DNA of 64,000 nt, from NCBI GenBank assembly GCA_964638025.1, contig CAZWXW010000003.1, positions 15,126-79,125 of the forward strand. Reading direction: 5' to 3'. This document shows positions 1 through 64,000 of the stretch, one piece after another. Source of the DNA: an uncultured Verrucomicrobiaceae bacterium (lineage in GTDB: Bacteria; Pseudomonadota; Gammaproteobacteria; Pseudomonadales; CAMLJR01). The notes below the pieces were generated by a model. It was not told the origin of the DNA and did not search any database. It saw only the letters and a program-made list of their open reading frames with translations. Positions within the stretch are counted from its first letter, which is position 1, and every line of letters starts with the position of its first letter. The translations under genes were made by a program, and so were the position numbers.

Positions 1-92
1 GTTGAGCAGCGGCAAGTGCCGTCGCCGGTGACCCGTCTGCAGGAGGCGGCGCCGGGGCTTTTGCATTTTTTGAAGAAGGCGAGAGGTGGTTG

Positions 93-1169
93 ATGAAATC
101 GGTCGGCAAGGCGTTGTTGGCGACGCTGCTGTTGTTGGCGCTGGGTGCCGCCGCTGCGGAACAGCCGCTGCCCAAGAAACTGCGTATCGCATCGGTGGCC
201 TATTTCCAGGGCGACAGCGTCGTCTATCAGGGCAACCCGGCGGTGGTCGCGGAGCAGGGCTGGCTGGCCGGGCAATTGAAACAGCGCGGTGTCGAGCTGG
301 AGTGGGTGCCGGCGCCGCACAGCAATGTCGGTCCGGTCATCAACGAGGCATTTGCCAATGGCGGCATCGATTTCGCTGCCTATGGCGATCTGCCGGCGAT
401 CATCGTCAGGTCTGGCGGTGTCGATATCCGTCTGATCGTGCCGGGCGGTCGCGGACAGGAGACATTCCTGGTGGTGCCGGCCGTGTCGACCGCACGCAGC
501 ATCGAAGATCTGAAAGGCAAACGCATTGCGATCCATCGCGGCCGCCCGTGGGAGCTGCCGTTCAGTCGCCTGCTCAAAAGCCGGGGACTCGGCTACGGCG
601 ATTTCAAGATCGTCAATGTCAACCCGCCGGCCGGCGCCGCTGCCATTGCCGCCGGCGGTGTCGATGCGCTCTACACGCTGAATGACGCCTACCTGCTGGA
701 GGACAAGGGTGTCGGCCGCATCATCTGGTCGACCGAGGAGGCACCGCCGGAGTGGCGCATGCGCGCCGAGCTGTGGGGGTCGGCTGCATTCCTCGACAGT
801 TACCCGGAGCTGGCGCAGCTGGTGGCGACCGCGTTCATCCGCGCCGCGCACTGGACCTCGCAGGAGGAGAATCGCGCCGCGTTTCTGCAGATCAATACAC
901 GCAACGGCTCGCCGCTCAGTGTCGTCGAGCGCGAATACGCGCTGGGTCGGATTTCGTGGCGCCAGCGTTGGTCGCCGCTGTTTGCCGGCTATGTCGAAGA
1001 CCACTATCGCGGCGCCATCGACTACGCCGTGCAGACGAAGCTGATCCGCCGCGCGCCGACCTACGAGACGCTGGTCGATACCCGCTTCGTGCCGGTCGCG
1101 CTGCGCGAGCTCGGTCTTGAAAATTACTGGAGTGATTCGTCGAAAGTCGCGGGGGTCGTTGCGCCGTGA
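93..1169 (+). CDS. SsuA/TauA-like periplasmic substrate-binding protein (NitT/TauT-family ABC importer)
   Basis: ORF 90-1169; ATG at 93 after GAGAGG; signal peptide MKSVGKALLATLLLLALGAAAA; NMT1/SsuA-type motifs (GIDFAAYGDLP, LKGKRIAIHRG); first gene of an SBP-permease-permease-ATPase operon. Confidence 0.8.
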   Translation: MKSVGKALLATLLLLALGAAAAEQPLPKKLRIASVAYFQGDSVVYQGNPAVVAEQGWLAGQLKQRGVELEWVPAPHSNVGPVINEAFANGGIDFAAYGDLPAIIVRSGGVDIRLIVPGGRGQETFLVVPAVSTARSIEDLKGKRIAIHRGRPWELPFSRLLKSRGLGYGDFKIVNVNPPAGAAAIAAGGVDALYTLNDAYLLEDKGVGRIIWSTEEAPPEWRMRAELWGSAAFLDSYPELAQLVATAFIRAAHWTSQEENRAAFLQINTRNGSPLSVVEREYALGRISWRQRWSPLFAGYVEDHYRGAIDYAVQTKLIRRAPTYETLVDTRFVPVALRELGLENYWSDSSKVAGVVAP

Positions 1170-1206
1170 CTGTCGTGGTGACATTTGCGACGTGCGGATT
1201 TCTGCG

Positions 1207-2004
1207 ATGAGCGACGCGGCGAAGAAGTTGCGAGCGGGCGGTGAGATATTCGGACGCTGGCTGGCGCCCGCTGTTGCCGGCCTGCCGCTGCTGCTGTTGC
1301 TCGCCGTCTGGTTTCTGGTGGCCGCTGCCGGCTGGTATCCGCGACAGCTGTTCGTGCCGCCGCAAGAGGTGATCGCCGCCGCGCGCGAGTTGCTCGACAG
1401 CGGTGAGCTGCAGCTGCACCTGAGTCAGAGTCTGGGCCGACTCGGCATCGGCATGCTGATCGGCTGTGTCGGCGGCGTGCTGTTTGGCGTGCTGATGGGG
1501 CTGTCGCGCAGCGTCGAGCTCTACACGGCGCCGCTGTTCCACGTCGTCCGGCAGGTGCCATCGATCGCGCTGATTCCGATTTTCATTCTGCTGTTCGGCA
1601 TCGGTGAAACCTTCAAGATTCTGATCGTGGTCAAGGCAGCGTTCTTTCCGGTGGCGCTGGCCACCTATACCGCCGTTCAGCAGATACCGAAGCAGCTGAT
1701 GGAGGTGGCGCGGCTCTACCGACTCTCCTCAGCGGCGCTGTTCCGTTACGTGGTGTTGCCGGCCACCGTCCCGCCGATCGTCACCGGCGTGCGACTGGCG
1801 CTGGGCCGGTCGTGGGGCACGCTGGTGGCGGCGGAGCTGCTGGCCGCGGAATCGGGCGTCGGCCAGATGATGGAGCTGGGCCGGCAGATGTTCCGGCTCG
1901 ACATCGTCATGCTCGGCGTGGTGATCGCCGGCCTGATCGGCTTCGCGCTCGATCGCGGCATCAAGCTGTTCGAACGCCGGCTGCTGCGCTGGAGAACGGC
2001 ATGA
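1207..2004 (+). CDS. ABC importer permease (SsuC-like, BPD-type)
   Basis: In-frame ATG 1207 in ORF 1117-2004; multi-TM hydrophobic protein; EAA-like loop EVARLYRLSSAALFRYVVLP. Confidence 0.8.
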   Translation: MSDAAKKLRAGGEIFGRWLAPAVAGLPLLLLLAVWFLVAAAGWYPRQLFVPPQEVIAAARELLDSGELQLHLSQSLGRLGIGMLIGCVGGVLFGVLMGLSRSVELYTAPLFHVVRQVPSIALIPIFILLFGIGETFKILIVVKAAFFPVALATYTAVQQIPKQLMEVARLYRLSSAALFRYVVLPATVPPIVTGVRLALGRSWGTLVAAELLAAESGVGQMMELGRQMFRLDIVMLGVVIAGLIGFALDRGIKLFERRLLRWRTA

Positions 2005-2777
2005 GCGCAATTCATTCGCACGCGTTGACCAACACGGCGCGCGGGCTGGCGCTGCCGCTGCTGCTGGTTGCCGGCTGGCACTATCTATCGACGCTGGGAC
2101 CGGGTTACGCCTACGCGTTCGTACCGTTGGGCACCGTGTTCGACAGCGCGGCGGAACTGCTGGCCAGTGGCGAACTGGCAACGCATGCCCTGGCCAGCCT
2201 CCGCACCGCACTGACCGGGCTGGTCACCGGCGCCAGCTGCGGCCTGCTGTTCGGTATCGCCATGGCGCTGTTCCGTCCGGTCGACTGGCTGTTCGGGCCG
2301 ATCTATCACGCGCTGCGGCAGGTGCCGACGCTGGGGCTGATTCCGCTGTTCGCGCTGTGGTTTGGCAACAGCGAATTTTCCAAGCTGCTGGTGGTCTCGC
2401 TCGCCACCTTCGAAGTGATGACGCTGAACAGTTATGAAGGGCTGCGCAATGTCGACCGGCGCTTCAGCGAGCTCGGCCAACTGCTGACACTGAATCGGCG
2501 CCAGCTGTTCCTGCGCGTGATGCTGCCGATGGCGATGCCGTCGATCATCACCGGGCTGATGCTGGCGGTGGCCTTCGCGTGGCTCGCCACGGTCGGTGTC
2601 GAGCTGCTGTTCACCGTCGGCCCGGGACTCAGCACGTTGATGGAGCGGGCGCAGCTGGCGGAGCGGATGGATGTGGTGCTGATCTGCATCACGATCATCG
2701 GGCTGCTCGGCCTTGTCATGAATCAACTCTGCGTATTGCTGAGCCGGCGCGTACTGCGCTGGCGCGAAAGCCGCTGA
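2001..2777 (+). CDS. ABC importer permease, second subunit (paralog of 1207-2004)
   Basis: ATG 2001 overlaps upstream stop (ATGA); in ORF 1812-2777; EAA-like loop LGQLLTLNRRQLFLRVMLP; multi-TM. Confidence 0.8.
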   Translation: MSAIHSHALTNTARGLALPLLLVAGWHYLSTLGPGYAYAFVPLGTVFDSAAELLASGELATHALASLRTALTGLVTGASCGLLFGIAMALFRPVDWLFGPIYHALRQVPTLGLIPLFALWFGNSEFSKLLVVSLATFEVMTLNSYEGLRNVDRRFSELGQLLTLNRRQLFLRVMLPMAMPSIITGLMLAVAFAWLATVGVELLFTVGPGLSTLMERAQLAERMDVVLICITIIGLLGLVMNQLCVLLSRRVLRWRESR

Positions 2778-2791
2778 GCGCTCGTTCGAGG

Positions 2792-3664
2792 ATGTTTCGC
2801 ATGAATGCCCGTCTCAATACCCATTTCAATGCTCGTCTTGGTGCCAGTGTGCCGCCGGTGCCGTGGTCGCAGACCGCGCCTTCGGGTGGTGTTTCCATCC
2901 GGGGTGTCAGCAAGTCCTACCGCATCGATCGGCGCCAGCTGCCGGTGCTGCACGACATCGCGCTCGACATTCGCCCCGGCGAATTTGTCAGCATCGTCGG
3001 CCCGAGCGGCTGCGGCAAATCGACGCTGCTGCGGCTGATCGCCGGGCTCGATGCCGATTTCAGCGGCGACATCGCGGTCGATGGCGAGCGTGTCGCCGGC
3101 ACCAGCCTCGATCGCGGCATGGTGTTTCAGGACCACCGGCTGCTGCCGTGGCTGACCGTCGAGGAGAATGTCGCGCTGGCGCTGTTGAATCGAGAGCTGT
3201 CGCCACGGCGCAAACGCGAGCTGGTGGCCGACCATATCGCGCTGGTCAATCTGGCTGGCTTCGAGAAGGCCTATCCGCACCAGCTCTCCGGCGGCATGGC
3301 GCAGCGCGCGGCGATGGCGCGCGCGCTGGTCAACGAACCGAAGGTGCTGCTGCTCGACGAACCGCTGGGCGCGCTCGACGCCCTGACCCGCATTCATCTG
3401 CAGCAGGAGCTGCAGCGTATCTGGATGACGCAGCGCGGCACCGTGATCATGGTGACGCACGATGTCGAGGAGGCGGTCTATCTCAGCGATCGCGTGGTGG
3501 TGATGAATGCCGGCCCCGGCACCGTCGCGCGCATCGTCGGGATTCCATTGCCGCATCCGCGCGAACGCTCGTCGTCGCTGCTGCGCAGCGTACGAGATGA
3601 AATTCTCGACGAGCTGATTCGGACGCCGGTCAGTGCCGGCGATACGCAGCGCGGAGACAAATAA
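2792..3664 (+). CDS. ABC importer ATPase (SsuB/TauB-like)
   Basis: ORF 2579-3664, likely start ATG 2792 or 2801; Walker [10 protein letters not shown], signature LSGGMAQR, Walker [12 protein letters not shown]. Confidence 0.85.
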
Positions 3665-3665
3665 G

Positions 3666-4865
3666 TTGAGTGGCAGCAGTAGCGCATTCATCGCCCGCTT
3701 CATGTTGCTGTCGGTGATCGGTGGTCTGACCATCGGCATGGGCAAGGTGGTTACCACCTTCTTTGCACTGCATGTCGGTGCTACGTCGTCGCAGGTCGGC
3801 TTCATTGCCGGCATCGAGGCGACCGGCCGCATGCTGGTGACGATTCCGGCCGGCTTCATCATTGCCCGTCGTGGCGCGCGTGTCGTCTATTCGCTGGCCA
3901 GCCTGGTACCGATGGTGCTGAACGTGGTCACGCCGGGATTGACGCTGTGGTATGTGATCGCGCTGACGCGCGGCGCCATCGGCCTGTCGATTCCGTTCCG
4001 CGTGGTGGCGATGAACAGCGCCTTCCTGCAGCAGCTCAGCACGCTCGGCGCCAGCCGGGCGGGCTGGTATCGCGGTTCGCAATCGCTCGGCATGACGCTG
4101 CTCGGGCCGCTGCTCGGCGGCTTGCTGGTGCAGCACGGCAGCTACTGGGGATGCTATCTGCTGATCGCCGGGCTGTTCGCCGTCATGGCGCTGTTCGGCA
4201 ACAGTTTCATGCCGAACGTGGAACCGGCGCCGGTTGAATCGCACGGCGCGGCGGAGCAGGGCATGTGGTCGGAATCGCTGGCGCTGCTGCGCAACAAGGC
4301 GATTCGCGACAGCTGCCTGATCGAGGCGATCGGCAGCTCGACGGTGTCGCTGTTTTCGACCTTCATCCTGCTGCTGGCGATCAACGACCTGAAAGTGTCG
4401 CAGTCGCTGGCGGTGATGCTGCTGGTGGTGCAGGGCATCACCACCGTGCTGGTCTCCTTCCTGCTCGGCTTCATGGTCAGCGGTGCCGCGCGCAATATCG
4501 TGCAGCCGCTCAGCTTCGCGATGATGGTGGCCGGCCTGCTGGTGATCGCCACCGCCAAGCTCTATCTGCTGGTGGCGCTCGGCGCGGTGCTGCTGAGCGC
4601 GGGCGGCGCGCTGATCGGACTGGCGCGAACGCTGCAGCTGAGTCGCATGACGATCAGCAAGGGCAAGATTTCCGGCGTCTTCAATCTGGCGACGATGGGC
4701 GGCACCGCGTTCGGTGCGCTGGCAGGCGGCGTGCTGGCGGAAGTGATCGGATTGCGCGGCCTGTTCCTGAGCTGGATTCCGCTGGTGGTGGCGGCCGCAC
4801 TGTTCTGCCGACTGCGCGCCGATGATCTGAATGCGCCGGCAACGGTTCAGCAGGGCGCCGGCTGA
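3666..4865 (+). CDS. MFS transporter (paralog of 37721-38950)
   Basis: ORF 3633-4865; TTG 3666 just after upstream stop (ATG 3702 alternative); about 12 hydrophobic segments; strong similarity to 37721-38950 (TIPAGFIIARRGARVVYSLASL vs TMPAGFIIAHYGAKRVYALASL). Confidence 0.7.
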   Translation: MSGSSSAFIARFMLLSVIGGLTIGMGKVVTTFFALHVGATSSQVGFIAGIEATGRMLVTIPAGFIIARRGARVVYSLASLVPMVLNVVTPGLTLWYVIALTRGAIGLSIPFRVVAMNSAFLQQLSTLGASRAGWYRGSQSLGMTLLGPLLGGLLVQHGSYWGCYLLIAGLFAVMALFGNSFMPNVEPAPVESHGAAEQGMWSESLALLRNKAIRDSCLIEAIGSSTVSLFSTFILLLAINDLKVSQSLAVMLLVVQGITTVLVSFLLGFMVSGAARNIVQPLSFAMMVAGLLVIATAKLYLLVALGAVLLSAGGALIGLARTLQLSRMTISKGKISGVFNLATMGGTAFGALAGGVLAEVIGLRGLFLSWIPLVVAAALFCRLRADDLNAPATVQQGAG

Positions 4866-4879
4866 TCGCCGGCGCCCTG
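4851..4879. terminator. 12-bp GC-rich hairpin spanning the MFS stop codon (convergent gap with R1)
   Basis: CAGGGCGCCGGC-TGATC-GCCGGCGCCCTG; the stop TGA sits in the loop; no U-tract. Confidence 0.35.
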
Positions 4880-4902
4880 CCACTATCAAGACATGAAAGA
4901 AA

Positions 4903-6030
4903 TCACAGCATGCCGTAGAGCTTGAGGCGATGTCGCAGGATGTTGCGACTGATGCCGAGCAGCTTCGCGGTCTGCAGCTGGTTCTGCTGGCAGTAGTCGA
5001 AGGCGCAGCGAATCATGCGCCGTTCCAGTTCGGCATACAGCTCGTCGCCGCCGCGCTCGAAGATGTTGATCATCGCCCGCTCGTAGGGCTGATCGGAGTC
5101 GGCGATATCCTCGACCAGTCGATGCGTGCCGGTCGGCTCGCTGCCGTGCTGCTGCAGCCGGTATTCCGGCAGATGAAGATCCGAGGCCTGGATCAGGTGG
5201 TCGCTGTGGATCAGCAGCGAGTGGTGAATGACATTCTCCAGCTCGCGGATATTTCCCGGCCAGGGATATGACAACAGCGCCTGCCGGGCGGCGGAGGTCA
5301 GCTGCGGCGGCCGCAGTGACAGCTGCTCCGAATAGCGAATGACGAAGTGCTCCGCCAGCGGCACGATATCGCCGCGCCGATCGCGCAGCGGCGGCACCTG
5401 CACCTGCGCCACGTTGAGGCGGTAGTACAGATCTTCGCGGAAGCGACCGCCGCGAACCGCTTCGGCGAGATTGACGTTGGTCGCCGCGACCAGCCGGATA
5501 TCGATCGGTATCGACACGCGCCCACCGACGCGACTGATCTCGCGCTCCTGCAATACCCGCAGCAGCTTGACCTGGGTGGCCGGTGGCAGATCGCCGATTT
5601 CATCGAGAAACAGCGTGCCGCCGCTGGCGATTTCGAACCAGCCCTTTTTCTGCAGCACCGCGCCGGTGAAGGCGCCTTTTTCATGGCCGAACAGTTCGCT
5701 CTCGACCAGCTGTTCCGGCAGCGCGGCGCAATTGACGGCGATGAAGGGACCGTTGCTGCGACCGCTGAGGTGATGAAGCCGGCGCGCCACCAGCTCCTTG
5801 CCGGTGCCGGTTTCGCCGATGATCAGCACGCTGGCATCGCTCGGCGCCAGCCGCATCAGGCGATCGTGCATCGCGCGCGAGCGCGCATCCTCGAACACCA
5901 GCGCGGTGGCGCGAATGCTGCGCGTATAGGCACCGGGGTTCTTGAACGAGATCAGGCGATCGGACTGGGTGTCCGAGCGCTGGTCGCCAAGATGCCGGGT
6001 GTCAAACGATGGGTCGAGAATGTCGTTCAT
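4903..6030 (-). CDS. Sigma-54-dependent transcriptional activator lacking a receiver/sensor domain (SfnR-like bEBP), R1
   Basis: ORF 4903-6168; ATG 6030 preceded by GGAG; AAA+ core [14 protein letters not shown] motif ([10 protein letters not shown]), LFLDEIGD; C-terminal Fis-type [23 protein letters not shown]; only about 75 aa precede the AAA+ domain. Confidence 0.85.
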
Positions 6031-6164
6031 TTGCTCCGCTCTCCATGACCGAACATGCTCTTTCTGAAAAAGCAGAATTTGTTCAGACAGCCTGATTTTC
6101 TTCCGTGAAAGTACCATCGGCCAGAAAACGGCAAAAACAATAAAAAAATGAATAGATATACGGA

Positions 6165-6182
6165 GCATTGCATTTGCAATGC
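6165..6182. promoter_or_regulatory. 18-bp palindrome in the AT-rich region upstream of R1
   Basis: GCATTGCA-TT-TGCAATGC; 8-bp arms with a 2-nt centre, so more like an operator than an RNA hairpin. Confidence 0.35.
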
Positions 6183-6217
6183 GTCGATCCGGTGCGGCAA
6201 CAAAAAGGGGGAATGGC

Positions 6218-7096
6218 TTACCGGATGGCCGACGGTTCGATGTTGTGTTGCAACTCCGGTTTCCACTCCGGATGCGGGGCGCCGAACAGCGTGCCCTGTG
6301 CCTTCGAAATGCCGGCCCTCTCCATCACCGGGCGAAGGTTCTCGCTGTTGACGCCGGTGGCAATGACCTCGATGCCGTTGTCCTTCGCCGCCGCTACCGC
6401 GTAGCTGACCAGTTCGCTGTGACGGGTGGAGGTCCGCGCCGCTTCCAGCGCGGTGCGATCCAGCTTGATCAGGTTTGGCTGCAGGCCGAGCACCCGGCCG
6501 ATGTGCAGGTGATTGCGGCCGAAGGCATCGATGGCGACGCGATAGCCGCGCGCCTGCCAGGCGCTGATGGCGTTGCGCAGATGCAGGCGGTCGCGCACCG
6601 GGAACTCGTTCACTTCCAGCACGAAGCTGGCGGGGGCCAGACCACAGCCGCGCAGAATCTCTTCGAATACCTGGCCGTGGTCGGAGCTGACGGTCAGCAA
6701 ATGTTCCAGGTGCACATTCAGGTGCAGCGTGCCGCTGCCCTGCTGAACCAGATAATTCAGTGCGTGCAGCGTGCGACTGAGGCGGTCGATATGCGTGATG
6801 TCGGCGTTGTCCGCCACCGATGACTGGATCGGGCTGCTGGCCAGCAGCGGCTTGCGAAACAGCGCGCCGTTCTGCCCCTCCAGCTGCAGAATGGCTTCGT
6901 GCCCAACGAGCTCCCCGGTGTCGATGTCGACAATCGGCTCATACAGGCTGTCGAGGCAGAAGCTGGCGTAGCGGGCGTTGATGCGATCGCCGGCGATGAA
7001 CAGCGGAAGCTCTTCGCCGGTCGCATAACGATCGCGCTGAAAGTAGTTGTGGTTCAAATAGATCAGCAGGTGCTTGACGACTTCGGTGCGGCTCAT
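6218..7096 (-). CDS. Stand-alone EAL-domain protein with degenerate catalytic motifs
   Basis: ORF 6218-7144; ATG 7096 preceded by GGAG; EAL-family blocks [21 protein letters not shown] (for DDFG), IKLDR, ATGVN (for EGVE), AQGTLFG. Confidence 0.75.
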
Positions 7097-7116
7097 CGTC
7101 GCTCCAGGGATCATTG

Positions 7117-7176
7117 GTGAAAGGTGCATGGGTGGAAAGTGCACGAGTGAAGGTTGCGTGGGTGATGCTGGCGCGA
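7117..7176. repeat. 15-bp tandem repeat x4 in the EAL gene 5' region
   Basis: GTGAAAGGTGCATGG / GTGGAAAGTGCACGA / GTGAAGGTTGCGTGG / GTGATGCTGGCGCGA; lies 21-80 nt upstream of the minus-strand start at 7096. Confidence 0.75.
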
Positions 7177-7305
7177 ATTCTGTTGGGCAAATCGACGTCT
7201 GTAAATTCTTTCGCTTCTATGGAGTTCTCATATCGATATCAGGCGGTTTTTCCAAACGATAGAGGGTGTTTGGCGCTGCTGGCGTGTCACCAGTGTTGTG
7301 GCAGG

Positions 7306-7327
7306 AACTGTTGCTGTAGCAACAGTT
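7306..7327. promoter_or_regulatory. Perfect 22-bp palindrome containing CTGTTG-N6-CAACAG; candidate activator (UAS) site
   Basis: AACTGTTGC-TGTA-GCAACAGTT; 130-150 nt upstream of the 7457 promoter candidate, in the EAL/R1 - P1 divergent region. Confidence 0.45.
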
Positions 7328-7456
7328 GGTGGATCGTGGTCGCCTTGGCCTTTGTGGTGTTGTATAACCACGGGCGCTGTTGTTTGTCGCCTGTATCGCC
7401 GCGAATGCGCGCTCCGGTTCATCTGCACCGATGCCGCGAGCGGTCGATTGGACGAT

Positions 7457-7472
7457 TGGTATGGCGACTGCA
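7457..7472 (+). promoter_or_regulatory. Candidate sigma-54 (-24/-12) promoter upstream of P1
   Basis: TGGTATGGCGACTGCA; GG to GC spacing as in TGGCAC-N5-TTGC; 43 nt upstream of ATG 7515. Confidence 0.5.
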
Positions 7473-7514
7473 AGAGCGTGGCTGAGTGGTTAAGGACGAT
7501 ATCCGGAGTTCACG

Positions 7515-8660
7515 ATGGCAAGAGATTTTGCAGCACCTCCCGGTTCTTCAGGGCCCGGCTCTTCAGGGCCCGGCTCTTCAGGGACTTCACGCTTTCCGAC
7601 CACGCTGTGGTATTCGCGCAGCTCGGTGCCGACGGCGCTCGGCATTGCCGCGCAGCTGGGATGGCTGCAGCAGGAGTTTTCGCCTGAAAGCATCGCCGTG
7701 CGTTCGCTGCAGCAGAGCGGCGATCCGCTGCTGCGCGAGAGTCATGTCGATCACCATCTGCCCGACAGCTTTCGCCAGGGCGGCAGCGTGCCGGCGCTGT
7801 GGGCCTATTCCGCCGGCGCCGATACCCGCCTGATCGGATTGACCTGGACCGAAGAGTTTCAGGCCGTGCTCAGCCTGCGCGGCTCCGGCATCGACAGCGC
7901 GCAACAGTTGCGCGGCCGTCGCCTCGGCCTGCCGTCGCGCCCCAACGAGCGCATCGACATGGCGCGGGCGACGGCGCTGCGCGGTTACCTGACGCTGCTC
8001 GATGTCGAGGGGATCGGTTATGACGAGGTGCAGCTGGTGGATGTCGAGACCGCGCCGTTGAGCGCGAATCATCTGCCGATCGACAATCGCAACTCGGCGG
8101 CATGGGCCAGCACGCCGGCGGGACATCTGACCCGGCGCGACTACCGGGCGGATGTGCTGGCGCTGCTGCGCGGCGACGTGGATGCCATCTATGTGAAAGG
8201 CGTGCGCGGCATCGAGGTGGCGCGGCTGCTCGGCGAGCAGGTGCAGGTGGCGGCCGATATCGGCGGCCATCCCGATATTCACGTGCGCAGCAACAACTCG
8301 ACGCCGCGCCCGCTGACGATCAGCGCCTCGACGCTGGAGAACTATCCCGATGTCGCCGTGCGTTTTCTGCGGCGGGTGGTGGAGGCGGGTGCCTGGGCGG
8401 AAACGCATCCGCGCGAGACGGTTGCGCTGCTCGGGCGCGAGACCGGTTCGGTCGAGGAGTGGATCAGCTACGCCTACGGCGTGGAAGTGCACCGCTACCT
8501 GCGCACCGATCTGGCTGATTACGCGCTGTCGGCGCTCGATGATTTCAAGAATTTCCTGTTCAAGTGGGGGTTTCTGCCCCACAACTTCAATCTCAATGGC
8601 TGGGTCGATTTCGAGCCGCTGGAACAGGTGCACAGGCTGCCGCGCAAGCGTATCGCGTAA
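7515..8660 (+). CDS. Cytoplasmic SsuA-fold protein, DszB (sulfinate desulfinase)-like paralog P1; Ser in place of the putative nucleophile Cys
   Basis: No signal peptide; motifs LWYSRSSVPTA, SHVDHHLPDSFRQGG, LIGLTWTEEFQA, LRGRRLGLP, FLFKWGFLP shared with 24607, 35366 and 49784 copies; N-terminal (PGSSG)x3 from a 15-bp tandem repeat. Confidence 0.7.
   Translation: MARDFAAPPGSSGPGSSGPGSSGTSRFPTTLWYSRSSVPTALGIAAQLGWLQQEFSPESIAVRSLQQSGDPLLRESHVDHHLPDSFRQGGSVPALWAYSAGADTRLIGLTWTEEFQAVLSLRGSGIDSAQQLRGRRLGLPSRPNERIDMARATALRGYLTLLDVEGIGYDEVQLVDVETAPLSANHLPIDNRNSAAWASTPAGHLTRRDYRADVLALLRGDVDAIYVKGVRGIEVARLLGEQVQVAADIGGHPDIHVRSNNSTPRPLTISASTLENYPDVAVRFLRRVVEAGAWAETHPRETVALLGRETGSVEEWISYAYGVEVHRYLRTDLADYALSALDDFKNFLFKWGFLPHNFNLNGWVDFEPLEQVHRLPRKRIA
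7541..7585 (+). repeat. 15-bp tandem repeat x3 inside the 5' end of P1 (encodes PGSSG x3)
   Basis: CGGTTCTTCAGGGCC / CGGCTCTTCAGGGCC / CGGCTCTTCAGGGAC. Confidence 0.85.
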
Positions 8661-8679
8661 CTTGGCTGACAGGAGGCGT

Positions 8680-9834
8680 GTGTTGCGCGCGGTCGGGTTC
8701 TGGTTGCCGTGTCTGCTGTTGTTGTCCGGATGTGCATCGTCGCCGTCGCAGCCACCGGTTGCCGATCTGCCGGCTTACCGGGGCGCGGATGCGCCGGCGC
8801 GGACGACCGATCCGCGCTTTCAGGCTGATGTCAGGGCGCTGACTCCCGAGATCCGGCGGCTGCTCGACCGGCATATCGATGCCAGTGGTGACTGGCTGCG
8901 GCTGCAGCAGTTGGTGGCGTTGTTCCAGTCCGATCCGCAGTTCGGTCTGCGCTACAACGCCGCCGTCACTTTTGATGCAGCCGAAACATTCCGGCGCCGC
9001 GAGGGCAACTGCCTGTCGCTGTCGATCCTGTTTGTCGCGGCCGCGCGTCACGTCGGTCTCGATGCCCGTTTTCAGGATGTCGAGCTGCTGCCGACCTGGC
9101 GCCAGGAGGGCAATGTCTTTGTGGCCGAACGCCATATCAATGTTGCGGTGGTGATTCATCAGAAACCGGTGATCGTCGATTTCCTGGTCGATCCATCGAC
9201 TGAAACGGTGGCGATCCGGCAGATTCCCGACAGCGCCATGCTGGCGCAGTTCTACAACAATGTTGGCGTCGAACATCTGGCGGCCGGCGAACTCGGTGCG
9301 GCCTACCTGTTCTTTCAGCGCGCGGTGACGCTGGCACCGCGGACCTCCTATCTGTGGACCAATCTCGGTGTCGTGCTTTCGCACGCCGGTCAGGTCGATG
9401 ATGCGCGCCAGGTCTATCGGCATGCGCTACAGCTCAATGCCGTCGACGAAGTGGCGCTGAGCAATCTGGCGACGCTGGCCGACGGTGAATCCGGGGTGTC
9501 GGCGGAGCTGCTGGCGCGCGTCGAGCGTCTGCGCAACAGCAATCCGTTCTATCACTACTGGCAGTCGGAGCGTCTGCGCGCCGCCGGCGACCGCGACGGC
9601 GCCATCGCGGCATTGCGAGCGGCGATCCGGCTGAAGTCCGACGAGTCGTCATTCCACTTCGCATTGGCGCGGCTGCTGTTGCTGCAGGGGGAGCGCAAGC
9701 AGGCCGATCTCAGCCTCGAATCCGCTCGCCGTCTTGCGCGCGACGACGACACGCGCCAGCGCTACGAGGATGAATATCGCCAGCTGTTGCGCGACCAGCT
9801 TCCGGCAGCGACTGTCTCCTCGCGTACACGTTGA
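8680..9834 (+). CDS. Lipoprotein with transglutaminase-like core and TPR repeats
   Basis: In ORF 8350-9834; GTG 8680 / TTG 8683 after AGGAGG (8671-8676); lipobox LLLLSGC; REGNCLSLSILFVAAARHVG (Cys core) plus ERHINV; TPR-like AQFYNNVGVEHLAAGELGAAYLFFQRAVTLAP. Confidence 0.7.
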   Translation: MLRAVGFWLPCLLLLSGCASSPSQPPVADLPAYRGADAPARTTDPRFQADVRALTPEIRRLLDRHIDASGDWLRLQQLVALFQSDPQFGLRYNAAVTFDAAETFRRREGNCLSLSILFVAAARHVGLDARFQDVELLPTWRQEGNVFVAERHINVAVVIHQKPVIVDFLVDPSTETVAIRQIPDSAMLAQFYNNVGVEHLAAGELGAAYLFFQRAVTLAPRTSYLWTNLGVVLSHAGQVDDARQVYRHALQLNAVDEVALSNLATLADGESGVSAELLARVERLRNSNPFYHYWQSERLRAAGDRDGAIAALRAAIRLKSDESSFHFALARLLLLQGERKQADLSLESARRLARDDDTRQRYEDEYRQLLRDQLPAATVSSRTR

Positions 9835-9901
9835 TAGCAGCTGGCTGCTGCTGTGCGGCCAGTTTGTACGGCCATACCGCCCGCGCCGCCGCGAAACCGG
9901 C

Positions 9902-9917
9902 TGGAATGACTCTTGCT
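9902..9917 (+). promoter_or_regulatory. Candidate sigma-54 promoter upstream of mdtA-like gene
   Basis: TGGAATGACTCTTGCT; correct spacing, good -12 TTGCT, weaker -24; 59 nt upstream of GTG 9976. Confidence 0.35.
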
Positions 9918-9975
9918 CTTCTCTCGAATCCCGCGGCGCTGTTGCGTCCGGGGTTTTGCGAGCGTGGAGTTCAAC

Positions 9976-11190
9976 GTGTCCATCGTCCTATCTGCCGTGC
10001 CGCCATCAGTGCGACGCTGTCTGTCACTCCCGCTGCTCGCAACACTGCAGGTCATCGCGCTGTTGCTTATTGCGGGCTGTGGTGCCGAGCAGCCGGCGCA
10101 GGCGCGCGCCGGTGGCCAGCCGCCAGTGCCGGTGGTCACCCGTGAAGTCGGCAGCGGTTCGCTGACCGTCTATCTCGATGCCCTCGGCACCGTCACGCCG
10201 TCCAGCAGCGTGCTGGTGCGCAGTCGCGTCGACGGGCAGTTGCTGCGCGTCCATTTCAGCGAGGGGCAATTGATTCGTGCCGGCGAGCTGCTGGCGGAGA
10301 TTGATCCACGGCCGTTTCAGGTGCAGCTGGCGCAGATGCGCGGCCAGCTCGCGCGCGACGAGGCGATGCTGCGCGGTGCGCGCGTCGATCTCGAACGCTA
10401 TCGCGAGTTGTGGCAGCAGGATTCGATCGCTCGCCAGCGCGTCGACAGTCAGGAGGCGCTGGTCGCTCAATATGAGGGCGAGGTGGAGGCGGTGCGCGGG
10501 CTGGTCGGTAACGCCAGCCTGCAGCTGGAGTACGCGACGATTACCGCGCCGATCGGCGGGCGCGTCGGTCTGCGCCAGGTCGATGCCGGCAATGTCATTC
10601 ACAGCGCCGACAGCCAGGGGCTGGTGCTGATCACGCAGCTGCAGCCGATCCAGGTGCTGTTCACGCTGCCGGAGGATTCGCTGCCGCGCCTGTTGCCGCG
10701 CCTGCAGCAGGGCGAGCAGCTGGTGGTCGCCGCCTACGATCGCGAGTTCAGTCGCCGCCTCGCCATCGGCAAGCTGGTCAGCGTCGACAACCAGATCGAT
10801 GCGACCACCGGCAGCGTGCGCCTGAAGGCGCAGTTCGATAACAGCGACTACGCGCTGTTTCCCAATCAGTTCGTCAATATCCGCCTCGCGCTGGAGACGC
10901 TGGCCGACGCGGTACTGGCTCCCTCCGTCGCCATTCAGCGCGGCAATCGCGGCAACTTTGTCTATGCCGTCAACGACGACGCCAGCGTGCGGCTGCAGCC
11001 GGTGACGCTGGGCGCGACCGAAGGCGATCGCGTTGCCGTCACCGATGGCTTGGTGCCCGGCGATATCGTCGTTGTCGAAGGTGTCGACCGGCTGCGCGCC
11101 GGTGCTGTCGTTGCGCCAATCAAGAGTGCGGAGACAGAAAAGACGGCGACAAAGACCGCGCCGCTGTCGCCGCGCACCGCCGCGCGCTGA
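9976..11190 (+). CDS. mdtA: RND efflux membrane-fusion (periplasmic adaptor) protein, MdtA-like
   Basis: ORF 9913-11190; GTG 9976 after TGGAG favoured over TTG 9913; lipobox LLIAGC; adaptor motifs ATITAPIGGRVGLRQVDAGN; followed by two tandem RND pumps. Confidence 0.75.
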   Translation: MSIVLSAVPPSVRRCLSLPLLATLQVIALLLIAGCGAEQPAQARAGGQPPVPVVTREVGSGSLTVYLDALGTVTPSSSVLVRSRVDGQLLRVHFSEGQLIRAGELLAEIDPRPFQVQLAQMRGQLARDEAMLRGARVDLERYRELWQQDSIARQRVDSQEALVAQYEGEVEAVRGLVGNASLQLEYATITAPIGGRVGLRQVDAGNVIHSADSQGLVLITQLQPIQVLFTLPEDSLPRLLPRLQQGEQLVVAAYDREFSRRLAIGKLVSVDNQIDATTGSVRLKAQFDNSDYALFPNQFVNIRLALETLADAVLAPSVAIQRGNRGNFVYAVNDDASVRLQPVTLGATEGDRVAVTDGLVPGDIVVVEGVDRLRAGAVVAPIKSAETEKTATKTAPLSPRTAAR

Positions 11191-11199
11191 TTTATCGCC

Positions 11200-14100
11200 A
11201 TGAACCCCTCGCGCATTTTCATCAAGCGGCCGGTGGCGACGCTGCTGCTGATGCTGGCGCTGCTGATCGCCGGCGGCGTCGCCTACCGGCTGCTGCCGAC
11301 GGCCGCGTTGCCGGAGGTCGACTTTCCGACGATTCAGGTGACCACGCGTTATCCGGGCGCCAGTCCCGAGGTGATGGCGGCGGCGGTGACCGCGCCGCTG
11401 GAGCGGCAGTTCGGGCTGATGTCCGGGCTGACGCAGATGTCGTCGACCAGCTCCAGCGGTGTCGCCGTCATCACGCTGCAGTTCGCGCTCGACATGCCGC
11501 TGGAGATCGCCGAGCAGACGGTGCAGGCGGCGATCAATGCCGCCGCCGGCTTCCTGCCGCGCGACCTGCCGTCGCCGCCGCTCTACAGCAAGGTCAATCC
11601 GGCCGATGCGCCGGTACTGACACTGGCGATCAGCTCCGATTCGCTGCCGCTGACGGCAGTGCAGGATCTGGTCGACACGCGGCTGGCGCAGAAGATCGCG
11701 CAGGTGCCCGGCGTCGGGCTGGTCAGCCTGGCCGGCGGTCAGCGTCCGGCGGTGCGCATCCAGCTCAACCCGAACAGCGCCGCCGCCTACGGTCTCGGGC
11801 TCGATACGCTGCGCGCGGCCATCGCCGCCGCCAACTCCAGTCAGGCCAAGGGCAGCTTCGAGGGCGAGCTGCGCGCCTCGACCATCGATGCCAACACGCA
11901 ATTGCGCGGCGCCAATGAATACCGCGAGCTGATCGTGGCGTGGCGCAACGGCGCGCCGGTGCGGCTGGAACAGATCGCCAGCGTCAGCGACGGCGCCGAG
12001 GATCTGCGGCTGGCGGCGTGGAATGGCGAGCGGCCGGCGATCCTGCTCAACGTGCAGCGCCAGCCGGGCGCCAATGTCATCGCCGTGGTCGACCGCATCC
12101 ACGCGCTGCTGCCGGAGCTGCGCGCGGCGCTGCCGGGCACGCTCGATGTCGAGGTGCTGACCGATCGCACCGATGCCGTTCGCTCCGCCATCCGTCATGT
12201 GCAGTTCGAGCTGCTGCTGGCGATCGCGCTGGTGGTGATGGTGATCTTCCTGTTTCTGCGCAACGTGCCGGCGACGCTGATTCCGAGCGTTGCCGTGCCG
12301 CTGTCGCTGGTCGGCACGTTTGGCGCGATGTATCTGGCCGGCTTCAGCATCAACAACCTGACGTTGATGGCGCTGACCGTCGCCACCGGTTTCGTCGTCG
12401 ATGACGCCATCGTCATGATTGAAAACATCAGTCGGCATCTGGAGATGCCGGCTGATGTTTCGGCGGAGGCTAATGCCGACGCAGTCGGCGTTAAGGATGC
12501 GAATGCATCCGGCCGTAGCCAAAACATTGCCCCGGATGTGGCAGGGAGGATGTCACCACTCCAGGCGGCGCTGAAAGGCTCGCGCGAAATCGGCTTCACC
12601 ATCATCGCGCTGACCTTCTCGCTGGTGGCGGTGCTGATCCCGCTGCTGCTGATGGGCGACGTGGTCGGCCGGTTGTTTCGCGAGTTCGCCATCACGCTGG
12701 TGGTGGCGATCCTGATCTCGGCGGTGGTGTCGCTGAGTTTGACGCCGATGCTGTGCGCGCGGCTGCTGCACCGTCGCGAGGTGAATGGGCATGGCGACAG
12801 CCACCCGCAGAGTGGCGCGCTGTTCAACGCCGTGCTCTCGCGCTACGCAACGGCGTTGAACTGGGTGCTGGCGCATCAGCCGGCGGCGCTGCTGGCGACG
12901 GCGGCGACGCTGTTGCTGACAGCGTTGCTGGCGTGGTGGGTGCCGAAGGGCTTCTTTCCGATTCAGGACAACGGCGTCATCCAGGGCATCACCGAGGCGC
13001 CGCAGTCGATCTCGTTCGCCGCCATGGCGCAGCGCCAGCAGGTGCTGGCCGCGGTGATCCTGCGCGATCCGGCGGTGCGGAGCCTGTCGTCGTTTGTCGG
13101 GGTCGACGCCATCAACACCGCGCTCAACAGCGGTCGCATGCTGATCAACCTGAAACCGCACGGCGAGCGCGATGGCGCGGCGGAGGTGATCCGGCGCCTG
13201 CAGCAGGCAGTCGCCGAGGTGAATGGAATTTCGCTGTTCATGCAGCCGGTGCAGGACCTGACCATCGACGACCGGGTCAGTCGCACGCAGTTCCAGCTGC
13301 TGGTGGAGAGCGCCGATGGTGAACAGCTGACGCGCGCGGTGCCGGCGCTGTTGCAGCGCATGCGCGAGTTGCCGCAGCTGGCCGACGTGACCAGCAATCT
13401 GCAGAACGAAGGATTGAAGACATATATCGCTGTCGATCGCGATGCGGCGTCACGCCTCGGCATCAGCATTGGCGCCATCGACGATGCGCTCTACAGCGCG
13501 TTCGGGCAGCGCCATGTCTCCACCATCTTCACGCAGTCGAACCAGTACCGCGTGGTGCTGGAGGTGGCGCCGGAGTTTCGCAACCGGGCGGAGGCACCGG
13601 CGGCACTGCGCATCGCCGCCGCCGATGGCACGCTGGTGCCGCTCGCCGCCATCGCCCGTATCGAGCAGCAGCTGGCGCCGACCGTCATCAATCGCGAGAA
13701 GCAGTTTCCGGCGGCGACGCTGTCGTTCAATCTCGCCGAAGGCTACTCGCTCGGCGATGCCGTCGCCGCCATTGAAGCCGAGCGCACGGCACTGTCACTG
13801 CCGCCGGCGGTGCAGACGCGCTTCCAGGGTGCTGCGCTGGCGATCGGCGCTGCGCTGTCGAACTCGCTGCTGCTGGTCATCGCCGCCGTGGTCACGCTCT
13901 ACATCGTGCTCGGCGTGCTCTACGAGAGCTACATCCATCCGCTGACGATTCTGTCGACGCTGCCGTCGGCCGCCGTCGGTGCACTGCTGGCATTGCTGTT
14001 GTCAGGGCACGAGCTGAACGTGATCGCCATCATCGGCATCGTGCTGCTGATCGGCATCGTGCAGAAGAACGCCATCATGATCATCGACTTCGCGCTGGAG

Positions 14101-14415
14101 GCGGAGCGCAGCGACGGGCTGTCTGCACGGGCGGCGGTGCAGCAGGCCTGCCTGTTGCGGTTGCGGCCGATTCTGATGACGACGATGGCGGCATTGCTGA
14201 GCGCGCTGCCGCTGATGTTCAGCAGCGGCGCCGGCGCCGAACTGCGGCAACCGCTCGGCATCACGCTGGTCGGCGGCCTGCTCGCCAGCCAGCTGCTGAC
14301 GCTGTTCACCACGCCGGTGATCTATCTCGCCTTCGATCGACTGGCACGGCGATTGACGCGGCGACAGCAGCGCCGCGTCGAAGAACCGTCAGTGCCGGTG
14401 CAGCCGGCATCGTGA
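11200..14415 (+). CDS. mdtB: RND efflux permease, MdtB-like
   Basis: 1071 aa; AcrB/MdtB hallmarks ([52 protein letters not shown]); about 36-aa insertion at 12445-12555. Confidence 0.9.
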
Positions 14416-14434
14416 GACGACTGTGATGAACTTG

Positions 14435-14556
14435 GGAACCTCTCATCAAGTCGCCTCTCCCTTCAGGGAGAGGGTTAGGGAGAGGGCGGAAGTGCGCATC
14501 AATCGACCCTCTCCCCTCTCCCTGAAGGGAGAGGGGAGAGATGCGTTTTTCCGGAA
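14435..14556. repeat. REP/MITE-like palindromic element, copy A (double hairpin), between mdtB and mdtC
   Basis: GGAACCTCTCATCAAGTCGCCTCTCCCTTCAGGGAGAGGGTTAGGGAGAGGG - spacer GTGCGCATCAATCGA - CCCTCTCCCCTCTCCCTGAAGGGAGAGGGGAGAGATGCGTTTTTCC. Confidence 0.85.
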
Positions 14557-14565
14557 GCGCCAGCG

Positions 14566-17500
14566 ATGAACTTCGCCGCGCTCTGTATTCGCCGGCCCGT
14601 CGCGACGGTATTGCTGACGCTGGCGGTGACGCTGATCGGCGCCGTCGCCTTTGTGTCGCTGCCGATCGCGTCGCTGCCACAGGTCGACATGCCGGTCATC
14701 AATGTGCAGGCGACACTGCCCGGCGCCAACGCCGAAACCATGGCGGCCACCGTCGCCACGCCGCTGGAACGGGCCATCGGCCGCATCGCCGGCATCACCG
14801 AACTGACCTCGACCAGCAACCAGGGCAACACGCGGGTCAGCGTGCAGTTCGATTTCGGTCGCAACGCCGATGCCGCCGCGCGCGAAGTGCAGGCCGCGAT
14901 CAGCGCCGCGCAGGGCGTGCTGCCGGTCAGCCTGCCGTCGGCGCCGGTCTATCGCAAAGCCAATATCGCCAGCTCGCCGGTGCTGGCGATTGCGCTGACC
15001 TCCGATTTCCGCAGCCGCGAGCAGCTCTACGATGTCGCCTTCACGCTGCTCGGACAGAAGATCGCGCAGGTGCCCGGCGTCGGCCAGATCAATGTCAACG
15101 GCAGTGCGCTGCCGGCGGTGCGCGTCGCCGTCAATCCGACCGCGCTGAGCCACTACGGTGTCGGGCTCGAACAGGTGCGCGCGGCGCTCGCCGCCGCCAA
15201 CGTCAACCAGCCGAAAGGGGTGGTCGAATCGGCGCAGCAGCAGTGGCAGATCGACATCAATGATCGCGCCCGCCGCGCCGCCGACTATCGCGATCTGATC
15301 ATCAGCTGGCACAACGGCGCGCCGGTTCGTCTCGCCGACATCGCCGATGTCAACGATTCGCTGCAGGAGCTGCGCAACGCCGGCAGCTCCAACGGCCAGC
15401 CGGCGGTGATGCTGTCGGTGTTCAACCAGCCCGGCGCCAACATCGTCGAGATGGTCGACGCCATCAAGGCGCTGCTGCCGCAGTTGCGCGGCGCGATTCC
15501 GGCCGACATTGATGTCGTCGTCAACATGGATCGCACCAGCACCATCCGCGCGACGCTGCGCGAAGTCGAGCACACGCTGCTGATCTCGATCGCGCTGGTG
15601 ATCCTGGTGGTCTACCTGTTCCTGCGCAGCGGTCGCGCCACCTTCATTCCCAGCGTGGCGATTCCGGTGTCGCTGCTGGGGACGCTGGCCGTCATCTACC
15701 TGCTCGGCTACAGCCTCAACAACCTGTCGCTGATGGCGTTGATCATCGCCACTGGCTTCGTCGTCGACGATGCCATCGTCGTGGTCGAGAACACGGCGCG
15801 ACTGATCGAGCGCGGCGTGGCGCCGACGGTGGCGGCGCTGCAGAGCCTGCGCGAAGTCGGCTTCACCGTGGTGGCGATGAGCCTGGCGCTGGTGGCGGTG
15901 CTGCTGCCGGTGCTGCTGATGGAGGGAATCATCGGCCGCCTGCTGCGCGAATTCTCGGTGACGCTGTGCATCGCCGTGCTGATCTCGCTGGTGGTGTCGC
16001 TGACCACGACGCCGATGCTGTGCGCGCAACTGCTGCGACCGCATCGGCAATCCGGGACACAGCGTGCCGGTCGGATGGCGGCGCTCGGCGACCGCATCAT
16101 TCGAGGCTACGGCACCAGCCTGTTGTGGGCACTGCGCCACCGCTGGCTGATGCTCGGTCTGCTGGCGCTGGTGGTGCTGTTGAACATCTACCTGATCGCG
16201 GTGCTGCCGAAGGGCTTCTTCCCGCAGCAGGACACCAGTCGGCTGCAGGGCAACTTCATGGCCGATCAGGCCATTTCATTCCAGGCGATGCGCGGCAAGA
16301 TCGACCAGCTGATGCGCATCGTCGCGAAGGATCCCGCCATCGAAACCTACTACGAATACACCGGCGGTGCCGGCGCCGGGCAGAACAACAGCGGCCAGAT
16401 GTTCGCGCGATTGAAGCCGCGCGATCAGCGCGATGCATCCGCCGCCGAAGTCGTTGCCCGTCTGCGGCCGCAGCTGTCGAAAGTGGCGGGCGCCACGCTG
16501 ATGCTGAATGCGCAGCAGGACATCAACGTCGGTGGCCGCCCCGGCGCGGCGCTCTATCAGTATTCATTGTTGGCCAGCGATCTCGACGAGTTGCGACAGT
16601 GGGCACCGCGCCTGCTGGAGGCGCTGCGCAAATTGCCGCAACTGACCGATGTCAGCAGCGACTGGCAGGAGCGCGGACTGCAGACCGTGCTGAAGGTCGA
16701 TCGTGCCGCCGCCGCGCGGCTGGGCATCTCCGCCGCGAAAATCGACGCGACATTGAACGATGCTTTCGGTCAGCGCCTGGTCTCGACCATCTACGAGCCG
16801 CTCAACCAGTACTACGTGGTGCTGACCTTGCGGCCGGAGTTCACGCGCGATCCGCAGGCGCTGCGCCATATCCATGTTGCCAACGAGGCGGGCGCCACCA
16901 TTCCGCTCGCCAGTTTCAGTCGCTACGAAGAGCGCAGCGCGCCGCTGGCGGTCAATCACCAGGGGCAGTTCGCGGCGGCCACGGTGTCGTTCAACCTGGC
17001 CGACGGCGTCACGCTCGGCGAGGCTTCCATGGCGATCGATAACGCTTTTCTGACACTGGCGACGCCGGGTTCGGTGCGCGGCGGCTTTGCCGGTACCGCG
17101 CAGGTGTTCCAGCAGTCGCTGCGGAATCAGCCGCTGCTGATACTGGCGGCGCTGATCACCGCCTATATCGTGCTCGGCATCCTGTATGAAAGTTTCCTGC
17201 ATCCGTTGACGATCCTGTCGACACTGCCATCGGCCGGTGTCGGCGCGCTGCTGGCGCTGGCACTGTTTGGCAGTGAGCTCAGTGTCATCGCGCTGATCGG
17301 CATCCTGCTGTTGATCGGCATCGTGATGAAGAACGCCATCATGCTGATCGACTTCGCGCTCGATGCGCGCCGCGAGCACAAGGAGACGCGCCGCGAGCAC
17401 AAGGAGACGCGCCGCGAGCATGTAGAAGAGCGCCGCGAGCACAAAGAAAATGAACGCAGCGAGCACACGAATGAACGCCACGAGCATGGCGCGGACGCAC

Positions 17501-17772
17501 TGTCGGCGATCCATCAGGCCGGTCTGATGCGCTTCCGCCCCATCATGATGACGACGATGGCGGCAATTCTCGGCGCGCTGCCGCTGGCATTGGCATTGGG
17601 TGATGGCTCCGAGCTGCGCCGCCCGCTCGGTATCACCATCGTCGGTGGTCTGCTGGTTAGCCAGCTGCTGACGCTGTACACGACGCCGGTGATCTATCTG
17701 CATCTCGACAATCTGCAGTGCAATCTGGCCGCCTGGCGGCAGCGCTTCCGGTTGCCCGGAGCGGCCGTCTGA
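14566..17772 (+). CDS. mdtC: RND efflux permease, MdtC-like, with in-frame heptad-repeat insertion
   Basis: 1068 aa; [46 protein letters not shown]; 6 x 21-bp repeat at 17368-17493. Confidence 0.9.
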   Translation: MNFAALCIRRPVATVLLTLAVTLIGAVAFVSLPIASLPQVDMPVINVQATLPGANAETMAATVATPLERAIGRIAGITELTSTSNQGNTRVSVQFDFGRNADAAAREVQAAISAAQGVLPVSLPSAPVYRKANIASSPVLAIALTSDFRSREQLYDVAFTLLGQKIAQVPGVGQINVNGSALPAVRVAVNPTALSHYGVGLEQVRAALAAANVNQPKGVVESAQQQWQIDINDRARRAADYRDLIISWHNGAPVRLADIADVNDSLQELRNAGSSNGQPAVMLSVFNQPGANIVEMVDAIKALLPQLRGAIPADIDVVVNMDRTSTIRATLREVEHTLLISIALVILVVYLFLRSGRATFIPSVAIPVSLLGTLAVIYLLGYSLNNLSLMALIIATGFVVDDAIVVVENTARLIERGVAPTVAALQSLREVGFTVVAMSLALVAVLLPVLLMEGIIGRLLREFSVTLCIAVLISLVVSLTTTPMLCAQLLRPHRQSGTQRAGRMAALGDRIIRGYGTSLLWALRHRWLMLGLLALVVLLNIYLIAVLPKGFFPQQDTSRLQGNFMADQAISFQAMRGKIDQLMRIVAKDPAIETYYEYTGGAGAGQNNSGQMFARLKPRDQRDASAAEVVARLRPQLSKVAGATLMLNAQQDINVGGRPGAALYQYSLLASDLDELRQWAPRLLEALRKLPQLTDVSSDWQERGLQTVLKVDRAAAARLGISAAKIDATLNDAFGQRLVSTIYEPLNQYYVVLTLRPEFTRDPQALRHIHVANEAGATIPLASFSRYEERSAPLAVNHQGQFAAATVSFNLADGVTLGEASMAIDNAFLTLATPGSVRGGFAGTAQVFQQSLRNQPLLILAALITAYIVLGILYESFLHPLTILSTLPSAGVGALLALALFGSELSVIALIGILLLIGIVMKNAIMLIDFALDARREHKETRREHKETRREHVEERREHKENERSEHTNERHEHGADALSAIHQAGLMRFRPIMMTTMAAILGALPLALALGDGSELRRPLGITIVGGLLVSQLLTLYTTPVIYLHLDNLQCNLAAWRQRFRLPGAAV
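17368..17493 (+). repeat. 21-bp in-frame tandem repeat x6 inside the mdtC-like gene
   Basis: CGCCGCGAGCACAAGGAGACG x2, then diverging units; encodes RREHKET RREHKET RREHVEE RREHKEN ERSEHTN ERHEHGA. Confidence 0.9.
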
Positions 17773-18006
17773 AGCTGATCAGCTGTTTTGAAAAAAGTTG
17801 TTGTAGAGACAGGCCGGCATCAGTCGAAAGACACCATTTTTCGTCGCGCCTGCGTTACTTCGTCTGCAGCAACAACACAAGCTGCTGCAGCAACAGCGCA
17901 GCACCACTCGCTGCCTGTTTGTGCGCGCAGACAAGCAATATTTGCTCATCGATATCTGTAATGCAGCTAATCATATGAGTTTTACCTGACAGCGGAACAC
18001 TGTCGT

Positions 18007-18022
18007 TGGCTTGCAACCTGCA
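18007..18022 (+). promoter_or_regulatory. Candidate sigma-54 promoter upstream of TBDR1
   Basis: TGGCTTGCAACCTGCA; correct spacing; 67 nt upstream of ATG 18089. Confidence 0.5.
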
Positions 18023-18088
18023 CTTCCCCTCCCGATGCGAATACACCGGTTCTCAATGCGCTGGTGCAAACCCTGGGAGATGGAAGTA

Positions 18089-20470
18089 ATGAAGAGAAAT
18101 ACATTGTGGCTGGCCGTTGCAGCCACGCTGGCGGGAACCTCGATGTCGGCATTGTCCCAGGAAGGGGCGCGAGAACAGGCGCGCGCGCCGGTCAATGAGG
18201 AGCACCGCGCACTGGAAACCGTGGTTGTCACCGCGCAGCGTCGGGCCGAGGCCGCGAAGGATGTTCCGCTGGCGCTTTCCGTTATCGGTGGCGATGACAT
18301 CCTGCGATCCGATCAGATCAAGACCACGAACGACATCGTCAGGTTTGTCCCCAACGCGCATGCCGAGCAGCCGCGCGGACCCTCGCGGGCGCGCTGGTTC
18401 ATTCGCGGTATCGGCACCAACAACACCGGCAACAACACCATCAACCCGGTGGGCATTTATTACGACGATGTCTACATCGCCAACATCAGCAGCCAGGGTT
18501 TTCCGATCTTCGATCTCGACAACGTGGTGGTGCTGAACGGACCACAGGGAACGCTGTGGGGCAAGAACTCCAACGGCGGTGCCATCAACTACGTATCGAA
18601 GGCGCCCAGTTTCGAACACGATGCCTACGCCAAGTTCGGTTACGGCAGCGATGGCGAAAAGCTGCTGCAGGGTGCGGTCGGTGGCGAGATAGTGCCGGAA
18701 CGCGTGGCGGGGCGCTTCTCGTTCTACTACGACGATCTCGATGGCTGGCAGAAGAATATCCACACCGGCGAAGAGCAGGCGGGCGGCACCGAGGAGGCCT
18801 TTCGCGGACAGCTGCTGGTCACGCCGACCGACACGCTGGATATCACCTTCAACGTGCACACCCGCGACTTCAGCGGGCTGACCTTCGGTACGCACTATGT
18901 GCACAGCGATGTCACGCCGCTGACTGGTGGCACCGCAACCCAGCGCGCATTCCTGTCGGTCTATCCCACCGGGTTGCCGGAGACCGGCTACGACGAAACC
19001 AGCGAAGCCAATTCGCTGCCGGAGGAGCTGAAGGCAGAGGGCGCTTTCATCAAGGTCAACTGGGACCTCGGCTTCGCCACGCTGACCTCGATCACCGCCT
19101 ACGAGAACAACGAGCTGTCGACGCGCGGCGGTGCCGCGCCAGTACCGGAAACCAGTCTCTATTACGACAACGGCCGGCCGTTCAGCCTCAGTTACGCCAC
19201 ATCGGAATCGGATCAGTGGAGCGAGGAGATTCGCCTGACCTCGCCGAACGACGGGAAGTTCAAGTGGCTTACCGGTCTCTATGCCTTCTCCGGCGATCTG
19301 GATAACCGCAACGTCAGCGCCAACTATATTCGCGGTGCCAGTACCACCACCGCGAATGCGTGGGGCACCGGCCCGCAGTACACCGATACCATCTATTTCC
19401 AGGAGACCGAAAGCTACGCGGTGTTCGGCAACGCCGGGTATGAGTTCACCGACAGGTTCAAGCTCAGTGCCGGCGTGCGCTGGTCGCATGAAAAGATATC
19501 GATCGACTGGGACTACTCGGCGGCCAACACCGCGGGTACGGCCGCCAGCTTCATCGCCAACCTGCCGCAGACCGAGTATTGGCTCTACACATCGCGCAAC
19601 GTGAATTACCTCGACAGTGACTCGCAGACCTCGACGTCGGTGACCTGGGATATCACGCCCGAATATCGCTTCAGCGATGCGCTTACCGGTTATGCACGGA
19701 TCGCCCACGGTGTACTGCCGGGCGGGTTCACCAGCACCGGCTACGTCGTCGTTCCCGGCGAGAATTTCCGGGCGAACCAGATCTACAAGCTCGATCCGGA
19801 AGAGATCGATGCCTACGAACTGGGTGCCAAGACCAACTGGCTGGATCAGCGCCTGACCGTCGATCTCGCCGGCTTCTACTACGACTACAAGAATCTCGTC
19901 GTCAACGTGCCGACGGTGCTCGACCCCACCAACCCGACCGTGGCGACGGTGCTGTTCCGCAACGCCGGCGCGGCAGAGATCTATGGTTTCGAGCTGCGCG
20001 CCAATGCACTGCTGTTCGACAGCGTGAGAGTGGGCGGTAACATCGGTCTGCTGCACACCGAGTACACCGAAGACACCGGCACCACGGCGACGATTCTCGG
20101 CGCGCAGGCACCGCGTTCGCCGAAGGCGACGGCCAGCTTCTTCGCCGAGTACCGGCAGGAACTGCCGTGGGGCGGCAGCCTGATCTACGGCGTCGATGGC
20201 AACTGGCGCGACAAGTATTACTACTACCCGACGGTGTCATCGCAGAAAACCAATCCCGATCCGCTGCTGTCGCAGGATGCCTTCGCGCTGTTCAATGCCA
20301 GCCTGGGCTGGAGCGTGGACGACAGCGAGAACCTGACATTCCAGTTCTCGGTGCAGAACCTGACGGACGAGGAGTACACCACGCACGGCCTGCCGATCAG
20401 CAACGGTTCCGGGCAGCGCAATTCGGGGCGCCCGCGCAGCTATCTGCTGTCGGTGACGACGCGGTTCTGA
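18089..20470 (+). CDS. TonB-dependent receptor, TBDR1 (paralog of 32395 and 51467 copies)
   Basis: In ORF 18011-20470; ATG 18089 after GGGAGA; signal peptide MKRNTLWLAVAATLAGTSMSALS; plug motifs ETVVVTAQRR, RWFIRGIGT, GPQGTLWGKNSNGGAINY; C-terminal ...SVTTRF. Confidence 0.9.
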   Translation: MKRNTLWLAVAATLAGTSMSALSQEGAREQARAPVNEEHRALETVVVTAQRRAEAAKDVPLALSVIGGDDILRSDQIKTTNDIVRFVPNAHAEQPRGPSRARWFIRGIGTNNTGNNTINPVGIYYDDVYIANISSQGFPIFDLDNVVVLNGPQGTLWGKNSNGGAINYVSKAPSFEHDAYAKFGYGSDGEKLLQGAVGGEIVPERVAGRFSFYYDDLDGWQKNIHTGEEQAGGTEEAFRGQLLVTPTDTLDITFNVHTRDFSGLTFGTHYVHSDVTPLTGGTATQRAFLSVYPTGLPETGYDETSEANSLPEELKAEGAFIKVNWDLGFATLTSITAYENNELSTRGGAAPVPETSLYYDNGRPFSLSYATSESDQWSEEIRLTSPNDGKFKWLTGLYAFSGDLDNRNVSANYIRGASTTTANAWGTGPQYTDTIYFQETESYAVFGNAGYEFTDRFKLSAGVRWSHEKISIDWDYSAANTAGTAASFIANLPQTEYWLYTSRNVNYLDSDSQTSTSVTWDITPEYRFSDALTGYARIAHGVLPGGFTSTGYVVVPGENFRANQIYKLDPEEIDAYELGAKTNWLDQRLTVDLAGFYYDYKNLVVNVPTVLDPTNPTVATVLFRNAGAAEIYGFELRANALLFDSVRVGGNIGLLHTEYTEDTGTTATILGAQAPRSPKATASFFAEYRQELPWGGSLIYGVDGNWRDKYYYYPTVSSQKTNPDPLLSQDAFALFNASLGWSVDDSENLTFQFSVQNLTDEEYTTHGLPISNGSGQRNSGRPRSYLLSVTTRF

Positions 20471-20678
20471 TTGGCCGTTGCCCGTGGATAAATGAAGCCT
20501 GGATAAACGAAACGCCGGCAGTTTGAGGGCATCTGATCCGCGCGGAGAAAGTTTGTAAGCGCATTAGATGTTTGTGTGCAGACAGAGTGGTGTTTATTTC
20601 TGCGCAGCTTTCGATGCCGGCTTTCATGAAATGGATTTCGAATACTGTTTTTAAAGGAATTTTATTGGGAAGCAGGAG

Positions 20679-20694
20679 TGGCATATTTTCTGCC
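20679..20694 (+). promoter_or_regulatory. Candidate sigma-54 promoter upstream of tonB-exbB-exbD
   Basis: TGGCATATTTTCTGCC; correct spacing; 120 nt upstream of ATG 20814; AT-rich tract just upstream. Confidence 0.5.
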
Positions 20695-20813
20695 TCGTCA
20701 GAAATGTATTGACAGTATTGTTGCCTTTGTTCGTGGCGCTGAGCGGTCTCTTTGAAATGTTGGCACCGTCCGCTTTGTCAGCCGCCTTCGACTAAATCGG
20801 AAATGGAGACACC

Positions 20814-21611
20814 ATGAGTGCGCTTGCCTATTCCACATCGTCCCGCCGGCACGCCAGGCACCATCTCACCGAGGCGCTCAAGTCCGGCCCTGATGCATGG
20901 GGCAGTCCGGTCGAGCGAAGAAGCGCCGAGATTGTTGTGCTGGTTCCGCGTCAGCATGTTCCGCCGGTGGCACCGGTGCGGAAGCGCTCCGGTGGCATGG
21001 CGGCACTGACACTGCTTGGTGTCGCTGCCATCCATGTTGCGATTGCGTTGGCGTTTTCCAGTCAGCCCCAGCCAAAGATCACGCCGGCCGAGGTTCCCCC
21101 GATGACGGTGGAGTTTTATCGTCCGCCCGTCGAGCAGCCGCCGGAACCGGAGCAACCGAAGGAGCCGCCGCCACCCAAGCCGCAGCCGGTGGTCAAGAAA
21201 CCGAAGCCGGTGGAGAGAGCGAAGCCGGTTGAAGTCAAGTCAGAGCCACTTCCTGTTCAGCCGGAAGTGACTGCCGCACCGCCGTTGCCGGCACCGGCGC
21301 CCGAACCGTCGCCGCCCAGGCCCGTACTTACCCAGGCGACGGCGGATGCCGGCTATCTGCGCAATCCGGCGCCCAGCTACCCGCGATTCGCGCAGGATCA
21401 GGGCTGGGAGGGCGGTGTGATCCTGAACGTTCTCGTGCTGCCCAATGGCAAGCCGAAGGAGATCACCATCCTGAAGTCCAGCGGCCGCAAGCTTCTCGAC
21501 GATGCCGCCGTCAAGGCCGTGCGCCGTTGGTCCTTTGTTCCGGCGAAGCTCGACGACGTTCCGGTCGAATCGTGGGCCGAGGTGCCGATCGATTTCAAAC
21601 TGACCCAGTAG
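20814..21611 (+). CDS. tonB: TonB energy transducer
   Basis: GGAG RBS; one TM (LTLLGVAAIHVAIALAF); Pro-rich spacer PPEPEQPKEPPPPKPQPVVKKPKP; C-terminal TonB domain YPRFAQDQGWEGGVILNVLV...AVRRWSFVPA. Confidence 0.85.
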   Translation: MSALAYSTSSRRHARHHLTEALKSGPDAWGSPVERRSAEIVVLVPRQHVPPVAPVRKRSGGMAALTLLGVAAIHVAIALAFSSQPQPKITPAEVPPMTVEFYRPPVEQPPEPEQPKEPPPPKPQPVVKKPKPVERAKPVEVKSEPLPVQPEVTAAPPLPAPAPEPSPPRPVLTQATADAGYLRNPAPSYPRFAQDQGWEGGVILNVLVLPNGKPKEITILKSSGRKLLDDAAVKAVRRWSFVPAKLDDVPVESWAEVPIDFKLTQ

Positions 21612-21675
21612 GGCGTGTGGAATCAGCCCGAAGATTTTCATTGGCTTCGGCCATCGCAATAGCCGGTTCCTTAAA

Positions 21676-22425
21676 GTGAGTATTGAAATGAAAAGCCTGT
21701 ATCAACTTGCCGTCGATCTGACCCTTTGGCTGCTGGTTCTTTTTTCCATCGTCACCTGGGCGCTGATCTTTATCAAAGGTGCCCAGAATTTTCTGGTCAC
21801 CCGTCGGAATCGCCGTTTCACCAAGGCCTTCTGGGGAGCCAGTGACCTGAACGCCGCCGCTGCGCTGAATAGTCACGAGGGCTCCGCCGCGCGCGTAGCC
21901 GAGACCGGCTTTCGCACGCTGCGCAACGCGGATGCCAACTCCGCACACGATCTGGAACACAGCTGGGATCGTCAGGATCTGCTCGAACGCCATCTGCGCC
22001 AGCGCATCCAGAAGGAACGACGCGCGCTCGAAACCGGTCTGGCGGTGCTGGCCTCGATAGGCACCACGGCACCGTTCGTTGGTCTCTTCGGCACGGTGTT
22101 CGGCATCATCGAGGCGCTGACAGCCATCACCAGCAGTTCGTCCGCCAGTATCGAAGTCGTGGCCGGCCCGATAGGCCATGCGCTGATTGCCACCGGCTTC
22201 GGTATCGCTGTCGCCATTCCCTCGGTGCTTGCGTACAACTATTTCCTGCGCCGCCTCAAGCTGATTTCCGCGGACCTCGACGATTTCGCCACGGATTTCA
22301 TCACGCTGGTGCAGAAGGCTGGATTCCGCTTGAAGCCGGCCGCGAGCGCGACCCGGCTGCCCAATGCGCGCGGTGGTGACGCCACCGCGACCAGCAACGA
22401 GTCACTGTCGGAGGTATTTGTGTAA
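21676..22425 (+). CDS. exbB: ExbB/TolQ/MotA-family proton channel
   Basis: GTG 21676 or ATG 21688; 3 TM; conserved LASIGTTAPFVGLFGTVFGI and GHALIATGFGIAVAIPSVLAYNYF. Confidence 0.85.
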   Translation: MSIEMKSLYQLAVDLTLWLLVLFSIVTWALIFIKGAQNFLVTRRNRRFTKAFWGASDLNAAAALNSHEGSAARVAETGFRTLRNADANSAHDLEHSWDRQDLLERHLRQRIQKERRALETGLAVLASIGTTAPFVGLFGTVFGIIEALTAITSSSSASIEVVAGPIGHALIATGFGIAVAIPSVLAYNYFLRRLKLISADLDDFATDFITLVQKAGFRLKPAASATRLPNARGGDATATSNESLSEVFV

Positions 22426-22847
22426 TGGCTATCTCCAGTGCCAGTGGCGGTGAAAACGATGAAGTGCTGAGCGAGATAAACATCACGCCGATGGTCGATG
22501 TGATGTTGGTACTGCTCGTGGTATTCATCATCACCGCCCCGCTGATGACAAACTCGATCACCGTTAATTTGCCAAAGACAGACGCGACGCCGCAGTTGCA
22601 GAAGCCGGAAGAGCCGCTGGTGGTGAGTATCGACACGGCTGGGCTTGTCTACCTCGGAAAGGAAGAGGTTCCGATCGATTTCGTCGAACAGGAACTGATT
22701 GCCCGCAAGGCAAGTAATCCCGACATCAGATTGAGTCTGAATGCCGACGAGACGGTCTCCTATGGCGTGGTCGCCAAAGTGATGGTGATCATCGAGCGGG
22801 CCGGCATCGACAAGCTGTCGGTCGTCACACAGCAGGACGGCGCTTAG
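22425..22847 (+). CDS. exbD: ExbD/TolR-family protein
   Basis: ATG overlaps exbB stop (TAATG); INITPMVDVMLVLLVVFIITAP motif. Confidence 0.85.
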   Translation: MAISSASGGENDEVLSEINITPMVDVMLVLLVVFIITAPLMTNSITVNLPKTDATPQLQKPEEPLVVSIDTAGLVYLGKEEVPIDFVEQELIARKASNPDIRLSLNADETVSYGVVAKVMVIIERAGIDKLSVVTQQDGA

Positions 22848-22912
22848 GAAGTCTCTGATGAGTCCCCTCTCCTTCAGGGAGAGGGTTAGGGAGAGGGGGG
22901 GCAGAGGTTTCT
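22847..22912. repeat. REP/MITE-like element, copy B (single hairpin), fills the exbD / R2 convergent gap
   Basis: GGAAGTCTCTGATGAGTCCCCTCTCCTTCAGGGAGAGGGTTAGGGAGAGGG...GCAGAGGTTTC. Confidence 0.8.
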
Positions 22913-24112
22913 TTACAGGAAAGAAGGCTTGGCGAACTCTTCTGCTGCTTCCAGTTGCACGGTGGGAACGCTGTCGTCGAGTGCGCCGCCGTCATCGACC
23001 GATTCGCGCAGCAGGCCATGGCGCTTCAGTAGAGTACGCAATACGTTGCGTGAAATGCCGAGCAGCGCGGCGGTGTGAACCTGGTTGTGGTGCTTGTAGC
23101 GAAATGCTTCGTTGACGATCAGGTTTTCGAACTGATCGAAAATGGGAGATCTGCCGCCGCCATCTTCCGTGATCTGAAACAGCTGGCGCAGCTGCCGGGC
23201 AAGTACGTCCCACGGCGTATCGTCATGATCCTGCCCGACAGGCGGCCGACTTGCTGCGCTGTTCTGCCAGGAGCTTCTGCTCAGCGGACTTCTGCCACCG
23301 GCTATCTTGATGTGTTGAGGCTCTATTGCCTCTTTCTCGGATACCAGCAGCGCGAAATGAATTACATTTTCCAGCTCCCGGATATTGCCCGGCCAGCTGT
23401 AATGTCTCATCAATTCTCTCGTGTCGAATGAAATTTCTGGCTTTCTGCAACCCATTCGTTCGGTGTAGACGCGCAGGAAATATTCCGCCAGTGGCAGGAT
23501 ATCGCCCGGTCTTTCGCGAAGCGGTGGCAGTTCGACGTGCGCAATGTTTATGCGGTAAAGCAGGTCGCGGCGGAAGTGGCCTGCGGCGACCGCGTAATCG
23601 AGATCGACATTGGTGGCGGCAATCAGGCGGATGTCCACCGGGATGCTCTTGCGCGAACCGATGCGCACGACTTCGTGTTCCTGCAGCACGCGCAACAGCT
23701 TGACTTGCAGTGAGAGCGGCAGGTCGCCGATCTCGTCGAGAAACAGCGTGCCACCGTTGGCGGCCTCGAACCAGCCCTCGCGCCGGCCCGTTGCACCAGT
23801 GAAAGAACCGGCCTCGTGACCGAACAGTTCGCTTTCGGCCAGCTGGTCGCTGATGGCACCGCAGTTGACCGCGAGAAAGGGGCCTTTGCGTCCACTCAGG
23901 CGATGTATGTGGCGGGCGACCACCTCCTTGCCGGTGCCGGTTTCGCCGCCGATCAGCACCGGCGCCTCGCTCGGCGCGATGCGCTCGATGTAGTCGAGCA
24001 GCAGGGCCGACACCGGGTCGGAAAAGACCAGCGCCTTCGCCCGGATCGACAGCGGCTGCGCATTGCTTCCCACCAGTGACAGCACGACTGGGTCGGATGT
24101 TTCTTCGCTCAC
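22913..24112 (-). CDS. Sigma-54-dependent transcriptional activator lacking a receiver/sensor domain (SfnR-like bEBP), R2
   Basis: 399 aa; [34 protein letters not shown]; C-terminal [23 protein letters not shown]; short N-terminus. Confidence 0.85.
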
Positions 24113-24287
24113 GGAATTTACTCGAAGTGATCAGTAAAAAAGATGGAGCAGAGAACTATATTCCGGCGATTCTATTAATGAGGGTTGGGATTGCTAACGA
24201 ATTTATGCGTATAAGCTTATCGATTCATTCTGCGAATTTTCCGGGATATTTTGTCGAGTCCGGAGAGCTGTTCGATATCCAGCACTG

Positions 24288-24305
24288 CTGTTGGATTTTC
24301 AACAG
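24288..24305. promoter_or_regulatory. CTGTTG-N6-CAACAG inverted repeat; candidate activator (UAS) site
   Basis: CTGTTGGATTTTCAACAG in the R2 - P2 divergent region; a degenerate copy CTGTTCGATATCCAGCAC lies 21 bp upstream (24267-24284). Confidence 0.4.
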
Positions 24306-24606
24306 AGATCGTCAGAAAAGTGCGATATTTTCCGATTATTCCGTCGTGGTATCCCGATGCTTTGACGGCAATGTATAGTTGCGACCGGCACGCGGACTGT
24401 GAGCTTCCGTCGTTGGCAATGGGCGTCGATTTTTCCGAATTTTCTGAATATTTGGATGAAGACGAGCGCGTGCTTGATTCGGCGCATGGTTGATACTGTC
24501 AACAAATCCGGAATATATAGCGGCGGCGTGTTGCCCCTTTGCGTTGTCAGCCCCTTTGTGTCGTCAGCAGGTATAAGAATTCGTTTCGCCACAGGATTAT
24601 CCGTTC

Positions 24607-25740
24607 ATGCCAACATCCAGAAAGCCCGGAAGACTGCACGAAGTTTTTTACGCCCGAGCCCCGTTCCCGACGCCGGTGGCAATCGCCGTCCAGCTGGGTT
24701 GGATCCAGGATGCGATGCGACATCTTTCAGGTATCGAAGTCAGGTCGTTGAACGAAACGACGAACCCGGCGGATCTGCCGCACCACTTCGAGATCGATCA
24801 CCTCAACGCTTTTCGCCAGGGTGGTAGCATTCCGGTCATCTGGGCGCGCGCCAATCAGCAGGACACCCGTGTCATCGGGCTGACCTGGACCGACGAATAC
24901 CAGGCGCTGGTCGCGCTGCCGCAGTCGCGGATTCATAACGTCAAGGATCTGCGCGGCCGGCGCATCGGCGTGCCGAAGCACAGCATAGTCATCGACCACG
25001 CCCGCGCGTCGGCGCTGCGCGGCTTCAGCGTGCTGCTGGAGAGTGAGGGGATGAGTCTCGCGGATGTGGAGATCGTCGATCTGGAAGATCACGAGATTCC
25101 AACCATGGTGCTCGACGGGCAGGTGATCTCGATGGGAACCGGTCGTCGCGGCCGCCACAGCTACAGCAGCGAGGTTCACGCGATGACCAGCGGCCTGGTC
25201 GACGCGGTCTACGTCAAGGACGTGCGCGGCGCCCAGGCCACCCATCTGATGGGCGCGCAGGTATTCGCCGACATCAACGGCCATCCCGATCCCTATATCC
25301 GCATCAACAACGGCACGCCGCGTCCGCTGACGGTGAACGCGTGGTTGCTGGACAACTATCCGCATCTCGTCGACTGTCTCGTCGAGCAGGTTCACAACGC
25401 GGGTGAGTGGGCCCGCTCCCGTCCCGAGGAGACGCTGACCGTGCTGAGCCGCGAGATCGGTTGGTCGGAGCACTGGGTCAACTACACCTATGGCGACAAC
25501 GTTCACCGCAACCTCGGGCTCGACCTCAACCCGGCCAATGTCGAGCGCTTCACGCGGATGAAGGATTTCCTGCTGCAGCACAATTTCATTCCGCATGATT
25601 TCGATATCGATGCGTGGATCGATCCGGCCCCGCTGGAGCGCTTTCTGCGAAGTCGCAGGGGTGGATCTGTCGACGGCAGGGCATCGGCGCGCGAGAACCG
25701 CTGGTCGTGCCCGCCGGTTCCGCTGCGCTCGTTTCACTGA
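24607..25740 (+). CDS. DszB-like SsuA-fold paralog P2; Ala in place of the putative nucleophile Cys; aberrant C-terminal tail
   Basis: No signal peptide; VFYARAPFPTP, PHHFEIDHLNAFRQGG, VIGLTWTDEYQA, LRGRRIGVP; tail after APLERF is about 18 aa longer than in paralogs and overlaps a DszA-type remnant in another frame. Confidence 0.7.
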   Translation: MPTSRKPGRLHEVFYARAPFPTPVAIAVQLGWIQDAMRHLSGIEVRSLNETTNPADLPHHFEIDHLNAFRQGGSIPVIWARANQQDTRVIGLTWTDEYQALVALPQSRIHNVKDLRGRRIGVPKHSIVIDHARASALRGFSVLLESEGMSLADVEIVDLEDHEIPTMVLDGQVISMGTGRRGRHSYSSEVHAMTSGLVDAVYVKDVRGAQATHLMGAQVFADINGHPDPYIRINNGTPRPLTVNAWLLDNYPHLVDCLVEQVHNAGEWARSRPEETLTVLSREIGWSEHWVNYTYGDNVHRNLGLDLNPANVERFTRMKDFLLQHNFIPHDFDIDAWIDPAPLERFLRSRRGGSVDGRASARENRWSCPPVPLRSFH

Positions 25741-25941
25741 CGAACCGTGGTTGGTCGAGCGCGGCGCCGACGGCTTCAGTGTCGTGCCGCCGTACCTGCC
25801 GCAGGGGTTCGAGGATTTCGCCGTGCCGAACCTCGCTGACAAGAAATGCATCATGGTCATCAGTTCCGGCGGCGCGGGAAAATCGACGTCCTCGCGCGCT
25901 GGCTGCGCGCAGCTGTTACCGGATCAACACTCATCACCGCT
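25689..25941 (+). pseudogene. Remnant (last ~85 codons, frameshifted) of a DszA/NtaA-family LLM monooxygenase gene
   Basis: Three frames together read AREPLVVPAGSAALV / TDEPWLVERGADGFSVVPPYLPQGFEDFAVPNL / REN... . This matches the C-terminus of 48354-49700 (ARGHVQVIGSVKTVADTIEQWFVERAADGFNVIPPYLPQGFEDFVRLVVPEL...FRENLGL). EDF-to-REN is 11 nt shorter than in the intact copy (9-nt deletion plus 2-nt frameshift). Confidence 0.6.
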
Positions 25942-26056
25942 TCGCTGCTGAATTGCTAACAGCCGCTTTCGCAACAGCGCGAACTTCCGCACACGATCCA
26001 CCAAAATTTTCTTTTGTTCTCCGTAGTTGCAAATCGTCATCGACGTTGAAACGAGT

Positions 26057-26072
26057 TGGAATGGATCGTGCC
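26057..26072 (+). promoter_or_regulatory. Candidate sigma-54 promoter upstream of yejB-like 1
   Basis: TGGAATGGATCGTGCC; correct spacing; 57 nt upstream of ATG 26129, downstream of the DszA-type remnant. Confidence 0.4.
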
Positions 26073-26128
26073 TGACGTTGCGGATGGAAACCTGTTTCAG
26101 CGTTTCGATGCCGTGACGGAATAGATCG

Positions 26129-27190
26129 ATGTGGTATTACCTGATCAAGCGCCTGCTGGCGATGATCCCGACGCTGCTGGGCGTATTGACGCTGACATTC
26201 GCCGTGACGCAGTTCGTTCCTGGCGGCCCGGTCGACAACCTGCTGGCGGCGGTGGATGCGGAGGGCGCGCGCACCGGCGTCGAAGGTGGACTCAGTGGCG
26301 GCGGCTGGAGTTACAGCGGGCGCAACGGTATCGACGATTCGCAGATCGCGCACCTGACGAGCCTGTATGGGTTCGACCAGCCGCTGTGGGAGCGATACAC
26401 GCAGCTGCTCCGCAGCTTCGTCGTCTTTGATTTCGGTGACAGCTATTTTCGCAACGAGAGCGTCTGGTCGCTGATCCAGTCGAAGCTCGCCGTTTCGGTG
26501 TCGCTCGGCGTCTGGACCTTCATTCTGACCTACCTGATTTCGGTGCCGCTCGGCGTGGCGAAGGCGGTGCGCGCCGGCAGTGGCTTCGATCTCGTCACCA
26601 GCCTGCTGGTGCTGACCGGTTACGCGGTGCCCGGCTTCGTGCTCGGCGTGCTGCTGATCGTGCTGTTCGGCGGCGGCTCGTTCTGGGACATCTTTCCGCT
26701 GCGCGGGCTGACCTCGGACAACTGGCACGAGCTGAACGGCTGGGAAAAGGTTGCCGACTACCTGTGGCACGTGACGCTGCCGGTGACGGCGTCGGTGGTC
26801 AGCAGCTTCGCGCTGAAGACGCTGCTGACCAAGAACACCTTCCTCGACGAGATCCGCCGCCAGTATGTGCTGACCGCGCGCGCCAAGGGGCTGTCCGAGC
26901 GGCGGGTGCTGTGGAAGCACGTGCTGCGCAACGCGCTGCTGCCGCTGGTGACCAGCTTTCCCGGCACCTTCATCGCGGCCTTCTTCACCGGCAGCCTGCT
27001 GATCGAGACGCTGTTCTCGCTCGACGGCCTCGGCCTGCTGTCGTTCGAATCGATCAACAGCCGCGATTACCCGGTGGTGCTCGGCAGTCTCTACCTGTTC
27101 ACGCTGATCGCGCTGATCACCAAGCTGGTCGGCGACATCGCCTATGTGCTGATCGATCCCCGAATCAAGTTCGATGCCGTGGAGGCGTGA
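26129..27190 (+). CDS. PepT-family ABC importer permease, YejB-like (cassette 1)
   Basis: MWYYLIKRLLAMIPTLLGVLTLTF N-terminus typical of DppB/OppB/YejB; paralog of 47204-48268. Confidence 0.85.
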   Translation: MWYYLIKRLLAMIPTLLGVLTLTFAVTQFVPGGPVDNLLAAVDAEGARTGVEGGLSGGGWSYSGRNGIDDSQIAHLTSLYGFDQPLWERYTQLLRSFVVFDFGDSYFRNESVWSLIQSKLAVSVSLGVWTFILTYLISVPLGVAKAVRAGSGFDLVTSLLVLTGYAVPGFVLGVLLIVLFGGGSFWDIFPLRGLTSDNWHELNGWEKVADYLWHVTLPVTASVVSSFALKTLLTKNTFLDEIRRQYVLTARAKGLSERRVLWKHVLRNALLPLVTSFPGTFIAAFFTGSLLIETLFSLDGLGLLSFESINSRDYPVVLGSLYLFTLIALITKLVGDIAYVLIDPRIKFDAVEA

Positions 27191-28350
27191 TGAACACATC
27201 CATCAACCAGTCCGTCGACCTCGGCAACGCCATCGTCCTGCCGCAGGGTGGCACCGTCGGCGAGCTGGCCGGGCAGCCGGCGCGGGAGCGACTTCAGGCG
27301 GTCCGCCAGGAGTCGCCGCGGCAGCGCATCTGGCGGCGCTTCAGGAGCAATCGCCTCGGTTACTGGAGCCTGATCATCTTCTCCACGCTGTACGTGCTGA
27401 GCCTGCTCGGCGAGTTCGTCTCCAATGACAGGCCACTGCTGATCTGGCATCAGGAGCGGCTCTACTTTCCGCTGTTCAGGGATTATCCCGAGACCGATTT
27501 CGGCGGCCGGCTGCCGATCTTCGCCGACTACAACGATCCCCATATCCGCGCGCTGCTGGCGCAGCAGGGCAGCGTCGTCATCCGTGCACCGAACCCGTTC
27601 TACTACGACACGCTGAATTACTGGTCGCCCGCCGGCCACTATCCTGGTTCGCCCGACGCCGACAATCTGCTCGGCACCGATATCGCCGGCTACGACATTC
27701 TGGCGCGGCTGGTCTACGGCTTTCGTACGTCGGTCACGTTCGGGCTCGGGTTGACGCTGGTCGGCACCGGGCTCGGCGTCATCATCGGCGCGGTGCAGGG
27801 TTACTTCGCCGGCCGCGTCGATCTGGTCACGCAGCGGCTGATCGAGATCTGGGGCTCGATGCCGGAGCTCTACCTGCTGATCATCTTCTCGTCGCTGTTC
27901 GAGCCGAGCCTGATCCTGCTGTTCGCGCTGCTGTCGCTGTTCGGCTGGATTTTCCTGTCCGACTACGTGCGCGCCGAGTTCCTGCGCAACCGCCAGCTCG
28001 AATACGTCAAGGCGGCGAGGGCGATGGGGCTGTCGCACCTGCAGATCATCTGGCGCCACATCCTGCCGAACAGCCTGACGCCGGTCATCACCTTCCTGCC
28101 GTTCCGGATGAGCGCCGCGATCATGGCGCTGGCCAGCCTCGATTTCCTCGGCCTCGGCGTGAAGGCACCGGCGCCGAGCCTCGGCGGCCTGCTGCTGCAG
28201 GGCAAGGAGAACCTCGACGCCTGGTGGATCGCCGTCGCCTCGTTCTCGGTGCTGGTCGCCACGCTGTTGCTGCTGACCTTCATGGGCGAGGCGCTGCGCA
28301 ACGCGATCGACACGCGGATCGACGTCAAGCCGGACGGGAGCGCGCGATGA
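27190..28350 (+). CDS. PepT-family ABC importer permease, YejE-like (cassette 1)
   Basis: ATG 27190 overlaps upstream stop (TGATG) after GGAGG; in ORF 26764-28350; paralog of 46000-47202 (RFRSNRLGYWSLIIF, LGTDIAGYDILARL). Confidence 0.85.
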   Translation: MNTSINQSVDLGNAIVLPQGGTVGELAGQPARERLQAVRQESPRQRIWRRFRSNRLGYWSLIIFSTLYVLSLLGEFVSNDRPLLIWHQERLYFPLFRDYPETDFGGRLPIFADYNDPHIRALLAQQGSVVIRAPNPFYYDTLNYWSPAGHYPGSPDADNLLGTDIAGYDILARLVYGFRTSVTFGLGLTLVGTGLGVIIGAVQGYFAGRVDLVTQRLIEIWGSMPELYLLIIFSSLFEPSLILLFALLSLFGWIFLSDYVRAEFLRNRQLEYVKAARAMGLSHLQIIWRHILPNSLTPVITFLPFRMSAAIMALASLDFLGLGVKAPAPSLGGLLLQGKENLDAWWIAVASFSVLVATLLLLTFMGEALRNAIDTRIDVKPDGSAR

Positions 28351-29963
28351 GCGAGCCGCTATTGTCGATCGAAAACCTGAACATCGCCTTCGGCGGCAAG
28401 ACGGTCGTCGAGAATCTGAGCCTGCAGATAAACGCCGGCGAACGCGTGGCGCTGGTCGGCGAATCGGGTTCCGGAAAAACCGTTACGGCGCTGTCGATCC
28501 TGCGGCTGGTGCAGGGCGCCAGTGTCGGCGGCAGCATCCGCCTGCAGGGGCAGGAGCTGCTCACCAAGTCCGGCGAGGAGATCAGGCGCGTGCGCGGCAG
28601 CGATGTCGCGATGATCTTCCAGGAGCCGATGTCGGCGCTGAATCCGCTCTACACGATCGGCAACCAGATCATCGAGACGCTGCAGCAGCACGAGAGCCTG
28701 ACGCCGCGCGAGGCACGCGAAAAGACCATCGCGCTATTGGCGCGCACCGGCATCCGCGAACCGGAGCGGCGCGTCGACAGTTACCCGCACCAGCTCTCCG
28801 GCGGCCAGCTGCAGCGCGCCGTCATCGCGATGGCGCTGGCGTGCCGGCCGAAGCTGCTGATCGCCGACGAGCCGACCACGGCGCTGGACATGACGGTGCG
28901 CGCCCGCATCGTCAGGCTGCTGCTCGATCTGCAGCAGGAGGAGATCGAACGCAACCGGCAGCTCGGTCGGCCGGACGACGGCATGGCGATCCTGCTGATC
29001 ACGCACGACCTGAACCTGGTGCGCCGCTTCGCGCAACGGGTCGCGGTCATGGAGCACGGCGTACTGGTCGAGAGCGGCGAGCAGGAAGCGCTGTTTGCGC
29101 AGCCGCGCCATCCGTACACGATCAAGCTGCTGAACAGCATCCCGGTGCGCCGGATCGAGCCGGTCGACCGGCAGGCGCAGACGCTGCTGGCGACGCGCGA
29201 CCTGCGCGTCGAATACCCGAAGCGACGGCACGGCTGGCGCGGCCTGTTTCGCAGCGACCGCTTCGTCGCGCTCGATTCGGCTGACATCGCGCTGCGCGCC
29301 GGCGAAACGATCGGCATCGTCGGTGAATCTGGGTCGGGAAAATCGACGCTGGCGCAGGCCATTCTCGGGTTGGTGCGCACGCAGGGCGGTGAGCTGGAAT
29401 TCGAGGGCCGCTCCGAACGTCATTTCAGCCGGCGTGAAAAGCGCGCGCTGCGTTCGCGCCTGCAGGTGGTGTTCCAGGACCCGTTCGGTTCTCTGTCGCC
29501 GCGGCAGACGGTCGAGCAGATCGTCGAGGAGGGGCTGCTGCTGCACTACCCGCAGATGAGCCGGCAAGAGCGCTTCGAGCGCATTGCCGAGGTGCTCGAC
29601 AACGTTGGACTGCCGCTGTCGGCGCTCGCTGATTATCCACACGCATTTTCCGGCGGCCAGCGCCAGCGCATCGCGATCGCGCGGGCGCTGGTGCTGAAGC
29701 CGCGCGTCGTGGTGCTCGACGAACCGACATCGGCACTGGACGTGTCGATCCAGAACCAGGTGCTGCAGCTGCTGGTCGACCTGCAGAAGAAGTACGGCCT
29801 CAGCTATCTGCTGATCACGCACGACCTGCAGGTGGTCAATGCGCTGGCGCACCGGTTGTACGTGCTGAAGGACGGGCTGATCGTCGAGTCGGGCGACACC
29901 GAGCAGATCGTTGCCAACCCGCAGCACCCGTATACACGAAGCCTGATTCAGGCGTCGCTGTGA
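28347..29963 (+). CDS. Double-ABC-domain ATPase, YejF-like (cassette 1)
   Basis: ATGA overlap with upstream stop; two Walker A sites ([17 protein letters not shown]), two signatures ([16 protein letters not shown]). Confidence 0.9.
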   Translation: MSEPLLSIENLNIAFGGKTVVENLSLQINAGERVALVGESGSGKTVTALSILRLVQGASVGGSIRLQGQELLTKSGEEIRRVRGSDVAMIFQEPMSALNPLYTIGNQIIETLQQHESLTPREAREKTIALLARTGIREPERRVDSYPHQLSGGQLQRAVIAMALACRPKLLIADEPTTALDMTVRARIVRLLLDLQQEEIERNRQLGRPDDGMAILLITHDLNLVRRFAQRVAVMEHGVLVESGEQEALFAQPRHPYTIKLLNSIPVRRIEPVDRQAQTLLATRDLRVEYPKRRHGWRGLFRSDRFVALDSADIALRAGETIGIVGESGSGKSTLAQAILGLVRTQGGELEFEGRSERHFSRREKRALRSRLQVVFQDPFGSLSPRQTVEQIVEEGLLLHYPQMSRQERFERIAEVLDNVGLPLSALADYPHAFSGGQRQRIAIARALVLKPRVVVLDEPTSALDVSIQNQVLQLLVDLQKKYGLSYLLITHDLQVVNALAHRLYVLKDGLIVESGDTEQIVANPQHPYTRSLIQASL

Positions 29964-29968
29964 GCAGT

Positions 29969-30088
29969 GGCAACCTCTCCCCTCTCCCTTCAGGGAGAGG
30001 GGCCGGGGGAGAGGGTGTTCGGCGATGGCATTGCGTATTTCCCCTCTCCCTAACCCTCTCCCTTCAGGGAGAGGGGACTTGGTCAGTG
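29969..30088. repeat. REP/MITE-like element, copy C (double hairpin), after yejF-like 1
   Basis: CCTCTCCCCTCTCCCTTCAGGGAGAGGGGCCGGGGGAGAGGG ... CCCCTCTCCCTAACCCTCTCCCTTCAGGGAGAGGGGACTTGGTCAG. Confidence 0.85.
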
Positions 30089-30109
30089 CGCCCTTGAGTC
30101 CTGATGATG

Positions 30110-30145
30110 CGCTGCGCGTGTGAAGACAGCTTCACACGCGCAGCG
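30110..30145. other. 16-bp perfect-stem hairpin / inverted repeat after REP copy C
   Basis: CGCTGCGCGTGTGAAG-ACAG-CTTCACACGCGCAGCG; no U-tract follows. Confidence 0.6.
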
Positions 30146-30318
30146 AAGCATTGCCGGTAAATCACGATTTTTCAGTGAATCATTCTCTGTTTTCTTTTGC
30201 ACAAGCGCATCGGAATATCTGTTCAAAAACAACCAGCGCGTTTTTAGACGTAACTTCGTCCATCTGAAAAATCAGTGAATTTCAGCGCATTGCACGATTT
30301 TTCCATGCTTCCGAAAGT

Positions 30319-30334
30319 TGGCTCGATTTCTGCC
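30319..30334 (+). promoter_or_regulatory. Candidate sigma-54 promoter upstream of yejA-like 1 / TBDR2 / CDO-like / P3
   Basis: TGGCTCGATTTCTGCC; shares TTTCTGCC with the tonB site; 79 nt upstream of GTG 30413. Confidence 0.5.
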
Positions 30335-30412
30335 AGTATCCAAGAAGAACGGTACGACTGTTCTTGATTCAACGATTTTCGATCGACAGTTAGATCGCGT
30401 TTGGAAGCAGCA

Positions 30413-32329
30413 GTGTCACTTATCGATTTTCTCACCGGCAGCAAATCCATCATCGGCAGAATTTTCTGTCTGGCTCTGTTCGTTTGGACGTCGCCGGCAA
30501 GTCATGCTGCGCATGCACTGTCGCTGTTCGGCGAGCCGAAATATCCCGCTGGTTTTTCCCACTTCGACTACGTCAATCCGGCGGCGCCGAAGGGCGGGAG
30601 CATTACCTTCGCGCTGGTCAGCCTGAACAGCAATTTCGACAAGTTCAATCCGTACAGCCTGAAGGGAGTGCCGGCGCCGGGGCTATTGGAGCTGGTGTTC
30701 GAGACGCTGACGATCAACAGCATGGATGAGCTCAATACGCAGTATGGATTGCTGGCCGACGATATCCGGTTGAACGACGAGCTGACTGTCGTCACGTTCC
30801 GAATCAATTCGAAGGCGACCTTTTCCAACGGCGATCAGATCACGGCGGACGATGTCGTCCACTCGTTCGAGATGCTGACCGGCCCCGATGCCAGCCCGCG
30901 CTACAAGGCCTATTTTTCCGAAGTGAAACGGGTCTACACGGTGGATCGGCAGCATGTGAGCTTCGAGTTCAACCGTAGGGGGCGCGACATCTCGTTCATC
31001 GCCGGCAGCCTGCCGGTGTTCTCGAAGAAGTGGGGCGTTGCCGGCAACGGTGAGACGAAGCGCTTCGGGCAACTGTTGCTCGATGCGCCGGTCGCATCGG
31101 GGCCGTATCTGATCGACAGCTGGCACAGCAGTCGCGGCATCACCTACCGGCGCAACCCGGACTACTGGGCGAAGGAGCATCCCGTACGCAAGGGAACCTT
31201 CAATTTCGACGGCGTCGCCTACAAGGTTTACAAGGACAAGGACTCGCAGGTAGCCGCACTGCGTGCCGGCGAGTTCGACTTCCACGCCGAATCGGCGATG
31301 CGCTACTGGTGCTGCCAGTACATCGGCAAGCGCTTCGACAGCGGCGAGCTGGTCAAGCATCGCTTCACGCATCGGAACCCGCCGGCGATGAACGGCTGGG
31401 TGACCAACCTCAGAAAGCAGAAGTTCCAGGACGTCCGCGTGCGCAAGGGGCTGAACTACCTGCTGGACTACGAGTGGATCAACGACCGCATCTTCGACAG
31501 CGAATTCAAGCGCATCGACAGCTATTTCTCCAACACGCCGCTGGCGGCCGCCGGGTTGCCGAGCGCAGAGGAGATTGCGCTGCTGGAACCGTGGCGCGAT
31601 GAGTTGCCCGCGGAGGTGTTCGGCCCGATGTTCGAGCAGCCGACGACTCGTGTCGACGGACTGACGCAGGCCGAGGCGTTTCGCCTCAACCTGGAAAAGG
31701 CATTGGAGCTGTTCGCCGAGGCAGGCTGGACATTTCGCGACGGCGGGTTGCGCAATGCCGACGGCGAGCAGTTCACGCTGGAGTTCTTCGACCGCCGCGT
31801 GCAGCACCCGTACAACGCACCGATCTACACGAACCTGATCCGGCTCGGCATCGACGTGCGGATCAAGGTGGCCGACCCGGCGACCGAACGGGCCGTGCTG
31901 CGCGATTTCAATTTCGATTACCGCACCGTCAGTCTGCGCGAGGGGCGGCTTCCCGGCGACGAGCTGTGGCGCGCCTTCAACAGTGCGGCGGCGGACAGGC
32001 CGGGCTCCGAAAACTACGCCGGCGTCAAATCGGAAGCTGTCGATCACCTGATCAGGAAACTGCTCAATGCCCGCGATCAGCAGGAAATGGTAACGACGGC
32101 GCGAGCGCTGGATAGGGTTCTCATCCACAGCCACTACTTCGTCCCGTGGCGCTATCTGACCGACCACTACGTCATCCATCACCAACGACTGAATTATCCG
32201 CGCGACCTTCCTCTGTACTACGGCGCCAACGAATGGGCGCTTGCTACCTGGTGGGAAGAGAGGGAGTGGGATGCGCCTGTCCGAGCGATCGCGGCCATGA
32301 CCGATATCGACAAAGAGCTGCCGAATTGA
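30413..32329 (+). CDS. Family-5 periplasmic solute-binding protein, YejA-like (cassette 1)
   Basis: ORF from TTG 30401; GTG 30413 has GGAAG 9 nt upstream; signal peptide ...LFVWTSPASHA; LFGEPKYPAGFSHFDYVNPAAPKGG shared with 42383 and 60386 copies. Confidence 0.8.
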   Translation: MSLIDFLTGSKSIIGRIFCLALFVWTSPASHAAHALSLFGEPKYPAGFSHFDYVNPAAPKGGSITFALVSLNSNFDKFNPYSLKGVPAPGLLELVFETLTINSMDELNTQYGLLADDIRLNDELTVVTFRINSKATFSNGDQITADDVVHSFEMLTGPDASPRYKAYFSEVKRVYTVDRQHVSFEFNRRGRDISFIAGSLPVFSKKWGVAGNGETKRFGQLLLDAPVASGPYLIDSWHSSRGITYRRNPDYWAKEHPVRKGTFNFDGVAYKVYKDKDSQVAALRAGEFDFHAESAMRYWCCQYIGKRFDSGELVKHRFTHRNPPAMNGWVTNLRKQKFQDVRVRKGLNYLLDYEWINDRIFDSEFKRIDSYFSNTPLAAAGLPSAEEIALLEPWRDELPAEVFGPMFEQPTTRVDGLTQAEAFRLNLEKALELFAEAGWTFRDGGLRNADGEQFTLEFFDRRVQHPYNAPIYTNLIRLGIDVRIKVADPATERAVLRDFNFDYRTVSLREGRLPGDELWRAFNSAAADRPGSENYAGVKSEAVDHLIRKLLNARDQQEMVTTARALDRVLIHSHYFVPWRYLTDHYVIHHQRLNYPRDLPLYYGANEWALATWWEEREWDAPVRAIAAMTDIDKELPN

Positions 32330-32394
32330 AAAGCCTGGAAATTTTTATCTGTAGCCCATCGGCTGCATCGCCCGTCAACAGGAGAAAACCGTTC

Positions 32395-34746
32395 ATGTTT
32401 TACATCAACACCAACCCATTGCCGCTACCTGGGTTTGCGTTGCGCAGTGAGAAGCTCAAATGGCCGCTGGCATTACTGCTATCCGCCATGGCCGGCGGAT
32501 CACTCGCCCAGCAACCCGCGCAGAGTGGCGGTGACAGCGCCAAACCGTTGCGGCTGTCCACGGTGATCGTTACCTCGCAGAAGCGCGAGGAGGCGGTGCA
32601 GGAAATTCCGGTGACACTTAATGCGCTGGGTGGCGAAAAAATTCTGAGAGAGCAGATTGGTACCTCCGCCCAAGAGGTATTGAACTACGTACCTAACGCC
32701 TCCGCGTTCGGTTCCAACCACGGCAAGCCGCGCTGGTGGATTCGCGGTATCGGCACTGGCAATCCGCAGCCGGATGCGACGAGCCCGATTGGCGTCTATC
32801 ACGACGACGTCTACATCGCCAATTCGGAGTACACCGGCCTGCCTATCTTTGACCTGGAACGCGTCGAAGTGTTGAGCGGTCCGCAGGGGACGCTGTGGGG
32901 CAAGAACACCACCGGTGGCGCCATCAACATCATTTCCAGGCAGCCGCGTTTCAAACCTGATGGTTATCTGAAGTTCAACGCGGGCACGGATGATTTCAAG
33001 GTGTTGGAGGGCGCGATCGGCGGTGGGCTGTTTGAAGAGACGCTGGCCGGACGACTGTCGTTCCACCAGGACGAGATCGGCCCGCAGTATCGCAACATCA
33101 CCACCGGCGGCAGGGAGGGCACGGTGCAGGATCAGGTGGTGCGCGGCCAGTTGCTGGCGGCTTTCACGCCTGATCTGACTGCCACGCTCAACCTGCATCA
33201 CCGCCTCTACGAAACGGCTGGCCGCTCGCCGAGCGGTTCGGTACGAAACCCCGGGACGGATTACTACTGGCCCATCATCCAGCGAAACCCGCGCAACGAT
33301 GTCATCGAGGGGCCGGACGGCACCTCCACGAACCAGGGTGAACTGGAGCAGAACGGCGCCAACCTGCGTATCCGGTGGAGCATCGGCGAGTATGAGCTGA
33401 CCTCTATCAGCGGCTACGACAAGTTCAGCAATTACTCTACTGCCGCGCCAGGCGAGCTTTCCGCGAACGCCACCGACAACGACAACGAGGAGTACCAGAT
33501 CAGCCAGGAGATCCGGCTGACGTCACCGCGCGCCGACCGCTTCAACTGGATCGCCGGCTTCCACTACTTCGCCAATGAATACGAGCGTCAGCTCTACACG
33601 GCCACTTTCGCCGGATTGCCGCTGCCGACCGGCGCTAACTCCGCCAGCAACCGTCTGGTCGATCAGAGCTATACCTTCGATTCGGAGAGCTATGCGCTGT
33701 TCCTGAGCACGACCTACAACTTCACCGACAGTTTCTATCTGACCGCTGGTATTCGCTTCACCAACGAGAACAAAACGGTCAAGGCATACAAGACCACCTG
33801 GGGCGCCGGCACGACGTTCGGCAACCAGATCAACTGGCTGGATACGGTCACCAGGGGCGCCGTGCTGAGTGGAGCGAGCAATACGTTCACCTATGCCGAT
33901 GCCAACCACGACGAAACCTGGGACGCGCTGACCTGGGATATCACGCCGACCTGGCAGATCGATCCGACCAAGCGGGTCTACCTGCGCTATGCGCGCGGCA
34001 TCAAGGCGGGCGGGTTCAATACCAACATCTCCCGCGCCGACCAGCTGACGGTGCTCGATCCGGAGACGCTTGACTCGGTCGAAGCCGGTTTCAAGTCCGA
34101 GCTGTTCGACAACCGGCTGTTCCTGAACGCGGCAATCTTCGGATATCAGTTCGAGGATGCGCAGGTGAATATCTCCGGCCCCTACGGTGCGCCGAACGCC
34201 GACCTCGGTGTCAGGGACAACCTCAGCGTGCTGCAGAACATTCCCGAGGGCGAAGGCTATGGCGCCGAGGTGACGGTACAGGCGCTGCTGACGGAGCGTC
34301 TGAGCCTGAGCGGAAATGTCGGCCTGCTGCGTACGGAATTTGAAACCTTCAACGTCGAGAACACCGACACCTGGCTCTCCGGCAGCGAGTTCGTTCGCTC
34401 GCCGCATCTCACTTCGCTGCTGCAGGCGGACTACCGCATTCCGGTCGGCAATGACAGCGCGGTGATATTGAGCGGCGACTGGCGCTTCCAGGACCGGCAG
34501 TTCTTCTACGTCAACAATCAGGACAACCCATTCCTGCAACAGAAAGCCTACTCGCTGTTCAACGTTCGGGTCGCGTATGAGTCGGCCGGGTCCAAGGATT
34601 TGCTGACACTCGCACTGAACAACGCGCTCGACAAGGAGCATTACGTGCACGGTTCGGTGGTGAGCCAGTCGGCGTCGGTGAATGGCTGGGGGCGCACCGA
34701 AGGACCGGAACGCAACTGGCTGTTGAGTTACACGCGGCGCTGGTAA
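32395..34746 (+). CDS. TonB-dependent receptor, TBDR2
   Basis: In ORF 32146-34746; ATG 32395 after AGGAGA; STVIVTSQKREE, RWWIRGIGT, GPQGTLWGKNTTGGAINI; C-terminal ...SYTRRW. Confidence 0.9.
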   Translation: MFYINTNPLPLPGFALRSEKLKWPLALLLSAMAGGSLAQQPAQSGGDSAKPLRLSTVIVTSQKREEAVQEIPVTLNALGGEKILREQIGTSAQEVLNYVPNASAFGSNHGKPRWWIRGIGTGNPQPDATSPIGVYHDDVYIANSEYTGLPIFDLERVEVLSGPQGTLWGKNTTGGAINIISRQPRFKPDGYLKFNAGTDDFKVLEGAIGGGLFEETLAGRLSFHQDEIGPQYRNITTGGREGTVQDQVVRGQLLAAFTPDLTATLNLHHRLYETAGRSPSGSVRNPGTDYYWPIIQRNPRNDVIEGPDGTSTNQGELEQNGANLRIRWSIGEYELTSISGYDKFSNYSTAAPGELSANATDNDNEEYQISQEIRLTSPRADRFNWIAGFHYFANEYERQLYTATFAGLPLPTGANSASNRLVDQSYTFDSESYALFLSTTYNFTDSFYLTAGIRFTNENKTVKAYKTTWGAGTTFGNQINWLDTVTRGAVLSGASNTFTYADANHDETWDALTWDITPTWQIDPTKRVYLRYARGIKAGGFNTNISRADQLTVLDPETLDSVEAGFKSELFDNRLFLNAAIFGYQFEDAQVNISGPYGAPNADLGVRDNLSVLQNIPEGEGYGAEVTVQALLTERLSLSGNVGLLRTEFETFNVENTDTWLSGSEFVRSPHLTSLLQADYRIPVGNDSAVILSGDWRFQDRQFFYVNNQDNPFLQQKAYSLFNVRVAYESAGSKDLLTLALNNALDKEHYVHGSVVSQSASVNGWGRTEGPERNWLLSYTRRW

Positions 34747-34770
34747 GGCGCCTTACGAGAGGAGAGGGCA

Positions 34771-35274
34771 ATGGCTATTACCTTGGAAAAGTTCTCGAAC
34801 GATGTTCGCAATCTTCTGCTGGAGGATGCGGGCGTGAACGGCCGCGAGCAGGTACGCGAGCTGCTGCAGCAGGTGCTGGTCGACAAGGCGTTCACCGATC
34901 GCTACGTCGGCGACGATCAGCCGCAGCGCACGGTGCTGTATCAGGACCCGGACCTGGGGTTCGCGATCCTCGCCCATGTCTATCACGAGGCCAGGCAGAC
35001 CAGACCGCACGATCACGGTGTGTCGTGGGCGATCTACGGCCAGGTGGCGGGCGAGAGCCTGATCCAGGACTGGGAGATCGTCGAGCAGGCCAGCGATGAC
35101 GTGTCCGGCAAGGTGCGGCAGAAGGGGGCGCGCAAGCTGACACCCGGTCTGGCGATCACCTACAACGAGGGCGACATTCACTCGCCGAGCCGGCGGGGAC
35201 CGGCGAAGCTGATTCGCATCGAAGGTAGGCACGTGCAGGAGAAGGAGCGTTTCAGCTGGGACATCGTCGAGTGA
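34771..35274 (+). CDS. Cupin, cysteine-dioxygenase type I-like (putative thiol dioxygenase)
   Basis: 167 aa; GAGGAGAGG RBS 24 nt after TBDR2 stop; RPHDHGVSWAIYGQVAGE ... GDIHSP, an HxH...H triad with CDO-like spacing (recalled B. subtilis CdoA: TTVHDHGQS...GLIHK). Confidence 0.7.
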   Translation: MAITLEKFSNDVRNLLLEDAGVNGREQVRELLQQVLVDKAFTDRYVGDDQPQRTVLYQDPDLGFAILAHVYHEARQTRPHDHGVSWAIYGQVAGESLIQDWEIVEQASDDVSGKVRQKGARKLTPGLAITYNEGDIHSPSRRGPAKLIRIEGRHVQEKERFSWDIVE

Positions 35275-35365
35275 TATCCGACGCCGGCTTCAGATCAGCG
35301 ATCGATCCGCAGTGGCGATCGATTTCACATCGCAGGGTTTTTCATTACCAACAGGAGCGACAACA

Positions 35366-36463
35366 ATGACCGTCGTCCACAACAGCAGTGACCAGCGCGG
35401 CGATGTCTCATCGCTGTGGTACACCCGTTGCGCGGTGCCCACCGCGTCGAGCCTGGCCTTTCAGCAGAACTGGCTGCAGCAGTCATTCGCGGCCATCGAC
35501 ATCACCCTCGATTCGGTGCGCGCGTCGGAGGATGACGCCGTCCGCGCGAGCCACTACGACAATAGCCTGCCGAACCAGTTTCGCGAGGGCGGCAACGTGC
35601 CGGCGATCTGGGCGAAATCGATCGGGCAGCCGACCGTCGTCGTCGGCATCACCTGGGTCGAGGAGTTTCAGGCGATCGTTACACGCGCCGATTCACCGTT
35701 GGCGAGTGCGGCCGACCTGCGCGGCCGCCGTCTCGGTTTGCCGAAGCAGCAGAACAGCGAACTGGTCGACCACGGCCGCGCCAGCGCGCTGCATGGTTTT
35801 GTTTCGACGCTGGCTGTTGCAGGAGTTTCCACTGACGATGTGCAGTTCGTCGATGTCGAGGCGCCCAGAACCGATATCCGCGAAGACCGCGCCACGGGTG
35901 TTCTGTCAGATGGCAGGGAGAACCGGCGCTCGGTGCTCGACGCGCTGCGCGACGGCGAGGTCGATGCCGCTTACATCAAGGGGCCTGGCGCGATCAAAAG
36001 CATTCGCAAGCACGGATTGAAAGTGCTGTTCGACATCGGCGCCCATCCCGATCCGCAGGTCCACGTCAACAACGCCGTGCCGCGTCCGATCACCGCCGAT
36101 CGCGAGCTGCTGGCAAAGCGTCCCGACCTGATCGTGCGCTACCTGGCCGTGCTGCTACGCACCGGCCACTGGGCGGCGAGCCATCTGCGCGAGGCGCTGG
36201 AGCTGGTTGCCCACGAGACGCGCAGCGCGGTCGAGGACGCGGCGGCGGCCTACGGTCCGGACCTGCACAACCATCTGATTCCGACACTGGATGCCGATGT
36301 CGTCGCCGGACTCGAACGACAGAAGAATTTCCTGTTCAAGTGGGGCTTCCTGCCGAACGACTTCGATTTCGCCGACTGGATCGTCCACGAGCCGCTGCGC
36401 GAAGCACAACGATTGCTGGCGGAAGAGGAGGGCGTCGCCGTTCCGGTGAAGGCCGCATCGTGA
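35366..36463 (+). CDS. DszB-like SsuA-fold paralog P3 (putative sulfinate desulfinase; Cys retained)
   Basis: In ORF 35312-36463; ATG 35366 after AGGAG; no signal peptide; LWYTRCAVPTA, SHYDNSLPNQFREGG, VVGITWVEEFQA, LRGRRLGLP, FLFKWGFLP. Confidence 0.75.
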   Translation: MTVVHNSSDQRGDVSSLWYTRCAVPTASSLAFQQNWLQQSFAAIDITLDSVRASEDDAVRASHYDNSLPNQFREGGNVPAIWAKSIGQPTVVVGITWVEEFQAIVTRADSPLASAADLRGRRLGLPKQQNSELVDHGRASALHGFVSTLAVAGVSTDDVQFVDVEAPRTDIREDRATGVLSDGRENRRSVLDALRDGEVDAAYIKGPGAIKSIRKHGLKVLFDIGAHPDPQVHVNNAVPRPITADRELLAKRPDLIVRYLAVLLRTGHWAASHLREALELVAHETRSAVEDAAAAYGPDLHNHLIPTLDADVVAGLERQKNFLFKWGFLPNDFDFADWIVHEPLREAQRLLAEEEGVAVPVKAAS

Positions 36464-36465
36464 AT

Positions 36466-36594
36466 CTGTTTGAAAAACGCATTTCTCCCCTCTCCCTTGA
36501 GGGAGAGGGGCGGGGGAGAGGGCCGATTCATGCGTCTTTGCACCCTCTCCCTAACCCTCTCCCTGAAGGGAGAGGGGACTTGATCAGAGATTCC
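36466..36594. repeat. REP/MITE-like element, copy D (double hairpin, inverted orientation), between P3 and the SsuD-like gene
   Basis: AAAAACGCATTTCTCCCCTCTCCCTTGAGGGAGAGGGGCGGGGGAGAGGGCCGATTCATGCG...CCCTCTCCCTAACCCTCTCCCTGAAGGGAGAGGGGACTTGATCAGAGATTCC. Confidence 0.85.
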
Positions 36595-36616
36595 TTTGTA
36601 GAGGGGAGAAATTGAA

Positions 36617-37717
36617 ATGAGCATGAGACTGCTGTGGCGCTATGGCGACGACAATCGCCATCCACCGGAAATTCTGGCGCGGGCGCTGGATCATCTCGGT
36701 TACACCGGCTATCTGCTGGCGATCGGCGCCGGCGGTTCCGATATGTGGACGACGGCCGCCGCGCTGGCGCAGCACACCGAGCGGGTCAAGTTCCTGGTCG
36801 CGGCCTACGCCGGCGTCACGTCGCCATTGCAGCTGGCGTCGCAGGCGGCGACGCTGGACAAGCTGTCGAAGGGGCGGCTGCTGATCAACGCGATTCTCGG
36901 CGAGACGCGGATCGCGCTGGCACACGGGCTGTTCCTCGAACACGACACGCGCTACGCGATGGCAGAGGAGTACTGGGAGCTGTTCCGGCGGCTGTTCAGC
37001 GGCGAGCAGATCACGGTCGACGGCCAGTACGTCAAGGCGCGCGGCGCGCAGCTGCAGGTCGAGAGCGTGCAGAAGCCGCATCCGGAGCTGTTCTTCGCCG
37101 GCTCGTCGGAACCGGCGCTCGATCTCGCCGCGCGACAGATGCAGACCTACCTGACCTGGGGCGAGCCGCTGGAGATGGCGGCCGAGAAGATCCAGCGGGT
37201 CAAGACCAAGGCCGATGCGCTTGGTCGCACGCTGAATTACGGCATCCGGCTGCACCTGATCGTGCGCGACACCGACGAAGAAGCCTGGGCCGAGACGCAG
37301 CGCATCTACGACCGCTTCGACAAGGAGAAGATCGAGGTGGCACTGAAGGTGCGGGCCACTTCCGATTCGGTCGGCGTGCAGCGCACCACGCAACTGGTGC
37401 AGAACAGGAAGGTCGGAAAACATGCGCGCGACTTCGAGATCGCGCCGAACCTGTGGGCCGGCTACACGCTGACCGGCAAGGGGCCGGGCACCGCGCTGGT
37501 CGGATCGCCGCAGACCGTCGCCGACCGCCTGCTGGAGTATTACAACGCCGGTATCGATACCTACATCCTTTCCGGTGCACCGCGTCTCGACGAAGCGTTC
37601 CGCGTTGCCGAGCAGGTGTTCCCGCTACTGCCGTTCGAGGTCGACCGGCCGGTCTCACGGCAACGGGACGGGGCGCTGCGCGCCATCCTCGACACCCGCG
37701 ATCTGGCGGCGAGCTGA
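36617..37717 (+). CDS. LLM-class FMNH2-dependent monooxygenase, SsuD (alkanesulfonate monooxygenase)-like
   Basis: GAGGGGAGA RBS; long collinear similarity to recalled E. coli SsuD (LGYTG, KFLVA, ATLD.LS.GR, YLTWGEP, IRLH.IVR.T.EEAW, SPNLWAG, GTALVG, LSG.P.L.EA.RV.E..FPLL). Confidence 0.85.
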   Translation: MSMRLLWRYGDDNRHPPEILARALDHLGYTGYLLAIGAGGSDMWTTAAALAQHTERVKFLVAAYAGVTSPLQLASQAATLDKLSKGRLLINAILGETRIALAHGLFLEHDTRYAMAEEYWELFRRLFSGEQITVDGQYVKARGAQLQVESVQKPHPELFFAGSSEPALDLAARQMQTYLTWGEPLEMAAEKIQRVKTKADALGRTLNYGIRLHLIVRDTDEEAWAETQRIYDRFDKEKIEVALKVRATSDSVGVQRTTQLVQNRKVGKHARDFEIAPNLWAGYTLTGKGPGTALVGSPQTVADRLLEYYNAGIDTYILSGAPRLDEAFRVAEQVFPLLPFEVDRPVSRQRDGALRAILDTRDLAAS

Positions 37718-37720
37718 GCC

Positions 37721-38950
37721 TTGGAGACAAATCGATATCAGATAACCGCACCGCAACACGAAGGTCAGCTGGTCATCGGCAATTTCATGCTGCTCGCGGT
37801 TGTCGCCGGGATCAGCGTCGGGCTGGGGCGGGTGCTGACGACGCTGTACGCACTTGAACTCGGCGCCAGCAATGCACAGATCGGCTACATCGCTGCGTTC
37901 GAAACCTTTGGCAAACTGATCGTGACGATGCCGGCCGGCTTCATCATCGCGCACTACGGCGCGAAGCGGGTCTATGCGCTGGCGAGCCTGTTCCCGATGC
38001 TGATGACCTGCCTGATTCCATGGACCACGGTCTGGTGGATGGTGGCGATCACGCGCGGGCTGATCAGCCTGGCGATACCGTTCCGCACCGTGTCGATGAA
38101 CAGCTCGTTCCTGCAGCAACTGAAATACCTGGGCTCAGCCAGGGCCGGCTGGTATCGCGGCTCGCAGTCGTTCGGCACGCTGATCCTCGGTCCGTTCCTG
38201 GCGACGCTGGTGATCGGCCATTTCAGTTTCCTGTGGAGCTTCATGCTGATCGCGCTGCTGTTCGCGCTGATGGCGGTGTTCGGCAGCAACGTGCTGCCCG
38301 GAGAACTCGACAAGGAGCCGGTCGAAGGCACACCGGATGTTGCCGTCAACAAGATGGTGCCGCAGCCAATGGAGGGCATGTGGCAGCAGGTGCGCGAGCT
38401 GTGGCGCGTGCGCGAGGTGCGCGACAGCTGCACGATGGAGTTCGTCAACAGCGCCACCTCGCAGGTGTTCACGACCTTCGTGCTGGTGCTGGCGCTGACG
38501 GTGGCGCAGCTGCCGCAGTCGCTGGCGATCACGCTGATCACCGTGCAAGGCGTCACCACCGTGCTCGCCTCGTTCGGCCTCGGCCATCTGCTGAACCTGT
38601 TTCCGCCCGGCAGGGTGCAGTGGCTCAGCGTGTTTCTCGCCGTTGCCGGGCTGGCGCTGCTCGGTAGCTCCGTCAGCTATCCGCTGCTGGTGCTGGGCAC
38701 GGTGCTGCTGTGCAGTGGCTCGGCGCTGATCAGCCTTTCCCGCACGCTGAGACTGAGCCAGCTCGCCGGCAGCAAGAGCAAGATCGCCGGCATCTACAAC
38801 CTCAGCAACATGGGCGGATCGTTCGTCGGCGCCATCGGCGGCGGACTGCTGGGCGAGTGGCTCGGATTGCAGGGGCTGTTCCTGATCTGGATTCCGATTT
38901 TCGTGCTGACCAGCTGCTGGGTGCAGCGCGGCAGGCGCAACGACGCCTGA
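37721..38950 (+). CDS. MFS transporter (paralog of 3666-4865)
   Basis: TTG 37721 4 nt after upstream stop (ATG 37787 alternative); about 12 TM. Confidence 0.7.
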   Translation: METNRYQITAPQHEGQLVIGNFMLLAVVAGISVGLGRVLTTLYALELGASNAQIGYIAAFETFGKLIVTMPAGFIIAHYGAKRVYALASLFPMLMTCLIPWTTVWWMVAITRGLISLAIPFRTVSMNSSFLQQLKYLGSARAGWYRGSQSFGTLILGPFLATLVIGHFSFLWSFMLIALLFALMAVFGSNVLPGELDKEPVEGTPDVAVNKMVPQPMEGMWQQVRELWRVREVRDSCTMEFVNSATSQVFTTFVLVLALTVAQLPQSLAITLITVQGVTTVLASFGLGHLLNLFPPGRVQWLSVFLAVAGLALLGSSVSYPLLVLGTVLLCSGSALISLSRTLRLSQLAGSKSKIAGIYNLSNMGGSFVGAIGGGLLGEWLGLQGLFLIWIPIFVLTSCWVQRGRRNDA

Positions 38951-38965
38951 CGCGGATGTCGATAG

Positions 38966-39030
38966 GGAACCTCTGATCAAGTCCCCTCTCCCTTCAGGGA
39001 GAGGGGCGAAATGCGTTTTTCAGAGGTTCC
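38966..39030. repeat. REP/MITE-like element, copy E (compact 65-bp form with terminal inverted repeats)
   Basis: GGAACCTCTGATCAAGTCCCCTCTCCCTTCAGGGAGAGGGGCGAAATGCGTTTTTCAGAGGTTCC; the ends GGAACCTCTGA / TCAGAGGTTCC are inverted repeats. Confidence 0.85.
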
Positions 39031-39092
39031 TTAACATTTGGCTGTCCAGCGTTTGACAGGAGAAGAGGCGAAAGCGGGCGCTGAATTATTTT

Positions 39093-39725
39093 CTATGCCG
39101 TCGGATCATCAAGTGACCCCAGGCTCTTCAAGTGGCTTACATCATTCCACGTCTGCAGGCTCCATTGACCATTGGCATAGTCAAAACTATTGAATGCAGC
39201 ATTTTGCCTTTTGAACCGCCAGCCGTTCCCCGGTGCGATTCCCAATACGTACTCAAAGAAGCCCATCAGGAAGCCGCCATGGGTCACTACCACAACGGTG
39301 TCATTGATATGACGCCCAGCAATTCCGGTTAGCACTTGAATGCTCCGCTCAAGCCGCTGGTGTCCACTTTCGCCTTGAGGTATCTGATACGCATTGCCGA
39401 TTCGACGATAGTCTGAATATTCTGTGGGAGAACGCTCGGCCCTTTCCTCCTTCGTTAGTCCCTGGAAAATTCCCATATGGCGCTCACGAAGGCCAGCGTC
39501 CACCGAAATTTCCACTTGTGTTGCGGAAGAAATAATCTCGGCTGTCCGCATTGCTCGTCCCAGATCGCTGCTGTAAAGCGCAACGAATGAGTCTCGCTTG
39601 AGTCGCTCCGCCAACAACTTCGCTTGCCGGACGCCACGTTCGGTGAGCGGGCTATCCATCTGCCCCATTTCACGACCTTGAAGGTTCCATTCTGTTTCAC
39701 CATGTCGTATGGCGATGATTTTCAT
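39093..39725 (-). CDS. Histidine phosphatase (phosphoglycerate mutase) family protein
   Basis: In ORF 39093-39743; MKIIAIRHGETEWN (RHGE motif) and VVVTHGGF; visibly lower GC than neighbours. Confidence 0.8.
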   Translation of the reverse strand: MKIIAIRHGETEWNLQGREMGQMDSPLTERGVRQAKLLAERLKRDSFVALYSSDLGRAMRTAEIISSATQVEISVDAGLRERHMGIFQGLTKEERAERSPTEYSDYRRIGNAYQIPQGESGHQRLERSIQVLTGIAGRHINDTVVVVTHGGFLMGFFEYVLGIAPGNGWRFKRQNAAFNSFDYANGQWSLQTWNDVSHLKSLGSLDDPTA

Positions 39726-39752
39726 GCTGCTACCTTGAGGCATGACTATTTA

Positions 39753-39776
39753 GCGGGAGAGGAGACTTGATCAGAG
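39753..39776. repeat. REP-element remnant, copy H (half hairpin plus terminal motif)
   Basis: GGGAGAGGAGACTTGATCAGAG matches the GGGAGAGGGGACTTGATCAGAG end of copies C and D; coordinates +/-1. Confidence 0.55.
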
Positions 39777-39812
39777 CCGACCGGTCGGTGCCTGTAAAAA
39801 ATCAGAAACAGG

Positions 39813-41618
39813 TTACACAGTGGCATTGATCGCTGGCAGTGCTGCGGACGATTCAGCCTGTGCACCAACCGCCTGTCGGCCCTGTGTCTGCAACGCAAAG
39901 AGCCGTGCATAGAGACCGTTGCGCCGAACCAGCTCCTCGTGGCGCCCCTGCTCCAGCATCACGCCCTGGCGGAGTACCAGAATGAGGTCGGCATTCATCA
40001 CCGTACTCAGACGATGCGCGATGATGACCGAGGTGCGCCCGCTCAGCAGCCGCTCCAGTCCCTGCTGCACCAGGTGTTCGGACTCCGAATCGAGCGCGCT
40101 GGTGGCTTCGTCGAGAATGATCAGCTGCGGGTCCTTCAGAATGGCGCGGGCGATGGCGACACGCTGCTTTTCGCCGCCGGAGAGTTTGATGCCGCGCTCG
40201 CCCACCAGCGTGTCGTAGCGATCTTCCAGGCGCTGGATGAAGTCGTCGGCGTGTGCGGCGCGCGCGGCGGCCTGCACATCCTCCTGACTGGCGCCGGGGC
40301 GGGCGAAGGCGACGTTCTCGCCGATGCTGTCGTTGAACAGCGCCACGTCCTGCAGGACCACGCCCATCACGGCGCGCACCGTGCGCTGCTGGTAGTCGCG
40401 CAGGTCGCGGCCGTTGATCAGGATGCGGCCCGCGCTGGGGTCGTAGAAACGCATCAGCAGTTTCACCACGGTGGTTTTGCCGCTGCCGCTGCTGCCCACC
40501 AGCGCCAGCGTATGCCCGGCATCGAGATGGAAGGAGAGATCGCGCAATGCGTACTCCTCCTTGCCGGGGTAGTGGAAGCTCACGCTTTCGAAGGTGATGC
40601 TCTGCAGTGTTTCCAGCGGGATCGCGTCGGGGCTGTCGGCCAGCTCGGTCTCTTCGTCCAGTAACTCCACCAGACGCTCGGCCGTGCTCTCGATCTCGCC
40701 GGCCTGGTTGATCTGGCGCGCGATGGGCTGGATCGAGTTGATGAGGTTCTGGGTCAGCGTCAGCACCAGCAGAATATCGCCCGTGGTGAAAATGCCGGCC
40801 AGCGCGCCGCGCGCGGTGATGGTCACGCCGGCGAATACCGCCAGCGTGTTGATGATGTTCAGCGACTGCTCGGAGCGCCATTCGGCGCGATGCAGATTGC
40901 CGCGCGTCACCATCCATTCTGCCTGGGTGCTGTCGTAGCGCTGCTTGACGGCGGGTTCACCGCCGAAGCTGCGGACGGTGGCGATGTTGCCGACCATTTC
41001 CGCGAGCAGCCCGGTCATGCGCCCGGCCAGTGCCTGCCAGCCGCGGCGATAGGGTCGCGTCACGCCCACCGTGCGCCACGAAATCCAGAAATTCAGCAGT
41101 AGCACGCCGAGCATGATGGCGCCCACCAGCGGAGCTTTCAGCAGCAGCACGGTGATGATGAAAAACATCTGCAGGATATTGGCCAGCGTGCCATCGGTCA
41201 GCGACGACAGCCACATCGTGATGGAGGTGATGTTGCCGAAGCGGTCCATGATTTCGCCGACGCGCGTCTTCTCGAAATAGTCGATGGACTTCTGCGTCAT
41301 GTTGTCGAAGACGCGCTGGCGAAAGGTGCTGACCGTGGCCAGCCAGAGGTTGTCGGCCTGCAGGTTCTGCAGGGCGCTGAAGATGACCACGCCCAGACGC
41401 AGAACGAAGAAGGTGATCAGCAGCAGCGTTACCGTCCAGGTGGCCTCCTCCTGGGTGATGCTGCCGGTCAACATGCGCGAGATGGCATCGACGATGCCCT
41501 TGTACAGATAGGGCGTGGCCGTGCCGATGAAGCCGAGCGCGGTGCCGACCAGCGCGATGCCTATCATGCGGCCGCGGTATTCGGGAATGAACTGAATGGT
41601 ACGCCAGATGTTTTTCAT
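39813..41618 (-). CDS. ABC exporter, fused permease/ATPase (MsbA/ABCB-like)
   Basis: 601 aa; 6-TM N-terminal half; Walker A GSSGSGKTT, signature LSGGEKQR, Walker B LILDEATSALD. Confidence 0.9.
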   Translation of the reverse strand: MKNIWRTIQFIPEYRGRMIGIALVGTALGFIGTATPYLYKGIVDAISRMLTGSITQEEATWTVTLLLITFFVLRLGVVIFSALQNLQADNLWLATVSTFRQRVFDNMTQKSIDYFEKTRVGEIMDRFGNITSITMWLSSLTDGTLANILQMFFIITVLLLKAPLVGAIMLGVLLLNFWISWRTVGVTRPYRRGWQALAGRMTGLLAEMVGNIATVRSFGGEPAVKQRYDSTQAEWMVTRGNLHRAEWRSEQSLNIINTLAVFAGVTITARGALAGIFTTGDILLVLTLTQNLINSIQPIARQINQAGEIESTAERLVELLDEETELADSPDAIPLETLQSITFESVSFHYPGKEEYALRDLSFHLDAGHTLALVGSSGSGKTTVVKLLMRFYDPSAGRILINGRDLRDYQQRTVRAVMGVVLQDVALFNDSIGENVAFARPGASQEDVQAAARAAHADDFIQRLEDRYDTLVGERGIKLSGGEKQRVAIARAILKDPQLIILDEATSALDSESEHLVQQGLERLLSGRTSVIIAHRLSTVMNADLILVLRQGVMLEQGRHEELVRRNGLYARLFALQTQGRQAVGAQAESSAALPAINATV

Positions 41619-41656
41619 GATTACGCTTGTTCGATTGAATAGGACGGTGTGGTGTG

Positions 41657-42259
41657 TCAGTCGGCGAAGGTGAAATGACCTTCCGTGACGATTTCGCGCA
41701 ACGGACGACGGTCGTTGGGGCGTTCACGAAGGCGTTGCTCTTCCGGCAGCGTATCGCCAGCTGCCTGACGTCCGATGGCGATGACCACGTTGACGTGATA
41801 ACCCTCGGGAATGCCGAGCTCCTCGACGGCGCGGCTGCGGTCGAAGCCGCCGATGGCGTGGGTGCGCCAGCCGACATGCTCGGCCTGAAACGCCAGGCTG
41901 GCCCAGGCGGCACCGGCATCCAGCGCATGGTTGCGCAGCGGGCTGGCTTCGGCGGCACCGCGACGGACCTGCGTGGTCTTGGAGACCAGCAACACCAGCG
42001 CGGCGGCATGGGTGGCCCACTGCTGGTTCTTGTCGTTGAGCAGGCCCAGGAAGCGTGGCCAGTGCGCGCTGTCGCGGCGGGCATAGATGAATCGCCAGGG
42101 CTGCGAATTGCTGGCAGAGGGAGCCCAGCGCGCCGCCTCGAACAGACTGAAAAGCGTGTTTTCGTCGATTGCTTCGCCATTGAAGGCGCGTGGGGACCAG
42201 CGTTGCAGAAAAAGTTCAGCCACCTGGTACTCGGGGCTGCGATTGAATGCGGCAGTCAT
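41657..42259 (-). CDS. Nitroreductase-family flavoprotein (possible NAD(P)H:flavin reductase)
   Basis: 200 aa; LQRWSPRAF, AARWAPSASNSQPWRF motifs typical of the nitroreductase fold. Confidence 0.85.
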   Translation of the reverse strand: MTAAFNRSPEYQVAELFLQRWSPRAFNGEAIDENTLFSLFEAARWAPSASNSQPWRFIYARRDSAHWPRFLGLLNDKNQQWATHAAALVLLVSKTTQVRRGAAEASPLRNHALDAGAAWASLAFQAEHVGWRTHAIGGFDRSRAVEELGIPEGYHVNVVIAIGRQAAGDTLPEEQRLRERPNDRRPLREIVTEGHFTFAD

Positions 42260-42382
42260 GATTTTTCTCCTTGCGGTGCGTTAGGTGTTCATGCCCGATT
42301 CACGACGGGCACGTGTGTCAATGGCTCCATGGCCGGCGTTACGGACGATTCAGTACAGGGGCAGCGGAAGTGCTGTCGAGAT

Positions 42383-44197
42383 TCATCGCGGACTCGTCGC
42401 CGGGTCGTCCCACCAGGTGCCGATCGCCCATTCCTGCGCGTTGTAGTACGACGGCAGCACATCCGGTTGACGCAGGTGCTTGTGGTGGACGACGTAGTGG
42501 TGGTCCAGATAGCGGAAGGGAATGAAGTAGTGGCTGTGCATCAATACCCGGTCCAGGGCCCGCCCCGTCACTTCGAAATCATGCTGGTTATCGACATCCA
42601 TCAATTGCTGGATCAGGGCATCTACCGCGGGTGATTTCACGCCGATGATATTTTCCGAGCCCGGCGTGTCGGCATCCTTGCTGTTGAACACACGCCACAA
42701 CTCGCCTGCTGGCAGGCGCGACTCGCGCAGCGATAGCGAGGTGTAGTCGAAATCGAACTCCCGCATTCGCTTCTGGCTGGTAGCGGGATCGGCATCGCGG
42801 CGGCGCAGCAGGATGCCGGCCTTGAGCAGGTTCAGGTTGACCGTTTCGACGTGCGCGCTCTGGCTGCGCAGGCCGGAGACTTCCAGCGTGAGCGGCTCGC
42901 CGTTGTCGTTGCGCAGGTAACCGTCGCGGTAATGCCAGCCGGCTTCCGCGAACAGTTGAAGTGCGCGGCGCAAACTGGCGCGGAATCCGCCAGCCTTGAT
43001 CGAGTTGGGCTGTTCGTAGGCGGGGCCGAAGACGGCCGGCGGCAGCTCGTGGCGCCAGGGCTCCAGCAGTTGCAGCTCTTCCGGCGATGGCAATCCGCTG
43101 GCTTGCAGGGGCGTGCCGGCAAAATAGCTGTCAGTGCGAAGAAATTCGTTGTCCAGGATCTTTTCATTGATCCATTCGAAATCCAGCAGGTAGTTCAGGG
43201 CTTCACGCACGCGTGGGTCCTGGAACTGCGGCCGGCGCAGGTTCACCACCCAGCCGTTCATGGACGGTGGGTTTTTGTGCGGCAGTTTGACCTTGACCAG
43301 CTCGCCGGTATCGAAGCGCTTGCCGATGTACTGGCAGCACCAGTAGCGCATCTGGGTTTCGCTGTAGAAATCGTAGTCGCCAGCTCTCAGGGCAGTGACC
43401 TGGGTGTCGCGATCCTTGTAGAGCTTGTAGATCACCTTGTCGAAATTGTAGAAGCCACGGCGCGCCGGGCTTTCATTGCCCCAGTAGCCGGGGTCGCGGC
43501 GATAAACGACGCTCAGCCCGTTGCTGGCGCTTTCCAGAATATAGGCGCCGGTGCTGATCGGCGGCTCCAGTGCCAATGTCTCGAACGGGATTCGGCTGCC
43601 GTCGGCCTTGAGGCCCCACTTCTGCGAGAACACCGGCACGCTGCCGGCCACGAAGGAGAGATCCTTGCCCGGTCTGGAAAATTCGAAGCGAATGTGGCGC
43701 GCGTCGAGCACCGTCACTTTTTCGATTTCCGAGAAATAGGCCTTGAAGCGCGGACTCACGCCCTGGCCCCTGGCCAGCGTGCGAAAGGAGTGCGCGACAT
43801 CGTCGGCGGTCACCGGGTCGCCGTTGGAAAAGTGCGCGAGCGGATGCAGGCGGAAGGTGACCGAGCGCAGATCGGGGGCGAGGTCGATATCCTCCGCGAG
43901 CAGGCCGTACTGCGTGTTCGGCTCATCCAGGCTGAACACCGTGAGCGTCTCGAACAGCATTTCCAGCAGGCCCGGCGCAGGTCGCCCCTTGAGGGTGAAG
44001 GGGTTGTACTTGTCGAAGCTGCTGTTCAGGCTGACCAGTGACAGGGTGAGCGTGCCGCCCTTGGGCGCATCCGGATTCACATAGTCGAAATGGCGAAAGC
44101 CGGCGGGATATTTCGGCTCGCCGAACTGGGCGATGGCATGAGCGCTCCAGCTCTGCACGGGCAGCGCCGACAACAGGAAAAGTACGAAAAAACGCAT
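42383..44197 (-). CDS. Family-5 periplasmic solute-binding protein, YejA-like (cassette 2)
   Basis: ORF 42383-44362 is extended over a REP element; ATG 44197 gives signal peptide MRFFVLFLLSALPVQSWSAHA; QFGEPKYPAGFRHFDYVNPDAPKGG. Confidence 0.85.
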   Translation of the reverse strand: MRFFVLFLLSALPVQSWSAHAIAQFGEPKYPAGFRHFDYVNPDAPKGGTLTLSLVSLNSSFDKYNPFTLKGRPAPGLLEMLFETLTVFSLDEPNTQYGLLAEDIDLAPDLRSVTFRLHPLAHFSNGDPVTADDVAHSFRTLARGQGVSPRFKAYFSEIEKVTVLDARHIRFEFSRPGKDLSFVAGSVPVFSQKWGLKADGSRIPFETLALEPPISTGAYILESASNGLSVVYRRDPGYWGNESPARRGFYNFDKVIYKLYKDRDTQVTALRAGDYDFYSETQMRYWCCQYIGKRFDTGELVKVKLPHKNPPSMNGWVVNLRRPQFQDPRVREALNYLLDFEWINEKILDNEFLRTDSYFAGTPLQASGLPSPEELQLLEPWRHELPPAVFGPAYEQPNSIKAGGFRASLRRALQLFAEAGWHYRDGYLRNDNGEPLTLEVSGLRSQSAHVETVNLNLLKAGILLRRRDADPATSQKRMREFDFDYTSLSLRESRLPAGELWRVFNSKDADTPGSENIIGVKSPAVDALIQQLMDVDNQHDFEVTGRALDRVLMHSHYFIPFRYLDHHYVVHHKHLRQPDVLPSYYNAQEWAIGTWWDDPATSPR

Positions 44198-44199
44198 CG

Positions 44200-44244
44200 C
44201 TTTCAACACAACTGTTTTCAACACAAGCACCTTCAATAACGAGT
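44200..44244. repeat. 15-bp tandem repeat x3 abutting the yejA-like 2 start codon
   Basis: CTTTCAACACAACTG / TTTTCAACACAAGCA / CCTTCAATAACGAGT on + strand; begins 3 nt from the minus-strand ATG (44197). Confidence 0.7.
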
Positions 44245-44361
44245 CTCTGATCAAGTCCCCTCTCCCTTCAGGGAGAGGGTTAGGGAGAGGGTGACAAGGC
44301 GCATGAATCGGCCCTCTCCCCCGCCCCTCTCCCTGAAGGGAGAGGGGAGAAATGCGTTCCA
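44241..44361. repeat. REP/MITE-like element, copy F (double hairpin), between yejF-like 2 and yejA-like 2
   Basis: GAGTCTCTGATCAAGTCCCCTCTCCCTTCAGGGAGAGGGTTAGGGAGAGGG - GCGCATGAATCGG - CCCTCTCCCCCGCCCCTCTCCCTGAAGGGAGAGGGGAGAAATGCGTT. Confidence 0.85.
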
Positions 44362-44395
44362 TAACGAAATCGACATGGCCGCTTCCACGCGCGCT

Positions 44396-46003
44396 CTACA
44401 GAGAGGCGCGAACCAGAGCCTGGGTATAGGGATGGCGCGGCGCGGCGATGACGGATTCGGTATCGCCTTCTTCGACCACTTCGCCATCGCGCAGCACGTA
44501 GAGCCGGTGCGCCAGGGCATTCACCACGGCGAGGTCGTGGCTGATGAGCAGGTAACTGAGGCCGTATTTCTTCTGCAGCCCCACCAGCAGTTCCAGCACC
44601 TGATTCTGTATCGACACATCCAGTGCGGAGGTGGGTTCATCCAGTACCAGCACACGCGGTTTCAGTACGACCGCGCGCGCGATGGCGATGCGTTGACGCT
44701 GCCCGCCGGAGAACTGGTGCGGGTAGGACGACAGCACGGACGCGGGCAGCCCGACTTCGGTCAACACCTCGATGACACGGGCGTGGCGCTGTTCGGCTGA
44801 AAGCTCCGGGAAATGCAGCGCCAATCCTTCGCCGACGATCTGCTCCACGGTTCGCCGGGGAGAGAGCGAGCCGAACGGATCCTGGAAAACCACCTGCAGG
44901 CGCGCTCGCAGCGCGCGATGCTCGGCGCGGCGGCGCTCGGCGATATCGCGACCCTCGAAATCGATTTCTCCACCCCTGGCGCGTACCAGGCCGAGAATGG
45001 CCTGGGCCAGCGTGGACTTGCCGGAGCCGGATTCGCCGACCACGCCGATGGTCTCCCCCTGACGCAGTTTCACCGTCGCGCCAGCCAGCGCGACGAAGGC
45101 GTCGTTGAAGAACAGGCCTTTCCAGCCCGGTCTCTTTTTGGGGTACTCCACGCGCAGCTGCCGTGTCTCCATCAGTGTCGGAGCATCGACCGGCACCGCC
45201 GCTATTTGCCGTTGCGGCAGGCTGTTGATGAGCTTGATGGTGTAGGGATGGCTCGGTGCCGCGAACAGCGCTTCGGTTTCACCGGTCTCAACCAGATGAC
45301 CATGCTCCATCACCGCCACGCGCTGCGCGAAGCGCCGCACCAGGTTCAGGTCGTGAGTGATGAGCAGGATCGCCATCGGCTCGCCGTTGCGCGTGCTCTC
45401 CTCCTGCAGCTCCAGCAGCAGCTTGACGATGCGCGCGCGCACCGTGGTATCCAGCGCCGTGGTCGGTTCATCGGCGATCAACAGCTTGGGTTTGCAGGCC
45501 AGTGCCATGGCGATGACGGCGCGCTGCAACTGTCCGCCGGAGAGCTGATGCGGAAAGCTGTCCACGCGCCGCTCCGGTTCGCGCACGCCGGTGCGCACCA
45601 GCAGCTCGATGGCCTTGGCGCGTGCCGCGGCGCCACTCAACCCTTCGTGCAGAGTCAGGCTTTCGATGATCTGGTTGCCGATGGTGTAGAGCGGATTCAG
45701 CGCCGACATCGGTTCCTGGAAAATCACGGCCACGTCTCTGCCGCGCACATGACGCAACTCTTCCTCGCTTTTGCCGACCAGGTCATCGCCCTGGAAGCGG
45801 ATGCTGCCGCTGATGCGGGCCTGCTGCACCAGACGCAGGATGGAGAGGGCGCTGATGGTCTTGCCGGAGCCGGATTCGCCCACCAGCGCCAGACGTTCGC
45901 CGGGCTGGATTTCAAGATTGAGTCCGTGCACGACGCGCTTGCGGCCGAACTGAATGGAGACGTTCTGCCACTGCAGCAGCGGAGGCTTCACCGCCGTATT
46001 CAT
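44396..46003 (-). CDS. Double-ABC-domain ATPase, YejF-like (cassette 2)
   Basis: 535 aa; two [17 protein letters not shown] Walker A sites, LSGGQLQR and FSGGQRQR. Confidence 0.9.
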   Translation of the reverse strand: MNTAVKPPLLQWQNVSIQFGRKRVVHGLNLEIQPGERLALVGESGSGKTISALSILRLVQQARISGSIRFQGDDLVGKSEEELRHVRGRDVAVIFQEPMSALNPLYTIGNQIIESLTLHEGLSGAAARAKAIELLVRTGVREPERRVDSFPHQLSGGQLQRAVIAMALACKPKLLIADEPTTALDTTVRARIVKLLLELQEESTRNGEPMAILLITHDLNLVRRFAQRVAVMEHGHLVETGETEALFAAPSHPYTIKLINSLPQRQIAAVPVDAPTLMETRQLRVEYPKKRPGWKGLFFNDAFVALAGATVKLRQGETIGVVGESGSGKSTLAQAILGLVRARGGEIDFEGRDIAERRRAEHRALRARLQVVFQDPFGSLSPRRTVEQIVGEGLALHFPELSAEQRHARVIEVLTEVGLPASVLSSYPHQFSGGQRQRIAIARAVVLKPRVLVLDEPTSALDVSIQNQVLELLVGLQKKYGLSYLLISHDLAVVNALAHRLYVLRDGEVVEEGDTESVIAAPRHPYTQALVRASL

Positions 46004-47202
46004 CGCGACACCTCCAGTTGCAGCGCGGCAACAGGCGCGACATCGGCCTCTTCTTCATCCGGCACATCGTCATGCAGGTTGTCGGCAATGCGGATGTCCA
46101 GCGCATTGCGCAGGGCTTCACCCATGAAGGTCAACAGCAGCAGCGTGGAGACCAGCACGGTGAATGCACCCAGTGAAATCCACCAGGCATCGAGATTGGA
46201 TTTGCCCTGCTGCAGCAGCTGCCCGAGGCTCGGCGAATGGGCGCCCACGCCGAGCCCGAGAAAATCCAGGCTCGCCAGCGCCATGATGGAACCGCTCATG
46301 CGGAACGGCAGGAAGGTGATGACCGGCGTCAGCGAGTTCGGCAGGATGTGTCGCCAGATGATCTGCCCATGCGACAGCCCCATGGTCTGTGCCGCCTTGA
46401 CGAATTCGAGCTGACGGTTGCGCAGGAATTCCGTGCGCATGTAGTCGGACAAGCCTATCCAGCTGAACAGCGATAACAGGATGAACAGCAGGAGCAGCGA
46501 CGGCTCGAATATCGAAACGAAAATGATCAGCAGGTAAAGCTCGGGCATCGAGCCCCAGATTTCGATCAGACGTTGTGCAAACAGATCCAGCTTGCCGGCG
46601 AAATAGCCCTGCACGGCGCCGATGATGATGCCGAAGACAGTACCCACCAGCGTCAGCACCAGCCCGAAGGTCACCGAGACACGAAAGCCATACAGCAGGC
46701 GGGCAGTGAGGTCGTAACCGGAGATATCCGTGCCCAGCCAGTTCTCGCGGCTGGGTGGGCCGGGGTTGTGGTGCCCCGACGAAAAATAATTCAGCGTGTT
46801 GTAGTAGTAGAGATTCAGCGGCGCAATCACGAACACGCCGGGCCGGTTCAGGTTCTGCTTGATGACGGGGTCGTTGAAATCGGTCTTGATCGGCAGGTCG
46901 CCGCCGAACACCGTTTCCGGGTAGTCCTTGAACAGCGGGAAATACCACTGCTGTTCGTAATGAACCACCAGCGGCCGGTCGTTGGAGATCAACTCGCCGC
47001 ACAGGCTGATGCCGTAGAGGAACAGGAAGATGATGAGGCTCCAGTAACCGAGCCGGTTGCTCTTGAAGCGCAGCCAGATGCGTCGGCTCGGCGATATCGT
47101 GGCGTCGGTCTCCGGCGGCGTCTCCCTGCGGCGCAGGGATTGCCACAGATAGCGGAGTCGCAACGGAAACCCGGTGATGGAGGTCGTGGTGGGAGCGCTC
47201 AT
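46000..47202 (-). CDS. PepT-family ABC importer permease, YejE-like (cassette 2)
   Basis: ATG 47202 with AGGAGG 6 nt upstream (ORF extends to 47220); paralog of 27190-28350. Confidence 0.85.
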   Translation of the reverse strand: MSAPTTTSITGFPLRLRYLWQSLRRRETPPETDATISPSRRIWLRFKSNRLGYWSLIIFLFLYGISLCGELISNDRPLVVHYEQQWYFPLFKDYPETVFGGDLPIKTDFNDPVIKQNLNRPGVFVIAPLNLYYYNTLNYFSSGHHNPGPPSRENWLGTDISGYDLTARLLYGFRVSVTFGLVLTLVGTVFGIIIGAVQGYFAGKLDLFAQRLIEIWGSMPELYLLIIFVSIFEPSLLLLFILLSLFSWIGLSDYMRTEFLRNRQLEFVKAAQTMGLSHGQIIWRHILPNSLTPVITFLPFRMSGSIMALASLDFLGLGVGAHSPSLGQLLQQGKSNLDAWWISLGAFTVLVSTLLLLTFMGEALRNALDIRIADNLHDDVPDEEEADVAPVAALQLEVSR

Positions 47203-47203
47203 C

Positions 47204-48268
47204 TCATGCCTCCTGGGCATCGAACTTGATGCGGGGATCGACGAACACGTAGGCGATATCTCCCAGCAGCTTTATCAGCAGGCCAATCAGCGTGAAGAGG
47301 TAAAGCGCGCCCAGCACGATGGGATAGTCGCGACTGTTGATGGCTTCGTAGGAGAGCAGCCCGAGACCGTCCAGCGAGAACAGCGTCTCGATCAGCAGGC
47401 TGCCGGTGAGAAATGCACCGATGAAGGCGCTGGGAAAACCGGTCACCAGTGGCAGCAGCGTGTTGCGGAAGACGTGTTTCCATAGCACGCGACGCTCGGA
47501 CAACCCCTTGGCGCGCGCTGTCATGACATATTGGCGGCGGATCTCTTCGAGAAAGGTGTTCTTGGTCAGCAGTGTCTTGATCGCGAAACTGCTTACCACC
47601 GACGCGGTGACCGGCAGGGTGACGTGCCACAGATAGTCGGTAATCCTGGCGAAGAAACCCAACTCTTCCCAGTTGTCCGACACCAGGCCGCGCAGCGGAA
47701 AGACGTCCCAGAACGAGCCGCCGCCGAACAGCACGATGAGCAGCACGCCCAGTACGAAGCCCGGCACGGCATAGCCGAACAGCACGACGAGGCTGCTGAT
47801 GAAATCGAAGCGGCTGCCCGCCTTGACCGCCTTCGCCACGCCCAGTGGCACCGCGATCAGGTAGGTGAGAAGCAGAGTCCACACCCCGAGGGCCACGGTC
47901 ACACCCAGCTTGTCCTTGATCAGGCTCCAGACACTTTCGCTGCGGAAATAACTTTCACCGAGATCGAAGTGCAGGAAATTGCCAACCATTTGCACATAGC
48001 GCTGCAACAGCGGTTTGTCGAAGCCGTAGAACTCCGTCAGCTGCTCCACCTGCTGCACATCGATGCCCTTTCGCCCGCTGTAATTCCAGCCGCCGGTGGC
48101 GGATGCTCCGCCATCGGTACCGGTTCGGCCGGACTCGGCATTGATCGAGGCGAGCGTGTGCTCCACCGGACCACCCGGCACGAACTGGGTGACCAGGAAG
48201 GTCAGCGTCAGCACACCGAACAGGGTGGGAATCATGATGACCAGGCGTTTCAGCAGGTAGGACCACAT
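47204..48268 (-). CDS. PepT-family ABC importer permease, YejB-like (cassette 2)
   Basis: ATG 48268 gives MWSYLLKRLVIMIPTLFGVLTLTF, matching 26129 copy; ORF start 48316 lies inside a hairpin. Confidence 0.85.
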   Translation of the reverse strand: MWSYLLKRLVIMIPTLFGVLTLTFLVTQFVPGGPVEHTLASINAESGRTGTDGGASATGGWNYSGRKGIDVQQVEQLTEFYGFDKPLLQRYVQMVGNFLHFDLGESYFRSESVWSLIKDKLGVTVALGVWTLLLTYLIAVPLGVAKAVKAGSRFDFISSLVVLFGYAVPGFVLGVLLIVLFGGGSFWDVFPLRGLVSDNWEELGFFARITDYLWHVTLPVTASVVSSFAIKTLLTKNTFLEEIRRQYVMTARAKGLSERRVLWKHVFRNTLLPLVTGFPSAFIGAFLTGSLLIETLFSLDGLGLLSYEAINSRDYPIVLGALYLFTLIGLLIKLLGDIAYVFVDPRIKFDAQEA

Positions 48269-48300
48269 GGCGGCGGGGTACTTGGTTTTTTTCCGTGGAT

Positions 48301-48337
48301 AAAAGGCCCGGCGCACTGACTGGTTGAGTGCCGGGCC
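48301..48337 (-). terminator. Hairpin plus T-run between the DszA-like gene and yejB-like 2 (terminator or attenuator)
   Basis: Minus strand GGCCCGGCACT-CAACCAGTC-AGTG(CG)CCGGGCC followed by TTTTA; only about 32 nt remain before ATG 48268. Confidence 0.45.
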
Positions 48338-48353
48338 GTGTCATCGCAACCAC

Positions 48354-49700
48354 TCAGGCCGCGTTGGAATCGCGGATGCCGTGAGGGTTGGCGGGGCGCT
48401 GCAGGCCCAGGTTTTCCCGGAAGGTTCTGCCCTCGTACTCGGTGCGAAACAGGCCGCGCCGCTGCAGCTCCGGCACCACCAGACGAACGAAATCTTCGAA
48501 TCCCTGCGGCAGATAGGGCGGAATCACGTTGAAGCCATCGGCCGCACGCTCGACGAACCACTGCTCGATGGTGTCGGCGACCGTTTTTACCGAACCAATT
48601 ACCTGCACGTGACCGCGTGCGACGCGGAAGCGCAGTACCAATTGGCGGATGGTCAGGTTTTCACGGCGCGCCAGTTCCAGTTGCTGCTGGAAACGGCCCT
48701 GGCCGTTTTTGCCCGGGCGGTAGGGCAGGTCTGGCAGCGGGCCATCCAGCGGATAGTCGGAGAGGTCGAAGCCGCCAAACTGCACCTTGTCGAGCTTGAC
48801 CAGCGCCTGCAGTTCATTGAAGCGGTCCTGCGCCTCCTGATCGGATTCCGCCACCACCACCGACAGGCCGGGCGAGATCTTGAGCTGGTCTTCTTCGCGA
48901 CCGTACTTGGCCATGCGGTTTTTGACGTCCTTGTAAAACTCCTTGCCCACGTCGAGCGAATTGGCCGAGCAATAACTCATTTCCGCAATGCGGGCGGCAA
49001 ACTCGCGGCCGGTGTCGGAGTTGCCGGCCTGCACCAGTACCGGATAACCCTGGATGGGACGCGGAAAGTCCAGCAGGCCGTCGGAGGAAAAGTAGTTGCC
49101 CTGGAACTTGACCGGATGCGCCGACTCCGGACGGTAGAACACCCCGGCCCTGCGGTCGGGATTGTCGAAGGCATCGTCGTCGTAACTGTCCCACAGCGCC
49201 TTGGTCAGCTCCACGAACTCGGCGGCACGCGCGTAGCGATCGTCATGTTCGCGCTCTTCCCTGATGCCGAAATTCCTTGCCGTGTGGTCGCCATAGGACG
49301 ACACGATGTTCCAGCCGGCTCGTCCCCCGCTGATGTGATCCAGCGACGTGAATTTGCGCGCCACATGATAGGGAGAGTCGTAATTGGTGTTCACCGTGGC
49401 CACCAGGCCAATGTGTCTGGTCGCGGTGGCAATCGCGGACAACAGCGTAAATGGCTCGAACTGGTAGCTGAGGCCGCCGCGCCCGGTGTTCTCGGAGATT
49501 TCGCCGGAGCGACCGATGAAGTCGGCAAGAAAAAACGTATCGAACTTGGCCGACTCGGCAAGCTTGGCCGCGTTGATCCACCAGTTCAGGTCAGGGCGCC
49601 CGTTGCCGGTGGAGCTGTGGTGACGCCAGGCCGCTGAATGGTGGCCGAAGCGCTGGAAAAATACATTCAGGACCAGTTGGCGTTTTTTCTTGCTGCTCAC
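48354..49700 (-). CDS. LLM-class flavin monooxygenase of the NtaA/SnaA/DszA(SoxA) family
   Basis: 448 aa; LVLNVFFQRFGHHSAAWRH, FFLADF, GRAGWNIVSS, PVLVQAGNSDTGREFAA, GFNVIPPYLPQGFEDF; directly downstream of DszB-like P4. Confidence 0.85.
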   Translation of the reverse strand: MSSKKKRQLVLNVFFQRFGHHSAAWRHHSSTGNGRPDLNWWINAAKLAESAKFDTFFLADFIGRSGEISENTGRGGLSYQFEPFTLLSAIATATRHIGLVATVNTNYDSPYHVARKFTSLDHISGGRAGWNIVSSYGDHTARNFGIREEREHDDRYARAAEFVELTKALWDSYDDDAFDNPDRRAGVFYRPESAHPVKFQGNYFSSDGLLDFPRPIQGYPVLVQAGNSDTGREFAARIAEMSYCSANSLDVGKEFYKDVKNRMAKYGREEDQLKISPGLSVVVAESDQEAQDRFNELQALVKLDKVQFGGFDLSDYPLDGPLPDLPYRPGKNGQGRFQQQLELARRENLTIRQLVLRFRVARGHVQVIGSVKTVADTIEQWFVERAADGFNVIPPYLPQGFEDFVRLVVPELQRRGLFRTEYEGRTFRENLGLQRPANPHGIRDSNAA

Positions 49701-49783
49701 GATTCATCTCTCGCTCAAACGGGATGCAACGGAGTGACGGGCCACTTGGCCCGTCACCGTTTCTGGCTGTTTCAGCCAACGTT

Positions 49784-50866
49784 TCAGGCGGCGTCCCGAT
49801 CTTTCCGTGCACGCTCCTGTTCCACCAGCTTGCGCGCCTCTTCGAGCGGCCAGCTGACGATCCAGTCGTTGATATCGAAGTTGTCCTTGAAATAGCCCCA
49901 GGCATGCAGGAAGTCCTTCTGCACTTCCAGGCCGCGGATATATTCCGGTGTGAGCTTGGGTGTGAAGGAGAGATGCACATCCTCGCCATGCGAGCCGATC
50001 ACTTCCGCGGTGGTGGCACCGCCATCTTCCGGCGCCAGCAGGGACAGCACCTCGTCGCGGTGCCGGGCTGCCCACTCCGCCGTGCGCAGCAACACCGCCA
50101 GGTAGCGCACGACCACATCGGGATGCTTGTCGAGGAACGCGCGATCCACCGTGACCGGTCGCGGCGTGCCATTGTTCACGCGCAGCAGCGGATCGCTCAG
50201 CGTGTTGATGTTGATGACTTCGTGGAATTTCGGATCTTGCGACAGGCGATAGCCACGCGCGAAGCGCACGAAGATGGCGTCGACGCGACCCTCCTCCAGT
50301 GCCGAAAATACGCTGTCCCTGCGATCGCGCGGTATCTCCCGGCGCGCCCCATCCTGGATGTCATAGCTGTCGGATTCGATGTCCACGAGGATGGCGTCGT
50401 CGACCGTCAGGCCAGCCTGCGCCAGCGCCGTCTGATAACCGTGCTGTGCCGCGCCGCGCTGGAAATCGATGACCGCGTTGCGATGCAACGGCACGGCCAG
50501 CCGCTTGCCCTTGAGATCGGCCGGTGTGCGAATACCGCTGTCGGCGCGAGTGATGACGCCCTGGTATTCATCCAGCCAGGTGATGCCGATGACCACCGTC
50601 TCCTGTCCGATTCCGCGCGCCCAGATCGGCGGAATATTCCCGCCTTCGCGGAACATGCCGCTCTGGCGGTGGTGGTAGTGGGAGTTGCGGACCTCCAGGC
50701 TGTCGGAGTCGCGCAGCGAGTGCAGGAGGGTGCCGGGCTTGGCGAACTCCTCCTGCAGCCATTTCTTGCCGATGGCCAGCGCCGAAGCCGTCGCAGAGCC
50801 GCAACGCGTGTAATAGAGCTCGACGGGCGCGGTGGCCCCGGATGCATTTTCGTTTTGTTGAGACAT
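49784..50866 (-). CDS. DszB-like SsuA-fold paralog P4 (putative sulfinate desulfinase; Cys retained)
   Basis: 360 aa; no signal peptide; LYYTRCGSATA, SHYHHRQSGMFREGG, VIGITWLDEYQG, LKGKRLAVP. Confidence 0.75.
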   Translation of the reverse strand: MSQQNENASGATAPVELYYTRCGSATASALAIGKKWLQEEFAKPGTLLHSLRDSDSLEVRNSHYHHRQSGMFREGGNIPPIWARGIGQETVVIGITWLDEYQGVITRADSGIRTPADLKGKRLAVPLHRNAVIDFQRGAAQHGYQTALAQAGLTVDDAILVDIESDSYDIQDGARREIPRDRRDSVFSALEEGRVDAIFVRFARGYRLSQDPKFHEVININTLSDPLLRVNNGTPRPVTVDRAFLDKHPDVVVRYLAVLLRTAEWAARHRDEVLSLLAPEDGGATTAEVIGSHGEDVHLSFTPKLTPEYIRGLEVQKDFLHAWGYFKDNFDINDWIVSWPLEEARKLVEQERARKDRDAA

Positions 50867-50915
50867 GACGTTGCCCCTCCTGGCATGGTGTCAAGGCGTT
50901 TTGCAGAGCTGACAG

Positions 50916-50931
50916 AGCATGCTCCATGCCA
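50916..50931 (-). promoter_or_regulatory. Candidate sigma-54 promoter upstream of the P4 / DszA-like operon
   Basis: Minus strand reads TGGCATGGAGCATGCT; correct spacing; 50 nt upstream of ATG 50866. Confidence 0.55.
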
Positions 50932-51379
50932 GCTTGCCGAATGCCGCTGTCCCGGCGGCGACTGTCGCCATTGAATCCACTTATTTTCACGGGGATTTCG
51001 CCGAAAAATCGGCCTGGAACAACTTTGAACGAGTTGTCTATCCGGGACGGTTGCCGCCGCCATGTCGGGGAGCGCTGCTGTTTTCAGCGATGCCTGTGCG
51101 TTTAATCCAGCAGGGGATGCGCAGTACTGTTGAAATTTACGCGGCGTACGCGGCGGCGGTGGCCGCTCGCCAGCTGCGACCGGCGCCTTCCTTCTCGCCC
51201 GAACATGGCGGTCGGGTGCAATCGCATGTCATCAATGAAAATACACGTCGTCTGAATCACCGCGTCGATGAGAGTAGAGAAAATAAACTGCGTCTATTTT
51301 CTTTTCGAAGATTTCTTGTCGCAGAAAATGGCGTCATCAGATATCGAAGCACGAATTGGAAAATGGTTATTTTTTTCCA

Positions 51380-51395
51380 TGGCATGGTTTTCGCT
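51380..51395 (+). promoter_or_regulatory. Candidate sigma-54 promoter upstream of TBDR3
   Basis: TGGCATGGTTTTCGCT; correct spacing; 72 nt upstream of ATG 51467; divergent from the 50916-50931 site. Confidence 0.5.
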
Positions 51396-51466
51396 TTTGT
51401 CCCCGCCCAGTCGCTGCAGAGAATTCAGGCCATGCTGGCCATGCGGCTTTTTCAATGGGGAATCAC

Positions 51467-53995
51467 ATGCACACCACCAACCAAAAAAAGCAGCGGAATG
51501 TCGCTGAAAAAATATATCTGACCGCGAAAGCATTTCGTCGAAATGCTATTTATGCGGCACTTGCCGGCACCGCCATGATGGCTTCAGCTCATGCTGCTGA
51601 TGCGACAGCAGCTGATGAAAGTGCAGCAAAGGTAACTGCATCTTCAGCAGAGGGAGTCATCCAGGAATCGAAAGTCTCGTCGGATTCCGCAGCGAAAGAA
51701 GGGAGTTCGGCGGGCCGGGGCCGCGCTCTCGGTGCCGTGGTCGTCACCGCGCAAAAGCGTACACAGAATCTGCAGGAAGTACCGGTGGCGATCACGGCCA
51801 TCAGAGGTGACGCCGTTCGCGAAAAGGCCATTCTCCTTTCCACCGATGTTGAACGGCTGGTTCCAAACCTGTCGGCCGAAGGTGGCGGTCGCAGCGGAAA
51901 GCCGCGCTGGTTCCTGCGTGGTATCGGCACCAACGATCCCAATCAGAACCAGGACGGACCGCTCTCCATTTACGTCGACGAGGTGGTGGTGGGCTACCAG
52001 TCCAGCCAGAGTTTCCCGCTTTACGACCTGGAGCGAGTAGAGGTTCTGCGCGGTCCGCAGGGTACGCTGTGGGGAAAGAACAATACGGGCGGCGCCATTC
52101 ATTACATCAGTAAAAAGCCGAGCTTCACCTCGGGTGGCTATACCAAACTGACCTACAGCCCCAGTGACGAAGGGCGCGAGATCGAAGCGGCATATGGCGG
52201 AGCCATCGTCGAAGATGTTCTGGCAGGGCGTTTCTCCTTCTATCAGGAAAGCGCTGAAGGCTATGCCAAAAACGAGGCGGGGGACGATCTGGGGGCTTCC
52301 AAATACGGTCCATCAACGGACGACGTCAATGTTCGCGTCCAGTTTCTGGCCAATATCACATCAAATCTCGATGCACATCTGATTCTCAGCACGCGTCGCC
52401 TGAATGGCGGCGACTCTTCACCGAGTTACCCGGTCGGCGCGACGACGGATCCGCTCACCGAGCTTACGGTCGTCAATCCAAGCGGGGCCTGGCTCATCAA
52501 CGGCAAGCCTTTCACGCCGAGCTACGGCAGCGATCCCGACTATGACGACGATTACTTCGATGGCACTGGAAGCAGCAAGGTCGAATTCAACAATGCCACG
52601 CTGAAGTTCAACTGGCAGCTGGGTGACAACACGCTGACCTCCATCAGTGCCTACAACACCCGCGAAGGCAACTCCTTCTCGCTGGTGAGCGTCCCGCTGG
52701 AAAGCTACTCCAATCGCAGCTCTGGTTTCAGTGCACTGGATACCGAACAGGTGACCCAGGAGCTGCGCCTGACATCGCCACAGGATCAGAGGCTGAGCTG
52801 GATACTCGGCGCTTACTACTATGACCTGACAGCACACAACCGCAGTCGCACCGCACGCTTCGACTTCGCGCCCTCCGAGGTGAGCGACCCCACTTATCCC
52901 GCGCCGGCAAACTATCGTCAGTACTCGCTGAGCTCCTGGGATCAGGACTCCGAGAGCAAGGCCGTCTTCGGCAATGCCCGCTTCTGTTTCACGGATGACC
53001 TGTCGCTGATAGTGGGTCTGCGCCAGACCTGGGAAGAAAAGGAGATCACGATTTCCTCGACGACTTATCGCGCCACCCATTTCAACTATCTGAGCCAGAA
53101 TGGCTGGTATCTGCCGGGCGGGATTGCGTTTACCGCAGCCGGCCTCAATGTCCAGCCGACAGTGGTCGGCAATGAGAAGGATTGGTCCGAATTCACCTGG
53201 GATGTCACACCGGAGTACCGCTTCTCTCCGAATGTTCTGGGTTATGGCCGTATCGCCAAGGGTTTTCGTTCCGGCGGCTTCAACTCATCCATCAACAATG
53301 GTCAGGTCTACGAAACGGATCCGGAGACGCTGATCGCCTATGAACTGGGTTTGAAGACATCGCTGTTCGATGATCGCCTTACGCTGAATACCGCGCTGTT
53401 CCATTACGATATCGAGAATATCGCGCTCAACATCCAGCGCGCCTTCTGGAACAGCACCACCAGCACCTGGACCACCAGTGCGCTGGGTCAGTCCGATGGG
53501 CAGGTCACGGGTATCGAGTTCGAAGCGGATTCGCAGGTAACCAGCAACTGGCATCTCGGTGGCTCCCTGGGTTACTTGCAATCCAAGTACACCGACTTCC
53601 TTTACAACATCGGTGGCGCCGGGCCTTTTGATGCCAGCGGCAACAGCTTCTACCGGACACCGGAACTCTCCTTTCGAGTCGATACCGACTACACGATTCC
53701 GTTTTCCTTCGGCGATCTCATCCTTTCGACGGACTGGTCGTACCGCAGCAAGATCTATCACAACGCCACTGTTCAGCATGACCCGCGACAGGAGACGCCG
53801 GGCTACTGGATAGGCAACGTCCGCGCACGCTATGCACCGTCCGACAGAGCATGGGAGGTGGCTGCCTATGCCAACAACGTGCTGGACGAAGTGTCGATCT
53901 ACTTGCGTCAGATCGCCAATCCCAACAGCGGAACGCAGCCGAACTCATTCAGCCAGGCGCGTTCCTACGGGGTTTCCGTTACCTGGAATTTCTGA
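51467..53995 (+). CDS. TonB-dependent receptor, TBDR3
   Basis: In ORF 51356-53995; ATG 51467; signal peptide ...ALAGTAMMASAHA; GAVVVTAQKRTQ, RWFLRGIGT, GPQGTLWGKNNTGGAIHY; C-terminal ...SVTWNF. Confidence 0.9.
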   Translation: MHTTNQKKQRNVAEKIYLTAKAFRRNAIYAALAGTAMMASAHAADATAADESAAKVTASSAEGVIQESKVSSDSAAKEGSSAGRGRALGAVVVTAQKRTQNLQEVPVAITAIRGDAVREKAILLSTDVERLVPNLSAEGGGRSGKPRWFLRGIGTNDPNQNQDGPLSIYVDEVVVGYQSSQSFPLYDLERVEVLRGPQGTLWGKNNTGGAIHYISKKPSFTSGGYTKLTYSPSDEGREIEAAYGGAIVEDVLAGRFSFYQESAEGYAKNEAGDDLGASKYGPSTDDVNVRVQFLANITSNLDAHLILSTRRLNGGDSSPSYPVGATTDPLTELTVVNPSGAWLINGKPFTPSYGSDPDYDDDYFDGTGSSKVEFNNATLKFNWQLGDNTLTSISAYNTREGNSFSLVSVPLESYSNRSSGFSALDTEQVTQELRLTSPQDQRLSWILGAYYYDLTAHNRSRTARFDFAPSEVSDPTYPAPANYRQYSLSSWDQDSESKAVFGNARFCFTDDLSLIVGLRQTWEEKEITISSTTYRATHFNYLSQNGWYLPGGIAFTAAGLNVQPTVVGNEKDWSEFTWDVTPEYRFSPNVLGYGRIAKGFRSGGFNSSINNGQVYETDPETLIAYELGLKTSLFDDRLTLNTALFHYDIENIALNIQRAFWNSTTSTWTTSALGQSDGQVTGIEFEADSQVTSNWHLGGSLGYLQSKYTDFLYNIGGAGPFDASGNSFYRTPELSFRVDTDYTIPFSFGDLILSTDWSYRSKIYHNATVQHDPRQETPGYWIGNVRARYAPSDRAWEVAAYANNVLDEVSIYLRQIANPNSGTQPNSFSQARSYGVSVTWNF

Positions 53996-54026
53996 TCAGG
54001 TTCGCGGTATCAAGTCGGAGATGGCA

Positions 54027-54066
54027 GGCAGGGCTTTCGGGTTGGCCGAAGCCCTGCCCGCTTTTT
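54027..54066 (+). terminator. Rho-independent terminator after TBDR3
   Basis: GGCAGGGCTT(T)CGG-GTTGG-CCGAAGCCCTGCC (13 bp, one bulge) followed by CGCTTTTT. Confidence 0.65.
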
Positions 54067-54923
54067 CACGACAAACTCTTTTTCAGGAATGCAATCGTCC
54101 GCGACCACGCCAGCTCGGCAGATGCCTTGTCGTAGCGCGCGGCGGAGGTGTCGTTGTTGAAGGCGTGGTTCGCGCCTTCATAAATGAACAGCGCGTACTT
54201 CTTGTTCGCCGCCTTCAGCGCCTGCTCGAAAGCGGGAATGCCCTCGTTGATACGCTGGTCCAGTCCGGCGTAGTGCAGTTGCAGCGGCGCCTGAATCTTT
54301 TCCACATCGCCACTGGCGGGCTGCCGGCCGTAGTAGACGACGCCGGCATTCAGCGCCGGGTCGTGTACCGCCAGTTCGCCGACCTTGCCGCCGCCCCAGC
54401 AGAAGCCGACAGCGCCGACACGACCGTTGCCGCGCGGATGTGTCGCCAGAAACTGTCGCGCAGCCAGCAGGTTCTTTCGGGTAACGCCGGCATCGAGATT
54501 GGCAATCAGTTCGCGCGCCGCATCCTCGTCGGTGGGCGTGCCGCCTGTCGGTGACAGGAAGTCGGGTGCCAGCGCCAGGAATCCCGCGGCCGCGAATCGG
54601 CGCGCCACGTCTTCGATGTGTGCATTCAACCCGCGATTTTCATGGATGACGATGACGGCCGGCAGTGCGTTGTCACCCTTTGGCTGGGCCAGATAGCCGT
54701 TGAATTCGGCGTTGTCGGGAATGGCAACGCGCTGCGTTTGCAGGCGCGGGTCGGTGTCGGCGATGACCGTGGCGGCGGAGGTATTGGCCGCCAGCAGCGG
54801 CAGCAGCGTGGCGGCACAGGCAGTGCTGCCGGAAAGGCGCGCGAGACGCGCCATGAAGCTGCGTCGGTCGAGTGCGGTGTGAGTGAATTCGTCGTAGAGG
54901 TCGATCATGGCTTGGCTGATCAC
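54066..54923 (-). CDS. Dienelactone hydrolase family protein with Tat-type signal
   Basis: DRRSFMARLARL twin-Arg motif; AVIVIHENRGLNAHIEDVARR, GAVGFCWGG nucleophile elbow, GANHAF. Confidence 0.8.
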   Translation of the reverse strand: MISQAMIDLYDEFTHTALDRRSFMARLARLSGSTACAATLLPLLAANTSAATVIADTDPRLQTQRVAIPDNAEFNGYLAQPKGDNALPAVIVIHENRGLNAHIEDVARRFAAAGFLALAPDFLSPTGGTPTDEDAARELIANLDAGVTRKNLLAARQFLATHPRGNGRVGAVGFCWGGGKVGELAVHDPALNAGVVYYGRQPASGDVEKIQAPLQLHYAGLDQRINEGIPAFEQALKAANKKYALFIYEGANHAFNNDTSAARYDKASAELAWSRTIAFLKKSLS

Positions 54924-54997
54924 GAGGCAACTCCTTTATTTGCAATCGGTGTGGATGAATGTCGAGTTGATACAGCTATTCCTTCAGTAAGTTCTTC

Positions 54998-55013
54998 AGC
55001 ACATGCCGTGCCA
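54998..55013 (-). promoter_or_regulatory. Candidate sigma-54 promoter upstream of the dienelactone hydrolase gene
   Basis: Minus strand reads TGGCACGGCATGTGCT (closest to the TGGCACG-N4-TTGCW consensus); 75 nt upstream of start 54923. Confidence 0.55.
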
Positions 55014-55092
55014 CGACGCCCTGGCATCTGCAAGTGGAGCCAGGCGCGCGGATATTGTCACCGGTCACTGATCGCTCTGGGCTAGCCAGAAA

Positions 55093-56490
55093 ATGGTGGT
55101 CTGGTTAATCTGGATGCCAATCAGCGAAGGCTGCTCTTTCATCCTCCCCGCGCAACCAGAACAGGCGAGAACAACCCAATTGATTTTTGATAAAAACGAA
55201 CAGGCCGCCGCGGTCCACAAACGCTGGGTGACCGGCGAGATCTTCGGCCTTGAAATTCCGGCCGATGCCGAGACGCTGCTCTCGGGCGGCGCAGACTTTC
55301 TCACCAGGGCTTTTCATGCCTCCGGCGCACTGGCCGCCAACAACCGGGTTGGTCGTATCGTCGAGGCGGAAGAGTTCATTGGGGGCGGCACCGGTAGAAA
55401 GTTGTTGCTGAATTTGGTGTACGAATTGCCGGCGCCGGAATTACCCGAACAGCTGTTCATCAAGTTTTCGCGGAATTTCGACAACGAGCTGTGGGACAGG
55501 GCGCGCTTCATGATGATCTCGGAAGCGAATTTTGCCGTGCTGTCCAGGTCGCCGGACTTCCCTGTTGCCGTACCTGCCTGCCTGTTCGCCGACGTCGAGC
55601 CGGAGTCCGGCACCGGGCTCATTATTACCGAATGCATAACCTATGGCCGCAACGGTGTGGAGGCCCTCTATCCCAAGTGCATGGATTACAACTTGCCTGA
55701 GCCGGTGGAGCACTACAAAGCCATTTTGAAGGGTCTGGCAAGGTTATCGGGAGCACACCGGGGTGGAAGGTTGTCGACAGACGTTGACAAGAAATTCCCC
55801 TACAGCCGAGAGCAGTCCTCGGCGGTGTTTGCAATTCGTACCCCGGAAGAGAAGTTGATACAGCGCGCAAACCGGATGTTTGATTTTATCGAGCGCTATC
55901 CGAAGCTGTTTCCGGAAAACGTGCGGGGACCAGAGTTTCGCGAGCAATTTATTCGTGATATTCCCGATGTGGTTGCCGCAGAGGGCCGGATAAGGGAAGT
56001 GCTGTACGGCAATCCCGAACTGATCGCCTTCGCGCACTGGAATGCCAATATCGATAACTGCTGGTTCTGGCGGGACGCGGAAGGCGTATTGCAATGCGGT
56101 TTCATGGATTGGGCAAATGCCGGTCAAATCAGCGTGGCTCAGTCCGTTAGCGGCGCGATCAGCGGTGCCGAGCCGTTTGTATGGAATGAGCATCTGGACG
56201 AACTGTTGAATGTGTTTGTCGAGGAGTACGCGGCCCAGGGCGGCGCACGACTGAGCATCGACGAATTGAAACTTCACATCCTGTTGATCGTTGCGGTATC
56301 CGGCGTGGCTTATTCGATGGCTGCCCCCATGGCCATCGAGCGGGACATCGAGGATATCGACGCCGTTGAAAGCTATCGGGATGACTGCTTCCGTGAACAT
56401 GAGAACGCCAGAATTCAGCTGCACATGATGACGAAAATGCTCAACGTGTGGCAGGCGCGGAAGCTGGGCGATGTGGTTCGCGGGCTTTAA
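55093..56490 (+). CDS. Hypothetical protein with APH/choline-kinase-like phosphotransferase fold (atypical catalytic loop)
   Basis: 465 aa; LFIKFSR (beta3 Lys-like), AHWNANIDNCWFW in place of HxDxxxxN, FMDWANAG in place of DFG/IDW; start uncertain (ATG 55114 alternative); lower GC than neighbours. Confidence 0.55.
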   Translation: MVVWLIWMPISEGCSFILPAQPEQARTTQLIFDKNEQAAAVHKRWVTGEIFGLEIPADAETLLSGGADFLTRAFHASGALAANNRVGRIVEAEEFIGGGTGRKLLLNLVYELPAPELPEQLFIKFSRNFDNELWDRARFMMISEANFAVLSRSPDFPVAVPACLFADVEPESGTGLIITECITYGRNGVEALYPKCMDYNLPEPVEHYKAILKGLARLSGAHRGGRLSTDVDKKFPYSREQSSAVFAIRTPEEKLIQRANRMFDFIERYPKLFPENVRGPEFREQFIRDIPDVVAAEGRIREVLYGNPELIAFAHWNANIDNCWFWRDAEGVLQCGFMDWANAGQISVAQSVSGAISGAEPFVWNEHLDELLNVFVEEYAAQGGARLSIDELKLHILLIVAVSGVAYSMAAPMAIERDIEDIDAVESYRDDCFREHENARIQLHMMTKMLNVWQARKLGDVVRGL

Positions 56491-56493
56491 AGG

Positions 56494-57879
56494 TCAGAGG
56501 CTTTCGATGATCCGCTGGGCAAGCGCTCTGGCATGCACACGCAGTTCCGGCACCGCCATCGCTTCCCAGTAACGCGCGCGCAACATCGGCCCGAGGTAAT
56601 GCAGGCCATCAATGGCGTTGCCATCGCGGCCGATCGGTCGATAGGCATCGTCGATTTGCAGTCCCATCTTCAGTGAATCCGCACACAGGTAGCCGTCGTC
56701 GCGAAGCTGGGCGATCAGCGCTGTCGCGCTGTTGTCGATGTCGAAGTTCGGTCCGGTGCAGTTGATGACGGCGGCAGCCGTGAGCGCGCGCGTGTTGCCG
56801 GTGGCGCGTTCGCGGATCTCGACCTGAACGCGATTGCCGGCCGTTGCGATGCTGCGAATGCGCCCGGCCACGATCTGCAGCTGACCGCGCTGCTGCATGC
56901 TGCGCAGGCGCTGTGCGGCGATCGGCGCGAGCCGATGGCGATGGATGTCCCAGTAGGTAGCGAGATGAACGAGGAAACGACTGCGCTGTGGTGGCGGCAG
57001 GTGCTGCCAGAGCTCGGGCGTGTACGGCCGCAATTCGTTGATGACATCGCGCCAGTTGCCACCGCTGCCGGTGCGCAGCGCCACTTCATGGCGTATCGCG
57101 CGCAGGTGGGCGAGGGCGGTCAGCGGAATCGACTGCAGATAGGCGGGGAACTCGCTCGCTGCCGGCGGATGGGGGCGTGTGCGGTGGCTGCGCGGCAGAT
57201 GGCCGCGCCGCGATACCAGCAGCAATTTGCAGGTGTCGTTGCGGCTGGTCAGGCGAAAGGCGGTATCGATGGCGGTGAGCCCGCTGCCGATGATGACGAT
57301 CGGAAGGTTGTCGTCATCCGATTCGATCGTCTGCTGCTCCCAGCCATCGTCAATGGTGCTGGCTGTGCCATTGAGCAGCAGCGGTTTGCACGCCGAGTAT
57401 CCGTGTGCCAGCACGACACGATTGGCGCCGACGACCTGGCCGTCGGCCAGTTCAACCGCGAACGATGACGGCGACTGCAGACGCCTGACAGCGACGGCTT
57501 CGCCATGCAGCCGGGTCAGCGGCACCGCGCTGTCGCGCTCGGCCTGGCGCAGTGTCCACACCAGGTAGTCGCCATAGATGCGCCGTGAAATGAACGAACC
57601 GGGATCGATCGACGGGTCGATGGCGCGACAGTAGTCGAGGAAGTGCGTCGGTTCGTCGGCCAGCGCGCTCATGTTGCCGGCCGGCACGTTCAGCAGCAGG
57701 TTGTCGTCCGAGGTGGAGTAGGCGAGCCCGCGCGCCATGCGCGCGCGCCGTTCGATCAGCAGCAGTTGCAGCGGACGGCTGCCAGCGGCGCGCAGCAGCT
57801 GCACGGCTGTCAGCGCGCCACTGAAGCCGGCGCCGATGATGACGACTCGCATCGCGGCGCCGGGGCCGGCATTACTCAT
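56494..57879 (-). CDS. FAD/NAD(P)-binding oxidoreductase (YdhS-like)
   Basis: ORF 56494-57888; ATG 57879 or 57852; Rossmann motif RVVIIGAGFSGALTA; second dinucleotide motif IVIIGSGLTAID. Confidence 0.7.
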   Translation of the reverse strand: MSNAGPGAAMRVVIIGAGFSGALTAVQLLRAAGSRPLQLLLIERRARMARGLAYSTSDDNLLLNVPAGNMSALADEPTHFLDYCRAIDPSIDPGSFISRRIYGDYLVWTLRQAERDSAVPLTRLHGEAVAVRRLQSPSSFAVELADGQVVGANRVVLAHGYSACKPLLLNGTASTIDDGWEQQTIESDDDNLPIVIIGSGLTAIDTAFRLTSRNDTCKLLLVSRRGHLPRSHRTRPHPPAASEFPAYLQSIPLTALAHLRAIRHEVALRTGSGGNWRDVINELRPYTPELWQHLPPPQRSRFLVHLATYWDIHRHRLAPIAAQRLRSMQQRGQLQIVAGRIRSIATAGNRVQVEIRERATGNTRALTAAAVINCTGPNFDIDNSATALIAQLRDDGYLCADSLKMGLQIDDAYRPIGRDGNAIDGLHYLGPMLRARYWEAMAVPELRVHARALAQRIIESL

Positions 57880-57985
57880 TACAGACACTACTCATTGAAA
57901 TCCCTGCTGAAGCGGAAGCTTGTCGCGGGATTATCAACGTCGCCCGATCGCGGCGACCACCGTCTATACCCATCGGCCAGCCGGT

Positions 57986-59170
57986 TCAGCCGGCGGCGGC
58001 ACTCCGCAGTTCGCCGGCCGCTGCAGGCGTGCTGCCATGCCCGCGCACCAGCGGCAACACCTCTTCGCCGACCCGGTAGGCCTCTTCGAGATGGGGTGTG
58101 CTGGCGAGGATGAAGGCGTCGGCACCGAGCCGGACCAGATCGTCGAGCCGCTCCGCCACCTGCTCGTAACTGCCGACGATGCCGTTGGTCTGGCCGCCGC
58201 GCAGCAGGCTGAAGCCGGACCAGACATTGGGTTCGATGATGAAGTCGCGATAGCTGTTGATGGTGCCGGGGCGGAAGTTGCCCTGCCGCGCCGCGCCCAC
58301 CGAATCGCCGCCGCCTTCGGCCCGCCGCTTCAGTGCGGCCAGTGCCTCTGGTGACAGGTTGTCGAAGCCGCGCCGGATTTCATCCCAGGCCTCCTCCTCG
58401 GTGGGGCGGGCGATGATGTCGACGCGCACGGCGCAGCGGATCTTGCGGCCGAGCGCGGCGGTTTTCTCCTTGACGCGATCGAACTTCTCCTTGAGCTGCG
58501 CGAACGGTTCCAGCCAGCTCAGATAGAAATCGGCGTGTTGCGATGCGGAGACCAGCGCCGCATCGGACGAGCCGGAGAAATAGATCTCCGGAAACGCTTC
58601 GTGCGACAGCAGTGGCGGCAGGCCGGCATGCTCGACCTGATAGAACTTGCCGTCGTAGCTGAACGGACCGCCGCTCCAGATGCCGCGCAGCACGTCGAGA
58701 AATTCGGTGGTGCGGTTGTAGCGCGCATCGTGACCGGCCGAGTCGCCCCACCACAGTTGCGACGGACCGCCGCCGCCGGTGATGACATTGAACAGGGCGC
58801 GGCCGCCGGTGGCGCGCTGCAGGCTGGCGGTCATGCGCGCCGCCGTCACCGGATTCAGGAAGCCGGGCTGGAACGCAATCATGAAACGGAAGGTGCTGGT
58901 TTCACGCGCCAGAAATGACGATATCGCCCACGGTTCGTCGGTCATCGGAAACGAGGGCAGCAGGCCGCCCTGAAAGCCGGAAATTTCCGCGGCGCGAGCG
59001 ATTTCGGCCAGATAGTCGGCGTAGCTGAAGCCGTCGGCGCGGCCGCCACTGAGGCCGGGTTTGGTTTGGGCATCGCTGGCCGGTGACCAGTCGCCGCGAA
59101 ACGGATCGCGACGGCGCAGCGAAACGGGCTCACCGTGGGTTGGCAGGCGCCAGAAGATATCGATGGTCAT
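57986..59170 (-). CDS. LLM-class FMNH2-dependent monooxygenase, SsuD-family
   Basis: MTIDIFWRLPTHGE, FMIAFQPG, GRALFNVITG, YFSGSSDAA, PNVWSGFSLLRGG, VGSYEQVAERL, PHLEEAYRVGEEVLPL. Confidence 0.85.
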   Translation of the reverse strand: MTIDIFWRLPTHGEPVSLRRRDPFRGDWSPASDAQTKPGLSGGRADGFSYADYLAEIARAAEISGFQGGLLPSFPMTDEPWAISSFLARETSTFRFMIAFQPGFLNPVTAARMTASLQRATGGRALFNVITGGGGPSQLWWGDSAGHDARYNRTTEFLDVLRGIWSGGPFSYDGKFYQVEHAGLPPLLSHEAFPEIYFSGSSDAALVSASQHADFYLSWLEPFAQLKEKFDRVKEKTAALGRKIRCAVRVDIIARPTEEEAWDEIRRGFDNLSPEALAALKRRAEGGGDSVGAARQGNFRPGTINSYRDFIIEPNVWSGFSLLRGGQTNGIVGSYEQVAERLDDLVRLGADAFILASTPHLEEAYRVGEEVLPLVRGHGSTPAAAGELRSAAAG

Positions 59171-59192
59171 AGCGGTTCTCCAAGAGCGTAAT

Positions 59193-59290
59193 GGTCAAGT
59201 CCCCTCTCCCTTCAGGGAGAGGGTCAGGGAGAGGGGAGTGCGCACGAATCGGCCCTCTCCCTTCAGGGAGAGGGGCGAGATGCGTAGGAC
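59193..59290. repeat. REP/MITE-like element, copy G (double hairpin), between the two tandem LLM genes
   Basis: GGTCAAGTCCCCTCTCCCTTCAGGGAGAGGGTCAGGGAGAGGGG - GTGCGCACGAATCGG - CCCTCTCCCTTCAGGGAGAGGGGCGAGATGCGT. Confidence 0.85.
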
Positions 59291-59291
59291 G

Positions 59292-60350
59292 TCAGGCCGC
59301 GCGCGAACGCTGCGCGATACGTGCACGCAATGCCGGCAACAGGTATTCACCGACGCGGTAGGCCTCCTCCAGATGTGGAACGGCCGCCAGCACGAAGCTG
59401 CCGACACCGGCATCGGCATAGTCGTACAGCGCGTCGCTCACCTGCTCGTAGCTGCCGACCAGCGTGGCTGCGGCCCCCGTTTGTGCCGTTGCCAGTCCGT
59501 TCCACAACAGCACCGGTGTTCCGCGCGATCCTGTCGTCTGCTGCAGATAACGCTGGGCGTCGTGCACGGCTTCCTCTTCGGTTTCGCGCGCCAGCAGATC
59601 GATGCGCAGACCGGCGACGAGTTGTCGCCCGGCCGCCTGCGCCAGTTCGCGCAGCGTCGCAATGGATGTCGACAAGGCCGACACCGGCTGCGCATCGAAC
59701 AGATGCACATCGGCGGATCGTGCCGAACGCTGCAGATCGTCGACGCTGCTGCCGGAGAGGTAGACCGGCGGTACCGGGTGGCCGCCGAGCGGTCCCTTGA
59801 AGCCGCCATCGAGCACTTCGAAAAACCGGCCCTTGAAATTGAACGGCGCTTTAGTGATGACGCCACTCGCGACCGTGATGAACTCTTCGATCCGTGCCGG
59901 CACATCGGCATCGGAAACGAAATCACCGAGCTGGCGGCGCTGGGCGGCGTCGGCGCCGCTGCTGATCTGCCAGGCGAAACGATTGCCGGTGTAGCGCTGA
60001 TAGCTGACCGCATTCTTGGCGGCGTAGACCGCCGATCCGCGCGAGGCTTCGAATTCGGTCAGCAATTTCAGATGCCGGGTGCTGCGGCCGAGATAACCGG
60101 CGACGATCCACGATTCATCGCCCTCGGTGTCGTGGCGAATCTGCAGGCCATCGAAACCGGCGATGTCGACGGCGCGCGCCACCTGATGCAGGTGATCGAA
60201 ATAGTTGAACTTGCCGCCGCGCGGATCGCTGACACCGGCGCGGAAGGGGCGCGACTCGCCGTGCAGTCGCTCACCGCGCCTGAAGTGGCCGGCCTGTCCG
60301 TAGCGGCCATCGCCGCTGGTGGGCAGTTGCCAGATAAATTCAACGCTCAT
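59292..60350 (-). CDS. LLM-class flavin monooxygenase, divergent SsuD-family
   Basis: ORF 59292-60731 is extended upstream; ATG 60350 after GGAG gives MSVEFIWQLPTSGDGRY; VGSYEQVSDALYDY, PHLEEAYRVGEYLLPAL. Confidence 0.8.
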   Translation of the reverse strand: MSVEFIWQLPTSGDGRYGQAGHFRRGERLHGESRPFRAGVSDPRGGKFNYFDHLHQVARAVDIAGFDGLQIRHDTEGDESWIVAGYLGRSTRHLKLLTEFEASRGSAVYAAKNAVSYQRYTGNRFAWQISSGADAAQRRQLGDFVSDADVPARIEEFITVASGVITKAPFNFKGRFFEVLDGGFKGPLGGHPVPPVYLSGSSVDDLQRSARSADVHLFDAQPVSALSTSIATLRELAQAAGRQLVAGLRIDLLARETEEEAVHDAQRYLQQTTGSRGTPVLLWNGLATAQTGAAATLVGSYEQVSDALYDYADAGVGSFVLAAVPHLEEAYRVGEYLLPALRARIAQRSRAA

Positions 60351-60385
60351 CACTTCCACTCCCGTGTTTCTGGTCAGATTCGAAT

Positions 60386-62266
60386 TTATTCGTGTGTTGC
60401 AGCGGCGACTTTGTCGCTGCGACTTTTCTCGGCGGTGCCGTCCCACCAGGTGCTGATCGCCCACTCGGTGGCGCCGTAGTAGAGCGGCAGCTGCTGCGGG
60501 CGGCGCAGGCGCGAGTGATAGATCAGGTGGTGGTGCGTCAGGTAGCGCCACGGTTGCACGTAGTGGCCGTGGCGCAGCACGCGGTCGAGCGCGCGCGCAC
60601 TCGCTTCCAGTTCGCGTTGCGAACCGGCATCGAGCAGGTTTGTCAGCAATTGATCGATCGCCGCTGATTTGACGCCGATGATGTTTTCCGAGCCGGGCCT
60701 GTCGGCGTCGGCGCTGTTGAAGGCGCGCCACAACTCGGCGGCTGGATAGCGCGATTCGCGCAGGTCGAAGGCGATGAAGTCGTAGTCGAAGGCGTTCTGG
60801 CGGCTGCGGTTGGCGGCGGCATCGGCCACCTTCTGGCGCACCTCGATGCCGATTTTTCCCAGGTTGTAGAAGAACGGATCCATCAGCAGGCTGTTGCCGC
60901 GCGCGGCCGCTACTTCGATGACAAACGGTTCGCCGGCGGCATTGCGCAGGGCGCCGTCGCGGAAGGTCCAGCCGGCCTCGGCGAACAGCGCCAGCGCCCG
61001 CTCCAGCTTTGGCCGGATATCGGCGGCGCGGTGGTTGTAGGGCAGTTCGACGATGGGGCCGAACACCTTCGGGTCGAGCTGGTCGCGCAGCGGCTCCAGC
61101 AGCGCCAGTTCATCGGCGCTGGGATAGCCGGTGGCCTCTAGCGACGTGTTGGAGAAGAAGCTGGCGACACGGCCGAAACCGTTATCGAAGATCTTGCCGT
61201 TCACCCACTCGAAATCGAAGGCGAGGTTCAGCGCTTCGCGCACGCGCGGGTCCTGAAACTTCGGCTGGCGCACGTTGAAGGCCCAGCCGGCCATTGCCGG
61301 CGGGTTCTTGTGCTCGATGCTCTCCTTGATCAGCTCGCCATCGTCGAAGCGGTTGCCGATGTACTGGCAGCACCAGTAGCGCATTTTGACTTCGCTGTAG
61401 AAGTCGTAATCGGCAGCGCGCATGCCGGAAACTTGGGTGTCGGTGTCCTTGTAGAGCTTGTAAACCACCTGGTCGAAATTGAGCGTGCCGCGACGCACCG
61501 GTATCCGCTCGCCCCAGTAGTTGGGGTTGCGGCGGTAGGTGATGGTGCGGCCGGCTATCGCCTTCTCGACGATATAGGGGCCGCTCGCCACAGGCTGCTC
61601 CATGCGCAGCTGATCGAACGGCACCGCTTTGCCTTGCGCGTCGGTTCCCCATTTCGGCGAGAAGATCGGCAGGCTGCCGGCGACGAAGGAGAGGTCGCGG
61701 CCCGGGCGATTGAAGATGAAGCGCGCGGTCAGCCGGTCGATGGTCTCGACCTTGGAGATTTCGGAAAAATAGGCGACGAAGACCGGGCTCGACTGCTGGT
61801 TGCCGTTGCGGTTCGCCAGCACATCGAAGGAGTGCTTGATGTCGGCGCTGGTGATCGGGTCGCCGTTGGAGAAGCGCGCCTCGGGGCGCAGCCGGAACGT
61901 GGCCGAGGTGAAATCCGGCGCCACCTCGATATCCTCGGCGAGCAATCCGTATTGCGTGTTGGCCTCGTCGAGACTGTAGACGGTCAGCGTCTCGAAGGTC
62001 AGTTCCAGCAGGCCGGGCGCGGGGCGTCCGCGCAGGCTGAACGGATTGAGCTTGTCGAAATTGCTGTTGACGCCGGTATTGGAGAGGCGCAGCAGGCCGC
62101 CCTTCGGTGCATCGGGATTGACGTAGTCGAAGTGCGTGAAATTGGCGGGATACTTTGGCTCGCCGAACTGCGCGACGGCGTGCGCGGCGTTGCCGTGCGG
62201 TGCGATGGCGAACCCGGACAACAGGAAAAATGCGGAGAGAGCGTGACGGCGTAGCGACGACTTCAT
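60386..62266 (-). CDS. Family-5 periplasmic solute-binding protein, YejA-like (cassette 3)
   Basis: 626 aa; signal peptide MKSSLRRHALSAFFLLSGFAIAPHGNAAHA; QFGEPKYPANFTHFDYVNPDAPKGG. Confidence 0.85.
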   Translation of the reverse strand: MKSSLRRHALSAFFLLSGFAIAPHGNAAHAVAQFGEPKYPANFTHFDYVNPDAPKGGLLRLSNTGVNSNFDKLNPFSLRGRPAPGLLELTFETLTVYSLDEANTQYGLLAEDIEVAPDFTSATFRLRPEARFSNGDPITSADIKHSFDVLANRNGNQQSSPVFVAYFSEISKVETIDRLTARFIFNRPGRDLSFVAGSLPIFSPKWGTDAQGKAVPFDQLRMEQPVASGPYIVEKAIAGRTITYRRNPNYWGERIPVRRGTLNFDQVVYKLYKDTDTQVSGMRAADYDFYSEVKMRYWCCQYIGNRFDDGELIKESIEHKNPPAMAGWAFNVRQPKFQDPRVREALNLAFDFEWVNGKIFDNGFGRVASFFSNTSLEATGYPSADELALLEPLRDQLDPKVFGPIVELPYNHRAADIRPKLERALALFAEAGWTFRDGALRNAAGEPFVIEVAAARGNSLLMDPFFYNLGKIGIEVRQKVADAAANRSRQNAFDYDFIAFDLRESRYPAAELWRAFNSADADRPGSENIIGVKSAAIDQLLTNLLDAGSQRELEASARALDRVLRHGHYVQPWRYLTHHHLIYHSRLRRPQQLPLYYGATEWAISTWWDGTAEKSRSDKVAAATHE

Positions 62267-62296
62267 GGCAAGGCTCGAAATGGCAAGACTCGAATT
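62267..62296. repeat. 15-bp tandem repeat x2 that makes up the whole yejF3-yejA3 intergenic spacer
   Basis: GGCAAGGCTCGAAAT / GGCAAGACTCGAATT; spans from the yejA-like 3 ATG (62266) into the yejF-like 3 stop codon (62295-62297). Confidence 0.75.
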
Positions 62297-63875
62297 ACAG
62301 CGCAGCCTGGACCAGGGTGCGGGTGTAGGGGTGGCGCGGCTGGTTGATCACGTCCGATGTCTCTCCCTCTTCGACGATGACGCCGTCCTTCATGACGTAG
62401 AGGCGATGCGCGAGCGCATTGACGACACTGAGATCGTGGGTGATCAGCAGGTAGCTGAGCCCGTATTTCCTCTGCAGTTTCGACAGCAGCTGCAGCACCT
62501 GATTCTGGATCGACACATCCAGCGCCGAGGTCGGTTCGTCGAGCACCAGAATTTCCGGCTCCAGCACCAGCGCGCGGGCAATGGCAATGCGCTGGCGCTG
62601 GCCGCCAGAGAATTCGTGCGGGTAGCGCTGCAGCACGGCGGCGGAGAGGCCGACCTCGGCCAGCACATCGACGATGCGCTGGTGGCGCTGTTCGTCGCTC
62701 AGCTGCGGGAAGTGCAGCGCCACGCCCTCGCCGACGATCTGCTCGATGGTGCGACGCGGCGACAGCGAGCCGAACGGATCCTGAAACACCACCTGCACGC
62801 GCGCCCTGAAGGCGGCGCGGCGCGGCGTCTGCGGAAAGAATTCGATGGAGCCGGAGCGCGCCGACAGCAGCCGCAGAATCGCCTGCGCCAGCGTCGATTT
62901 GCCGGAGCCGGATTCGCCGACGACGCCGATGGTCTCGCGGGCGCGCAGCAGCAGGTCTGCGCCCTCGACAGCGGCAAAGCGGTCGCTGAAAAACAGGCCG
63001 CGCCATCCCGCCGCCTTCTTCGGATATTCGACGCGCAGCGCTCGCGTCTGCAGCACCACCGGGCTGTTGGGGCTGACCGGCTCCACCTGCCGCACCGGCA
63101 GGCTGTTGATCAGCTTGATGGTGTACGGATGTCGCGGCGACGCGAACAGCGTCTCGGTATCCGCCTGCTCGACCAGCTGGCCGCGCTCCATCACGGCGAC
63201 ACGCTGGGCGAAGCGGCGCACCAGGTTCAGGTCGTGGGTGATCAGCAGGATCGCCATGCCGTCGCCGTCGCGGTTGGCCTCTTCCTGCAACGACAACAGC
63301 AATTTCACGATGCGCGCGCGGATGGTCCAGTCCAGCGCCGTGGTCGGTTCGTCGGCAATCAGCAGCTTCGGCCGGCACGCCAGCGCCATCGCGATCATGG
63401 CGCGCTGGCGCTGGCCACCGGAGAGCTGGTGCGGGTAGTCGACCATGCGCTGCTCGGGGTCGCGGATGCCGGTGCGGGTCAGCAGCTGCAGCGCTTTTTC
63501 GCGTGCGGATTTCTTGTCGAGCGTCTCGTCGTGCAGCAGCAGCGTTTCGATGACCTGGTCGCCGATGGTGTGCAGCGGGTTCAGCGCGCTCATCGGCTCC
63601 TGAAAGATCATCGCGACATCGCGGCCGCGCACGCGGCGCAGTTCATCTTCCGGCAGCTGCAACAGATCCCGGCCCTGCAGCCGGATGCTGCCCTGGTAAC
63701 TCGCGCCCTGCACCAGCCGCAGTACCGACAGTGCCGTGACGGTTTTGCCCGATCCTGATTCGCCGACCAGCGCGAGGCGCTCGCCGGGACGAATCTGCAG
63801 GTCGAGCCCCTTGACGACCTTGCGGCGACCGAACGAGATCGACAGGTTTTCAATCGAAAGCAATACGTCGCTCAC
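62295..63875 (-). CDS. Double-ABC-domain ATPase, YejF-like (cassette 3)
   Basis: 526 aa; GTG start overlapping upstream stop (GTGA); two Walker A sites, LSGGQRQR and FSGGQRQR. Confidence 0.9.
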
Positions 63876-64000
63876 GCCGTGGCCTCCTCGGGCAAGCGCA
63901 GGCGGGCGGGCGCCACCGGCAGTGTCAGCGGCAGCGCATCGACGCTATCCAGTTCATCGGCGATACCGTCGTCGGTGTCGTCGGCCATGCGGGTATCGAG
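63872..64000 (-). CDS. YejE-like permease, 3' end only (cassette 3; truncated by window edge)
   Basis: My reverse-strand translation reads [42 protein letters not shown]-stop. It resembles the acidic tails of 27190-28350 and 46000-47202 (ALRNALDIRIADNLHDD...). Confidence 0.6.
   Translation of the reverse strand, partial: LDTRMADDTDDGIADELDSVDALPLTLPVAPARLRLPEEATA

Follow-up and report, generated by a model that had tools for sequence, protein, structure and literature searches.

The described system closest to this locus is the MdtABC/MuxABC group of RND efflux pumps (HAE1 type, PF00873), encoded by operons in which a periplasmic adaptor gene is followed by two permease genes, MdtB-like and then MdtC-like. 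An active B2C heterotrimer is known for E. coli only (PMC12802153; PMC4338810), and proton-relay mutations placed in the MdtB subunits of this MdtB2C pump abolish function more than their MdtC counterparts do (PMC4338810). A phylogenetic study of MdtB and MdtC does not mention insertions (PMC7015380), and a literature search for His-rich or tandem-repeat insertions in the cytoplasmic loops of RND proteins found nothing relevant. A lineage-specific expansion of a His-rich loop is documented for the metal transporter RcnA of cable bacteria, with 33-53 His in 100-123 residues, the E. coli RcnA loop having about 25% (17/67) (PMC11247825), and CopA of Cupriavidus STM 6070 carries a strain-unique, His-rich (GHS)n repeat (PMC7060636).

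The window, that is, the whole 64-kb stretch of DNA analysed, contains an operon with the two-permease order of MdtABC/MuxABC:

9913..11190, plus strand: periplasmic adaptor gene of the MdtA/MuxA type, first gene of the pump operon (NCBIfam NF008589, 414.5 bits, cutoff 391)
11200..14415, plus strand: MdtB-like RND permease of 1071 residues (best NCBIfam model NF007798, MdtB/MuxB, 1527 bits, cutoff 1584)
14566..17772, plus strand: MdtC-like RND permease of 1068 residues, which bears the array (best NCBIfam model NF007905; AF2; Foldseek)

The MdtC model NF007905 scores the array-bearing permease at 1390.8 bits, below its equivalog cutoff of 1774, and the match is split in two at residue 944, at the insertion. 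The MdtB model gives 1091, so that MdtC is the best model; the subfamily model NF033617 reaches 1200.5 against a cutoff of 1250, and the heavy-metal RND model CusA/CzcA (TIGR00914) gives 333.5 bits, short of its cutoff of 701. By its profile scores, the pump is of the multidrug HAE1/Mdt type and not of the CusA/CzcA type. PF00873 (ACR_tran) is precomputed for an identical protein (P0001). The AF2 model of the permease (mean pLDDT 88.3) has the RND fold with 12 transmembrane (TM) helices and two large loops in the periplasm, and its top Foldseek match is E. coli MdtB (9lyq_B, E = 3.5e-83, TM-score 0.88/0.91). An alignment of 101 homologues shows no variation in the columns of D401/D402 (TM4), K922 (TM10), R989 and R991; we take D401/D402, K922 and the TM11 arginine to be the equivalents of AcrB D407/D408, K940 and R971. 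The annotated genes include none for an outer-membrane factor adjoining the operon; genes for a TonB-dependent receptor, TonB and ExbB are found near the pump.

The initial annotation described six inserted 21-bp units in the MdtC-like gene, at 17368-17493. Translation of the ORF at 14566-17772 (plus strand) confirms that the array is in frame: IDFALDA is followed by RREHKET RREHKET RREHVEE RREHKEN ERSEHTN ERHEHGA and then by DALSAIHQAGLMRFRPIMMTT. The sequence is as had been described and the first two units are indeed identical, but the fourth unit is 24 nt long and what was counted as the last copy is the ancestral turn of the protein. The last two units of the original count were therefore off register by one codon: in that register, only 7-9 of the 21 positions of units 5 and 6 agree with unit 1, and after a shift of one codon unit 5 agrees at 14 of 21. 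The units are best read as 21+21+21+24+21 nt, after which come the codons CGC CAC GAG CAT GGC; this gives the following parts:

17368..17409, plus strand: units 1 and 2, identical 21-mers CGCCGCGAGCACAAGGAGACG (RREHKET twice), from comparison of the units
17410..17475, plus strand: units 3 to 5, diverged: RREHVEE (21 nt), RREHKENE (24 nt) and RSEHTNE (21 nt)
17476..17490, plus strand: RHEHG, the ancestral turn, counterpart of RREHG in the closest orthologue (DNA and protein alignments to locus L001 and its protein P0002)

At 17366-17444, Tandem Repeats Finder detects 3.8 copies with a period of 21 (score 121) and, in a second alignment, a period of 66 at 17367-17488 (score 145); only two tandem arrays in the 64 kb score at least 60, this one included. 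The window holds two exact occurrences of the 21-mer, with none expected in 100 shuffles even when up to 3 mismatches are allowed, and neither the 21-mer nor the pattern R[RSH]EH-x3-4-R[RSH]EH has further copies elsewhere in the window in any frame. Together with a third exact core of 11-12 nt, units 1 and 2 form a 32-nt perfect direct repeat at an offset of 21. Identity to unit 1 falls from 21/21 (unit 2) to 14-17/21 (units 3 to 5), and the differences are unevenly spread: they amount to 2/36 in the 12-nt core coding for RxEH and to 16/27 in the 9-nt tail (Fisher p = 3e-6). Seven of the nine third positions in the tails have changed, always from G to A or T, and GC3 is 0.76 in the array vs 0.85 in the gene. 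The 42 residues include 13 Glu, 13 Arg/Lys (Glu, Arg and Lys making up 62%) and 7 His, all positions being charged or polar save for one Val. On the minus strand, the array is overlapped by two ORFs (16564-17703 and 17163-17468); as they run against a well-supported, conserved plus-strand gene, they are taken to be spurious antisense ORFs of GC-rich coding DNA. Scans of the window for tRNA and Rfam families gave no match.

The closest orthologue is syntenic, shares 86% of amino acids and 85% of nucleotides with the window gene, and reads ARREHGLDAL at the turn, with no array. The window gene has thus gained a net 108 nt (36 residues). This is the sole internal indel across 1026 aligned codons, and the DNA on both sides of it aligns base for base with the orthologue; the two genes, 15% diverged at the nucleotide level, differ by 226 synonymous and 142 non-synonymous codons. 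The genes for the TonB-dependent receptor, TonB, ExbB and ExbD are found downstream in both genomes. In the protein search, the next relative (84% identity, BLASTP) is without the array, and the observation of the initial annotation that the MdtB-like paralogue has no insertion at the same place holds, as it does for the orthologue. Loop lengths were surveyed in a one-genome-per-species scan that yielded at least 80 loci, with a best identity of 64% among the matches listed, the source genome not being among them. The TM10-TM11 segment is 38-40 residues long in 474 of 479 unique MdtB/C-type segments, vs 75 in the window. The indels seen in homologues (+6 in L033, +16 in P0024, and one residue more or less in a few others) all fall at the TM10-TM11 turn, which is thus the one place where a change of length is occasionally tolerated.

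That the array lies on the cytoplasmic side of an MdtC-like RND permease, at the TM10-TM11 turn, was proposed at the outset from sequence and agrees with the AF2 model and with the fold match given above. Secondary structure was assigned on the model as follows:

17284..17436, plus strand: continuous predicted helix, residues 907-957, made of TM10 (with K922) and a cytoplasmic extension of about 26 residues from units 1 to 3 (DSSP on AF2)
17437..17472, plus strand: predicted coil of low confidence, EHKENERSEHTN (residues 958-969), which leads the chain back to the pre-TM11 helix (AF2)
17473..17592, plus strand: predicted helix, residues 970-1009, made of the pre-TM11 segment and TM11 (with R989 and R991) (AF2)

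The pLDDT is about 90 for residues 931-950, 76 for residues 951-960 and about 54 for residues 961-970. Units 1 to 3 are thus predicted to extend the TM10 helix by some 26 residues (about 40 Å) into the cytoplasm; the helix at residues 935-957 (pLDDT 76-90) is modelled without alignment support inside the insert, because the insert is present in the query only. The word heptad, used in the initial annotation, is right for the period of seven but not for what it suggests of the fold: the a and d positions are not hydrophobic and form no hydrophobic seam, so that a coiled coil can be rejected.

Two further elements were found in the same operon:

12445..12552, plus strand: non-repetitive insertion of about 33 residues in the TM4-TM5 cytoplasmic loop of the MdtB-like permease (loop-length comparison)
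14432..14552, no strand assigned: palindromic, REP/MITE-like element, 121 nt long, within the spacer between mdtB and mdtC (MFE -71 kcal/mol, z = -5.7)

Pseudo-symmetry makes the TM4-TM5 loop of MdtB the counterpart of the array-bearing loop in MdtC. The segment measures 69 residues in the window; it measures 36 in 107 of 109 sequences among the genome loci listed and in 139 of 148 matched sequences of the protein search, the 148 including the window's own protein. No tandem repeat is found in the MdtB insertion, and homologous insertions occur in P0244 (70% identity) and in P0274 from Caldimonas (66%). The palindromic element is missing from the orthologous locus, where the spacer is 28 nt long; the window holds 11 sites with its hairpin motif, spread over 6 loci, with none expected. 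This REP-like insert has been gained in the same genome as the array and is absent from the relative.

The array is real and so far unique in the collections searched. The protein that carries it forms a cluster of one member, on a single 97-kb contig, and the contig index holds no further gene with exactly this product on record. A scan of metagenome DNA with a degenerate pattern for two consecutive RREHxEx-RREH units returned 92 stretches, none in an RND gene and nearly all of them out-of-context matches in GC-rich DNA; three of the 92 (L152, L131 and L104) encode unrelated short His/Glu/Arg-rich peptides. A word-indexed protein search with the loop and its flanks gave only short RND fragments with normal loops, a weak negative, as this search also missed the query's own protein. 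An exhaustive phmmer search of the 101-residue segment against 1.84 billion representatives revealed no second array in an RND gene; its top scorers (P0361, P0363 and P0369) are misassembled fragments with duplicated flanks and contain no arrays. The array is thus known from one sequence.

We consider it reasonably probable that the array is a lineage-specific, low-complexity expansion, derived by slippage and tolerated in the subunit whose proton relay is the less important. The codons of the ancestral A-RREHG-LDAL turn between TM10 and TM11 would have been duplicated repeatedly in frame, probably through slippage during replication, or unequal exchange, at the 12-nt core CGCCGCGAGCAC; the older copies then drifted, and the newest pair, units 1 and 2, is still identical. 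The product is a zwitterionic cytoplasmic segment, predicted to prolong the TM10 helix and to return toward TM11 through a flexible His/Glu-rich linker. The origin by slippage or duplication put forward in the initial annotation remains the natural reading, given that the units can be derived from the local RREH(G) codons. That the insertion is recent is acceptable for units 1 and 2, which are the most recent duplication, but not for units 3 to 5. These differ from unit 1 at 4-7 of 21 nucleotides (19-33%), which is at or above the 15% that separates the orthologues, and the array has therefore been evolving for a time comparable to that since the orthologue split. The lower GC3 of the array and the third-position changes in its tails form the pattern that would be expected under relaxed selection. 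Because all proton-relay and family-invariant residues are kept, the pump probably still works, and the insert is most likely a tolerated, near-neutral passenger, as far as function can be inferred; a module dedicated to metal binding or to regulation is improbable.

The opposite possibility, that the array is a functional His/Glu appendage which binds Zn, Ni or Cu or titrates with cytoplasmic pH, and so tunes the pump or buffers metal nearby, is unlikely. It takes the His-rich cytoplasmic loops of the CDF, ZIP and RcnA transporters as its model, and several observations fit, beside the His-rich expansions on record for RcnA and CopA: 7 of the 18 His of the protein lie within these 42 residues, the loop core has 8 His, whereas the 478 other unique loops have 3 at most and a median of 0, every unit contains the dipeptide EH, the core is better conserved than the tail (as given above), the flexible part holds EHTNERHEHG with an HxH motif, and the TonB-dependent receptor, TonB and ExbB genes lie nearby. 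Composition is, all the same, the one argument for the earlier suggestion that the insert could bind metal. The His density (7/42, 17%) is below that of RcnA, Arg and Glu dominate (23/42), there is a single HEH motif, and only EHTNERHEHG resembles a chelating motif; dense HH or HxH motifs, a His content of roughly 25% or more and a metal transporter as host, which characterize His-rich metal-binding loops, are not found here. In the predicted helix the His would be spaced i, i+7 (about 10.5 Å), with Arg and Thr as flanks, too far apart for joint chelation. RND pumps generally capture their substrates from the periplasm or the outer leaflet, so that a cytoplasmic chelator would have no obvious role in transport, and this pump scores as the Mdt/HAE1 type. 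Moreover, the closest orthologue manages without the array, and the tail codons show mutational decay. An extended version of the same idea, in which the R-x-E-H cores are under selection and the array forms, with the clade-conserved TM4-TM5 insertion of MdtB, an appendage coupling cytoplasmic pH or metal status to the proton-relay helices TM10 and TM11 through His protonation or metal binding, is quite improbable; if true, it would give the RND pump family a kind of post-translational control that has not been described for it. With metal binding or pH sensing of any kind, this would be the first regulatory appendage on the cytoplasmic side of an RND permease, and no finding here requires it.

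It is also rather improbable, slightly more so than a plain appendage, that the array acts like a contingency locus, as a hypervariable VNTR with copy numbers that vary among strains or cells and so yield variants of the pump. The 32-nt perfect direct repeat is a substrate for slippage and the array clearly grew stepwise, but instead of a run of several near-identical units there are only two identical ones, the others being 67-81% identical to them. Low slippage rates are therefore expected, and the tract would be a poor candidate for hypermutability. A unit length that is a multiple of 3 gives no on/off switching; known contingency loci are driven by immune or phage-facing selection, to which a cytoplasmic site is not exposed; and the one-member cluster provides no second allele, while the next relative lacks the array. 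That the array is an assembly or sequencing artefact is scarcely credible, even though it comes from one 97-kb contig without replicate: at 126 nt it is below the typical read length, its units differ from one another, a pattern that assemblers do not create, the frame is kept exactly, and the flanks agree with the orthologue at every aligned base. If there is an error, it could concern only the number of identical units, counted here as two.

Some observations run counter to the interpretation of the array as a tolerated passenger. The core is far better conserved than the tail, and selection on R-x-E-H, hence a function, is possible; a strong bias towards the CGC codon and slippage or conversion anchored on the core are alternatives, not separable from selection here. 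An insertion about 12 residues from K922 and R989, in a loop otherwise of invariant length, might be deleterious unless useful. The MdtB partner has a conserved insertion of its own in the pseudo-symmetric loop, a hint that appendages on the cytoplasmic side may be of importance in this clade. If the array is indeed a passenger, the TM10-TM11 turn of MdtC-type permeases tolerates 36 extra residues, which would be useful for the engineering of tags or reporters into RND pumps, and this would agree with a proton relay that counts for less in MdtC than in MdtB within the B2C trimer.

Set beside described systems, the array resembles several of them in part. With the loops of RcnA, the CDF proteins (CzcD/ZitB) and ZIP it shares a cytoplasmic site between helices and an enrichment in His and acidic residues; it differs by its much lower His density, abundant Arg and largely helical prediction, and it sits in a multidrug-type RND pump instead of a cytoplasmic metal exporter, with no pump-specific metal-related gene signal. 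In-frame VNTRs such as the (GHS)n repeat of CopA in Cupriavidus STM 6070 (PMC7060636) have in common with it the short in-frame units, the absence from close relatives and the creation of a low-complexity, His-containing stretch in a transport-related protein; the array is distinguished by its cytoplasmic position inside a loop of the core membrane domain, by units that are mostly diverged, and by the lack of evidence for copy-number polymorphism. To charged single alpha-helices (ER/K), the array may be likened by its 62% Glu+Arg+Lys, its period of 7 with no hydrophobic seam, and a predicted solvent-exposed helix, which by inspection could be stabilised by R2-E6 (i, i+4) and E6-R2' (i, i+3) pairs. 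It departs from them in having only about 26 helical residues, about two potential salt bridges per heptad, and His and Thr among its residues, and it extends a transmembrane helix instead of serving as a spacer between domains. The nearest relatives remain MdtABC (MdtB2C) and MuxABC: the window has their operon order, their best models throughout (MdtA/MuxA, MdtB/MuxB and MdtC), the 12-TM RND fold and the invariant relay residues, and it differs from them by a sub-cutoff MdtC score, by an insertion of about 33 residues in the TM4-TM5 loop of the MdtB partner and by the 36 extra residues in the TM10-TM11 turn.

The tandem repeat at 17368-17493 lies in the plus-strand ORF 14566-17772 (1068 aa), within a pump operon that includes:

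9913-11190, MdtA/MuxA-type adaptor (414.5 bits, cutoff 391)
11200-14415, MdtB-like permease, the second gene of the operon
14566-17772, plus strand, MdtC-like permease (best NCBIfam model MdtC, 1390.8 bits)

The fold, the residues conserved and the make-up of the operon identify the repeat-bearing gene as an MdtC-type HAE1 RND permease. It scores under the NCBI equivalog cutoff (1774 for MdtC), and its match to the model falls into two stretches, interrupted by the insertion. The Asp pair D401/D402, K922, R989 and R991 occupy invariant columns in a 101-sequence alignment, and an AlphaFold2 model built from 101 homologues (mean pLDDT 88.3) can be overlaid on the E. coli MdtB structure 9lyq_B with TM-scores of 0.88/0.91. 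Upstream, ORF 8350-9834 encodes a TPR protein. Downstream of the operon are found a TonB-dependent receptor, TonB and ExbB (18011-22425), and the same genes, plus ExbD, are present at 3607-8117 of L001, the contig of the closest orthologue. Among the annotated genes, none for an outer-membrane factor adjoins the pump.

Translation of the array gives RREHKET RREHKET RREHVEE RREHKEN ERSEHTN ERHEHGA, between IDFALDA and DALSAIHQAGLMRFRPIMMTT. The initial annotation had described an in-frame array of six 21-bp units, and this observation holds because translation, tandem-repeat scan and 21-mer count agree. Tandem Repeats Finder detects 3.8 copies of a 21-nt period at 17366-17444 (score 121) and, in a second alignment, a period of 66 at 17367-17488 (score 145); within the 64 kb there are exactly two occurrences of the 21-mer CGCCGCGAGCACAAGGAGACG, and chance would give none even when up to 3 mismatches are allowed. 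The lack of an insertion at the equivalent place in the MdtB-like paralogue had also been noted correctly. It is the count of six inserted 21-bp units that has to be revised, since unit 4 is 24 nt long (RREHKENE) and the final RHEHG belongs to the ancestral turn. In the register first proposed, no more than 7-9 of the 21 positions in units 5-6 agree with unit 1; after a one-codon shift, unit 5 (RSEHTNE) matches it at 14 of 21. Another tandem repeat in the window, a perfect-looking 15-nt x3 tract at 7539-7583 (plus-strand ORF 7515-8660; TRF score 83), encodes PGSSG PGSSG PGSSG close to the amino terminus of an ORF for an NMT1-like solute-binding protein; the true start codon may lie downstream of it.

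The identical protein is known as a one-member cluster on one 97-kb contig. Its closest relative, P0002 (1033 aa; 84% identical by BLASTP), is encoded on the syntenic contig L001, which has the receptor/TonB/ExbB/ExbD neighbours in common with the window; over 1026 aligned codons the pairwise identity is 86% for protein and 85% for DNA. In P0002 the segment reads DFALIARREHGLDALAAIHQAG and the array is absent. Since the two genes, the C-terminal tail aside, align without any indel other than a 36-codon gap, the gain amounts to 108 nt, 17368-17475 (21+21+21+24+21), and the RHEHG encoded by 17476-17490 is taken from this alignment to descend from an ancestral RREHG.

How unusual this gain is can be judged from 479 unique TM10-TM11 segments of MdtB/C-type permeases, delimited by the conserved KNAIM and RFRPIxMT and drawn from 81 genomic loci and about 500 proteins. 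The segment is 38-40 residues long in 474 of them (exactly 39 in 455) and 75 in the window gene, whose loop core contains 8 His, where other loops have a median of 0 and at most 3. These distributions make the insertion a genuine outlier in a strongly length-constrained loop. The few real indels in the survey all fall at the same turn, and the only other real insertions there are those of the Acidovorax benzenivorans locus L033 (8785; +6 aa, loop of 45) and of P0024, a 1057-aa homologue (+16 aa, GGAPESQANKQTEGQGSKE, loop of 55), neither of them repetitive or His-rich. Two further longer loops were discounted as misassembled fragments.

The helices predicted by AlphaFold2 (844-874, 878-900, 907-957, 970-1009 and 1015-1061) place the array, residues 935-976, between TM10 and TM11, a turn which we take from established AcrB topology to lie on the cytoplasmic side; the placement in the initial annotation was thus right. 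The structure of the insert itself is a prediction from sequence alone, because no homologue covers it. The predicted TM10 helix runs unbroken through units 1-3 to residue 957, extending about 26 residues (~40 Å) past the membrane, with pLDDT ~90 at 931-950 and 76 at 951-960; a predicted coil, EHKENERSEHTN, follows at 958-969 (pLDDT ~54), and the helix restarts at 970. The array contains 13 Glu, 10 Arg, 3 Lys and 7 His. It has no hydrophobic seam, which excludes a coiled coil.

The MdtB-like gene has an insertion of its own, ~33 non-repetitive residues (12445-12552, aa 416-451), located in the cytoplasmic loop that joins TM4 to TM5 and corresponds by pseudo-symmetry to the TM10-TM11 loop of MdtC. 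The loop segment has a length of 36 aa in 107 of the 109 genome-locus sequences and in 139 of 148 matched protein sequences (the window's own included). Homologous insertions occur in two related proteins, P0244 (70% identity) and P0274 (Caldimonas sp., 66%), where SQNIARHLE / SQNISRYIE resembles a repetition of the ENISRHLE just before it; this suggests an old partial duplication of that segment, conserved in a subclade. The mdtB-mdtC spacer carries a REP/MITE-like palindromic element (hairpin CTCTCCCTKMAGGGAGAGG; spacer copy 121 nt, folding -71 kcal/mol, z = -5.7), absent from the 28-nt orthologous spacer in L001. The element has 11 sites in 6 window loci, against 0 expected:

14432-14552, mdtB-mdtC spacer
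29982/30056
36490/36557
38986
44260/44327
59204/59255

The insertion had been called recent. This is true of the last duplication, units 1 and 2 being identical, and not of the older units. Relative to unit 1, unit 4 has 4 changes in 21 positions and units 3 and 5 have 7 each. Between the orthologues, 15% of all nucleotides and 27% of third positions are different, so that the older units have diverged to roughly the same extent as the two species. Most changes among the units fall in the 9-nt tail (16/27), and few in the 12-nt RxEH core (2/36; Fisher p = 3e-6). In the tail, 7 of 9 third positions have changed, always from G to A or T, and GC3 is 0.76 in the array against 0.85 in the gene, changes that we read as a signature of relaxed codon selection. 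Conservation of the core, in this single sequence, could reflect selection for RxEH, the strong CGC bias (56 of 77 Arg codons), or slippage or conversion anchored on the core.

It is rather likely that the array arose by slippage as a low-complexity expansion, specific to this lineage, of the ancestral RREHG turn, tolerated on the cytoplasmic side and now partly decaying; it would have grown stepwise, with the CGCCGCGAGCAC core as the site of slippage or of unequal exchange. In E. coli MdtB2C, proton-relay mutations abolish function more in MdtB than the corresponding ones do in MdtC (PMC4338810; for the B2C stoichiometry see also PMC12802153), and tolerance of an insertion in the MdtC-type subunit fits this unequal importance. 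That the His and Glu residues form a functional metal-binding or pH-sensing appendage seems doubtful: the EH core is conserved among units and there are analogies with the expanded His-rich loops of RcnA (PMC11247825) and with a His repeat in CopA that is unique to one strain (PMC7060636), but His density is low, Arg abundant, a helix is predicted, the orthologue lacks the array and the host is of the multidrug type (CusA/CzcA model 333 bits, cutoff 701). Along one helix face, His at i, i+7 would be ~10.5 Å apart and flanked by Arg/Thr, a poor chelation geometry; the flexible EHTNERHEHG is the only stretch resembling a possible metal site. A cytoplasmic control element that responds to pH or metal and acts on TM10/TM11, perhaps jointly with the MdtB insertion, is decidedly improbable. 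A hypervariable VNTR, in line with the length variability suggested initially, is slightly more doubtful than the appendage, only two units being identical. An artefact is extremely unlikely, given diverged units, a preserved frame and exactly aligning flanks.

When JGI metagenome DNA was scanned with a degenerate pattern for a pair of adjoining RREHxEx units, the 92 stretches returned all lay outside RND genes. On the unrelated contigs L152 (Ga0307511_10001520, 7525-7602), L131 and L104, short repeat peptides rich in His, Glu, Arg and Lys, such as REHKEYRREHKEDRREHEEDQREHKETR*, look similar to the array but likewise fall outside RND genes. An exhaustive phmmer search of 1.84 billion representatives with the loop and flanks recovered no array-bearing RND protein, the top scorers being misassembled duplicates. 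A word-indexed search gave normal loops only, a weak negative because it also missed the query's own protein, and a literature search found no published repeat or His-rich insertion in RND cytoplasmic loops. Compared with known systems, the array resembles a short charged single helix in composition and may be of the ER/K type, its helix being predicted by AlphaFold2 with no homologue across the insert. It does not have the features of a coiled coil, of a dense His-rich metal loop or of a multi-unit hypervariable tract. The insertion stands outside every defined family, and the protein is a known pump with a so far unique loop expansion.

What the first reader, a model, noticed from the sequence alone, without database searches (positions are those of the whole stretch)
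22913..25740. Second sensor-less sigma-54 activator R2 divergent from the Ala-variant DszB-like P2: same architecture as the R1 locus
Seen: R2 (22913-24112) is a paralog of R1, again with a short N-terminus. The divergent gene P2 (24607-25740) has Ala at the DszB-Cys27-equivalent position. The intergenic region carries CTGTTG-N6-CAACAG, as the R1/P1 region does. The regulator / Cys-less paralog arrangement therefore occurs twice, whereas the Cys-bearing P3 and P4 sit among enzymes. Inference: either a recurring regulator-cofactor pairing, or P2 is simply the decaying counterpart of P4 because its DszA-type neighbour is a pseudogene.
Basis: inference. Interest (0 to 1): 0.6.

Follow-up and report, generated by a model that had tools for sequence, protein, structure and literature searches.

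The report
Sensor-less sigma-54 activator with dead desulfinase
A sigma-54 activator that has no sensor domain sits back-to-back with a well-conserved but catalytically disabled copy of a sulfur-releasing enzyme; the pairing recurs in other bacteria, so the dead enzyme may be the activator's missing sensor, though this is unproven.

Summary
R2 (22913-24112, minus strand) is a 399-aa sigma-54 activator with at most 32 residues before its AAA+ domain, about 50% identical to R1. P2 (24607-25740) is a DszB-like protein with Ala18 where DszB has catalytic Cys27; the DszB ligand-contact positions H60, R70 and G73 are kept. The perfect palindrome CTGTTG-N6-CAACAG occurs only twice in the window, once in each regulator/P spacer.

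P2 is not decaying. Five orthologs (80-89% identity) keep Ala and full length, and dN/dS is 0.08-0.15, as low as for R2 and the transporter genes. All four relatives with context have bEBP divergent from P2(Ala), then a spacer carrying palindromes and a conserved sigma-54 promoter, then a Cys-bearing paralog, DszA and transporters. P2 is therefore probably its own unit. In this window the Cys paralog and most of DszA are deleted, leaving a 33-codon relic.

Cys-less paralogs form several separate branches (Ala, Ser, Gly, Pro). They lie next to sensor-less activators more often than Cys-bearing ones do, but the enrichment is modest.

The R1 locus differs: an EAL gene intervenes, and P1 has its own sigma-54 promoter.

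A sensor or co-regulator role for P2 is plausible (about 0.35) and untested.

The parts
22913..24112 (-). R2: sensor-less sigma-54 enhancer-binding protein (399 aa). AAA+ domain from about residue 33, GSFTGA loop, C-terminal helix-turn-helix, then a 31-aa acidic tail.
   Evidence: Pfam Sigma54_activat E 1.2e-65. Sequence. Alignment to R1, including R1's HTH_8 region. Orthologs of 399-414 aa. dN/dS 0.11-0.19.
24169..24197 (-). Sigma-70-like promoter candidate for R2 (TTAGCA-17-TAGAAT).
   Evidence: Consensus scan. A similar site lies at the same place in L001. This is a consensus match only.
24203..24220 (.). Conserved box TTATGCGTATAAGCTTAT, containing the palindrome ATAAGCTTAT, just upstream of the R2 promoter candidate. 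It may be the site of another regulator.
   Evidence: ATAAGCTTAT is invariant in all five orthologous spacers. The box is unique in the window, 0.01 expected. Its function is inferred.
24267..24305 (.). Tandem enhancer-like sites: GCTGTTCGATATCCAGCA (imperfect) and the perfect CTGTTGGATTTTCAACAG, 20 nt apart start to start.
   Evidence: The palindrome is conserved in L001 (one change), L004 and L085.
24367..24383 (+). Conserved 17-mer GGCAATGTATAGTTGCG of unknown role. It contains TATAGT. The GG..GC spacing is 12, so it is not a sigma-54 promoter.
   Evidence: Conserved in the window, L001 and L085. Spacing read.
24607..25740 (+). P2: cytoplasmic DszB-fold protein (377 aa). Ala18 stands at the DszB Cys27 position; H60, R70 and G73 are kept. 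It has a disordered basic C-terminal tail ending in RSFH.
   Evidence: Model pLDDT 87.6, with DszB as best fold match, E 2e-21. dN/dS 0.08-0.15.
25736..25834 (+). Relic of a DszA-type monooxygenase gene (residues 376-411 of 451), joined directly to the P2 stop codon. This is the scar of a deletion of about 2.6 kb that removed the Cys-bearing paralog and most of DszA.
   Evidence: blastn against L001 and L004. tblastn and junction sequences.
25823..25930 (+). Relic of a P-loop gene (residues 18-54 of a 195-aa gene in L004). A second and a third deletion scar relative to the L004 arrangement lie here.
25913..25962 (.). Two imperfect enhancer-like sites, CTGTTACCGGATCAACAC and CTGCTGAATTGCTAACAG, 32 nt apart.
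   Evidence: Conserved in L004 and L085 upstream of dppB.
26057..26072 (+). Sigma-54-type promoter TGGAATGGATCGTGCC, 56 nt upstream of the permease gene.
   Evidence: The core TTGGAA-GGAT-GTGC is invariant in the three aligned loci.
26129..32329 (+). Dpp/Opp-type ABC importer: permease 26129-27190, permease about 27187-28350, fused double ATPase about 28347-29963, family-5 solute-binding protein 30401-32329.
   Evidence: Pfam. Internal starts were placed by comparison with gene lengths in L001.
4903..8660 (.). Paralogous locus: R1 (4903 to about 6030, minus strand), EAL-domain gene (6218-7144, minus strand), sites at 7276-7293 and 7308-7325, sigma-54-like promoter TGGTATGGCGACTGCA at 7457-7472, P1 (7515-8660, plus strand, Ser at the Cys27 column).
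   Evidence: Conserved in L041 and L057. dN/dS: P1 0.13-0.18, R1 0.10-0.16, EAL 0.27-0.33.
49784..50931 (-). P4 (Cys-bearing, 49784-50866) with sigma-54 promoter TGGCATGGAGCATGCT (50931-50916) 49 nt upstream. It heads a P4-DszA-transporter operon that parallels the operon deleted next to P2.
   Evidence: The homologous promoter GGCAYGAATTCTGCT lies 42-45 nt upstream of the Cys paralog in L001, L004, L083 and L085.

Best explanation
R2 and P2 form the conserved control head of a sigma-54-driven cluster for scavenging organic sulfur.

R2. It is an enhancer-binding protein with no sensor domain. Once made, from what looks like an ordinary sigma-70 promoter, it binds pairs of CTGTTG-N6-CAACAG-type sites. 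From there it opens sigma-54 promoters in front of the uptake and desulfurization operons. In this window those are the dppB-type importer at 26057 and probably the P4 operon.

P2. It is a copy of a DszB-type desulfinase that has lost the catalytic cysteine but keeps the DszB ligand-contact positions. It is kept by selection as a stand-alone gene beside the regulator, outside the sigma-54-driven enzyme operons.

Most likely mechanism. P2 binds a sulfinate- or sulfonate-type compound without turning it over and passes that information to R2, in the way PspA acts on PspF or HrpV on HrpS. This would give a sensor-less activator its substrate specificity.

In this genome a deletion removed the adjacent Cys-bearing paralog and DszA. 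The regulator, P2 and the importer were left intact.

Shown: gene identities, conservation, purifying selection, the deletion, the conserved promoters and sites, and the recurrence of the pairing.

Inferred: that R2 binds these sites, that P2 binds a ligand, and above all that P2 acts on R2. I put the architecture at about 0.9 and the P2-to-R2 link at about 0.35.
For: R2 is sensor-less. All bEBPs found next to P-family genes in the 78 genome loci scanned are sensor-less too, with at most 66 residues before the AAA+ domain in nearly all.

P2 has the DszB fold, Ala at the Cys27 column and H60/R70/G73 retained. PDB 2DE3 is a DszB C27S mutant crystallised with its substrate bound. A Cys-less protein of this fold can therefore hold ligand without releasing product.

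Ala is fixed in six sequences of 80-100% identity, and the nearest relatives at 73% or below have Cys. dN/dS of P2 is 0.08-0.15, versus 0.11-0.21 for the Cys paralog.

In L001, L004, L083 and L085 the spacer after P2 (263-368 nt) carries palindromes and a conserved sigma-54 promoter 42-45 nt before the Cys paralog. L001 also has a terminator-like hairpin there.

P2 has no conserved sigma-54 promoter of its own.

The dppB promoter and its two sites are conserved.

Cys-less paralogs lie on separate branches of the family tree. They sit beside sensor-less bEBPs in divergent, convergent and tandem orientation. Two of three out-of-sample Cys-less proteins do as well.

H60 is lost in 5 of 22 Cys-less sequences against 2 of 125 Cys-bearing ones, as expected if catalysis is gone.

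Trans-regulation of sensor-less bEBPs is established for PspF/PspA and HrpRS/HrpV (PMC7057263).
Against: No interaction between R2 and P2 was or could be tested.

The closest Cys-bearing relatives of P2 (L005, L008, L087) are also divergent neighbours of R2 orthologs. In Cellvibrio japonicus every P gene around the regulator carries Cys. Adjacency therefore predates the loss of Cys and does not need it.

After dereplication at 70% identity, Cys-less clusters are adjacent to a bEBP in 5 of 10 cases against 5 of 34 (p 0.03). Among loci that hold a bEBP the figures are 5 of 9 against 5 of 18 (p 0.22).

One Cys-less clade (Methylophilaceae, P0102) is not near a bEBP.

L085 has a strong sigma-54 promoter in front of its P2, so P2 can itself be a target.

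For the related SfnR system, my recollection of Endoh et al. (not read here) is that control works through the regulator's expression by CysB. That would need no partner.
Confidence: 0.4

Rival explanations
1. P2 is only a member of the R2 regulon and has no regulatory role. It would be a cytoplasmic binding or buffering protein for sulfinates or sulfonates, or an enzyme that works without the cysteine. It lies next to R2 because P-family genes are the usual first genes of operons under this regulator family.
For: Cys-bearing P genes also lie next to these regulators: L005, L008, L040, L060, L065, L087 and L088. L085 has a strong sigma-54 promoter upstream of P2. P1 (Ser) has its own sigma-54-like promoter and enhancer sites. 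The enrichment loses significance when restricted to loci with a bEBP.
Against: P2 lacks a conserved sigma-54 promoter, whereas the genes downstream have conserved ones. Cys-less paralogs are typically stand-alone or share an operon with the regulator, in three different orientations. Loss of the Cys27 equivalent, plus H60 in some lineages, argues against a DszB-type reaction.
Confidence: 0.35
2. P2 is a dead-paralog partner ('prozyme') of the active Cys-bearing desulfinase. It would form a complex with that paralog, or with P4 in this genome, and tune its activity or stability rather than act on R2.
For: In all four relatives P2(Ala) lies directly upstream of a Cys-bearing P4-type paralog. 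The loss of Cys coincides with the presence of that paralog. A P4 copy about 70% identical to it remains in the window.
Against: P2 and the Cys paralog are separated by a promoter-bearing spacer and, in L001, a hairpin, so they are not co-transcribed. Other Cys-less lineages sit beside the regulator, not beside a Cys paralog: L028, L033, L037 and L089. My recollection, not checked here, is that DszB is a monomer.
Confidence: 0.15
3. P2 is a decaying remnant, the inactive counterpart of P4, left behind after its operon eroded.
For: The neighbouring DszA and P-loop genes are deletion relics, and the Cys paralog is gone. No credible sigma-54 promoter lies upstream of P2 in the window. The high identity of the DszA relic to L001 (92.5% over 80 nt) suggests the deletion is recent, so there may not have been time for visible decay in this genome.
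Against: The ORF is intact to the last codon and Ala is fixed in six sequences. dN/dS is 0.08-0.15, including the pairs that involve the window. The loss of Cys predates the deletion, because relatives with intact operons share it.
Confidence: 0.04

Closest known systems
SfnR / SfnR1 / SfnR2 of Pseudomonas (sigma-54-dependent activators of dimethyl sulfone and dimethyl sulfide utilisation; Endoh et al. 2003 and 2005, Lundgren et al. 2019, as cited in PMC13352529 and PMC8234197)
   Same: A sigma-54 enhancer-binding protein set among sulfur-scavenging genes: flavin-dependent luciferase-like monooxygenases, transporters and TonB-dependent receptors.
   Different: No SfnR sequence was available, so orthology is untested. 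No source named any R2 homolog SfnR. No DszB-like partner is described for SfnR in the papers I could reach. That SfnR lacks a sensor domain and is controlled through CysB is my recollection and was not checked here.
DszB, 2'-hydroxybiphenyl-2-sulfinate desulfinase of Rhodococcus (PDB 2DE2, 2DE3, 2DE4)
   Same: Best sequence match (E 1e-9) and best fold match (E 2e-21) in the PDB. No signal peptide is apparent. The H60, R70 and G73 positions are conserved.
   Different: Catalytic Cys27 is replaced by Ala, and identity is only 22-23%. P2 is in effect a natural counterpart of the C27S substrate-trapping mutant.
PspF/PspA and HrpR-HrpS/HrpV (sensor-less bEBPs regulated in trans; PMC7057263)
   Same: An activator without an N-terminal regulatory domain. 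A candidate partner gene is transcribed divergently from the activator gene, as pspA is from pspF. The enhancer sites lie in the shared spacer.
   Different: The candidate partner has a solute-binding-protein/DszB fold unrelated to PspA or HrpV. No interaction has been shown. P2 lacks the sigma-54 promoter that pspA has.
Cytoplasmic solute-binding-protein-fold sensors (AmiC/AmiR of Pseudomonas aeruginosa; the C-terminal regulatory domain of the CmpBCD/NrtC transporters, PDB 9UAK)
   Same: A periplasmic-binding-protein fold used inside the cell to sense a small molecule and control another protein. 9UAK appears among the fold matches of the P2 model.
   Different: They act on different partners (an antiterminator, a transporter ATPase), and none derives from an enzyme. 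AmiC is cited from general knowledge.
SsuA/TauA periplasmic sulfonate-binding proteins
   Same: Same fold superfamily: Pfam NMT1, weak NCBIfam SsuA_fam hit, Foldseek ranks 4-12.
   Different: P2 scores 73 bits against a cutoff of 163.5, has no signal peptide, and resembles DszB more closely.

Membership tests
Bacterial enhancer-binding proteins (sigma-54 activators) | AAA+ sigma-54 interaction domain with Walker A | tested here: met
   Pfam PF00158 E 1.2e-65 over residues 33-193; GETGTGKE present.
Bacterial enhancer-binding proteins (sigma-54 activators) | GAFTGA loop that contacts sigma-54 | tested here: met
   R2 has GSFTGA and R1 has GAFTGA. The F and T are kept.
Bacterial enhancer-binding proteins (sigma-54 activators) | C-terminal helix-turn-helix DNA-binding domain | tested here: inconclusive
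   Pfam HTH_8 was reported for R1 (E 5e-6) but not for R2 at E 0.001 or better. R2 residues [17 protein letters not shown] align with the R1 HTH.
Sensor-less bEBP subgroup (PspF, HrpR/S type) | No N-terminal regulatory domain | tested here: met
   The longest possible ORF leaves 32 residues before the AAA+ domain. Orthologs leave 32-35.
Sensor-less bEBP subgroup (PspF, HrpR/S type) | Activity controlled in trans by a partner protein | not testable with these tools
   Only gene adjacency and its conservation could be assessed.
SfnR family | Orthology to Pseudomonas SfnR | not testable with these tools
   No SfnR sequence or model in any library used. The key papers are not held. No R2 homolog carries that name.
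SfnR family | Sulfur-scavenging gene context | tested here: met
   Luciferase-like monooxygenases, DszB-like genes, ABC importers, TonB-dependent receptors and a nitroreductase surround R1 and R2.
DszB desulfinase | DszB-type fold | tested here: met
   Foldseek best PDB matches are 2DE2 and 2DE3, E 2e-21 to 4e-20, TM 0.68-0.76, ahead of SsuA and TauA. Model pLDDT is 87.6.
DszB desulfinase | Catalytic Cys27 | tested here: not met
   Ala18 aligns with Cys27. The column is Cys in 104 of 124 aligned sequences (120 homologs plus the four window paralogs).
DszB desulfinase | Ligand-contact residues His60, Arg70, Gly73 | tested here: met
   P2 has H60, R70 and G73 in the aligned columns. That these residues contact the sulfinate is taken from knowledge of the DszB structures.
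SsuA/TauA periplasmic binding proteins | Family score above the curated cutoff, and an export signal | tested here: not met
   NCBIfam SsuA_fam scores 73 bits against a cutoff of 163.5. The N-terminus MPTSRKPGRLHEVFYARAPF has no hydrophobic signal segment (read by eye).

The most novel reading that the evidence does not exclude
Dead desulfinases act as detachable ligand sensors for a widespread family of sensor-less sigma-54 activators. A DszB-type enzyme that has lost its catalytic cysteine (to Ala, Ser or Gly on separate branches of the family) holds the pathway's sulfinate or sulfonate without turning it over and switches the neighbouring activator on or off. In this reading an enzyme has been recruited repeatedly as a trans-acting sensor for a transcription ATPase.
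Probability: 0.3. Interest if true: 0.8.

Novelty: new variant of a known kind. Interest (0 to 1): 0.6.

Why it matters
How sensor-less sigma-54 activators of the sulfur-starvation response recognise which organosulfur compound is present is not explained by the sources I could reach. A conserved, selection-maintained, catalytically disabled desulfinase encoded next to the regulator is a concrete and testable candidate for the missing sensor.

If it is the sensor, this would add a new class of trans-acting partner to the short list known for enhancer-binding proteins. It would also be an example of enzymes being converted more than once into sensors, and it would offer a ligand-binding module of possible use in biosensors for sulfinates or sulfonates.

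If it is not, the finding still shows two things. Annotating these genes as 'ABC transporter substrate-binding protein' is misleading. And the cluster in this genome is a partly eroded copy of a better preserved operon in relatives.

Tried and rejected
1. Canonical sigma-54 promoter upstream of P2. A weighted scan and an exhaustive GG-N10-GC listing found only TGGATGAAGACGAGCG (poor) in the window, and nothing conserved in L001, L004 or L083. Near-matches have the wrong spacing (GG-N9-GC at about 24522) or lack the -12 GC (CGGCACGCGGACTGTG at 24386). I therefore did not file P2 as a sigma-54 target.

2. The conserved GGCAATGTATAGTTGCG as a sigma-54 promoter. Rejected, because the spacing is 12 rather than 10.

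3. A structured RNA leader upstream of P2. There was no meaningful Rfam match in 22800-26300.

4. P2 as a periplasmic SsuA-type binding protein. Rejected: below the family cutoff, no signal peptide, and DszB is the better fold match.

5. P2 as a decaying gene. Rejected by dN/dS and by the conservation of Ala.

6. Testing SfnR membership. The literature search on 'SfnR' alone was swamped by unrelated acronyms. The Lundgren 2019 paper is not held. No homolog carries that name.

7. Looking up the window's own contig through P0001. Not on record.

8. Enrichment of Cys-less paralogs next to bEBPs. It is significant over all clusters (p 0.03) but not when restricted to loci that contain a bEBP (p 0.22). 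I treat it as suggestive only.

9. A paper linking DszB and sigma-54. The term search surfaced none among the top-ranked papers.
Full report
**What is at the coordinates**

The window is GC-rich, about 59-66%. The genes around the finding run in this order:
- a TonB-dependent receptor (18011-20470) and TonB-ExbB-ExbD (20814-22847), all on the plus strand;
- R2 (22913-24112, minus strand), followed by a 494-nt spacer;
- P2 (24607-25740, plus strand), followed by a 388-nt gap;
- a Dpp/Opp-type ABC importer: two permeases, a fused double ATPase and a family-5 binding protein, 26129-32329;
- a second TonB-dependent receptor;
- P3 (35312-36463), a luciferase-like monooxygenase and an MFS transporter.

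R2 is a sigma-54 activator. Its AAA+ domain starts at residue 33 of the longest possible ORF. It has a GSFTGA loop and a C-terminal helix-turn-helix that aligns with R1's. It is 50-52% identical to R1.

P2 matches only DszB among solved structures by sequence (E 1e-9). Ala18 stands in the column of catalytic Cys27. P1 has Ser there; P3 and P4 have Cys. An AlphaFold model of P2 (pLDDT 87.6) finds DszB as its best PDB fold match (E 2e-21), ahead of SsuA and TauA.

The perfect palindrome CTGTTG-N6-CAACAG occurs exactly twice in the window, in the R2/P2 spacer and in the EAL/P1 spacer, against 0.01 expected.

**Where the R1 locus differs**

An EAL-domain gene (6218-7144, minus strand) lies between R1 and P1 and is co-oriented with R1. 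This arrangement is conserved in L041 and L057.

P1 has a sigma-54-like promoter, TGGTATGGCGACTGCA, 42 nt before its ATG, and two enhancer-like sites about 150-180 nt further upstream.

Upstream of P2 in the window I found no credible sigma-54 promoter. There is only one GG-N10-GC, and its flanks are poor. The best -24-like element lacks the -12 GC. 'Same architecture' is thus only partly right.

**Is P2 decaying?**

No. A database search found five orthologs of 80-89% identity. All are 373-377 aa and all have Ala in the Cys27 column. The next relatives (73% identity or less) have Cys.

Pairwise Nei-Gojobori dN/dS:

| Gene | dN/dS |
|---|---|
| P2 | 0.08-0.15 |
| R2 | 0.11-0.19 |
| Cys-bearing paralog | 0.11-0.21 |
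| DszA | 0.10 |
| DppB | 0.06-0.13 |
| P1 | 0.13-0.18 |

The P2 range includes the pairs that involve the window. The loss of Cys is therefore a fixed, selection-maintained state of a small clade and not a step in decay.

**What relatives show**

Four related contigs have context: L001 (also fetched as L006), L004, L083 and L085. In all four a sensor-less bEBP is divergent from P2(Ala).

P2 is followed by a spacer of 263-368 nt. After the spacer come a 351-354-aa P4-type paralog that does carry the Cys (YTRCGAAT), a 451-aa DszA-type monooxygenase and then transporter genes.

The spacer holds CTGTTG-N6-CAACAG-type sites (perfect in L083). It also holds a conserved sigma-54 promoter, GGCAYGAATTCTGCT, 42-45 nt before the Cys paralog. 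L001 has a terminator-like hairpin directly after P2.

P2 is therefore probably its own transcription unit, lying between the regulator gene and the sigma-54-driven enzyme operon. Only L085 has a strong sigma-54 promoter in front of P2.

**What happened in this window**

Immediately after the P2 stop codon the sequence jumps to codon 376 of DszA. Positions 25736-25834 encode residues 376-411 of 451. A fragment of a P-loop gene follows, and then the conserved region upstream of dppB.

Relative to L004 there are three deletions. The first, about 2.6 kb, removed the spacer, the Cys paralog and most of DszA.

The region that follows carries two imperfect sites (25913, 25945) and a sigma-54-type promoter (26057-26072). 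All three are conserved in L004 and L085. The importer thus keeps a typical enhancer-dependent promoter.

The P4 operon elsewhere in the window is P4-DszA-DppBCDF-binding protein-nitroreductase-ABC exporter. It has the homologous promoter TGGCATGGAGCATGCT and related half-sites upstream. It could be served by R2 or R1.

The DszA relic is 92.5% identical to L001 over 80 nt. This hints that the deletion is recent, so P2 being intact in this genome says little on its own.

**How general is the pairing?**

One scan of species-representative genomes gave 78 loci. Every bEBP found near a P-family gene is sensor-less, with at most 66 residues possible before the AAA+ domain in nearly all.

Cys-less P proteins (Ala, Ser, Gly, Pro) fall on several separate branches of a neighbour-joining tree. 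Their positions relative to a sensor-less bEBP:
- directly beside one: the P2 clade (divergent), L027 (tandem), L028 and L033/L037 (convergent), L036/L049 (tandem);
- near one: the P1 clade and both L009 genes;
- 8 kb away: the Methylophilaceae Ser clade.

Three further Cys-less proteins were taken from the protein search as an out-of-sample check. Two are divergent neighbours of 394-aa and 401-aa sensor-less bEBPs; one is not.

The pairing is not exclusive. The closest Cys-bearing relatives of P2 (L005, L008, L087) are also divergent from R2 orthologs. In Cellvibrio japonicus all P genes around the regulator have Cys.

After dereplication at 70% identity, Cys-less clusters are adjacent to a bEBP in 5 of 10 cases against 5 of 34 for Cys-bearing clusters (Fisher p 0.03). 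Among loci that contain a bEBP the figures are 5 of 9 against 5 of 18 (p 0.22). The enrichment is suggestive, not established.

**Mechanism**

PDB entry 2DE3 is a DszB C27S mutant crystallised with its substrate. A Cys-less protein of this fold can therefore hold ligand without turnover.

P2 keeps H60, R70 and G73. Across the Cys-less lineages R70 and G73 are almost always kept, while H60 is lost in 5 of 22 sequences against 2 of 125 Cys-bearing ones. This fits loss of catalysis with retention of a binding pocket.

Sensor-less bEBPs are known to be controlled in trans: PspF by PspA and HrpRS by HrpV (PMC7057263). pspA is also divergent from pspF.

My best reading is that P2 is a non-catalytic ligand-binding partner that modulates R2. 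I rate it at about 0.35.

The main rival is that P2 is just a regulon member with a non-regulatory binding role or a different catalytic role (0.35). A third reading is that it partners the active paralog, as a 'prozyme' does (0.15). Decay is at about 0.04.

That R2 binds the palindromes, and that a sigma-70 promoter (24197-24169) and the conserved box TTATGCGTATAAGCTTAT (24203-24220) control R2 expression, are inferences from position and conservation.

**Comparison with what is known**

R2 works like SfnR-type activators of the Pseudomonas sulfur-starvation response, as cited in PMC13352529 and PMC8234197. Orthology could not be tested, and no source uses that name for R2 homologs; the closest named ones are from Cellvibrio, 72-75% identity.

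P2 has the DszB fold but fails the defining catalytic residue, so I do not file it as a desulfinase. It is not an SsuA-type binding protein either.

My term search for DszB together with sigma-54 terms surfaced no paper on a DszB-like protein linked to a sigma-54 activator among the top-ranked results. I rate the finding a new variant of a known kind, namely trans-partnered sensor-less activators. That rating is conditional on the partner role being real.

Noticed in passing
window 6218-7144 (-): An EAL-domain gene lies directly upstream of R1 and is co-oriented with it. It is conserved in L041 and L057 but evolves faster (dN/dS 0.27-0.33) than R1 or P1. It could itself be a partner or input for sensor-less R1. 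Another EAL gene lies near the bEBP/Cys-less pair in L089.
   Followed up: partly
window 25660-25740 (P2 C-terminus); P0002-P0087: All proteins of the P2 group, with or without the Cys, end in a poorly conserved basic tail (pLDDT below 50 in the P2 model) closed by a conserved hydrophobic residue plus His (RSFH, GLIH, SVH, PLH, RLLH). P1, P3 and P4 lack it. It looks like a short C-terminal docking or metal-binding motif.
   Followed up: partly
window 29978-30089; L001 8467-8491: The GC-rich hairpin CCCCTCTCCCTTCAGGGAGAGGGG that follows P2 in L001 recurs, in both orientations, between the ATPase and binding-protein genes of the window. It is a REP-like repeated element rather than a dedicated terminator.
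   Followed up: no
L020 5225-5242, L024 5196-5213, L051 5232-5249: The perfect CTGTTG-N6-CAACAG also occurs in Methylovorus loci (Betaproteobacteria) that carry a sensor-less bEBP. The site seems to be shared across this regulator family and not only between R1 and R2.
   Followed up: no
window 24017-24112 (R2 N-terminus); P0121-P0144: The short N-terminal peptide before the AAA+ domain (LSLxGxNAQPLSxRAKALVF) is strongly conserved among R2 homologs. It may be a functional element rather than a mere leftover.
   Followed up: no
P0081, P0083, P0085, P0089, P0090; L009 10001-11020: A Paraburkholderia-type subgroup has Pro in the Cys27 column but a Cys two residues earlier (WC[IV]RPPVPTP). This is a possible shifted catalytic cysteine, so these proteins may not be truly Cys-less.
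   Followed up: no
window 22913-27190 versus L001: Synonymous divergence from L001 differs strongly between adjacent genes (DppB 0.18, P2 0.38, R2 0.68). This suggests recombination or a mosaic history across the locus.
   Followed up: no
window 51095-51140 (upstream of P4, minus strand): Half-sites TTTCAACAG and CTGCTGGATT lie about 170-210 nt upstream of the P4 sigma-54 promoter. Their geometry matches the sites in the P2-to-Cys-paralog spacer of relatives. The P4 operon may therefore be controlled in trans by R2 or R1, since no regulator gene is adjacent to it.
   Followed up: partly
L006, L041, L057 (record titles) versus P0129-P0240: The contigs most similar to the window are MAG bins labelled Verrucomicrobiaceae, whereas the closest named protein homologs are from Cellvibrio and Cellvibrionaceae. 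The bin labels may be wrong, or the cluster may have moved between phyla.
   Followed up: no
window 24533-24566: A tandem 17-nt direct repeat, GCCCCTTTGCGTTGTCA / GCCCCTTTGTGTCGTCA, lies just upstream of the P2 ribosome-binding site. L001 has a single copy.
   Followed up: no
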